Assembly (NCBI GenBank): GCA_964469365.1
Contig: CAYXYO010000265.1
Span: forward strand, 1 to 38,775
From: an uncultured Desulfobacterales bacterium
GTDB taxonomy: Bacteria > Desulfobacterota > Dissulfuribacteria > Dissulfuribacterales > QOAL01
DNA: 38,775 nt
Direction of reading: 5' to 3'
Shown: one piece after another, positions 1 through 38,775 of the stretch
Position numbering within the stretch: the first letter of the stretch is position 1
Layout: each line of letters starts with the position of its first letter
Made by a program: the position numbers and the translations under genes
Notes under the pieces: generated by a model
Told to the model about the DNA's origin: nothing
The model's input: only the letters and a program-made list of their open reading frames with translations
Databases searched by the model: none

Positions 1-1033
1 CACGTTCCTGGACAACATAACCTGAGTCATAATCAAGTTCATACACAATTACACCTGTGTTGGCAGCCATGAAAACCAGGACTTCAGAGTCAGCGGCGTC
101 ACTGCCCGCGCTGTCAACCGCGGCATTGGCATATACAGTCACATCCCTAGCGGTTCCGTCAAAGGTGGCGCTTCCCACGGTATTAAAGGCGTCGGCAGTG
201 GAAGTGCCGCCAATATTGGCAAGTGTGATATAACGTATCCAGAGGTTGTCCGGCCCGGCAATGAAGAGATAGTCCCGGGCCGCACTTCCATCCACATTGG
301 CATTTACGGCAGCTACTGAAATGGCTGAAAAGCCTGTGGGAAGTATATCAAAATCCGGCTCTCCATTATCCTTCACAAAGTCGCCGTTCGATTCATCATA
401 ATATATGAGAAAAACAGCCCCGCCCGTGCCATCCTGCCTCTTGGCTGCAACGGCAAGATAGGTGATGTCACTGGCTGCATCGGCTTCGTTTACAATAACA
501 AGGTCAGTTGGCTCATACTGGACACCGGGATCAGCCGGATCATATATCCTTATCCGTTGCGGAGATGCAAGCAGCCCCGCGGTGGAAAGGGTGTATGTGT
601 AGAGGTAGTCGCCTGAAAGGGCATATACCCTGTCATACTCTGTGGATGGCGAGGCGTTCATGTCATCCGCCACCACCCTGGTTACGAACAACTGTTCATC
701 TTCTCCCGTATAGTTGACAGTTGTCTCCCTGTCGAGAAGGCCGTAGGCAGGGGTGCCGCTGTCATAATCAAAGGTCGCCAGCCCTCCGGCCCCCAAGGCA
801 AAAATCAGCTCGGCTCCACCGGCGGCAGTAACGCCCGGAATGCCGTCATACACATAACTCTGAAGGTTGTCATATTCAGGATCGGTTGCTGAAGAGGTTC
901 TGTCCTTGGGTGACTCATAAAGGTCGGACAGGTTGGCCTTGGCAAATACGGTAACAGGCATTGCTGCTGCCAGAACAAGAATGGAAAGCAGCAGGCAGCA
1001 AGCGCTTTTTTTGATTGTGTATATGTTGTTCAT
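1..1033 (-). CDS. Secreted repeat-rich hypothetical protein; C-terminal part lies beyond the window edge (N-terminal 344 codons present)
   Basis: Absent from the ORF track because it runs off the window. Manual reverse-complement translation from ATG 1033 stays open to position 2: MNNIYTIKKSACCLLLSILVLAAAMPVTVFAKANLSDLYESPKDRTSSATDPEYDNLQSYVYDGIPGV... It has a Sec-type signal peptide (KK, hydrophobic core, VFA/KA). SD GGAG lies 8 nt upstream and overlaps the TAG stop of the upstream gene, so the two are probably co-transcribed. The rest is Asp/Tyr/Gly/Ala-rich and beta-strand-like, with no catalytic motif recognised. Confidence 0.7.
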   Translation of the reverse strand, partial: MNNIYTIKKSACCLLLSILVLAAAMPVTVFAKANLSDLYESPKDRTSSATDPEYDNLQSYVYDGIPGVTAAGGAELIFALGAGGLATFDYDSGTPAYGLLDRETTVNYTGEDEQLFVTRVVADDMNASPSTEYDRVYALSGDYLYTYTLSTAGLLASPQRIRIYDPADPGVQYEPTDLVIVNEADAASDITYLAVAAKRQDGTGGAVFLIYYDESNGDFVKDNGEPDFDILPTGFSAISVAAVNANVDGSAARDYLFIAGPDNLWIRYITLANIGGTSTADAFNTVGSATFDGTARDVTVYANAAVDSAGSDAADSEVLVFMAANTGVIVYELDYDSGYVVQER

Positions 1034-1044
1034 TTTTTTTCTCC

Positions 1045-1755
1045 CTATTTTACCACCACGTTTGTAGCTGAAAATTCAGTGCTTTCACCATAGGTTACCG
1101 CCAATGAAACAGGATATGAGCCGGCAGGCATCCCAATGCCGGGGAGCACAAGATATGCCACATCCATGACAGGGTCCACATACCAGGCGCTTACGGCAAT
1201 AAGGCTGCCCAGCACGTCCTGCCCCCCTGCCCGCAGACTTACATCAGTAATCCTTGAAAGATGCGGTATATATAGAAAAAGGTTGGCCACCTGCCCAGGA
1301 TTGCTCCAGATCACCGGATCTTCAGCAGATCCGTAAATGCCCGGCCGTCCGCCGTCAGCGCCATAAAGATCATCCCTGAATGTTGAGCTGTTGGCAGCGA
1401 TCATATAGGGAGCATTGCCTGTTATACGGAATGAAAAATTGATTTCAAGGCGTTTGATATTCCCTGCGGTCACCATGTAGCCAGTGGTTATCATTGCGCC
1501 TTGCACACTGGACTGCGCTATTACCCTGTCAGACGTTTCTGTCTTCACAAAGATAAGCCTGTCTGCCGGGAAGGTCATGGAAAAGCCACCTGCCTTGAGA
1601 TTGTCTTTTCCTGAAACAACCGCATTTAGATAAAGCATGTTCCCGGCGGTTCGAATATCAGTTACATCAAGTGATGTCGCAAAACATATGGCAGCCGAAA
1701 AGCTGGCCCACATTGCCACCAGAAAGCATAGATAAACAGTCTTCCTTAACTTCAT
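1045..1755 (-). CDS. Secreted hypothetical protein; tentative cohesin-like beta-sandwich plus a C-terminal Ig-like segment
   Basis: 236-aa ORF with signal peptide MKLRKTVYLCFLVAMWASFSAAICFA. SD AAGGAG lies 7 nt upstream of ATG 1755. The segment GGFSMTFPADRLIFVKTE resembles the cohesin-type pattern also seen near the N-terminus of the adjacent giant ORF (SGAVDFLYDSRYVSPV). The C-terminal ...GMPAGSYPVSLAVTYGE... resembles FlgD-Ig/Ig-like tails. Domain calls are by eye only. Confidence 0.7.
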   Translation of the reverse strand: MKLRKTVYLCFLVAMWASFSAAICFATSLDVTDIRTAGNMLYLNAVVSGKDNLKAGGFSMTFPADRLIFVKTETSDRVIAQSSVQGAMITTGYMVTAGNIKRLEINFSFRITGNAPYMIAANSSTFRDDLYGADGGRPGIYGSAEDPVIWSNPGQVANLFLYIPHLSRITDVSLRAGGQDVLGSLIAVSAWYVDPVMDVAYLVLPGIGMPAGSYPVSLAVTYGESTEFSATNVVVK

Positions 1756-1863
1756 AACGTTACTCCTTTAATGTTGAGTTGAGATTGTCTGTGGAAAGTT
1801 TACAGATTAACTAAACTGTATCCCTTTCCACTATCTTACAAGCTTGACATATAATTTTTAACT

Positions 1864-1891
1864 TTATCGACCTTCCCGGTCAAAAACTTTA
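1864..1891 (-). promoter_or_regulatory. Sigma-28 (FliA)-type promoter upstream of the 236-aa secreted protein gene
   Basis: The minus strand reads TAAAGTTT-ttgaccgggaag-GTCGATAA, against the enteric sigma-28 consensus TAAAGTTT-N11-GCCGATAA. The -35 matches 8/8 and the -10 matches 7/8. The spacer is 12 nt, one longer than consensus. The site is about 100 nt upstream of ATG 1755. Confidence 0.55.
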
Positions 1892-1938
1892 AAATTGGCC
1901 ATGTTGTCCGGCGTTAAAATATTTAAGGTTGACAACGG

Positions 1939-4900
1939 TCAGCGCCATCCGATCCGGAAGGGTGCATCAGACCTCGCATAGGCGTTATCAGGATCATTGC
2001 TGCCGTTTCCCGGCGCGTTAAAAAAGAGGGATATCATGCCAGCGCCCCCGTAACTGCCTTCAGGAAGGCGTAATAGTCTGTTTGTCATGCCTTTTACAGG
2101 TCTGGCAGGCCATGACCTTAAAAGGGGTGCCAGCTCTTCATCACTTTCATGACAGTATGCGATTTCATAGGTTCCATCCTCCATGACCGTGGCCGGGCAG
2201 TAAAATTTTTTTTCGCTCCCATCTGGCTGATATGTAACAACGAGGTATCCGTCAGTTACCGTATTTTGCCATACGTCCACATCAATATTTACAAAGATTT
2301 CCTGTCCGGGCATGAAGTTTGCGGCACGGCTTCCGTCTGAACGTTGCAGGTCAAGCGACACGGTAAGGCGTCTGCTGTTGCTGACCGCCTGCTGAAACAG
2401 TGAAAATGATGAGAAATCAAACCTGGATGTCCCGCCGGAATCCACAAGGGAGAAGTTGTAAACACCGGCTGGCAGGTCTGCGCGCCAGTAAAGATGACGG
2501 CCATTTTCATCGGAAACGGCCTCCAGCTTCCATGTGCGTCCCGGCGATGTCCAGGCGTACCATGTGCCTGTGCCATCAGGCGTCAGGGCGGCCAGATCCA
2601 GGTCAATATGAATTGACGCGTCGGTATCATCAGGCATGGGGATGGTATAGATGCCGCTGTCTGTCATGGCGAGCATGCATGTCTCATACTGGTCATCCAT
2701 CCTCCGTTTCGCAAATACAATGTCTTCAGGTGGTGACGGCAGGGGATAAAAACCTGTCTGAAGCATGGAGTTGTCTGTAAGTTCCATCACCGATACTCCC
2801 TGTTGCGTCATGACAAAGGCAAATGTGCGGCTGCCTGTCATTGCTATTTTGGGCGTTTTTCCCGAGGCGACTCCATGTTGTGTCTGTCCGCTTACCCACA
2901 CAGACGGGGTGGTGAGGCTGCCGCCGGCTGAACCTCCCGCGCTGCCGGCAGCCCGGTCTCCCTGCAACATGAAAAAGGTTTCGCTTCCAGTGATTTTTGC
3001 CGAATGAAACAGGCCCGCTTCATCTTCCATAAATATGTATTTCCAGTCTGCCGCGCCGCTGCGTGGTATGAAGCCGGTCCTGCTTTTTCCTGTGATTACC
3101 GGCATGTCAGGTGTTGAAGCGTCAATGGACGCCACTTCTCCCTGTTCCGTAAAGGCGAGTATCCCCTTGCCGGAGCCAAGAACCCTGATTGCGGGAAGGT
3201 CAACAGAGGCCTTCAGGGCCGGTGCTGTCATGCCTCTGTCATCCACCAGTGAGTAAAAGAGCAGGCCGGTGGAAGTGGCTGCAACAAGGCGGTTGTGATG
3301 CATCAAAACATCATGCAGGTCTCCGGCAACGGTTATTGTCCCGGCCTCCAGCACTGCGTCACCTGCAAAAGGTTCATATCTGTACAGGGTAATAACAGAA
3401 CGCGATGTTTTGACGGCAATCAGATATGAGGCTGACGACATGGCGCTGCTGCCTTCTTCAAGGGGCATGGAGACCGCTGCCATCATTTCGGAAGATATGT
3501 CGGGCAGGGAGACATAACCCCGCCTTGTCACTGTCATAAGAACCGGATCATAGGAGAAAACCGTAAGTCCGGCGCCGTGTTTCACAATGCCGCGTCCCTC
3601 TTCTGGGAACCAGAATGTCCTGCCTGCGGGTACATTGTCCGGGTTTCCTGCCCTGACAACGGATTTTTCAGGCGTCATTGCGTACAGGGCGTATCTTGTT
3701 TCGCCATTTGTTATGTGCAAAGGCCCCTCGTTTCTTTCCATATAGTTTGTCATGTCAAGGGCCAGGTTCACCGGTCCCGCGGCGTCAAGACCATTAACTG
3801 TCAGCCTGCCGTATGAATCGGTATAAAGGGTTGCCGGCAGGGATGTGGCTGACTTGCTAAGGGGCGTTACCCTTACGGAAACACCCGCAAGGGGTTTGAA
3901 GGTGTCCCCGTTTACCACAAGGGCAAGGAGTTTGCCTGCCCTGAGGGCGTCTTCCGCCTCTCCCCTTACATAATTTCCGGATTCAGGCAGGGTAACCTTC
4001 CAGGCAAAATCGCTTTCCTGCCATACAGTGATTGAAGATATCAGCATATACAGATGGTTATCGCCAGAAATATGCAGGGAATATGCGCCTGGAGTCATGT
4101 CAGTAACAGAAGCCCTGCCGTCCGAACCGGTGTACATGGTGCGTATGTTATGACCGTCCTGATTGCGGACCGTTACCTTGACCCGGTACAGGGGAGTGTT
4201 GTTGACGTCAACCACCTGCAGCAGCACGCGCCCCCTGCCTGAGCTGTTTCCACCCCCCTCCTGCACGGAAGATACCTTGCTTGCCCCTGGAGAGACAAAC
4301 ATGGAAACAGCGCTTTTGACACCGCCCCTGAGATCAAATGAAGCCTCCTGCATCTCTGTCCAGTTTCCCGAAGGGGCCTTCCACCAGGCGGTAACTGTTA
4401 CGGAAGATGCCGGTTCAATCTCCAGTATATCCCATTTACCATTGCTGTCTGTCGCTCCGGAGGCAAGAATCCTGCCCGTCTTGTCATAAATGGCAACCTG
4501 GAGATCCGGAACAACCTGTCCGGTGGAGGCGTTTACAACCGACAAGGCAAAGGCGGCCTTGAGGTCAGGCTGTGGAACCGTTCCGCCTGAACATGCCTCG
4601 CTGACAGGCCGGAAGATTACCGGCACCACATGGAGGCCGACATCAAAAATATAGGTTGTTCCGATTCCCAAAAGCGTGTCAAATTCAACCCCCTGCCTGC
4701 CGTCGGCAAGGACGGTCACATGGTAAATGCCGGGAAAATCATGCGTAAATTCCGCTACTCCATATTCATCTGTCTGCAGGTTGAACACCCTGTTGTCACC
4801 AGTGGAAAGTATCTTCACCCTGGCGTCATTAACCGGGTGACCGCTGTTGTCCATGACAATGAAACGGCCCTGGGTCAAAAGCGGATGGGAGCCGGGCGAG

Positions 4901-7293
4901 GTCTTCAGGGAAAGGGAGGTGCTGTCAGGCACAAAATAGAACGTATATTTCGTAAGATATCCTTCCCTGGCGGCCACTGGTGAAAAGATATTCACTTCGT
5001 CCCATGCGACAGTGGCATTGTCTGACTCCACACTTCTTGAAACATGCACATCAAAGGGCGACTCTGACAGATCCACGTTTTTGAACATTATTTTGCCGCT
5101 GTTGTCCAGAATGCCTGAGTAGAGGGTGTTACCGCTGGCCTTGCCCACAAATTTCACGGCAAGTCCGGGAATGGCCATGGCAGTGGAGGGGTTTTTAACC
5201 GTAATTTCAATGGCGGGGCAGGTGGAGTTGTTGTCTCCGCCGTCATCTCCCCCTCCGATGTCATGATACTCTGTTATGGCTGAAAGGGTCTTCCCCATCT
5301 TTACGTATCGCGTAAGCCTTGCCCCGGCAGTCAGCACAGCCTCTATTTTCACACCCTGATATCCTGAGCGGCTGAGCACAGCTTCCACATCTCCGGGCAG
5401 CAGTTCTTCAGCCACTGCCTTGCCGTTTCCGTCTGTGAGCAGAGGCCCTCTGGTCAATCCTGACTGTTTCAGGATGACAGAGACGCCCGCAAGGGGTTTG
5501 TCAGACAGGTCGGTAACATGAAATTCCATGGAAGGACGTGCTGAAGGATCAACAGAACCGCTGTCAGAGAGCTGTTCCAGGGAGGCGTAAAGCCCCGCAA
5601 ACGGGAGACGAAGGGGTACTACCCTGCCATCCGCCACGTCGGAACCAGGCACGTCCAGCTCCTGACCGGCATACCATGTCGTGTTGTCCGGGCCGGATTT
5701 TTCAGGGGTATTTACAATAAGATTACAGGATGAATCCGGAGACACAGGGGAAAATTCCGCATTGCCTGAGCTGTCAGTAACCCGTTTTATCACATTGAAA
5801 GCATCCTGAAGCGTGGCTGAAAGACCGGGCACCGCCTTGTAGGAATCCAGCGGGTCAAGGGCTTCAAGCCTGATGGCAGTGGCTGAAGTGGGATTTACAA
5901 CGATTGTAAGCTCTTCATTCGTGGAAGAAAATTTTACAGGTCCCTCGAGTTCTGAAAAAAGTTCTCCGTTCCCGGCATGCCAGTAGAGGTCAACGCCGCG
6001 CCTTACCCTGTCAACATAACAGCAACCGTCTTCCCCGGTAACACATTCATAGGAGCCCCGGATCTCGCGCACATCTGCGCCCGGAACCTCGTCTCCGGCG
6101 GCAGAGCCCCTGTGAACGCATATCTTTACTGAAGAGTATTCATAAACCTGGTCAGATGGGGGAATCAGGGAGAGGATTGGCAGGGTGACGGCAACGGTTT
6201 CATCCTTGGGAACCTGAACAGTAACGGAGTATCCGTCATAAAATTCCTTCCTGGCCTCTACCCTGTAAGTCCCTTCCTCAAGGCCGTCAAATACGCAAAG
6301 ACCATCCGCGCCGGTAAAGCATGATGTGATGATGCGATCTCCTGACCAGAGTATTACCCGTGCGCCGGATACCGGTTCAGACGAGGTTGATTCCACAACC
6401 CTTGCGTCTATCTCCCCAAAGACAGTAACAATCACATCTTCCCTGACACCAAAGACCGTCCATTTGCCTGACGCGTTTCCTGCCGAGTCAAGCACAAAGC
6501 CCCAGAGCGCATGGATGCCCGGCTCAAATTCAACTGTCTCCTCAATGCCCGTGGCGATCAGCGGATCGGATAACGGTTCGGATATGGCAAAGGGGTCCGC
6601 CCAGTAAACTTCCCCTGTGTTATTGCCTGAAAGCTCTATGGAGGCCTTCAGAAGTATGGAGGTTTCTTCATACCTCTTTTCATTTTCAGGTGACTCGATG
6701 GTGATGCCAGGCAATATGCCGCCCCTGTCAAACAGTATAATGCCGCCGCCTTGACGGTAGAGGGCAAGATCTGCCATGGATGGAGTGTTTTTTATGACCT
6801 GTAACAGGGTTAGGCCGTAAGCTGGCAAACTGTCCAGTTGAAAATGGAAGATTGCAAGCTCTTCCACCCCAACTGATGATACAGGTGTCTGAAAGGCAAA
6901 AGAAAAACGTATTGTCCTCAGATATGGCCTGGTCTCATCAAAAAGTTCATCCAGGCGGGCGGCTGCAAAAAAGAATGGATTGCCGCGGCTGGCCAGGGCT
7001 CCCCTGTCAACCTTTATCAGGTTGCCGTTAATGAAGACAGGAGAGACATAACGGCTGTCATAGAGAAAATCCACTGCCCCTGACTGAAGCCGTTCCCCTT
7101 TAAGAAGCATGGGAACGGCGGTTTCGCCGCCTGCCTGGCCTGAAACAGGGGCCATGAAAAAAAGGTCTGTTCTTGCTTCGGCTGCGACCGCGAAACAGGT
7201 GAATAATGCCATGAAAAAAAAGAAGAGGGCAGGCAGGCAGGGCCTGCCCCTGCTTTTTTTTGATATTCCTGTGAAAAGGGCTGAGGTCTTCAT
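1939..7293 (-). CDS. Giant secreted/surface protein (1,784 aa): cohesin-like N-terminal domain, multiple carboxypeptidase-regulatory-like (prealbumin-fold) repeats, beta-propeller-like C-terminal half
   Basis: Uninterrupted 5,355-nt ORF. Signal peptide: KKSRGRP + LPALFFFFMALFTCFAVAAEA/RT. Repeated modules of the type P(L/V)xGxxVxL...TDxxGxxxFxxLxPGxYxV occur, e.g. VSGARVILWSGDRIITSCFTGADGLCVFDGLEEGTYRVEARKEFY; KPLAGVSVILKQSGLTRGPLLTDGNGKAV; PVNDARVKILSTGDNRVFNLQTDEYGVAEFTHDFPGIYHVTV; YRVKVTVRNQDGHNIRTMYTGSDGRASVTDMTPGAYSLHI; KPLAGVSVRVTPLSKS...TDSYGRLTV. The start lies 17 nt downstream of the flgE stop on the same strand. Confidence 0.85.
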   Translation of the reverse strand: MKTSALFTGISKKSRGRPCLPALFFFFMALFTCFAVAAEARTDLFFMAPVSGQAGGETAVPMLLKGERLQSGAVDFLYDSRYVSPVFINGNLIKVDRGALASRGNPFFFAAARLDELFDETRPYLRTIRFSFAFQTPVSSVGVEELAIFHFQLDSLPAYGLTLLQVIKNTPSMADLALYRQGGGIILFDRGGILPGITIESPENEKRYEETSILLKASIELSGNNTGEVYWADPFAISEPLSDPLIATGIEETVEFEPGIHALWGFVLDSAGNASGKWTVFGVREDVIVTVFGEIDARVVESTSSEPVSGARVILWSGDRIITSCFTGADGLCVFDGLEEGTYRVEARKEFYDGYSVTVQVPKDETVAVTLPILSLIPPSDQVYEYSSVKICVHRGSAAGDEVPGADVREIRGSYECVTGEDGCCYVDRVRRGVDLYWHAGNGELFSELEGPVKFSSTNEELTIVVNPTSATAIRLEALDPLDSYKAVPGLSATLQDAFNVIKRVTDSSGNAEFSPVSPDSSCNLIVNTPEKSGPDNTTWYAGQELDVPGSDVADGRVVPLRLPFAGLYASLEQLSDSGSVDPSARPSMEFHVTDLSDKPLAGVSVILKQSGLTRGPLLTDGNGKAVAEELLPGDVEAVLSRSGYQGVKIEAVLTAGARLTRYVKMGKTLSAITEYHDIGGGDDGGDNNSTCPAIEITVKNPSTAMAIPGLAVKFVGKASGNTLYSGILDNSGKIMFKNVDLSESPFDVHVSRSVESDNATVAWDEVNIFSPVAAREGYLTKYTFYFVPDSTSLSLKTSPGSHPLLTQGRFIVMDNSGHPVNDARVKILSTGDNRVFNLQTDEYGVAEFTHDFPGIYHVTVLADGRQGVEFDTLLGIGTTYIFDVGLHVVPVIFRPVSEACSGGTVPQPDLKAAFALSVVNASTGQVVPDLQVAIYDKTGRILASGATDSNGKWDILEIEPASSVTVTAWWKAPSGNWTEMQEASFDLRGGVKSAVSMFVSPGASKVSSVQEGGGNSSGRGRVLLQVVDVNNTPLYRVKVTVRNQDGHNIRTMYTGSDGRASVTDMTPGAYSLHISGDNHLYMLISSITVWQESDFAWKVTLPESGNYVRGEAEDALRAGKLLALVVNGDTFKPLAGVSVRVTPLSKSATSLPATLYTDSYGRLTVNGLDAAGPVNLALDMTNYMERNEGPLHITNGETRYALYAMTPEKSVVRAGNPDNVPAGRTFWFPEEGRGIVKHGAGLTVFSYDPVLMTVTRRGYVSLPDISSEMMAAVSMPLEEGSSAMSSASYLIAVKTSRSVITLYRYEPFAGDAVLEAGTITVAGDLHDVLMHHNRLVAATSTGLLFYSLVDDRGMTAPALKASVDLPAIRVLGSGKGILAFTEQGEVASIDASTPDMPVITGKSRTGFIPRSGAADWKYIFMEDEAGLFHSAKITGSETFFMLQGDRAAGSAGGSAGGSLTTPSVWVSGQTQHGVASGKTPKIAMTGSRTFAFVMTQQGVSVMELTDNSMLQTGFYPLPSPPEDIVFAKRRMDDQYETCMLAMTDSGIYTIPMPDDTDASIHIDLDLAALTPDGTGTWYAWTSPGRTWKLEAVSDENGRHLYWRADLPAGVYNFSLVDSGGTSRFDFSSFSLFQQAVSNSRRLTVSLDLQRSDGSRAANFMPGQEIFVNIDVDVWQNTVTDGYLVVTYQPDGSEKKFYCPATVMEDGTYEIAYCHESDEELAPLLRSWPARPVKGMTNRLLRLPEGSYGGAGMISLFFNAPGNGSNDPDNAYARSDAPFRIGWR

Positions 7294-7310
7294 GGCATTA
7301 TCCGTTATTC

Positions 7311-8810
7311 TTATCTCTTCATCTGAAGCAGTTCGTTCATCATGTCATCAGTGGTTGTAATTACCCTGGAATTTGCCTGGAAGGCCCGCTGGGTGGTTAT
7401 GAGTTTTACAAACTCTGTTCCCATGTCCACTGTTGACTGCTCAAGTGCGTTTGATGCTATGGAGCCAAGGCCGTTGCTCCTTGGAGGCCCGGTGATGGGC
7501 GCTCCTGAGGCGGTGGTCTCCTTGAAAAGGGTGCCGCCCGCCTTTGAAAGGTCTGTGGCGCTGTTGAACCGGGCAAGGGATACCTGGGCAAGGGAGATAA
7601 TACGTCCGTTGGAATAGCTCCCGGACATTATGCCTTCGGAATCCACGTTAATGCTTTCAAGGAAACCGGCTCCAAAACCGTTCTGGTCATAGAAGAGGGT
7701 GCTTGAACGGTTGGCGTACTGGGTGGTGCTTATGGCCTCGGTGTTCCATCCTGTTACAGTGGGAGGGGTGGTGGTGCGGTCAACCGTGGCATTTGAACCA
7801 AGGTTGAATTCAATAATCTGTGCCGACTGGTCCTGGCCGGTTGTTGTGTCGATTGTTCCGGTTGGCGGCATGAAAAAGGCCACAAGCTGCGGGTAGTTGT
7901 GATCTCCGTATGTGGCGCTTTCCCATACGCCGCCGTTGAATCTCTCAATGGGGGATGTGGGATCTCCCGCAGTTCCGTATATGGAGTCTATCTGTCCCTG
8001 TGGAGTGAAACGTATATATCCGCGCATGAGCATGCCGGCGCTGTCAGTGCCTGCCGCGGCGCTCATGTCCTCCGAAGGATCAACGGCAACAAGGAATTCC
8101 CACTCACGTTCATTGGTGGTGCGGTCAAAGTAGATGCTAAGTTCATGTGTGTTGCCAAGGCTGTCATATACAGACAGGGTTGACTTGTATTCATAATGGA
8201 CATTTGGTGTAAGGGTGCCTGCCGCCTTGCCTGATGATGATGTCCAGTCATCCCACAATGTGGATGAGCTTACAGGGCCGGTCAGACGGCTGTCCAGGTT
8301 GACCGCGACTGTAGTCTGGTCAGTGGCCACAGGAGGGGAGGAGTTTGAGAGCTGTACGTCCCCAATGGCTCCAACTATTTCAGCAGAGCCGTCAGGCTGG
8401 GTCTCCATGGCCCATCCCTGGACCCTGAGACCCGAGGGATTTACAAGATATCCGTACTGGTCTATGTGGAACTGGCCTGACCTTGTAAAATACTGGCTGT
8501 TTTCTATGTTGGGGTCTGTGACAATAAAGAAACCGTTGCCTGCTATGGCAAGGTCTGTGGGAGATGTGGTACTCTCAAAAGAACCCTGGGTAAAAAGCGG
8601 CGCCACATCTGACATGGCTGAGCCTCGTCCTATCTGGGAACCTGTCCTGGCAGTGTTGACAGACTGGGACATGATATCCTGAAAGGTCGCCCTTGCCCCC
8701 TTGAATCCATTGGTATTGGTATTGGATATGTTGTCGCCTATTACCTGCATGGCGATTCCCTGGTTCACCAGTCCGCTTACTCCTGAGTAAAGTGCGCTTG
8801 AAAGTCCCAT
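7311..8810 (-). CDS. flgE: Flagellar hook protein FlgE
   Basis: The N-terminus MGLSSALYSGVSGLVNQGIAMQVIGDNISNTNTNGFKG and C-terminus ALEQSTVDMGTEFVKLITTQRAFQANSRVITTTDDMMNELLQM are the conserved flagellar axial-protein terminal segments typical of FlgE. 499 aa. SD AAGGAG lies upstream. Confidence 0.95.
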   Translation of the reverse strand: MGLSSALYSGVSGLVNQGIAMQVIGDNISNTNTNGFKGARATFQDIMSQSVNTARTGSQIGRGSAMSDVAPLFTQGSFESTTSPTDLAIAGNGFFIVTDPNIENSQYFTRSGQFHIDQYGYLVNPSGLRVQGWAMETQPDGSAEIVGAIGDVQLSNSSPPVATDQTTVAVNLDSRLTGPVSSSTLWDDWTSSSGKAAGTLTPNVHYEYKSTLSVYDSLGNTHELSIYFDRTTNEREWEFLVAVDPSEDMSAAAGTDSAGMLMRGYIRFTPQGQIDSIYGTAGDPTSPIERFNGGVWESATYGDHNYPQLVAFFMPPTGTIDTTTGQDQSAQIIEFNLGSNATVDRTTTPPTVTGWNTEAISTTQYANRSSTLFYDQNGFGAGFLESINVDSEGIMSGSYSNGRIISLAQVSLARFNSATDLSKAGGTLFKETTASGAPITGPPRSNGLGSIASNALEQSTVDMGTEFVKLITTQRAFQANSRVITTTDDMMNELLQMKR

Positions 8811-8889
8811 ATTTTTCTCCTTTTCCAGAGTGTAGTGTTTGTTTTATTTGTTTAAAGAGTTGTTGCCCTGACAGAGTCAAACCTGTCAT

Positions 8890-9573
8890 TTAATCTTCAA
8901 CCATCCATACCTGTGCAATCGTGATGCCAGGTCCGTTATCTATTGCGAGTTCAGGCAGGCCGTCATCCCTGTAGGTTACTCCTGAGACTACGCCTGTTGT
9001 CCACAGGGTTGCCTTAAGGTCTTCTCCATTGTCATTAACAGCCCTGACATACACGGTATAATCTCCGGGAGGCACAGTGTCGCCATTCATGTCCGTGCCG
9101 TCCCAGTCCAGGCTGCTGCGACCGGCGGCAAGAAAACCTTTGTCCCATGAGGCAACCACATTGCCGTCACTATCCTTTATTGTGACATTACATTCGGCTG
9201 CCGCCTCATCCAGGCCGATGGAGAGTTTTTCAGGCCCTTCTTCTGTAACAGGCAGGTTGTTGCCCTCGTAACGCACCTTGTGACCGATCATGGAAACAGC
9301 GCTCATGGAAGTACGGGAGTTCTCTGCCTTTACCATATCCTCCATGGCGTCATTGTTCTTGTACATCAGGTCAACCATGTTGAACTGGGCAACCTGTGAA
9401 GCCATCTCCGCGCTTTCCATGGGGGCCATTGGATCCTGATACTGGAGCTGGGTTACAAAGAGTTTCATAAAATCATCCTTGTCAAGTGTGCCGTGTTCAG
9501 CGGCGGTCTCGTACCTGATCTCTTTCCCGCCAGGGGCCTGAAATATGTTGTTTTCAACTGAAGCGATAGCCAT
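8890..9573 (-). CDS. flgD: Flagellar hook assembly/capping protein FlgD
   Basis: Contains the FlgD N-terminal motif DDFMKLFVTQLQYQDPMAPMESAEMASQVAQFNMV. It also has an Ig-like domain: VTIKDSDGNVVASWDKG...LDWDGTDMNGDTVPPGDYTVYVRAVNDNGE. It sits between fliK and flgE. Confidence 0.95.
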   Translation of the reverse strand: MAIASVENNIFQAPGGKEIRYETAAEHGTLDKDDFMKLFVTQLQYQDPMAPMESAEMASQVAQFNMVDLMYKNNDAMEDMVKAENSRTSMSAVSMIGHKVRYEGNNLPVTEEGPEKLSIGLDEAAAECNVTIKDSDGNVVASWDKGFLAAGRSSLDWDGTDMNGDTVPPGDYTVYVRAVNDNGEDLKATLWTTGVVSGVTYRDDGLPELAIDNGPGITIAQVWMVED

Positions 9574-9601
9574 GACTTTTCCTTCCTGTTATATCAAGTT
9601 G

Positions 9602-11836
9602 TTACATTACCCTGTAAACCCCGGATTCCTGGACGGAATCCATGCCAAGGGCAGGGTTGTCGGGAATGTGCTCCTCATCATTCGCCATTACTGTCTCCCT
9701 GCCATGAAAAGCGCCGAAGCCCTGTTGTCCATGCCGACCGGCAAAAGTTTCCTGCTGTCCCACATCAACATTCGCGCTGCCAAGGGCATATCCGCTGTCT
9801 GCAAGATGGCCTCTCAAGGTGTCCAGGCCGGCATGGATGAGCTGTCTTGTGTCAGGATTGTCAGTGACAAAGACCGCTTTTATTTCATTGCCGCCATAGA
9901 CGGAAATACGAATTTTCACGCTGCCGAGCTCAGGCGGGTTAAGGTGAAGCACCGCCCTGGATCTGTTCATGCGGACAGCCTCTGTAATGCCCTGTTCAAG
10001 CTGACCGGCAACCCTGACGGCCTCCTCATCTCTTTTCATGTGTGTGTCAGCAGGTGGCGTATTGTTGCCGCGTATGGCCGCAGGCGTCTCTGCCGACCTG
10101 TTCTGTGCCGTGCGCTCAGCCCCGTCCATGACCCGGGTATCTGCAAGGCCGACCTCTTTGGGCCCTTTGTCTGAATGCTGCCCATGGAGATTGTTATCCA
10201 TGGATGCGGCGGTTTTCCCCGGCGTGACAGAAGAAACCATGATGGAGTCGTCAGGCATGTCGGACACGGAATCACCCCCTCCATGCCGGCTGTCAGAAAG
10301 GGTCACCATATCCCGGGCCGGGCCGGCGTCGCCTGACCGTTCCAGTGTTGATGAACGCGCCTTGCCATCTTCTGCTGGTATAGACATTGTCTGTGTATCT
10401 GGTTTGATTTCTGCTGCACTTGCATTGCTGCCAATTTTTTCTGGGGCAGCCATTTCAGCCACCACGTCAAGCTGTTCCAGATGTTCGAACTTCTCCAGCC
10501 CGGTACGTTGTCCAGAGGGATTGTCCGGCGCAATGTCTCTGTCTGTGTGGCCTGTAACGAGGGTTTTTGCCATGCCCTTTTCTGAAACAGCCTCTGCACG
10601 CAATCCCCCGGGTTCACTGTTTTTCATGCCGGGCAGGGCGCTGTCTTCAGACAGGGCAGGCATGTCCGTTGATTTGAAGTAAACGTCGCTTTCCGCTGAT
10701 TCCGTATTGACTGTATGTTTTTCAGCGTTTTTCCCGGTTGTATTAACGTCCTGGTAACTGTTGTCGCCTGAAGCGCCTGGCACCGTCTTTCTGGTCATGT
10801 TGCCGGATGACTGCGTTACAGGCCCTTCTGGCTGAAGACCTTGCAAAACAGAGACGCTGTTTTTCCCTTTTGCCGATGTCGGGAAAACAAGTGGCTGTTG
10901 GGGGACAAGCTGTTCATGTCCGGCTTCTGGCATTAGTGAAGCTGATTCCTCAGCGAGTTGGCGAGACAATGCTTCCAGGATGTTGTTATTGCGTTTTTTC
11001 CCCGAAAGTTCCTTTTTTTCAGGCTGAAAGTCAATGGCCCCGGCTTGTTTGCCCGTTGCCTTTGAATTGGCTGGAAACATCCCGGTTGAAATGGCCTGGC
11101 TGGAGTTTTCCCTGCCTGTATTCACATCACTGCCCTCTCCCTGGTTCAGGAGATGTGAAAATTCGCCATGTAACAACCTCGCAAGCTCTTCCTTCATGGA
11201 TATTGCGGGCCATCCGGACAGGCCTTCTTTTTGAGTATGAACGTCCGGCTTGTCCGGGGTTTCTGTTGTGTTTGCCCTCTTTTCATTCTCAGGGAGAGGG
11301 AGAAGATGGGAAGAGGTTTCCGGCAAGGCTGTTTTTTGCGTCTTTTCACCGGGAGCGCCGCTGTCTGACAGGAAATTGCCAGCCAACAGGTTCAGAACAG
11401 TTCCCGCAATTTTCTCCTGCTGTTCAGGGCGGTCAAAAACGGTTTTGAGATCATCCACCATCTGTTGAACAAGATTTTCACTGCTATCACCACCGGGGAT
11501 GTCCATGTTCTCCCGGATGGGATTTCCTGATAACAGGTCGATAAGGAACTGCATAAGTGACCGCCCCTCTTCAGGGGAGAGGGAACTTGCTGAAAATTGT
11601 TCCGCAAGCTCCCGGGGCAGCAGGCCTGATATTATCTCTGTCCCTTGCCGGGGGCCCCCTTCTGTTTTTTGCTCTGCCTTGTGGATATCCTGTCCGGGAA
11701 CAGCAATGGCGCCCAGCAGTTTTTCGAGAAAGGAGTCTCCGCCTTGCCCGGCATTTTTTTCCCCTGGAAAACCGCCAGTTGCTGTTTCAGCAGGTGAAAA
11801 ACTGCCTATGTTGGTTAAAAAAGGCATGAATGTCAT
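9602..11836 (-). CDS. fliK: Flagellar hook-length control protein FliK (long form, about 744 aa)
   Basis: The C-terminal Flg_hook-type domain reads AVLHLNPPELGSVKIRISVYGGNEIKAVFVTDNPDTRQLIHAGLDTLRGHLADSGYALGSANVDVGQQ. The central region is long, low-complexity and Pro/Ser/Glu/Gly-rich. The ORF track starts at TTG 11857. I prefer ATG 11836 (MTFMPFL...), which has SD ACGGAG 6 nt upstream. Confidence 0.85.
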   Translation of the reverse strand: MTFMPFLTNIGSFSPAETATGGFPGEKNAGQGGDSFLEKLLGAIAVPGQDIHKAEQKTEGGPRQGTEIISGLLPRELAEQFSASSLSPEEGRSLMQFLIDLLSGNPIRENMDIPGGDSSENLVQQMVDDLKTVFDRPEQQEKIAGTVLNLLAGNFLSDSGAPGEKTQKTALPETSSHLLPLPENEKRANTTETPDKPDVHTQKEGLSGWPAISMKEELARLLHGEFSHLLNQGEGSDVNTGRENSSQAISTGMFPANSKATGKQAGAIDFQPEKKELSGKKRNNNILEALSRQLAEESASLMPEAGHEQLVPQQPLVFPTSAKGKNSVSVLQGLQPEGPVTQSSGNMTRKTVPGASGDNSYQDVNTTGKNAEKHTVNTESAESDVYFKSTDMPALSEDSALPGMKNSEPGGLRAEAVSEKGMAKTLVTGHTDRDIAPDNPSGQRTGLEKFEHLEQLDVVAEMAAPEKIGSNASAAEIKPDTQTMSIPAEDGKARSSTLERSGDAGPARDMVTLSDSRHGGGDSVSDMPDDSIMVSSVTPGKTAASMDNNLHGQHSDKGPKEVGLADTRVMDGAERTAQNRSAETPAAIRGNNTPPADTHMKRDEEAVRVAGQLEQGITEAVRMNRSRAVLHLNPPELGSVKIRISVYGGNEIKAVFVTDNPDTRQLIHAGLDTLRGHLADSGYALGSANVDVGQQETFAGRHGQQGFGAFHGRETVMANDEEHIPDNPALGMDSVQESGVYRVM

Positions 11837-11988
11837 GGTTTGCTCCGTTTGTTTCAACAGGTGGTTGATAAAAAAATATCATACAAAAACAATATGTTAT
11901 CGTGTGGCTTGCAGGTGTTCCAAATTCATGAAGAGAAGATGTGTCGCCATCTGGATAACTTATGCGTATTTTCCTTTGCGCTTACATG

Positions 11989-12004
11989 GTGCAAGCTCCA
12001 TGCC
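11989..12004 (-). promoter_or_regulatory. Sigma-54 (-24/-12) promoter for the fliK-flgD-flgE operon
   Basis: The minus strand reads AGGCATGGAGCTTGCA, against consensus TGGCACG-N4-TTGCW. GG-N10-GC spacing is exact, and GGCA and TTGCA are conserved. The site is about 150 nt upstream of the fliK ATG. Confidence 0.55.
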
Positions 12005-12247
12005 TTGGTATTTTTGTGGTGGTGAAAAGGGAGTTGTAATGGGGTGTTTTGTTGTGTGAGTCTGCCGTCCTGTTTATTGTTGGCTGTAAAAATAAAGGAG
12101 AGAGGTTCTCTGCCATATTTTGTGGAAAGCCGGCCCCGTTCTCCATTTTATTTCATACAATTCCTTGATTTTTCCCATGAGACGGAATAAATAGTCTATT
12201 TTGAATAGCCTGATAAATAAAATTATATTCAGTCTGCTGTTATCGAG

Positions 12248-12275
12248 TTTACAAACCGGTTCTGAATGATAAGAT
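12248..12275 (+). promoter_or_regulatory. Candidate sigma-70 promoter for the epimerase/GT4 operon
   Basis: TTTACA-N16-TAAGAT sits in the AT-rich intergenic region, about 140 nt upstream of ATG 12418. Eye-matched only. Confidence 0.3.
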
Positions 12276-12417
12276 AATATTTATACTGTTTGATAACATT
12301 TGCGTATGCGAGTGATGAGGATAATATCTGTGCATTGTTTATATGGAGACTCCGGCAACAACTGACAGTTGAATCAGTGGAAATACGAAGGAACAATTCT
12401 TCCGGGAGAGAATATTA

Positions 12418-13386
12418 ATGAATATTTTATGCACTGGAGGGGCCGGTTTTATAGGTTCCCACCTCTGCGACTACCTGATAGAAAGAGGCGACCGGATCGC
12501 TGTAATTGATGATCTTTCAACAGGCAGCCTCGACAATATAGCGCACCATCAGGCCAATCCGGCCTTTGAATATGTGAATGACACCATCCTGAACGAGAAG
12601 ATCATGGAAAGGCTGGTGGAAGGATGTGACGCAATAATACATCTCGCCGCGGCGGTAGGCGTGAAGCATGTTATCAAGAATCCCCTCTCTTCCATAGAAA
12701 CCAATATCCTCGGAACCGAGATTGTTCTGCGTCTTGCCAACAGGTACAGAAAAAAGGTCCTTATAGCTTCCACGTCAGAGGTTTATGGAAAGCACATGCA
12801 CTCCCCCCTCAAGGAGGATGACAACATAATATATGGCCCTCCAAGCACCATGCGTTGGAGTTACGCCGCTGCAAAACTCCTGGATGAATTTACCGCCCTG
12901 GCATACCATCGCACCAAGAAACTGGATGCTGTCATCTTTCGCTGCTTCAACACCATCGGCCCGCGTCAGACAGGGTTGTACGGCATGGTGGTTCCAAGAT
13001 TCATTCAGCAGGCCCTTCGTGATGAGCCTCTGTCAGTATATGGCGACGGCAGCCAGACAAGGACATTCACCTATGTGGGGGATGTGGTGGAAGCCATTGT
13101 CCGTCTCCTGGATTGCGGCACCTGCGCCGGAGAAGTGGTGAACATCGGCGGAGATGAAGAGATTTCCATCATGGAGCTTGCCGAAAAGATAAGGGAAAAG
13201 ACCGGCAGCAGTTCTGAAATCAGGCTTATACCATATGAAGACGCCTATGGCCGGGATTTCGAGGATATGATGCGGCGGGTTCCCTCCCTTGAAAAACTCC
13301 GCTCCATGATAGATTTTGTTCCAAGCACCAAACTTGATGAGATACTTGATATTACAATAGAATACTTCCGTTCAAGGTCAGTCTGA
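12418..13386 (+). CDS. NAD-dependent nucleotide-sugar epimerase/dehydratase (extended SDR family)
   Basis: Rossmann motif ILCTGGAGFIGSHLCDYL; STSEVYG; catalytic YAAAK; GDGSQTRTFTYVGDVV. These are typical of UDP-sugar epimerase/decarboxylase-like enzymes. Exact substrate cannot be assigned. Confidence 0.85.
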   Translation: MNILCTGGAGFIGSHLCDYLIERGDRIAVIDDLSTGSLDNIAHHQANPAFEYVNDTILNEKIMERLVEGCDAIIHLAAAVGVKHVIKNPLSSIETNILGTEIVLRLANRYRKKVLIASTSEVYGKHMHSPLKEDDNIIYGPPSTMRWSYAAAKLLDEFTALAYHRTKKLDAVIFRCFNTIGPRQTGLYGMVVPRFIQQALRDEPLSVYGDGSQTRTFTYVGDVVEAIVRLLDCGTCAGEVVNIGGDEEISIMELAEKIREKTGSSSEIRLIPYEDAYGRDFEDMMRRVPSLEKLRSMIDFVPSTKLDEILDITIEYFRSRSV

Positions 13387-13408
13387 CCCTGTTTGAAGAT
13401 TTTCTACC

Positions 13409-15325
13409 ATGGAAACAGGATGGCTTGCAAGCGGGCTTCATTTTCTCACATCCTTTGCGCTGTGCGTGGCCCTTACGCCATGCATCATATGGGTGGCCCA
13501 CAGGATTCCCGGCCTTACTGCCGAACCGAGAAGCGACAGGTGGCATAAACGTCCGACAGCCCTTTATGGCGGCATTGCCATATTCCTTTCATATATCACC
13601 GCCTTTGTAATCTACCTGCCATGGTCCCTTCCCATGATAGCCATGGGAACAGGCGGTCTGCTCATATTCATGACCGGTCTCGCAGATGACATCTGGGAAC
13701 TTACCGCCCAGGCGAAATTTCTCGCCCAGATAGTTACCGCCACAATAGTTGTGACCATGGGCATAAGGTTTCACGCCATCAGCATCCCCGCCTTTGATAT
13801 TGTCTTTACCATATTGTGGATTGTGGGCATCACAAATGCCGTAAACATACTGGACAACATGGACGGGCTGGCCGCCGGGATATCAATGGTGGCGGCCACA
13901 TCCATTCTTGTGTATTGCCGCATACATAACGGGGCCCCTGACGTCGCTGTGCCTGCCGCGCTCCTGGCAGGTTCCTGCGCCGGTTTCTGGATATACAACT
14001 TTAACCCCGCCAAGATTTTCATGGGTGACTGCGGCAGCCTCTTTCTTGGCTTTACCCTTGCTTGCCTCACCGCGGTCGGCGCATGGAACAGCAATGCGGC
14101 ATGGCAGGATGCGGCATTTACCGGCTTTTCAAACCTTACCCTGCTTATGATAATTCCCCTTGCGGTTCTTGTAATACCCATATTTGACACTGCACTGGTC
14201 TCCTTTACCCGAACCCAGACAGGCAGGCCCATATACCAGGGCGGCAGGGACCACACATCCCACAGGCTGGTCATGCTCGGCTATTCGGAACGGCGCACAG
14301 TCATAACCCTGATGCTTATTTCCGTGGCCATGTCGGCAATGACCATGTATCTGTCCGAGCAGAGCATGGAAGGTCTCATGGTGGCCCTGAGCATTGTTGC
14401 CATTATCGCGCTCTTTTTCGGGGCCTTTCTGACCAACCTCAATACAGAAATATACCATTATGACAAAAACCCTTCGGAAAAACGGTCAATACTCGGACTT
14501 ATCCTCAACAAGAAACAGATACTTCAGGCTGTTATTGATATCATACTGATCTCCACCGCCTATATCACTGCCTATCTGCTCAAGTTCGACGGAACAATAT
14601 CAGACAGCAATCAGGCAATGATAGAAAAATCCCTGCCTGTCATCATTGCCATCAAGATATCTGTTTTCTGGCTCTTCGGCCTTTACAGGGGGCAGTGGCG
14701 TTTTGTAAGCATGGGAGATGTATGGAAGATCCTGAAGGCGGTCTTTATAAGCACCAGTATTGTAATGGGCGTGTTTCTGCTGGCATACCGTTTCCAGGGA
14801 TTTTCCAGGATAGTGTTTGTCATTGACGCGATGTTGACCCTTCTTCTGACAGGGGGCGTAAGGTTCATTTCACGTCATTTCAACGAGTATTTCATAATTC
14901 ACGCGGAAAGGCGGCACACCACGCCGATACTTATCTTCGGGGCCGGAGACGGCGGGGATCTTTTTCTCAGGGAACTGAGAAAAAGAAAGGGACACGATTT
15001 CCTGCCCGCCGGCTTTATAGATGACGACCCTGCCAAAAAGGGGCAGATTATTCACGGCGTAAAGGTCCTTGGTTCCCGCAGGGAGCTTCCCGCAATAATC
15101 AGGTCAAGGGGAATACGCAAGGTCTTTATCGCCATACTCTCGCCCCACGCCGGAAACCTTGATGAAATAAGGGAGATATGCGCAAAGGCGAATGTGCCAT
15201 GTCAGAGGATGCGGCCCCTTATTCCCCTTGACGATGCGGTTCAGGGTCAAGGTGGGGGCGGAAGACATGAGCGGACAAAAATCATAAAACTTCAGGGAAG
15301 GAAAAGGGCTGATAAGAAGACATGA
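13409..15325 (+). CDS. Polyprenyl-phosphate sugar-1-phosphate transferase (MraY/WecA GT4 family) fused to a C-terminal 4-TM + Rossmann-like (CoA-binding-type) module
   Basis: The N-terminal half is polytopic and carries the GT4 motifs DDIWEL and NAVNILDNMDGLAAG. The C-terminal half (from about aa 360) has TM helices followed by ILIFGAGDGGDLFLRELRKRKGHDFLPAGFIDDDPAKKGQIIHGVKVLG. That arrangement is typical of the N-terminal regions of WbaP/CapD(WbpM)-type proteins. Confidence 0.8.
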   Translation: METGWLASGLHFLTSFALCVALTPCIIWVAHRIPGLTAEPRSDRWHKRPTALYGGIAIFLSYITAFVIYLPWSLPMIAMGTGGLLIFMTGLADDIWELTAQAKFLAQIVTATIVVTMGIRFHAISIPAFDIVFTILWIVGITNAVNILDNMDGLAAGISMVAATSILVYCRIHNGAPDVAVPAALLAGSCAGFWIYNFNPAKIFMGDCGSLFLGFTLACLTAVGAWNSNAAWQDAAFTGFSNLTLLMIIPLAVLVIPIFDTALVSFTRTQTGRPIYQGGRDHTSHRLVMLGYSERRTVITLMLISVAMSAMTMYLSEQSMEGLMVALSIVAIIALFFGAFLTNLNTEIYHYDKNPSEKRSILGLILNKKQILQAVIDIILISTAYITAYLLKFDGTISDSNQAMIEKSLPVIIAIKISVFWLFGLYRGQWRFVSMGDVWKILKAVFISTSIVMGVFLLAYRFQGFSRIVFVIDAMLTLLLTGGVRFISRHFNEYFIIHAERRHTTPILIFGAGDGGDLFLRELRKRKGHDFLPAGFIDDDPAKKGQIIHGVKVLGSRRELPAIIRSRGIRKVFIAILSPHAGNLDEIREICAKANVPCQRMRPLIPLDDAVQGQGGGGRHERTKIIKLQGRKRADKKT

Positions 15326-16752
15326 CAGATAGAAAATTCAATAAAACAGAGATAAAAAAGCTGGCCAAACAAGTTGTGGCGGAAAAAAAGGGCGCATGGG
15401 AACAATGCCGGGCCTCTGAAAAGAAGGAAATTTTCAAATATGCGGAACATTACATGGCCTTTCTCTCCATGGTCAAGACAGAAAGGGAGGCCGTGGATTT
15501 TATCAGGAAGGAGGCCATGTCAAGGCGTTTCCGGGAACCCGGCAAGGGAGGATCGAAAAAACTCTTCTGGTCGTTCAGGGGAAAAAGCGCCGCCCTTGCG
15601 GTAACCGGGGCCAGGCCGGTGTCAGAGGGCATAAGGATAGTGGCCTCGCACATAGACGCGCCGCGCCTTGACCTCAAGCCCAATCCCCTTTACGAGGATA
15701 TGGAAATGGCCTTTCTGAAGACCCATTACTACGGTGGAATCAAAAAATTCCAGTGGCTCTGCCGTCCCCTGGCGATACACGGTCTTTTTATCAAAGGAGA
15801 TGGCGAGGAACTCAACCTTGTTATGGGAGAAGATGAAAGTGGGCCGGTTTTCACCATCAACGACCTGCTTCCACACCTGGCAGGCAAGGTTCAGGCAACA
15901 AAAAAGCTGCGTGAGGCCATACCCGGTGAAAAACTCAACCTGCTTGTGGGCGGCATCCCCATAAACGGTCCCGTGGGGACAAAGGAAAAAATCAAGCTCT
16001 CCATACTTGAGTTGCTTAACAGGAAATATGGCTTGACAGAACATGATTTCACATGCGCTGAGATAGAGATTGTCCCTGCCGGCAGGGCAAGGGAGATCGG
16101 TTTTGACAGGGCGTTTGTCGGGGGCTACGGTCAGGATGACAGGTCTTGCGCCTATGCTTCATTAAAGGCCCTTTTTGAAACAGTGTCTCCTGAATATACC
16201 TGCGTGGCCCTGTTCCTGGACAAGGAGGAGACAGGCAGCGACGGCAATACAGGCGCTAAATCAAGGTTCATTGAAAAGATAATATTTGACCTTGTGAGGA
16301 ACGAAGGGACAGAGCTCAGGCCGGACTCCCTCACAAACATATTTTTTAACAGCCTTGCCATTTCCGCTGATGTCACCGCAGGCATGGACCCTGACTATAT
16401 GGATGTCCATGAAAAAAACAATGACGCCATGATAGGCCACGGCATATCACTTTCCAAATATACCGGATCAGGGGGCAAATACTCTGCCAATGACGCAAAC
16501 GCCGAATATCTGAGCTGGATAAGACAGGTGTGGAACAGGGCTGGTGTCGCTTGGCAGGCAGGGGAGATGGGAAAGGTTGATGAGGGCGGAGGAGGCACCA
16601 TTGCCAAGCATCTTGCCGCCCACGGCATGGAGGTGGTGGATGCCGGAACGCCCCTTTTAAGCATGCATTCCCCCTTTGAGATTGCCCACAAGGCAGACCT
16701 TTACATGACATTCAGGGCATATCACGCCTTTTTTTCAGCGCATGGAGAATGA
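15322..16752 (+). CDS. M18-family aminopeptidase (aminopeptidase 1 / aspartyl aminopeptidase-like)
   Basis: Motifs: RIVASHIDAPRLDLKPNPLYED, LKTHYYGGIKKFQW, DKEETGSDGNTGAKS, SMHSPFE. The ATGA start overlaps the stop of the upstream gene. Confidence 0.85.
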   Translation: MTDRKFNKTEIKKLAKQVVAEKKGAWEQCRASEKKEIFKYAEHYMAFLSMVKTEREAVDFIRKEAMSRRFREPGKGGSKKLFWSFRGKSAALAVTGARPVSEGIRIVASHIDAPRLDLKPNPLYEDMEMAFLKTHYYGGIKKFQWLCRPLAIHGLFIKGDGEELNLVMGEDESGPVFTINDLLPHLAGKVQATKKLREAIPGEKLNLLVGGIPINGPVGTKEKIKLSILELLNRKYGLTEHDFTCAEIEIVPAGRAREIGFDRAFVGGYGQDDRSCAYASLKALFETVSPEYTCVALFLDKEETGSDGNTGAKSRFIEKIIFDLVRNEGTELRPDSLTNIFFNSLAISADVTAGMDPDYMDVHEKNNDAMIGHGISLSKYTGSGGKYSANDANAEYLSWIRQVWNRAGVAWQAGEMGKVDEGGGGTIAKHLAAHGMEVVDAGTPLLSMHSPFEIAHKADLYMTFRAYHAFFSAHGE

Positions 16753-16815
16753 ACCCCGGAAAGCGGCATCCTGCTGTTTCCCAACGTCCCAACATATCAG
16801 ACAGGAGAATCTGAG

Positions 16816-17793
16816 ATGAAAATAAGAAAACCCGACTTTGTCATCCTGGACGATTTTTTCAGGAACGGCAGACTGCTGGAGCAGATAGAGAGGTGCGGCA
16901 GGGTCTGTTACAAAAGCGAGGACAAGATAACAGAGGAATCCGCAGGACCCTTTATCAGGGGTATTGTGAAACGCGGACATGAGTCTGTCCTGGAGATGGC
17001 GCAGATTGTCTGCAGGGCGGAAAGCCCGAACCCGGAACATTTTGCCTCGTTTTTCGAGCAGATACCCAGGTTTTGCCAGGCAGACAGGACAGGGCCCCAT
17101 GAGTTCCTCATATCAGGAAATCCACGTTCATTCCGTGACCTTGCAAAACGTCTGCCCGACCTTCCCCTGGTTCGGGCCATGATCGCACCGATGGCGGAAA
17201 GGTGGCCTGTGCTCTTCCAGGAGTTCGCAAGCGCCGGGAAGCCTGCCGGTGGAGCGTCCCCGGGGGAAATCGCGGTCTCCATCCTTTCTCCCGGGGAAAC
17301 AGACTCGTTGCCCGTCAACCTGCTGCGGAAACACCGTGCGCTTCTGATACATATTACTGTAAACAGGGCGGTAACCCATGAACTTGTGCGGCACAGGGTA
17401 GCGTCCTATCTGCAGGAATCCCAGCGTTACTGCCGTTACGGTGAAGACCGTTTCGGCGGTGAGGTGGCCTTTATAAAACCGTGTTTTTTTGAGGAAGGCA
17501 CGGAAGAATATGAGAAATGGAAAAGGGCCATGGAGGAGACGGAAAGGCTCTATCTTGAGCTGCTGAAGACCAGTTCCCCACAGGCGGCCCGCACGGTTCT
17601 TCCAACCTCATGCAAGCCGGAAATAATGGCGCACGCCACACTTGAGGAGTGGGAGCACATATTCCGTCTCAGGGCCTCTGCCGCGGCGGACCCTTCCATG
17701 AGAGAGATAATGAAGATGATTCTGCCTGCCTGCGCGGCAAAGTTTCCAGCCATATTTTCCGAACTGGCTGAACAGGCCAACCCTGAACAATGA
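16816..17793 (+). CDS. thyX: FAD-dependent thymidylate synthase ThyX
   Basis: ThyX signature THELVRHRVASYLQESQRY (RHRxxSxxxxSxRY). N-terminal CGRVCYKSE...KRGHESVLEMA. At 325 aa it is longer than many ThyX proteins. Confidence 0.9.
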   Translation: MKIRKPDFVILDDFFRNGRLLEQIERCGRVCYKSEDKITEESAGPFIRGIVKRGHESVLEMAQIVCRAESPNPEHFASFFEQIPRFCQADRTGPHEFLISGNPRSFRDLAKRLPDLPLVRAMIAPMAERWPVLFQEFASAGKPAGGASPGEIAVSILSPGETDSLPVNLLRKHRALLIHITVNRAVTHELVRHRVASYLQESQRYCRYGEDRFGGEVAFIKPCFFEEGTEEYEKWKRAMEETERLYLELLKTSSPQAARTVLPTSCKPEIMAHATLEEWEHIFRLRASAAADPSMREIMKMILPACAAKFPAIFSELAEQANPEQ

Positions 17794-19391
17794 TCCATGA
17801 ATCCGACTTCCTCATAGCCGGAAGCGGTCTTGGCGGCCTGTTTCTGGCCCTGAAGCTCGCGGGACTTGGCTCTGTCACCCTTATAACCAAGAAACAGGCG
17901 ACCAATACCGCAACTGACCTGGCCCAGGGCGGCATATCGTGCGTATGCACCAACCGGGACAGCTTTGAGCTCCATGAACGTGACACCCAGCAGGCGGGAG
18001 ACGGTCTGTGCCATGAAGATATTGTGGAGCTTGTTGTAAGGCAGGGGCCTGCCAGGATTGCCGAGCTGAATGCCCTGGGCGTCGCCTTTTCAGGATTCAG
18101 CGCGGCCAGGGAGGGGGGCTTTGACCTGGGACGTGAGGGCGGTCACACCAGGAGAAGGGTGGTGCACGCAGGGGATTTTACAGGTCATGTGGTGCATAAA
18201 CACCTGCTGGAAAAGGCCTGGGCGGATAACAACATAACCATACTGGAAAATCACATGGCCGTTGACCTGATTGTCAGCGACGCAGCCGGTGAAAGATACT
18301 GCGCCGGGGTTTATGTCCTTGATACCATGACAGGGGAGATAAAGACCTTCAGGGCGTGCGCCACCATCCTTGCCACAGGAGGCGCTGGCAAGGTCTATCT
18401 CTACACGAGCAACCCTGATGTTGCCACAGGCGACGGCATAGCCCTGGCATACAGGGCAGGGGCCAGGATAGCCAATCCCGAGTTCGTGCAGTTTCATCCC
18501 ACATGCCTTTACCATCCCCAGGCAAAAAATTTCCTTCTTTCAGAGGCCCTTCGCGGTGAAGGCGCCCGCCTGATAGACGCTGACGGCAACACCTTCATGG
18601 AAAAGTATGACCCTGAAAGAAAGGAACTGGCAAGCAGGGATATTGTGGCAAGGGCCATTGACAGCGAGCTCAAAAAGAGCGGCAGGGATTGTGTGTTCCT
18701 TGATATCAGTCACCGTTCACCTGAATTTTTACATGACAGGTTCCCAAACATATTGCGTACCTGCCTCAGGTACAATATTGACATTACAAGGGAACCTGCC
18801 CCCGTGGTTCCCGCGGCCCATTACATGTGCGGTGGAGTGGTTGTAAACAGGTGGGGAGAGACCGATATCCCCGGCCTGTTCGCGCTGGGTGAAACGGCAT
18901 GCACAGGGCTCCACGGGGCTAACAGGCTGGCTTCAAACTCTCTCCTTGAGGCCATTGTGTTTGCTGAACAGATATATGTCAGGATAAGGGAGAAGAGAAA
19001 ACAGGCGCCGGCGCCCCTGGCAGGTCTGTTGCAGTCCTGGGATTCCGGCAACGCAACCCGCATGGATGAAGCAGTGCTTATTTCCCACAACTGGGATGTT
19101 ATCAGACGTCTCATGTGGAATTACGTGGGGATTGTGAGGAGCAGCAAAAGGCTTGAGCTTGCCCGGGCAAGGCTGGAACCTGTTATACAGGAGATAGAGC
19201 AGCACTACTGGGATTACATTATCACAAGGGATTTCCTTGAACTGCGGAATATAGCGCTGGTGGCCAGACTGATAATAGAGGCGGCAAGCCTGCGAAAAGA
19301 GAGCAGGGGCGGACATTTTCTGGCAGACTATCCTGAAAAGGATGACTGGAACTGGCGGCGTGACACCATTCTGAGCAGTCTGCCGAAATGA
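17790..19391 (+). CDS. nadB: L-aspartate oxidase
   Basis: FAD-binding DFLIAGSGLGGLFLALKLA; AQGGISCV; FHPTCLYHPQAKNFLLSEALRGEGARL; RESRGGHF. The ATGA start overlaps the thyX stop. Confidence 0.93.
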   Translation: MIHESDFLIAGSGLGGLFLALKLAGLGSVTLITKKQATNTATDLAQGGISCVCTNRDSFELHERDTQQAGDGLCHEDIVELVVRQGPARIAELNALGVAFSGFSAAREGGFDLGREGGHTRRRVVHAGDFTGHVVHKHLLEKAWADNNITILENHMAVDLIVSDAAGERYCAGVYVLDTMTGEIKTFRACATILATGGAGKVYLYTSNPDVATGDGIALAYRAGARIANPEFVQFHPTCLYHPQAKNFLLSEALRGEGARLIDADGNTFMEKYDPERKELASRDIVARAIDSELKKSGRDCVFLDISHRSPEFLHDRFPNILRTCLRYNIDITREPAPVVPAAHYMCGGVVVNRWGETDIPGLFALGETACTGLHGANRLASNSLLEAIVFAEQIYVRIREKRKQAPAPLAGLLQSWDSGNATRMDEAVLISHNWDVIRRLMWNYVGIVRSSKRLELARARLEPVIQEIEQHYWDYIITRDFLELRNIALVARLIIEAASLRKESRGGHFLADYPEKDDWNWRRDTILSSLPK

Positions 19392-19451
19392 TATCGCGGC
19401 GCCTGACATTGTCCTTGCGGCCTGACCTGTTGTGTCAAGGCAGTTTTTCTT

Positions 19452-20159
19452 GTGATGTTGCCCAGATACCGTAAGCAGTTCACAACAGCGGCGTTGCTGT
19501 TTCTGGTTGTCGTTGTCATGTTTCTTTTTTACAGTGATTTTTTCTTCCGGCTGTATGATGAGCTTGTGACCGTTTTCAGAAATCGCAATGAAATCAGGGA
19601 GAGCATACTGGCATGCGGCATGTTCGCCCCCATTGCCTTCATAGCCCTTCAGTGCGCACAGATTATCATATCGCCCATACCCGGAGAGGCCACAGGACTC
19701 CTCGGAGGCTTCCTCTTTGGAAAGTGGGCCGGGCTCCTCTATTCAACGGCAGGCCTTTCCCTTGGCTCGTGGGCCGCGTTTCTTCTGGCAAGAAGGTTCA
19801 GGCAGTTCATAAAACCGTGGCTTCTCCGTTCCGCACTCTATGAACGGCTTGAAAACATCGTGGAGCATCAGGGCGTTTTTGTCTGTTTCATGCTCTTTCT
19901 GATGCCGGGTTTTCCAAAGGATTTTCTTTGCTACCTGCTGGGCCTCAGCCGTATGCACTGGGCGGTCTTTTTCTTTATATCAGCAATAGGCAGGATTCCC
20001 GGCACGGTGATGCTTAGCTGGCAGGGCGCTGACATTTACAGTGGCAACATCGCAGGATTTCTGGTATTGTTGACAATTACCATTGTTGTTGCGCTCCCCG
20101 CGTGGATATTCAGGGAGCGTATATACAGATGGATGGAAGGACACAAACTGCAGGACTGA
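19452..20159 (+). CDS. TVP38/TMEM64 (DedA/SNARE-associated) family membrane protein
   Basis: Polytopic membrane protein with ISPIPGEATGLLGGFLFG and PGFPKDFLCYLLGLS motifs. The start is GTG 19452 or the adjacent ATG 19455. Confidence 0.8.
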   Translation: MMLPRYRKQFTTAALLFLVVVVMFLFYSDFFFRLYDELVTVFRNRNEIRESILACGMFAPIAFIALQCAQIIISPIPGEATGLLGGFLFGKWAGLLYSTAGLSLGSWAAFLLARRFRQFIKPWLLRSALYERLENIVEHQGVFVCFMLFLMPGFPKDFLCYLLGLSRMHWAVFFFISAIGRIPGTVMLSWQGADIYSGNIAGFLVLLTITIVVALPAWIFRERIYRWMEGHKLQD

Positions 20160-20165
20160 GAAGAC

Positions 20166-20669
20166 ATGAAGATATGTGACCGGATACCCGCAATAAAGGC
20201 CTGCTCCTTTACAGACCGCCTTCACGCCTTTGCCGCAACAGGCGGGGGCATGGGATTCTGTCCGCTGGCTCCGGGTACCACAGGTTCCATCGGAGGCCTG
20301 GCAGTGGCGTGGATGATATCCTGTATGCCGTCCCTGTCAGTTGCCCCCATTCTTGGCGTTCTGACCGTGCTGGCTGTGCTCGCGGCGGAAAAGACCGCTA
20401 CCATTGTTAACCAGAAAGATCCAGGGTTTATTGTCATAGATGAGATCGCGGGCATATGTTTTGCCCTGGCGTGGATTCCCTTTTCTCCCTTTAATATACT
20501 TGTTCAGTTTCTGTTGTTCAGGCTCCTGGACATCTTCAAACCGTTTCCAGTGGGCTGGATGGAGAAAAATCTGCCTGGCGGCTGGGGCATTGTCATGGAT
20601 GACGTGGTCGCCGGAATAATAGCCAATCTCATATGGAGGGCGGGAAGTCTTGTCTATCAAACATGGTGA
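20166..20669 (+). CDS. pgpA: Phosphatidylglycerophosphatase A
   Basis: Motifs APGTTGSIGGL, VIDEIAG, FRLLDIFKPFP, GWGIVMDDVVAG. 167 aa. Confidence 0.9.
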   Translation: MKICDRIPAIKACSFTDRLHAFAATGGGMGFCPLAPGTTGSIGGLAVAWMISCMPSLSVAPILGVLTVLAVLAAEKTATIVNQKDPGFIVIDEIAGICFALAWIPFSPFNILVQFLLFRLLDIFKPFPVGWMEKNLPGGWGIVMDDVVAGIIANLIWRAGSLVYQTW

Positions 20670-21921
20670 GATAATAGCAATCGGCGATGAGCTTATTTCC
20701 GGCAGGGTGCTTAACACCACAAGCTGCTTTGCCGCTGACAGGCTTTTCAATGCCGGTTATGCCATAAAACGGATAACCGTTATAGGAGACGATCCTGACG
20801 ATATCAATGAATGCCTGCTCAGGGCAGTTGACCGTTCATCCTTTGTGATCATAAGCGGCGGTCTTGGCCCCACAAGCGATGACATCACAAACGAGGTGGC
20901 TGCCAAGGCCCTTGGCAGAAGGCTTGTCCGTAATGAAGGCATAATGAAACGTCTTGAGGAGTGCCGGGTCTCAGGCAGATGTCCTGCCGATTTCCCCATG
21001 GACAAACTTGCCATGCTGCCAGAGGCCGCTGAAGAGCTTAATCCGTCAGGACACGCCGCTGGCTACTACCTGCGCCATAACGGAGTGATACTCTTTTTCC
21101 TGCCGGGCGTGCCTGAACAGCTCAGGGAACACCTTATCAGAAGGGTCCTGCCCACACTGGAGAAGATAAACGGCAGACAGCCCGGCGGACTCAAGAAGAC
21201 ATTCAGGATATTCGGCAGGAGCGAGATTGAGCTCAATATGCTGATAGCTCCCATTGACAGGAAATACCGCGATATCAAGGTGGGATACTATCCCAATTTT
21301 CCTGAGGTGTTCGTTTCCCTTTCCATGCTGGAAGACAGGGACGGCAAGGCATATTTTGACAGCATGTGCAGGGAAGTCCGCGCCTTGCTTGCTGAAAACA
21401 TAACCGGTGAGGATGATGAGACACTGGAAAAGAACATCGGACGTCTGCTTATCAGGAAAAAGGCCCGCCTGGCCGTGGCCGAGTCATGCACCGGCGGCAT
21501 GATGGGCAGACAGATCACCTCGGTGCCTGGAAGTTCGGCATGGTTCGAGATGGGAGTGGTCACATACGCCAACAACGCGAAGCGGAAACTCCTTGGCGTT
21601 TCTGAGGGAACCCTTGCGGCACATGGGGCGGTAAGCTCTGAAACCGCCGCTGAAATGGCAGAGGGCGTGCGAAAACTGGCAGGCTCTGATTACGCCCTTT
21701 CAATTACAGGCATAGCAGGCCCTGGGGGCGGCAGTGAACAGAAGCCTGTGGGCACTGTATTTATAGGCATGACTACCCCTGAAAAGACAGTTGCCGAACG
21801 TTTTCTGTTCCAGGGAAGGCGGGAACAGATAAGAACAATATCCGTTGCAGCGGCCCTGGACTGGCTGAGGAGGCACCTTTCCTTTGGATCGTATATTCCT
21901 GGCATTAAAACTGCCGCCTGA
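20650..21921 (+). CDS. cinA: CinA-family protein (MoCF-type domain + nicotinamide-nucleotide amidohydrolase PncC domain)
   Basis: N-terminal EIIAIGDELISGRVLNTTS. C-terminal LAVAESCTGGMMG...GAVS...A..MAEG...ALSITGIAGPGGG..KPVGTVFIG. It appears to start at TTG and overlaps the pgpA end by 20 nt, so the start is uncertain. Confidence 0.88.
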   Translation: MSIKHGEIIAIGDELISGRVLNTTSCFAADRLFNAGYAIKRITVIGDDPDDINECLLRAVDRSSFVIISGGLGPTSDDITNEVAAKALGRRLVRNEGIMKRLEECRVSGRCPADFPMDKLAMLPEAAEELNPSGHAAGYYLRHNGVILFFLPGVPEQLREHLIRRVLPTLEKINGRQPGGLKKTFRIFGRSEIELNMLIAPIDRKYRDIKVGYYPNFPEVFVSLSMLEDRDGKAYFDSMCREVRALLAENITGEDDETLEKNIGRLLIRKKARLAVAESCTGGMMGRQITSVPGSSAWFEMGVVTYANNAKRKLLGVSEGTLAAHGAVSSETAAEMAEGVRKLAGSDYALSITGIAGPGGGSEQKPVGTVFIGMTTPEKTVAERFLFQGRREQIRTISVAAALDWLRRHLSFGSYIPGIKTAA

Positions 21922-22486
21922 ACTGCGCGAACTCCTTGCCCTGAAACAGGCAGGGTGGAAAAGGGAGGCAGGCCGGAAGATACGCTGGATTCCGCCGGAC
22001 AACCTTCATGTCACGCTGAAATTCATAGGTGAAACAGGGGAAGGCAGGGTAAGGGATATTATAGGGATATGCGACACCCTGTTTGCGAACCTTTCATCCA
22101 TTGACCTTGTTGTTGACCGTACAGGCATATTTCCTGAACCTCGCAGGCCTCGTATACTCTGGGCCGGTGTGAGCGACAGGGACAAGAGACTCGCCTTGCT
22201 GCGCGACAGTATAGAGACAGGCCTTGCTGACCTTGGCATTCCAGTGGAAAAAAGAAAATTCCACCCCCATGTAACTGTTGCCAGGGTAAGGAGACCGCGG
22301 GACATGGCGGAGGGTTTTAAAAAAACCTTTCTGACCACCCTGTTTTCTGACAACAGGTTTAAGGCAGATGGCATAACCCTTTTCAGGAGCATGCTTCAAC
22401 CATCAGGCCCGCGCTATGAGGCAGTGGCCGAGTGGAAATCCGGTGACACAGGGCGGACACAGGATCAGTGCCATGCCCCTTCCTGA
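21884..22486 (+). CDS. thpR: RNA 2',3'-cyclic phosphodiesterase (2H/LigT family)
   Basis: Two HxT/S motifs: NLHVTLKFIG and FHPHVTVAR. TTG start preceded by SD GAGGAGG, overlapping the cinA 3' end. Confidence 0.85.
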   Translation: MDRIFLALKLPPELRELLALKQAGWKREAGRKIRWIPPDNLHVTLKFIGETGEGRVRDIIGICDTLFANLSSIDLVVDRTGIFPEPRRPRILWAGVSDRDKRLALLRDSIETGLADLGIPVEKRKFHPHVTVARVRRPRDMAEGFKKTFLTTLFSDNRFKADGITLFRSMLQPSGPRYEAVAEWKSGDTGRTQDQCHAPS

Positions 22487-22509
22487 GGCGGAGCTCTGTT
22501 TGCCCCGGG

Positions 22510-22788
22510 CTATCTCCTGAAACGCCTTTTTGAACGTCTGTCCTTCTTCTGGGGCTGTACCTGGTTCACCTTTATTTCACGTCCCTTGAACATGCTGCGG
22601 TTAAGCCCCTTTATGGCCTGGTCCGCCTCGGAATTGTCAGGCATGTCAACAAAGCCAAAGCCCTTGGGACGGCCTGAATAACGGTCCATTATAAGGTTGA
22701 TGCTGGCAATTGTGCCGTAGGCGCTGAAGAGTTTTCTGAGGTCGCCTTCATTTACATTGTATGGAAGTTGGCCGACATATATGTTCAC
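22510..22788 (-). CDS. RRM/RNP-1 type RNA-binding protein
   Basis: MNIYVGQLPYNV (RNP-2) and KGFGFVDM (RNP-1), with an Arg/Lys-rich tail. GTG start with AAGGAG upstream. Confidence 0.9.
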   Translation of the reverse strand: MNIYVGQLPYNVNEGDLRKLFSAYGTIASINLIMDRYSGRPKGFGFVDMPDNSEADQAIKGLNRSMFKGREIKVNQVQPQKKDRRSKRRFRR

Positions 22789-22854
22789 TGTTGTGGTTCT
22801 CCTTGATATCCGGTCTGGTCAGCCCAGTGGACAGGTACTGTAATGCTGCGCATG

Positions 22855-24558
22855 TCATGCGACCCTGTACCTGTCCCTGGTGATATTCTCTGTTTTTCTT
22901 TTGCCTGTCCGTTTTCTTTTCTCCCTGTCCGCGGCAATTGCAATGGAGACAGGTTTGCCATTGAATCTGCAGTTTCTGAAGGCGGCCAGTATGGTTGAGG
23001 CATGTCTGCCGTCAGCCTCAAGTATGGTTGAATTTCGCATGATTTCAATACGATTTAACCTGATACGCTCATTTCCCGCCTTCTGGTTGATCTGTCCCAT
23101 GATGGCCTGGGGCATGACGCCGCTCCGTTTTCCAGCGTCGATATGGAAACGCACAGGCCTTTTTCTGCCGGAGGCCTTCTTTTTCCAGCCGGTTTTCCCG
23201 GATGAAGCCGGTTTGCGGCACAGGGGAGGTTTGGGCTTTGGCTCAAGGGAGTCCTTTCCGTAATACTCCAGGAGGTTTTCAAGCCTCATGGAGACAATTC
23301 GTCTCAGGAGCTCTTCACGGTCAAGGTGCGCGAGCCTGTCTGAAATTTCTTCGGCAAGAATATGTGACAGGGGGTGGCTGCTCCCTGACTCTGCGAGCTC
23401 ATCGGCAAACCTGAGAAGTTGTCTGCGGCAGATATCCGCTCCGTCCGGAATGGCGCGGCGTATGAATTTCTTTTTCATGCCCTTTTCAAATCGCCTGATC
23501 CTGCTACTCTCCCTGCCGCCTGCAAGGACAACGGATACGCCGGCGCGTCCGGCCCGTCCCGTCCTCCCGCTCCTGTGGGTATAGGCGGCAATATCATCCG
23601 GCAGGTTGTAATTGATTACATGCGTCAGGTCATTTACGTCAAGCCCCCTGGCAGCCACGTCAGTGGCGACAAGTATCTGGATCTGCCTTTCCCTGAACTT
23701 TCTCATAACCTGCTCCCTCTGCCCCTGTGACATATCGCCATGGAGGGAGTCGGCGCCGTAACCATCCCTTGCAAGTTTTGAGGCAACGGTGCTGGTCTCA
23801 TGCCTTGTGCGGCAAAAGACAATGGAATAGATTCCGGGACTGTTGTCCACGACCCTTTTGAGAACAGGATAACGATTTTTGGAATTTACAACATAATATT
23901 CATGAGTTACATTTTCAGAGCAGGCATTGGGCCGACCTATGGTCACCTCGGCCGGGTCTTTCATGTACCGTCCGGCGACAGACCTGATTTCCGGCGACAT
24001 GGTTGCGGAGAAAAGCAGTGTGTTTTTCTCTTCAGGGGTTTTGGCAAGGATGGCATTTAGCTCATCCTGAAACCCCATTTTCAGCATCTCGTCAGCTTCA
24101 TCAAAAACCACATTCTGAACGGCTGAAATGTTGACCTTGCGGCGGTTTACAAGGTCATTCAGGCGGCCAGGGGTAGCCACTATGATATGCACCCCCTTTT
24201 TCAATGCCCTGATCTGCCGCTCCATGGAGTCTCCCCCGTAAATTGCCAGGATGTTAACGCCGTGTACGCGGCGCGCCATGGACTCCATATCCCGTGTCAC
24301 CTGGATGCAGAGCTCCCTGGTGGGACACAGCACAAGCCCGCCTGGCCGCTGTTCGTGACATGCCGCGAGCTGGACAAGGGGTATGCCGAAGGCAGCGGTC
24401 TTGCCTGTGCCCGTCTGGGCCAGGCCCACAATATCCCTTCTTTTTTCAAGCATCAGGGGGATTATCCTTTCCTGAATGGGAGTGGGCTGTTTAAAGCCGA
24501 GGGAGGCTAATCCGTCAAGGATATCCTGCCTGACGCCAATGGATGCAAATGTTGTCAT
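22855..24558 (-). CDS. DEAD-box ATP-dependent RNA helicase with C-terminal DbpA-type RNA-binding domain
   Basis: Q motif FKQPTPIQ, AQTGTGKTAAF, PTRELC, DEAD, SAT, HRSGRTGRAG. The C-terminal region reads FHIDAGKRSGVMPQAIMGQIN...ILEADGRH. The ORF track starts at 24600, but those first 14 codons translate the hairpin/T-run. I prefer ATG 24558 (MTTFASIG...). No clear SD precedes either start. Confidence 0.9.
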   Translation of the reverse strand: MTTFASIGVRQDILDGLASLGFKQPTPIQERIIPLMLEKRRDIVGLAQTGTGKTAAFGIPLVQLAACHEQRPGGLVLCPTRELCIQVTRDMESMARRVHGVNILAIYGGDSMERQIRALKKGVHIIVATPGRLNDLVNRRKVNISAVQNVVFDEADEMLKMGFQDELNAILAKTPEEKNTLLFSATMSPEIRSVAGRYMKDPAEVTIGRPNACSENVTHEYYVVNSKNRYPVLKRVVDNSPGIYSIVFCRTRHETSTVASKLARDGYGADSLHGDMSQGQREQVMRKFRERQIQILVATDVAARGLDVNDLTHVINYNLPDDIAAYTHRSGRTGRAGRAGVSVVLAGGRESSRIRRFEKGMKKKFIRRAIPDGADICRRQLLRFADELAESGSSHPLSHILAEEISDRLAHLDREELLRRIVSMRLENLLEYYGKDSLEPKPKPPLCRKPASSGKTGWKKKASGRKRPVRFHIDAGKRSGVMPQAIMGQINQKAGNERIRLNRIEIMRNSTILEADGRHASTILAAFRNCRFNGKPVSIAIAADREKRKRTGKRKTENITRDRYRVA

Positions 24559-24579
24559 AAAAATTACCAGTATAAAAAT

Positions 24580-24618
24580 AAAAAAGCCGCCTGTTCCCAT
24601 ACAAGAGGAACAGGCGGC
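24580..24618 (-). terminator. Intrinsic-terminator-like hairpin plus U-tract in the 5' leader of the helicase gene (or the 3' end of an unannotated minus-strand RNA)
   Basis: The minus strand reads GCCGCCTGTTCC-tcttgtatg-GGAACAGGCGGC followed by TTTTTTATTTTTAT. That is a perfect 12-bp GC-rich stem with a 9-nt loop. It ends about 28 nt upstream of ATG 24558. Confidence 0.6.
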
Positions 24619-24906
24619 CTGATGAATCTCTCGTAATAATTTTTTTTACAGGCGTTCCGCGAAACTGCCTTTCCGGGCTTTCTGACCCCGTTACGCCTCG
24701 GGCTGAACCGGACTGCCTGATTTTTTTCTGATTTTTCAGGTCGTCACTGCCTGAATCCAGAACCTTAATCCCCTTGGGAAATAAAGCAAGGTTTTTCTTT
24801 AAGGGTTGGTGATGTCTGTGCCCGCAATCTTTTTTGTGGAACGGTATAAGGCGTTGAAGGTGGCCTGCGTCTGGCAAAGGCAGGGATTTTCCATATCTCC
24901 CGCAGG

Positions 24907-24934
24907 TTGAATATTGAAATTTTGATGGTATGAT
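24907..24934 (+). promoter_or_regulatory. Candidate sigma-70 promoter for the YfgM-like gene
   Basis: TTGAAT-N16-TATGAT, about 65 nt upstream of ATG 25002, which has SD GAGGTG. Confidence 0.45.
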
Positions 24935-25001
24935 GCCCTGGAAAGATGTTGTGAGGCCGCTGCCTTCCACGTCCAATCACTTTATTCCATGAGGTGCCAA
25001 G

Positions 25002-25700
25002 ATGAACGAACAACCTGTTGAAAACATGAATGAACAGCCTGCCACAGAGCAGGAGCCTGTGGATATATGGCAGGAGGTGCTGGAGGGGCTTCCTGAATTG
25101 CTCAGGTCTCCTCTTGAGCAGTATGCGCGACAGATTATCGCCGGATTTGTCATCATAGTCCTTGGAAGTCTGCTCTTTACCGGTTACAACACATACCGGT
25201 TCAGGCAGGAGAGCGCCGCGGCGACCGCCTTTGGCCTTGCCTTGTCGGCAAAGGACCCGGTGGCCCTGGCCCAGGGCATGGAAAAGGTTGTCAAGGAACA
25301 TGCGGGCACCCATGCTGCCAGGCACGCCATGCTTCTCCTTGCTGCCGCGCAGCGTGATGCCGGAGACATGCTTCATGCCTCTGAAAATTTCAAAAAGGCT
25401 GCTGACGCCATTGACAGAGACAGTATCGCTGGTCAGTCTGCCCTGATGGGTTCCGCCTATGTTGCAGAGGCCCGGGGCGACAACGAACACGCCCTTGAAG
25501 GTTATGACGCTGCCATCAGCGCCGGAACCGGCTTTGAAAAGATAGCCCTGGCTGACAAGGCAAGGGTGCTTGCAGCCATGGATAGAAAAAGTGATGCCCT
25601 GGCATGTTATGAAAAACTCCTTGACGCGTCACCTGCTGAAAAGGACCTTGATTACATCAGATATCAGATCATGCAGATGTCAGCATCCGGGCCGGAATAG
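25002..25700 (+). CDS. Membrane-anchored TPR-like protein (YfgM-like), function uncertain
   Basis: Acidic N-terminus, one TM helix (IIAGFVIIVLGSLLFTGY), then Ala-rich helical repeats (AARHAMLLLAAAQRDAGD...ALEGYDAAI...ALACYEKLL). The opposite-strand ORF 24765..25490 looks like a shadow of this gene. Confidence 0.6.
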   Translation: MNEQPVENMNEQPATEQEPVDIWQEVLEGLPELLRSPLEQYARQIIAGFVIIVLGSLLFTGYNTYRFRQESAAATAFGLALSAKDPVALAQGMEKVVKEHAGTHAARHAMLLLAAAQRDAGDMLHASENFKKAADAIDRDSIAGQSALMGSAYVAEARGDNEHALEGYDAAISAGTGFEKIALADKARVLAAMDRKSDALACYEKLLDASPAEKDLDYIRYQIMQMSASGPE

Positions 25701-25767
25701 CCGGTTTCTTCTCCCTTCCGGCCTTTTTGCAGGCAGTGCATGCTCATGCTGAACATCAGGAATCCGG

Positions 25768-26493
25768 GTGGACAAAAAAGATTGGCAGAAAAAAGGGGCC
25801 GGGCACAGGCAGAGGCTCAGGGACAAGTTCATTGAAAAGGGCATAGGGTCGTTTACCGACGCAGAGATACTTGAGCTTCTCCTCAGCCTTGGCACCCCGC
25901 GTCAGGACTGCAAGGAGCGGGCAAGGGCAGCCATAAAAAGATTCGGTTCGCTGGCCGCTGTCCTTGAGACCCCCCTGGAAACGCTTCAGGAGATCAAGGG
26001 CATTGGCCCGAATAACGCTTTTGCCGTCAGATTTGTCCACGAAACCGCCAGGAAATTTCTGAAGGAGCGTCCCAGGGGCAAAAGCTATATCAACGCCGCG
26101 TCAGAAGTGGTGGAATATCTGAGGCACAGCATGACGAGACGGGAAACCGAGGTCTTTGTAGCCATATTTCTCGACAGCCGGAACGGAGTAATAGATATTC
26201 AGGAACTTTTTCAAGGCACCCTCTCTTCAAGCGCGGTCTATCCCAGGGAGGTAATAAAGACAGCCCTTTCCATGAATGCCGCAGCCATGGTTTTTGCCCA
26301 CAACCATCCATCAGGTCATCTTGAACCATCTCCGGCGGACCACGCCATCACCAGACGGCTCTTCCTTGCCGCAAAGCTCATGGAGATGAATGTCCTTGAC
26401 CACATCATCATAGGCAATGGTGAAAAATATTACAGTTTTGCAGAACACGGCATAATGGACGAGATATGCCAGGCAAACGCGTCCCTGTTATGA
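25768..26493 (+). CDS. radC: RadC-family JAB/MPN-domain protein
   Basis: N-terminal GHRQRLRDKF...DAEILELLL, an HhH region, and the JAMM-like motif VFAHNHPSGHLEPSPAD. GTG start. Confidence 0.88.
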   Translation: MDKKDWQKKGAGHRQRLRDKFIEKGIGSFTDAEILELLLSLGTPRQDCKERARAAIKRFGSLAAVLETPLETLQEIKGIGPNNAFAVRFVHETARKFLKERPRGKSYINAASEVVEYLRHSMTRRETEVFVAIFLDSRNGVIDIQELFQGTLSSSAVYPREVIKTALSMNAAAMVFAHNHPSGHLEPSPADHAITRRLFLAAKLMEMNVLDHIIIGNGEKYYSFAEHGIMDEICQANASLL

Positions 26494-26981
26494 CAGACAG
26501 GTTTTACATGGAAATTGCCCTGAAGGAGGCCGCCGGAGGCGAAAGGAGTGGAGAGGTTCCGGTCGGGGCAGTGCTTGTGGACGGCAAAGGCAGGATTGTG
26601 GCCAGGGCTTGTAACTCTCCCATAGCGGCAAGCGATCCCTCTGCCCATGCGGAAATAAACGTTCTCAGAAAGGCAGGTAAACGCATGGGCAACTACCGTC
26701 TTTCAGGCTGCACCCTGTATGTTACCATTGAACCATGTCCCATGTGCGCTGGAGCCATGGTCCACGCGCGGATAAGGCGCGTTGTGTTCGGCGCTCCTGA
26801 CCTGAAGGCGGGCGCCTGCGGAACGGTCATGGATATTGCCGGACACGCCAGGCTGAACCACGGAATCGAGGTGACTGGCGGCATACTTGAGGAGAGATGC
26901 GCTGAACTGCTGCGGGGCTTTTTCAGAAAAAAAAGGGGCAGGTCCGGAAAGGGTTGTGGTGGCGTCACCGGGTGCAACTGA
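26490..26981 (+). CDS. tadA: tRNA adenosine(34) deaminase
   Basis: Deaminase zinc motifs HAEINVLR and PCPMCAGAM. The ORF track starts at 26466. ATG 26490 (MTDRFYMEIALKEA) overlaps the radC stop as ATGA and gives a more typical N-terminus. Confidence 0.9.
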   Translation: MTDRFYMEIALKEAAGGERSGEVPVGAVLVDGKGRIVARACNSPIAASDPSAHAEINVLRKAGKRMGNYRLSGCTLYVTIEPCPMCAGAMVHARIRRVVFGAPDLKAGACGTVMDIAGHARLNHGIEVTGGILEERCAELLRGFFRKKRGRSGKGCGGVTGCN

Positions 26982-27020
26982 TATGCCGGGCGCCGCATCC
27001 TTATGGGGTGTTATTACCTC

Positions 27021-28013
27021 TCACTTTCCAAACACGAGGACCCTGCAATCATATCTTATGGCGTCAGGCCCGTTGTCACGGATTATGTAGCCCGCATAGA
27101 TAGCCAGTTCACGGCCTGTCCATTCGCTGAAATCAAGGGAGTGCAGGTCAAAAAGTTCCATATGACTTTTCTGCCAGTAACCGGAGACCAGGGGCGTGAT
27201 ACTGTATGTTGCGCCTGAACTGCCGATGGCCATCCATGTCCCGCCTGTTTCCAGCAGAAGATAGAAGTCCATAGCGCGGCCGAGGTCGCCTTCAGCTATA
27301 TCAAAGGCAAGTCGTATGTCCACCGGATGGCCTGTATTGACAGGTATCCGTTTGCATGCACGGCCCGTCCCTGCCACAAGAGTTTCATCGATCTTCTGTG
27401 TCTCGTTGCCCGTAATGAACCTTTCGCCTGTGAGAGTCAGATTTTCAATGACATCGCCCCAGTACAGTTCCGGAGCGTTGGCGCATGTGGGTAGCGCATG
27501 GCGCGCTGAAATCTCCCTGTCAGAAATGACCGCTTCCTCAACTGTGAGTACGAGCGGAGTTTCCGCTTCCATGGCTGTATAGTATATTACCATCTGGCTA
27601 ACTGTGCTTTCCGGGGAAAATGAGACATTCCAGCGGCTCATAAGGGCCGTGCAGTCCCAGAGTTCAGCCTCTTTTTCTGTCTTGACCTGAAAGGACACCG
27701 CTCTGTAATCCCTGCCATCAGGGGAAGCGAATCCTATGGTGCGGTTGATGCCGTCCGCAGGATATTTCAGGGTTACGGTGTATTTCTTGGCAGGATCAAT
27801 GTCGACTGCAAGGAGGCTCCAGTAGCTGGCGCTTTCCGCAATCCACTGCCCTATTCCGGTGTTTTGCACATCTTCCTCCGCGCCTGGCCTCGAAGAAGTG
27901 GCTAATTCAATGGTTGTTCCTGCGGTTATTGACCTGATTTCCAAAGCATGCGCGATTGTGTTTTGCGACAGCACCAGGAACAGCAGTAAAATACTTGTAA
28001 AAAATTTTGACAT
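27021..28013 (-). CDS. Secreted hypothetical protein (no recognisable domain)
   Basis: 330-aa ORF with signal peptide MSKFFTSILLLFLVLSQNTIAHA and SD GGAG upstream. I recognise no motif. Confidence 0.65.
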   Translation of the reverse strand: MSKFFTSILLLFLVLSQNTIAHALEIRSITAGTTIELATSSRPGAEEDVQNTGIGQWIAESASYWSLLAVDIDPAKKYTVTLKYPADGINRTIGFASPDGRDYRAVSFQVKTEKEAELWDCTALMSRWNVSFSPESTVSQMVIYYTAMEAETPLVLTVEEAVISDREISARHALPTCANAPELYWGDVIENLTLTGERFITGNETQKIDETLVAGTGRACKRIPVNTGHPVDIRLAFDIAEGDLGRAMDFYLLLETGGTWMAIGSSGATYSITPLVSGYWQKSHMELFDLHSLDFSEWTGRELAIYAGYIIRDNGPDAIRYDCRVLVFGK

Positions 28014-28184
28014 GTCTCACTCCGTTAAATTAGGAAAGGTAATTGCTCCCATTGTTGCCATTCCTGCGCCTGAGCAACACCTGAAATGTACCCCGCGTTC
28101 AACTGATATGCGGTTTTTAACCCTGCGCGATACCCTGGAATTTGGGTTTTTACCGACATCGCACCGGACTTGCGTGAAAACTTC

Positions 28185-29612
28185 TTATCCCATGGCCCTG
28201 ACCATGGCCTGTGCCACTGTTTCAAATTCCCTTTTGAAAACTGTACGCACATCAAGGAGCAGCGCGTCATCTTCCAGTCTTGCCACAACCGGAGGAGAAT
28301 TTTTCCTGAGGGCCGCTTCAAGCCGTGAGGGAGAAAATTTTCCGTCTCCCTTTCCGGTCCTTATGGCCACTGCCGCTGATTCCAGTTCCTGCAGGGGCAG
28401 CGCTCCGCCCCCCACCCTGGAAACAGTATCCACCACATCAATATGCAGGTCTGCCGGACGGGGGCCTGCCGCCAACTGTTTTTCAATGGCGGCCCTGAGT
28501 TGTTCAGCCTTGGCCGCGAGTTCCTCCCTGGAGCGGGTCAGCATGTTCAGCGCCGGAATCCGGCTGGCGGCTGTCACCGGGTCGCGGTATATCATGAGGA
28601 TCCCCTCCAGGGCGGCCAGGGTAAGTTTGTCAATCCTCATGGCGCGGTTCATGGGATTTTTCTTTATCCTGTCCACAAATCCCTTCTTGCCCACAATGAT
28701 CCCTGCCTGGGGGCCGCCAAGCAGTTTGTCGCCGCTGAAGGTTACTATATCGGCGCCGGCCTTTACCGCTTCCTGCACTGTCGGTTCATGCGCCATGCCG
28801 TAACGCGCGAAATCCGTAAACGTGCCGCTTCCAAGGTCTTCCATAACAGGGAGACCATGCTTCCCGGCGAGTTCGCTGAGTTCCCTGACGGTAACCGCCT
28901 TTGTAAATCCGGTAATGGCAAAGTTGCTCTGGTGCACCTTGAGAAGCATGGCGGTTTCTTCGGATATGGCCATTTCATAGTCCCTGAGATGGGTGCGGTT
29001 TGTGGCTCCGACCTCTTTCAGGATGGCCCCGCTCCTTGCCATTACGTCAGGTATGCGGAATGAACCGCCTATCTCCACAAGTTCCCCCCTGGACACAACA
29101 ACCTCCCTGCCCCTGGCCAGTGTCTCAAGGGAGAGCAGCACAGCGGCGGCATTGTTGTTTACCACAAGGGCCGCGTCGGCCCCGGTAAGCTCACAGACAA
29201 GTTCTTCCACATGACTGTAACGGCTTCCCCTGCGGCCAGCCTCAAGGTCATACTCCAGGTTTGAATATCCACGCGCTGTTTCCACCACCTGTTCCAGGAC
29301 CGGTTCAGGCAGGGGCGACCTGCCGAGATTGGTGTGTATGACAACCCCGGTGGCATTCACAACCTGACGCAGCGAGGGAGATACAAGGGTTTCCAGCTCC
29401 CTGTCGCATAACCTGACGGCCTCTTCCAGGGAAAATGCGTCAGCCGAAAGGTCGGCCTTGCCTGACAGTATCTTTTTTCTTAGATTGTCAATGGTTTTTC
29501 TGGCTGCTGATATCCTGAGCTTTCTGGGTGCCATTGACGTGATGGCGTCTGCCAGCACGTCCACCTTGGGCAGGGATTTCAGCATATTTTCTATCTTTTC
29601 AGGTGTAATCAT
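28185..29612 (-). CDS. selA: L-seryl-tRNA(Sec) selenium transferase
   Basis: Contains the PLP-lysine region VTFSGDKLLGGPQAGIIVGKK and NATGVVIHTNLGRS. The length (475 aa) and N-terminal LPKVDVL are typical of SelA. Confidence 0.93.
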   Translation of the reverse strand: MITPEKIENMLKSLPKVDVLADAITSMAPRKLRISAARKTIDNLRKKILSGKADLSADAFSLEEAVRLCDRELETLVSPSLRQVVNATGVVIHTNLGRSPLPEPVLEQVVETARGYSNLEYDLEAGRRGSRYSHVEELVCELTGADAALVVNNNAAAVLLSLETLARGREVVVSRGELVEIGGSFRIPDVMARSGAILKEVGATNRTHLRDYEMAISEETAMLLKVHQSNFAITGFTKAVTVRELSELAGKHGLPVMEDLGSGTFTDFARYGMAHEPTVQEAVKAGADIVTFSGDKLLGGPQAGIIVGKKGFVDRIKKNPMNRAMRIDKLTLAALEGILMIYRDPVTAASRIPALNMLTRSREELAAKAEQLRAAIEKQLAAGPRPADLHIDVVDTVSRVGGGALPLQELESAAVAIRTGKGDGKFSPSRLEAALRKNSPPVVARLEDDALLLDVRTVFKREFETVAQAMVRAMG

Positions 29613-30087
29613 GTTGCGTTTTAATCTCCTGTGGATTGGAAAAACACGGGAACAGTGGATCAGACAGGGTATTGATGAATATGTCGGACGCCTGTCACAT
29701 TACCTGCAGGTAAACATAACAGAGATCAGGGAGAGGGCAAGGCCAGGCAAAAGGTCGCCTTCAGGGGTCATGAAAATGGAGGCTGAACAGATATTGAAGG
29801 CCCTGCCAAAGGGGAATGTCCATGTGGCGGTCCTTGACTGCAAGGGCAGAAAATTCACCTCGGAGGGACTGGCCGGGTTTCTTTCCCGACTGGAGGATGA
29901 CGGTTACAGGGAAGTGTGCTGGATAACCGGAGGGGCCTACGGCCTTGATCGTTCCATATTGCAAAGGGCTGACTCGGCCATCTCGCTTTCAGATATGACA
30001 TTTACCCATGAGATGGCCAGGGTGATCCTGGCTGAACAGCTTTACAGGGCATGCACCATAAGGAAAGGTGAAAAGTATCACCACTGA
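29611..30087 (+). CDS. rlmH: 23S rRNA (pseudouridine1915-N3)-methyltransferase RlmH
   Basis: SPOUT family: MLRFNLLWIGKTRE..., ITGGAYGL, THEMARVILAEQLYRACTIRKGEKYHH. About 158 aa from ATG 29611 with SD AGGTG 5 nt upstream. The track's 29458 start adds an implausible extension that is antisense to selA. Confidence 0.9.
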   Translation: MLRFNLLWIGKTREQWIRQGIDEYVGRLSHYLQVNITEIRERARPGKRSPSGVMKMEAEQILKALPKGNVHVAVLDCKGRKFTSEGLAGFLSRLEDDGYREVCWITGGAYGLDRSILQRADSAISLSDMTFTHEMARVILAEQLYRACTIRKGEKYHH

Positions 30088-30208
30088 TGCGGGACAATCC
30101 GTTGGGCAGACTTTTTTTGAGCGAGACGTTTTTTTCTGACATCCTTAATTCCATAATATAAAGGCATCGGGATATGTCGTACAGGCCCATGTTGTTTAAA
30201 ATCAACCT

Positions 30209-31366
30209 CTATATCACTTCTATGTCCGCCTGAAGCGCCCCGGCGGCCTTTATGGAGCCAAGTATTGCTATGAGATCCCTTGGGGTTACGCCAATGGCGT
30301 TAAGGGCGCTCACAAGGTCGCCTATTGTGGCCCCGCCGTCCAGAATGACCATCTCGCCGCTTCCTTCCTTTACGTTTACATCGGTGTTTGGCGTAACGGC
30401 AGTCTGACCGCCTGCCAGGGCATTGGGCTGTGATACTTCCGGATTTTCGTTTATCCTTATGCTCAGGTTGCCATGGGCAATGGCCACCCTGGAAATGTGC
30501 ACGGTGCTGCCCATTACCACAGTACCGGTCCGTTCATCAAGGACGATTCTCGCCTTCTGGTCAGGATCAATCCTTACATTCTCAATGGCCGCGATGAAGG
30601 AAACGGCATTGTCCCTGTACTCCTGCGGTATCCTTACTGATATTGTCTCAGGATCAATGCCGGTTGCCGCCTCGAACCCCAGCTCATCGTTTATGGCCTC
30701 CACGGCCCTTGATATTGTCGTGAAATCAGGATGGTAAAAGTTTACAATTATTTTTTCCCGGTTATTCAGGTTGACGGGTATCTCCCGCTCCACAGTAGCG
30801 CCGTTGGAAATGCGTCCTGCCGTGGGATGATTTTTCTGAACTGAACCGCCCTGGCCCCCTGCTGAAAACCCGCCTATGCTCAGCGGACCCTGGGCAAGGG
30901 CGTACACCTTGCCGTCAACCCCCTTGAGCGGAGTGAGCAACAGGGTGCCTCCCTGGAGACTCTTGGCGTCTCCTATGGAGGAGACCACCACGTCGAGTTT
31001 CTGCCCGTTTTTGGCAAAGGGGGGCATCTGTGCGGTGACAATGACGCCAGCGGCATTCTTGACCTTGATCTGTTGCGGATCAACATTGATGATCCCCATG
31101 CGTTCCATCATGTTTGCAATGGAGAGCATGGTGAATTTGGCCTGGGTGCCGTCTCCAGTGCCTGCAAGTCCCACCACCAGGCCATATCCAAAGAGCTGGT
31201 TGTCCCTCATGCCCTGTATGGAGGCCACATCCTTGATGCGCGCTGCCTGCGGTGATGTCGCATCGCACAGGAGCAGCAGGGCCGCTATTATAATGTTCCG
31301 GAAAATAGGATGTTTTTTCCTCATGTCAAAAAGCCCGCCATGTCCCTGAACATTTTTTTCAAACAT
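30209..31366 (-). CDS. flgI: Flagellar P-ring protein FlgI
   Basis: RIKDVASIQGMRDNQLFGYGLVVGLAGTGD, with the C-terminal LVSALNAIGVTPRDLIAILGSIKAAGALQADIEVI. ATG 31366 has SD GAGGAAG. The alternative ATG 31324 sits directly before the signal peptide. Confidence 0.93.
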   Translation of the reverse strand: MFEKNVQGHGGLFDMRKKHPIFRNIIIAALLLLCDATSPQAARIKDVASIQGMRDNQLFGYGLVVGLAGTGDGTQAKFTMLSIANMMERMGIINVDPQQIKVKNAAGVIVTAQMPPFAKNGQKLDVVVSSIGDAKSLQGGTLLLTPLKGVDGKVYALAQGPLSIGGFSAGGQGGSVQKNHPTAGRISNGATVEREIPVNLNNREKIIVNFYHPDFTTISRAVEAINDELGFEAATGIDPETISVRIPQEYRDNAVSFIAAIENVRIDPDQKARIVLDERTGTVVMGSTVHISRVAIAHGNLSIRINENPEVSQPNALAGGQTAVTPNTDVNVKEGSGEMVILDGGATIGDLVSALNAIGVTPRDLIAILGSIKAAGALQADIEVI

Positions 31367-31434
31367 ATCTTCCTCATATTATTTGATTTTATGTTTGCCG
31401 TGTTTTTAATGCCGTATTATGTGTATTGATGCAA

Positions 31435-31450
31435 GCAAAAGAGAGGCCAG
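31435..31450 (-). promoter_or_regulatory. Sigma-54-like (-24/-12) promoter upstream of flgI
   Basis: The minus strand reads CTGGCCTCTCTTTTGC. TGGC and TTGC are conserved and GG-N10-GC spacing is exact. The site is about 70 nt upstream of ATG 31366. Confidence 0.45.
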
Positions 31451-31616
31451 CCAGCAGGAAAAGTTGTGCCTGGTGTGATTGTTAATGCCGCGCCGTGCGA
31501 TGTCGGCAATTTGTTTGCCGGTTCCATTTGTCTTGCAGGGCGCAACATGATATAGAACAGTATGCAGTTTATGATTTGACCCTATCTCATTTTCATTACC
31601 GGATCGGAGAAACAAA

Positions 31617-32309
31617 ATGCAATATTCATCTCATGTCGAGGCAATGTGCAAGGTAAGGCTTGGCACGAATCACGGCCCTTCCCCAATACCTGAGGAAGGA
31701 AAATGGGTTCAGGCCAGGGAGATCAGCGATATCAGCGGTCTTACCCACGGCATAGGGTGGTGCGCTCCCCATCAGGGGGGGTGCAAACTTACCCTCAACA
31801 TCAAGAAAGGCATAATCGAAGAGGCCCTGGTGGAGACCATAGGCTGTACCGGCATGACCCATTCAGCGGCCATGGCGTCTGAGATACTGCCGGGCAAAAC
31901 CATCCTGGAGGTTTTAAATACCGACCTTGTGTGCGACGCCATAAATACTGCCGCGAGGGAACTGTTCAAACAGATCGCCTATGGCAGAAGCCAGTCCGCC
32001 TTTTCAGAAGGGGGGCTTGAAATAGGAGCCGGTTTCGAGGACCTTGGCAAGGGCAACCGTAGCGTTGTGGGCACGACCTATGGCACTGTTGCCAGGGGGC
32101 CTCGCTATCTTGAGCTTGCCGAAGGATACGTCCTGGAACTCGGGCTTGACGCCAATAATGAAATAATAGGCTACAAGTTTGTCAATATAGGCATAATGAT
32201 GGACGCCATTAAGGAGGGCAGGGATGCCGCCAGCGCCCTTGAGGCGGCTACAGGCACCTATGGCAGGTTTGGCGACGCGGTTAAAACCATTGATCCGAGG
32301 AAGGAATAA
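31617..32309 (+). CDS. NifU/IscU-like N-terminal domain protein with a C-terminal extension of unknown function
   Basis: Cys-containing IscU-like pattern: GIGWCAPHQGGCKLTLNIKKGIIEEALVETIGCTGMTHSAAMASEILPGKTILEVLN. About 100 aa of the C-terminal region is unassigned. SD GGAG upstream. Confidence 0.7.
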   Translation: MQYSSHVEAMCKVRLGTNHGPSPIPEEGKWVQAREISDISGLTHGIGWCAPHQGGCKLTLNIKKGIIEEALVETIGCTGMTHSAAMASEILPGKTILEVLNTDLVCDAINTAARELFKQIAYGRSQSAFSEGGLEIGAGFEDLGKGNRSVVGTTYGTVARGPRYLELAEGYVLELGLDANNEIIGYKFVNIGIMMDAIKEGRDAASALEAATGTYGRFGDAVKTIDPRKE

Positions 32310-32320
32310 GGGAGGACGGC

Positions 32321-34988
<2,668 letters not shown>

Positions 34989-35066
34989 TACGTCTCATGT
35001 CCATGGGCGACTCAGGGCAGGAACGGAAACCGTCTGTTTGGCGCAGGTTTTTATTTTTATCTTTTA

Positions 35067-35075
35067 TGTTATAAT
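35067..35075 (+). promoter_or_regulatory. Extended -10 promoter (TGtTATAAT) for gatCA
   Basis: A perfect TATAAT at 35070..35075 is preceded by TGT, with T-rich upstream DNA. It is about 35 nt upstream of the gatC ATG. Confidence 0.45.
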
Positions 35076-35109
35076 GACCTGTAAAATTTTTTTGACAAAG
35101 GAGCAATCC

Positions 35110-35397
35110 ATGGCAGGCATTACAATATCCGAGGCAAGGCATGTGGCGAATCTTGCCAGACTTACCTTTGACGAGCAGGAGCTTGAAGGGTTGACCCGCC
35201 AGTTAAATGATATACTTGGCTATGTGGGCAAACTTGAAGAGCTGGATACGGAAGACGTGCAGCCAATGACCCATGCCATGAGGCTGGTAAATGTAACAAG
35301 GGAGGATGTTGTAACCCCTTCCATTGACAACAGCGCCGCCCTTGCCAATGCACCAGGCAGTGAAGACGGGGCGTTCACTGTTCCCCGCATCATATAA
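35110..35397 (+). CDS. gatC: Asp/Glu-tRNA(Asn/Gln) amidotransferase subunit C
   Basis: [55 protein letters not shown]. 95 aa from ATG 35110 with SD AAGGAG. The track's longer ORF (from 34774) overlaps pgm and is rejected. Confidence 0.92.
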
Positions 35398-35402
35398 TTA
35401 TC

Positions 35403-36866
35403 ATGAAAGAACTTATCTCAAAAGGCATAGGCGAGGCAAGGGAGCTGCTGGATTCTCGCCGGATCAGCGCAAGGGAACTGACAGAGGCATACCTGAGCCG
35501 CATCGAGTCCCTTGACGGCAGGGTAAAGGCCTATGTGACGGTTACTGGTGAAAGGGCCCTGGAAGACGCTGAAAAAGCGGACAGGCTGATTGCGTCAGGA
35601 GAAAATGTCGGTCCCCTGACAGGCATTCCCCTGGGAATCAAGGATGTTATCATAACAGAGGGGATCAGGACCACCTGTTCTTCCCGCATGCTTGAGAACT
35701 TTGTTCCTCCCTTTAACGCAACGGTTATGGATCTCCTTGAACAACAGGGCGCGGTGATGTTGGGCAAGCTTAACATGGATGAATTCGCCATGGGCTCTAC
35801 CACTGAAAATTCAGCCTTTTTCAACACGGCGAACCCATGGGATACAAACCGCATTCCAGGTGGCTCAAGCGGCGGTTCCGCTGCTGCCGTGGCCGCAAGG
35901 TTATGTGTCGCCGCCCTTGGTTCTGATACCGGAGGGTCCATAAGGCAGCCTGCCTCGCATTGCGGTGTTGTCGGCATGAAACCCACCTATGGCAGGGTGT
36001 CCAGATTCGGTCTTGTGGCCTTTGCCTCCTCCCTTGATCAGATAGGGCCAATGACCAGGAATGTGAAGGATTGCGCGATACTGCTTCAGGCAATCGCGGG
36101 CCATGACCACAGGGATTCCACCTCTGTTCCCGTAGATGTCCAGGATTATGCAGCCGCCCTGGAAGAGGGACTTAAAGGCATGCGCGTAGGCGTTCCGGAA
36201 GAATATTTTGTAAAGGGGCTATCGTCTGAAGTGGAGAAAATTGTGAGGGACGGTATTTCCAGGCTCAGGGAACAGGGCGCGGAAATTGTTCCTGTAAGCC
36301 TGCCCCATACCGAATATGCCGTTGCTGTCTATTATATCATTGCCCCTGCCGAGGCGTCTTCAAATCTTTCCCGTTTTGATGGCGTGCGTTACGGCTTTCG
36401 GGCCGAAGGATATGAAAACCTTGTTGACATGTACAGAAAAAGCAGGTCACAGGGCTTTGGCGAAGAAGTTAAAAGACGGATTATGATAGGCACATACTGT
36501 CTCTCCGCCGGGTTTTACGACGCCTTTTATCTTAAGGCGTCAAAGGTGAGGACCCTGATAGCCGAAGATTTCCGCCGGGCCTTTGACAAGTGTGATGTGC
36601 TGGCAGCCCCGGTGACCCCTGACAGCGCGCCTGAACGGGGTGAGATGACAGATGATCCCCTCAAGATGTATCTTTCCGATATCTGTACCATACCGGTAAA
36701 CCTTGCCGGTCTTCCAGGCATATCTGTTCCATGCGGTCTTGACAACAGGGGAATGCCGGTGGGGCTTCAGCTTATAGGCAACCATTTTCAGGAACCCATG
36801 TTGTTAAAGGCGGCATATAACCTTGAGCTTGCCACAGACTCAATCGGTTTGTGGCCTGAACTATGA
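35403..36866 (+). CDS. gatA: Glu-tRNA(Gln) amidotransferase subunit A
   Basis: Amidase signature [12 protein letters not shown]...[12 protein letters not shown]. 487 aa, immediately after gatC. Confidence 0.95.
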
Positions 36867-36872
36867 TAAGTT

Positions 36873-37217
36873 ATGCAGAGAATCCCGATTAAACTGGCAA
36901 AGGCGGGCATGAAGCTGGCAAGGGAGGCGGTTACTCCTGAAGGACAGGTGCTTTGCGGCGCGGGCGTTGAACTTGGTGAGGATCTGCTGTTGCGTCTTGC
37001 CAAGCAGGGGGTGGTCGTCCTGACAGTTGAAGGTCATCCCGTGCAGATGCCTGGAGAAAAAAAACTGTCTGAAAGGGTGCGGGACCTTGATGCCAGGTTT
37101 GCGCATGTAAGGGGTAATCCTGTGTTGAAAGCGCTGAAAACCATGATAGCCGAATTCTGGATTGAACAGGAGCTTGGTCCCGAGGCACTGGCGCGTATGA
37201 AGGAAGCAAAAAAATGA
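36873..37217 (+). CDS. Small hypothetical protein carrying an N-terminal module of the kind often found ahead of HD-type signalling domains
   Basis: 114-aa ORF starting 6 nt after gatA. The pattern MQRIPIKLAKAGMKLAREAVTPEGQVLCGAGVELGEDLLLRLAKQGVVVLTVEG resembles the xIPxxxLxxGMxLAxDVxxxxGxxLLxxGxxL N-terminal module of HD-GYP/HDIG proteins (from memory). Its stop overlaps the HDOD gene start as ATGA. Confidence 0.55.
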   Translation: MQRIPIKLAKAGMKLAREAVTPEGQVLCGAGVELGEDLLLRLAKQGVVVLTVEGHPVQMPGEKKLSERVRDLDARFAHVRGNPVLKALKTMIAEFWIEQELGPEALARMKEAKK

Positions 37218-38062
37218 ACAGGGAAGAGATAAAGGAACGGCTGAAGACCATACAGTCCCTGCCCACACTTCCCCCCATTGTGGCCCGTCTGAACAACATG
37301 GTCAATGACGAGGATGTTACCGCTGTAAAACTTGGTAAAATTATTGAAAAGGATCAGGTGCTTACCAGCAAGATTCTCAAGATGGTCAACTCGTCCTTTT
37401 TCGGGTTCCCGCAGCGTATAAGTACTGTGCCCAATGCCCTTGTGCTTCTCGGTTTCAATGTAATCAAGACCCTCATAGTCACATCCTCAATATTTGAAGT
37501 GATGCAGGCGTCTGATGTGGGCCTTTTTGAGCACTCCCTTGGCGTTGCCGCCGCTGCCGGCATACTCGCCAGGAAACATCAGATCAAAAATCCTGAAGAG
37601 ATATCCACTGCCGGCCTGATCCACGATCTGGGCAAGATTGTGGTGCGCGCCGAACTGCCTGATGAGTACGAGAAGGTGCTGGATATTGTGGATAGCAGGA
37701 AAATACCCATGCGGACAGCGGAGATGGAGGTGCTTGGCATGGACCACTGTGAAATCGGCAGTGATCTTGCCAGTGAATGGAATCTCCCGGACAGGTTGAT
37801 AGCGCCGGTAAAACTCCATCACAGACCGGCTGCGAAATCCGACTTTGCAACTATCAACGCCATAATCCACTTTTCAGATATTCTTATAAGGGCCCTGGGT
37901 TTTGGAAACGGCGGTGATTTATGGGTGCCTGACCTTGATCTGAAGGCATGGGAAGGTATAAAACTGAGCCGTACAGAGACAAAGGATCTGCTCAATGAGC
38001 TTGATGAAAAATTGTGTGAGCTTCAGGATTTTACTGTGGAGATAAAGACAGGGGAAAACTGA
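37214..38062 (+). CDS. HDOD domain-containing signalling protein
   Basis: LPTLPPIVARLNNMVNDEDVTAVKLGKIIEKDQVLTSKILKMVNSSFFGFPQRISTVPNALVLLGFNVIKTL, with downstream HDLGK and HH residues. This is a typical stand-alone HDOD protein. Confidence 0.88.
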   Translation: MNREEIKERLKTIQSLPTLPPIVARLNNMVNDEDVTAVKLGKIIEKDQVLTSKILKMVNSSFFGFPQRISTVPNALVLLGFNVIKTLIVTSSIFEVMQASDVGLFEHSLGVAAAAGILARKHQIKNPEEISTAGLIHDLGKIVVRAELPDEYEKVLDIVDSRKIPMRTAEMEVLGMDHCEIGSDLASEWNLPDRLIAPVKLHHRPAAKSDFATINAIIHFSDILIRALGFGNGGDLWVPDLDLKAWEGIKLSRTETKDLLNELDEKLCELQDFTVEIKTGEN

Positions 38063-38155
38063 GCGAACCCTGTAAAGAGAGCCAGGGGCCGCCTTGCGCC
38101 GGGAATATGTCCCTTCAGGCAGAGCCCCTGTAGCTGTAAAAATGCCGGAGCCGAA

Positions 38156-38506
38156 TCAGTTGCGTCTGCGTACCTTGTGCCTCGCAGCCTTTCCGCGAAG
38201 GTTGCGCAGATAGTAGAGTTTTGATCTGTTATGCCGCCCTGTTTCAACAATTTCCACCTTCTCTATCCTGGGGGAGTGCACCGGAAATATGCGCTCAACC
38301 CATACGCCGTAGGATATCTTTCTTACGGTAAAGGTTTCTGAAATCCCTGAACCCTTACGGCTTATAACAACGCCTTCAAAGACCTGTATACGCTCCTTGC
38401 CGGCAGCTTCCCTGATTTTCATATGGACCTTTACGGTATCTCCCGGACGAAAGGCAGGTACGTCGCCCCGCATCTCTTCCATTTCTATCTGACGTATTAC
38501 ATTCAT
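38156..38506 (-). CDS. rplS: 50S ribosomal protein L19
   Basis: [12 protein letters not shown]...[64 protein letters not shown] 38506 has SD AGGAGA 8 nt upstream. The track's TTG 38512 adds two codons. Confidence 0.95.
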
Positions 38507-38590
38507 TTTCAAACTCTCCTGCTGATATTTTATATCAAGCCCGCGTGTAGTGCCGGTAATTCCGACAGGCAGGCCCGCGTGTCAATCCTG

Positions 38591-38620
38591 ATTATTCCGC
38601 CTTTTAATAAAGCCTGTCAA
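38591..38620 (-). promoter_or_regulatory. Candidate sigma-70 promoter for rplS
   Basis: The minus strand reads TTGACA-N18-AATAAT, about 85 nt upstream of the rplS ATG. Eye-matched only. Confidence 0.3.
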
Positions 38621-38775
38621 CAGTTGCACCATGACAGTTGCCACGGAATTTTTACGAGAAGGCGCAGAAATGAAAATATATACCAGACGACCTGAAAAAT
38701 CACCATTTTTTTTATTTTTTTGCTTTTTTATGGTAACGCATTGAAATGTAAGCTCATTGATGTGCGCGCGCCATG

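Follow-up and report, generated by a model that had tools for sequence, protein, structure and literature searches.

A putative cohesin/dockerin surface module, rare and clade-specific, under predicted two-level flagellar control downstream of flgE in Desulfobacterota

Flagellar regulons carry a few passenger genes. The Fed proteins of Campylobacter jejuni ("flagellar co-expressed determinants") are encoded by genes that do not specify flagellar structure and that are under the control of flagellar sigma factors; they are small, and some of them are exported by the flagellar export apparatus. Sec-dependent, lineage-specific parts of the flagellar motor are known from Vibrio and Campylobacter. 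We know of no earlier description of a multi-gene cohesin-dockerin surface assembly that is tied to both flagellar tiers, and nothing relevant was found when the literature was searched for flgE in combination with Desulfobulbaceae. Putative adhesins of the cohesin/dockerin type have been reported from ANME archaea and from syntrophic sulfate reducers, Dissulfuribacterales relatives among them (PMC10553843). A flagellar link is absent from that article, in which the string "flagell" occurs 0 times.

The locus described here is part of a 38,775-nt stretch of DNA from an uncultured Desulfobacterales bacterium (the window). It resembles the fed genes, and further colonisation factors that depend on sigma-28 or sigma-54, in that genes without an apparent structural role are predicted to be under flagellar sigma factors and would be expressed in flagellated cells only. 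Unlike the Fed proteins, the products are very large, Sec-dependent and multidomain, with cohesin and dockerin, and one of the genes appears to be physically fused to the hook operon by a junction that looks like a coupling or attenuator device. With the FlgP/FlgQ basal disk, the FlgT/FlgO H-ring, PflA/PflB and MotX/MotY they share Sec export, restriction to a lineage and apparent co-regulation with flagellar genes. However, there is no similarity in sequence or domains to these motor accessories, the proteins are 5-10 times larger and carry adhesin-type domains, and the module is missing in a sister clade whose hook genes are nearly identical. The predicted cohesin fold of one protein, and the Pfam Cohesin domain and two-F-hand dockerin motifs of another, resemble cellulosomes and non-cellulosomal cohesin-dockerin proteins, and the host belongs to the same broad group, Desulfobacterota, as the syntrophic sulfate reducers with such proteins (PMC10553843). 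The module has, however, neither enzymes nor carbohydrate-binding modules, and its host is diderm. The largest protein also recalls giant repeat adhesins of the SdrD-type B repeat and SpaA-like kinds, as it combines a tandem beta-sandwich rod with a distal domain of ligand-binding type (a propeller), but an LPXTG, T1SS or autotransporter signal is missing, and attachment would use the cohesin module instead.

All features located in the following are on the minus strand, (-), of the window. The hook operon consists of fliK (9602..11857; hook-length control protein of 751 aa, with a TTG start as listed; Pfam Flg_hook, 67.7 bits), flgD (8890..9573; hook cap/assembly protein of 227 aa; Pfam FlgD, FlgD_ig and FlgD_tudor and the NCBIfam FlgD models) and flgE (7311..8810; hook protein of 499 aa; Pfam FlgE_D2, Flg_bbr_C, D1 and Flg_bb_rod and an NCBIfam FlgE subfamily, 301 bits). 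The three genes are colinear, all Pfam and NCBIfam matches are above the cut-offs, and the same gene order is present in 18 other loci. A motif scan revealed a -24/-12 element of the sigma-54 type upstream of fliK, AGGCATGGAGCTTGCA (11990..12005), with two mismatches. The pattern searched for was GG-N10-GC, close to TGGCAC-N5-TTGCW, before the first gene and at orthologous positions. Counterparts with 0-2 mismatches are found at the same place in five other loci (L001, L009, L010, L011 and L012), and three of these five are perfect TGGCAC-N5-TTGCT elements. A sigma-54 promoter at about 11990 had been part of the original prediction, and the conserved element at 12005-11990 qualifies as the predicted sigma-54 flagellar promoter of the operon. 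A possible internal sigma-54 element, TGGCATCACGATTGCA (8914..8929, one mismatch), is located about 104 nt upstream of the flgE start codon, within the 3' end of flgD. L003/L009 have a perfect element at -72; because none was found in the other clades, the role of the element as a promoter is uncertain.

The stop codon of flgE (TAA, 7313-7311) is followed, after a spacer of 17 nt and on the same strand, by the start codon (ATG, 7293) of a giant gene (1939..7293) that encodes a protein of 1,784 aa. Further downstream are a gene for a 236-aa protein (1045..1755), which has a strong Shine-Dalgarno (SD) sequence (AAGGAG), and, beginning 11 nt after it with a GGGAG SD sequence, a third open reading frame (1..1033). 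The latter encodes the N-terminal 344 aa of a 1,145-aa protein, the gene of which extends beyond the window. Typical features of Sec-type signals, i.e., a positive n-region, a hydrophobic core and an AxA-like site, can be read directly from the N-termini of all three proteins. The coordinates of the junction, the position of the two additional signal-peptide genes 3' of the giant gene and the presence of three Sec-type proteins are therefore in full agreement with the original prediction. The same is true for its claim that none of the three is similar to flagellar proteins: no flagellar family was matched in Pfam or NCBIfam, the FlgH, FlgI, FlgA, FlgP, FlgT, PflA/B and MotX/Y models gave no match up to an E-value of 0.1, and FlgO and FlgQ were likewise without similarity to the three proteins in both collections.

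Whether a giant gene always follows flgE in relatives had been proposed as a check, and the answer was unequivocal. The giant gene is located directly after fliK-flgD-flgE in 19 of 19 loci that contain a homolog and have visible upstream DNA (the window and L001-L004, L006, L007, L009-L014, L016-L019, L021 and L028), including a divergent form of 1,430 aa. Conversely, the giant gene is present in all six metagenome loci that have a FlgE of at least 75% identity and 1 kb or more of downstream DNA. The identities across loci are 75-92% for FlgE and 32-65% for the giant protein, which thus evolves much faster. The outer flanks of the four-gene block vary between clades. Twelve sister loci (FlgE identity of 60-73%) do not contain the giant gene, and flgE is the end of the operon; it is directly followed by secDF in three of the twelve (L020, L029 and L030), and convergent genes also occur at this place in the sister clade. 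In L002 the whole module is situated between flgE and secDF. The hosts are Desulfobacterota, including Dissulfuribacterales MAGs, and the module appears to be rare, clade-specific and restricted to one small sulfur-cycling clade of this phylum. This distribution has an insertion-like pattern, and it might have a purely historical cause, namely, a surface-protein island that entered the space between flgE and secDF in a single ancestor and was kept by descent, insulated by terminators and expressed from promoters of its own. However, both outer junctions of the block have been broken several times and the flgE-giant junction never, and we regard such a purely historical linkage as rather improbable, also in the light of the promoter and junction features discussed below.

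The giant protein starts with a signal peptide with an AxA-type site (aa 1-40; nt 7293-7174), and the cleavage site A-x-A|RTD(L/I)FF is conserved in 10-12 homologs; 10 full-length homologs of the protein were found. The following region (aa 41-292; nt 7173-6418) was modeled with AF2 at a pLDDT of 90 as a cohesin-fold domain plus Ig-like domains, and it is the best-conserved part of the protein. Cohesin modules were the top and dominant Foldseek matches, with TM values of 0.6-0.72. For aa 41 to about 195, both the nine-stranded jelly-roll fold of cohesins and membership in Pfam PF00963 were considered. The assignment comes from the predicted structure alone, as the domain has no match in Pfam and none among PDB sequences; profile searches with the N-terminal and the C-terminal domain against PDB sequences gave no significant match either. 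The rod of the protein is formed by nine CarboxypepD_reg/prealbumin-like beta-sandwich repeats (aa 293-1180; nt 6417-3754; Pfam and repeat mapping), for which the SdrD_B, SpaA and CarboxypepD_reg matches in Pfam are informative at the level of the fold only. The C-terminal region (aa 1205-1784; nt 3681-1942) was modeled as a beta-propeller plus beta-sandwich with a pLDDT of 67, and Foldseek retrieved generic beta-propellers alone. The family comprises about a dozen clusters among 5.8 billion proteins, none of which is annotated.

The size of 1,784 aa and weak matches to MG3/MG4 domains could also be taken to indicate a protease trap or an envelope-spanning scaffold in the periplasm, of the bacterial alpha-2-macroglobulin kind and unrelated to adhesion, and a Sec signal combined with the lack of a recognised outer-membrane export signal would fit such a protein. 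However, the MG matches are generic for beta-sandwiches and are overlapped by much stronger CarboxypepD_reg matches, a thioester, an A2M domain and a lipobox cysteine are all missing (Pfam, NCBIfam and sequence), and that family is not characterised by partners with cohesin or dockerin. An alpha-2-macroglobulin identity was thus rejected, and a function of this kind is hardly credible. A location of the proteins of the module in the periplasm could nevertheless apply, because no route across the outer membrane was recognised: signals for T1SS, T5SS, T9SS, PEP-CTERM or a lipobox were not seen. In L010-L012, T2SS genes are neighbours of the giant gene.

The 236-aa protein has no match in Pfam, NCBIfam or, with a family profile, PDB sequences, and an hhalign comparison with the cohesin-like domain of the giant protein did not detect homology. 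Its family has 11 representative clusters among 1.84 billion proteins, none of them annotated. Orthologs are encoded 3' of the giant gene in L002, L004, L013, L014, L019 and L095, and in clades D and E the giant gene does not have the partner genes as its neighbours. The full length of the 1,145-aa protein was obtained from contig L095, which is 99.4% identical to positions 1-5991 of the window. It contains an LVIVD-like propeller region, a PKD domain (28.6 bits), a cohesin (Pfam Cohesin, 38.7 bits with a cut-off of 24.1) and a C-terminal dockerin; the cohesin (aa 951-1065 approximately) and the dockerin (aa 1080-1145 approximately) are encoded beyond the end of the window. The dockerin scores 16.7-22 bits, just below the cut-off of 22.9, and has two clear F-hand loops (GDVDGSG...D and GDVNNDG...D), which are conserved in four orthologs. 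In relatives, proteins with TIG domains are also found among the partners.

This distal gene pair appears to have a link of its own to the flagellar regulon, the second one of the locus and independent of the first. The gap of 183 nt between the giant gene and the 236-aa gene contains a promoter motif of the sigma-28 (FliA) type, TAAAGTTT-N12-GTCGATAA (1864..1891), 108 nt upstream of the 236-aa start codon. Matches to TAAA-N15/16-GCCGATAA were considered that are non-coding, upstream of a gene and conserved among orthologs. The motif at 1891-1864 has one mismatch, and no other site of the window matches with one mismatch or fewer; shuffling of the gap gave P = 0.002, and the combined Fisher P for seven orthologous gaps is 2e-7. 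The motif is perfect in L004 (TAAA-N16-GCCGATAA), has two mismatches each in L002, L016 and L093, and is weak, with three mismatches each, in L001 and L019. The gene pair of L093, which belongs to the same MAG as L010, is unlinked from flgE, and yet has the motif. As a positive control, the same scan detected sigma-28 sites upstream of flgE and flagellin genes in other lineages. The motif can therefore be classified as a predicted late flagellar promoter, and the 236-aa and 1,145-aa genes, which appear to be driven by it, would not simply be products of read-through from the hook operon. That partner genes have the motif even elsewhere in the genome is difficult to explain by an ancestral insertion without any flagellar regulatory link.

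For the giant gene itself, a consistent sigma-54 or sigma-28 promoter directly upstream was not found, only isolated weak matches in L002, L009 and L011. A sigma-28-like motif in the 3' end of flgE of L006, L011 and L012 was rejected, because it results from conserved "APIT" codons; their wobble positions vary and are not kept in the window, L001 and others. Instead, the flgE-giant junction has a pronounced RNA structure. A terminator-like element (7214..7262, codons 11-27 approximately) consists of an A-run, a GC-rich stem (7250-7226) and a tract of eight U. The hairpin and its U-tract (7225-7214) are within codons 15-26 of the giant gene, 43-80 nt into the open reading frame; the hairpin has a stability of -24.3 kcal/mol (z = -3.9) and is the top-ranked site of its type in positions 1-12600 (12.6 kb). 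It is enclosed by a long-range stem. The 5' arm (7289..7303) begins 8 nt after the flgE stop codon and covers the weak SD sequence and the start codon (7293) of the giant gene, and the 3' arm (7203..7217) holds an in-frame ATG at 7212 (Met28). The core of the stem is a perfect inverted repeat of 13 nt (7301-7289/7215-7203), which pairs with the start-codon region. The minimum free energy fold of the junction is -47.1 kcal/mol (z = -4.3), and none of 200 shuffled sequences was equally stable. In L001, the nearest relative, 15 pairs of the start-codon stem are found with one compensatory change, four one-sided changes and no broken pair; the terminator-like hairpin is absent from L001. A repeated REP- or MITE-like element can be dismissed, as the hairpin occurs once in the window and no Rfam family was found in the whole window. 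Met28 was also rejected as the true start: it would leave a signal of 13 aa without a charged n-region, and L001 has the same long N-terminus and the same position of the SD sequence. The original prediction had seen neither a hairpin nor a T-run between flgE and the giant gene, which is true for the spacer of 17 nt, but just inside the giant gene both are present.

The distance between flgE and the giant gene is 17-30 nt in four loci from two separate clades and 80-660 nt in many loci, and most relatives have hairpins or terminators 3' of flgE. In L003 a clear terminator and about 100 nt precede the start codon of the giant gene, which in that lineage therefore probably has a separate, unrecognised promoter. 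The presence of terminator-like hairpins between the two genes, or just within the giant gene, in most lineages could insulate the giant gene from the hook operon, and the wide gaps would provide room for promoters, both as expected if the module were merely kept in place by descent. On the other hand, gaps of 17-30 nt leave no space for a promoter, and they have been found in two separate clades; in the window, the 17-nt gap has no promoter motif, and the stem of the coupling type is kept in L001. The short gaps, the conserved start-codon stem and the lack of a consistent giant promoter fit co-transcription and translational coupling. Read-through from the sigma-54 promoter, as originally proposed, may apply to the giant gene. 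It is unlikely that simple read-through reaches all three genes, given the terminator-like hairpin just inside the giant gene and the hairpins or terminators found 3' of flgE in most relatives, and the distal pair has the predicted sigma-28 promoter.

The regulatory pattern also raises the question whether the module contributes to the structure of the flagellum itself, i.e., whether the giant protein and the partner proteins form a lineage-specific collar, cage, disk or sheath-like structure at the hook or basal body, or a decoration of hook or filament. Its parts would be made in flagellar order, the giant protein at the stage of the hook and the partner proteins at that of the filament. True flagellar structural genes show the same division into sigma-54 (middle) and sigma-28 (late) control as is predicted here for the module, the flgE-giant adjacency is unbroken in about a dozen lineages despite rearranged outer flanks, the N-terminal domain is conserved best, as expected for a fixed docking partner, and the Sec-dependent motor parts of Vibrio and Campylobacter are precedents. 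However, similarity to FlgP, FlgT, FlgO, FlgQ, PflA, PflB, MotX, MotY or any flagellar family is missing, cohesin, dockerin, PKD, TIG and LVIVD-propeller domains are typical for extracellular adhesins and scaffolds, and the giant protein has diverged far faster than FlgE. In addition, a working flagellum of this type does not require the module, as the sister clade lacks it in spite of very similar hook genes. We therefore view a structural role in the flagellum as unlikely. Quite doubtful is also the more specific idea that the giant protein and its dockerin-bearing partner form an extracellular or envelope structure of a kind not seen before, such as a collar or anchor of cohesin-dockerin type at the hook or the base of the flagellum, which would belong physically to the flagellar apparatus and be assembled with the hook (sigma-54) and the filament (sigma-28); if true, it would be the first flagellar accessory made of cellulosome-type modules. 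The original prediction had suggested either an envelope, sheath or disk structure or a motility-coupled surface adhesin. Of these, the domain content (cohesin, dockerin, PKD, TIG, propellers and prealbumin-like repeats) favours the adhesin, or a surface scaffold, and speaks less for a part of a ring, disk or sheath.

Taken together, we favour, with a probability of roughly 0.55, that the 7.3 kb after flgE are a rare, clade-specific cohesin/dockerin surface module under two-level flagellar transcriptional control. The giant gene would be joined to the 3' end of the sigma-54 dependent hook operon, and its product would be made from the flgE transcript. Ribosomes that finish FlgE synthesis may open the stem that locks the weak ribosome binding site and the start codon, and the embedded hairpin with its U8 tract may end transcripts that are not translated. 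Coupling and attenuation together would set the amount of the giant protein far below that of FlgE. The 236-aa and 1,145-aa genes, together with those for TIG-domain proteins in relatives, would be transcribed from the sigma-28 promoter as late flagellar genes, which are turned on after completion of the hook-basal body. After Sec export, the giant protein would present an N-terminal cohesin fold, a rod of nine repeats with a length of about 35-40 nm, and a distal propeller. The dockerin of the 1,145-aa protein might bind to this N-terminal cohesin, to the cohesin of another copy of the 1,145-aa protein, or to both. The outcome would be an extracellular scaffold or adhesin that is specific for flagellated, swimming cells and serves their attachment to particles or partner cells.

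The flgE-giant junction is a compact candidate for translation-gated attenuation, in which a sequestered start codon is combined with a terminator within signal-peptide codons, and such a device would generate a very large stoichiometric step inside a single operon. If the proposed explanation is right, the module would represent a mechanism that couples swimming to the attachment to particles or syntrophic partners in uncultured sulfur-cycling Desulfobulbia and Dissulfuribacteria, and it would add a regulatory context for the cohesin/dockerin "adhesins" in the sulfate-reducing partners of methanotrophic archaea.

The DNA begins with six minus-strand genes, identified by an ORF scan and their translations: fliK (9602-11857), flgD (8890-9573), flgE (7311-8810), the ORF of the 1,784-aa giant (1939-7293), a 236-aa ORF (1045-1755) and a third ORF (1-1033), which runs off the end of the window. 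This layout is the one described in the original prediction, including the 17-nt spacing from the stop of flgE (7313-7311) to the ATG of the giant (7293). FliK, FlgD and FlgE are unambiguous by Pfam and NCBIfam, and none of the three downstream proteins matched a flagellar family in either collection, in agreement with the earlier impression that they resemble no flagellar protein. Sec-type signal sequences are likewise predicted at all three N-termini, and the cleavage context A-x-A|RTD(L/I)FF of the giant is kept in every homolog compared (10-12). As listed, FliK has a TTG start and is long, with 751 aa. Its first ~600 residues are of low complexity and little conserved, and relatives can be aligned only over the Flg_hook domain at the C-terminus.

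The surroundings consist of housekeeping genes and one lone flgI (30209-31366, minus strand), with a sigma-54-like element, TGGCCTCTCTTTTGCT, about 68 nt upstream (31449-31434, minus strand). Because flgI stands alone among housekeeping genes, the flagellar genes must be scattered in the host genome, and a P-ring gene in a diderm cell points to an external flagellum. The window contains no tRNA genes and no Rfam families. The genes for selenocysteine synthase (selA, 28185-29612, minus strand), a GGGtGRT-family protein (32321-33316, plus strand) and ThyX (16816-17793, plus strand) fit an anaerobic Desulfobacterota genome.

The giant's family is very small, with ten full-length proteins (32-65% identity) and a 1,430-aa variant among 5.8 billion clusters, and with Desulfobulbaceae, Desulfobulbus-like, Dissulfuribacterales and 'Deltaproteobacteria' MAGs as hosts. 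The proposed synteny check was performed with the giant loci on metagenome and MAG contigs (L001-L004, L006, L007, L009-L012, L016-L019, L021 and L028, and L013 and L014 with the 1,430-aa form): wherever upstream DNA is visible, fliK-flgD-flgE precede the giant on the same strand. The outer flanks of the four-gene block vary by clade. Upstream of fliK there are epimerase and glycosyltransferase genes, riboflavin genes or wholly others (L011, L012); on the far side of the giant there is the 236-aa/1,145-aa pair, a gene for a 504-aa membrane protein or a set of convergent T2SS/pseudopilin genes. The flgE-giant junction stays intact throughout. Across these loci FlgE is 75-92% identical, whereas the giant is only 32-65% identical. 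For the converse test metagenomes were scanned for FlgE, and the giant was present in 6/6 loci where FlgE identity was 75% or more and the downstream sequence extended for 1 kb or more, and in 0/12 loci where FlgE identity was 60-73%. In these twelve, flgE is the last gene and is followed by convergent genes or directly by secDF (L020, L029, L030). In L002 it is the whole module (the giant, proteins of 241 aa and 1,171 aa, and two TIG proteins) that separates flgE from secDF. The module therefore has the appearance of an insertion that a single ancestor acquired behind the last hook-operon gene and that has been retained since.

The flgE-giant spacer was said to lack a hairpin or T-run; this is correct for the 17 nt themselves, but the best terminator-like site of the first 12.6 kb lies just within the giant ORF. 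It consists of an A-run, the stem GGGGCAGGC/GCCUGCCCU (7250-7226) and then CUUCUUUUUUUU, and the hairpin has a folding energy of -24.3 kcal/mol (z = -3.9). It is enclosed by a 13-nt perfect inverted repeat (7301-7289 / 7215-7203), which pairs the region of the giant's weak SD and ATG with codons 27-31; the 136-nt fold around the start reaches -47.1 kcal/mol (z = -4.3). No further copies of the hairpin element were found in the window. The outer stem is conserved in L001, the nearest relative (giant 65% identical), with 15 pairs that show one compensatory change, four one-sided ones and no break; the inner terminator is found in the window only. Met28 was rejected as an alternative start, its signal having only 13 residues and no charged n-region. 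Because of this inadequate signal, and because L001 has the same long n-region (MK..ALTG..KS..R) and an equally spaced SD, translation is taken to start at the ATG at 7293. The layout, with a stem 8 nt past the flgE stop, a sequestered start and a terminator in the first codons, is as would be expected for translational coupling with attenuation.

The gap measures 17-30 nt in the window, L001, L013 and L014 and about 60-660 nt elsewhere; a hairpin or clear terminator is present in most of those that are longer. In clade D a strong GAAGGAG site follows within ~30 nt of the hairpin, so that there is no room for a promoter. In some relatives the spacer has been expanded by tandem repeats, e.g., of the unit cattccgagcgaagcgaagcaccaacgtcctgt in L011 (~9700-9900), and a duplicated segment in L009 (9386-9736) yields a 116-aa ORF, compared to 55 aa in L003 (3485-3652).

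The sigma-54 promoter proposed at about 11990 corresponds to a candidate element upstream of fliK (AGGCATGGAGCTTGCA, 12005-11990, minus strand), found by motif scan, with same-position counterparts before fliK in five other loci, three of them perfect consensus. A near-consensus element, TGGCATCACGATTGCA, lies within the flgD 3' end (8914-8929, minus strand), ~104 nt before the flgE ATG, and L003/L009 have a perfect one at -72; none was found in the other clades. Such an element may provide an extra internal promoter for flgE and the giant.

A putative sigma-28 (FliA) element, TAAAGTTT-N12-GTCGATAA (1891-1864, minus strand), lies in the AT-rich stretch of 183 nt that separates the giant from the 236-aa gene; it has one mismatch to the consensus TAAA-N15/16-GCCGATAA and is the sole such match in the window. 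The orthologous gap of L004 carries a perfect TAAAGTTA-N12-GCCGATAA, and no other perfect match occurs in the 1.1 Mb of DNA retrieved; related motifs are present in L002 (TGAA-N16-GTCGATAA), L016 (TCAA-N16-GTCGATAA), L019 (TCAA-N16-GTCGATAT) and L001 (TAAAGTTT-N11-TCCGATCT). The combined P is 2e-7 (gap-wise shuffling; the loci are not fully independent), and as a control the same scan finds sigma-28 sites before flgE and flagellin genes of other lineages. In L013 and L014, where only 19-43 nt separate giant and pair, no promoter was found before the pair. The most telling case is the Dissulfuribacterales MAG KC_016, in which a 247-aa/1,135-aa pair lies on another contig than flgE and the giant and is still preceded by TAAG-N15-GTCGATAA. 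Pure neighbourhood, without any regulatory link to the flagellum, is therefore unlikely, given this motif on an unlinked pair and the unbroken flgE-giant junction. Owing to the hook-operon linkage and the sigma-28 motif, the giant is linked with the hook tier, and its partners are predicted to be late flagellar genes. The flagellar association is better supported than the sequence alone had allowed, and the simple read-through picture has to be amended on two counts, a junction that resembles an attenuator and a separate, predicted FliA promoter.

The unlinked pair (L093, 14938-23324) adjoins a convergent chemotaxis cluster (MCP, CheW, CheA, CheR, CheB, CheY), and a 318-aa coiled-coil protein is encoded directly downstream. 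Downstream of the sigma-28-like promoter but ahead of the 236-aa homolog, L001 (MKKVV*, ~15440-15460) and L016 (MKKSHSRFPP*, ~9225-9260) have mini-ORFs with a strong SD, which may encode leader peptides; a clear equivalent was not seen in the window.

The best-conserved part of the giant, aa 41-292, contains an invariant KGERLQxG motif and is confidently modelled (pLDDT 90) as two domains, the first with a cohesin fold and the second Ig-like, with cohesin modules as the top and dominant Foldseek matches (TM 0.6-0.72). Nine CarboxypepD_reg/prealbumin-like repeats (aa 293-1180) and a predicted beta-propeller and beta-sandwich (aa 1205-1784) follow. The third protein could be completed to 1,145 aa from a contig that matches window 1-5991 at 99.4% identity. 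Its signal peptide is followed by an LVIVD-like propeller region, by PKD and Cohesin domains (the latter with a Pfam score of 38.7 bits) and, at the C-terminus, by a dockerin whose two F-hand loops are clear and whose Pfam score falls just short of the cut-off; within the modules dockerin motifs are confined to this family. The only relatives detected for the 236-aa protein are 11 clusters out of 1.84 billion representatives, and the modules of relatives include two additional TIG-domain proteins. No outer-membrane export or anchoring signal was recognised in any module protein. In clade D, pseudopilin and GspF/GspE-like genes (T2SS or type IV pilus, judged by N-terminal sequences only) are convergent to the giant (L010 10584-14547, L011 15680-20958, L012 15795-21109) and represent a possible export route for it.

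A true flagellum-associated structure is a less probable alternative and would be the more novel outcome; against it, the module proteins have no similarity to known accessories, the giant diverges fast, and a sister clade with near-identical hook genes lacks the module. The module has the domain set of extracellular adhesins, and an adhesin role has been proposed for cohesin/dockerin proteins of related sulfate reducers, where a flagellar link was not noted (PMC10553843). The nearest regulatory analogue are the flagellar co-expressed determinants of Campylobacter. From these features we infer the function of the module, and the reading with the most support is a surface scaffold or adhesin of the cohesin-dockerin kind that has become tied to the flagellar hierarchy: the hook transcript would yield the giant in amounts far below FlgE, whereas FliA would direct the late synthesis of the dockerin protein and its small partner.
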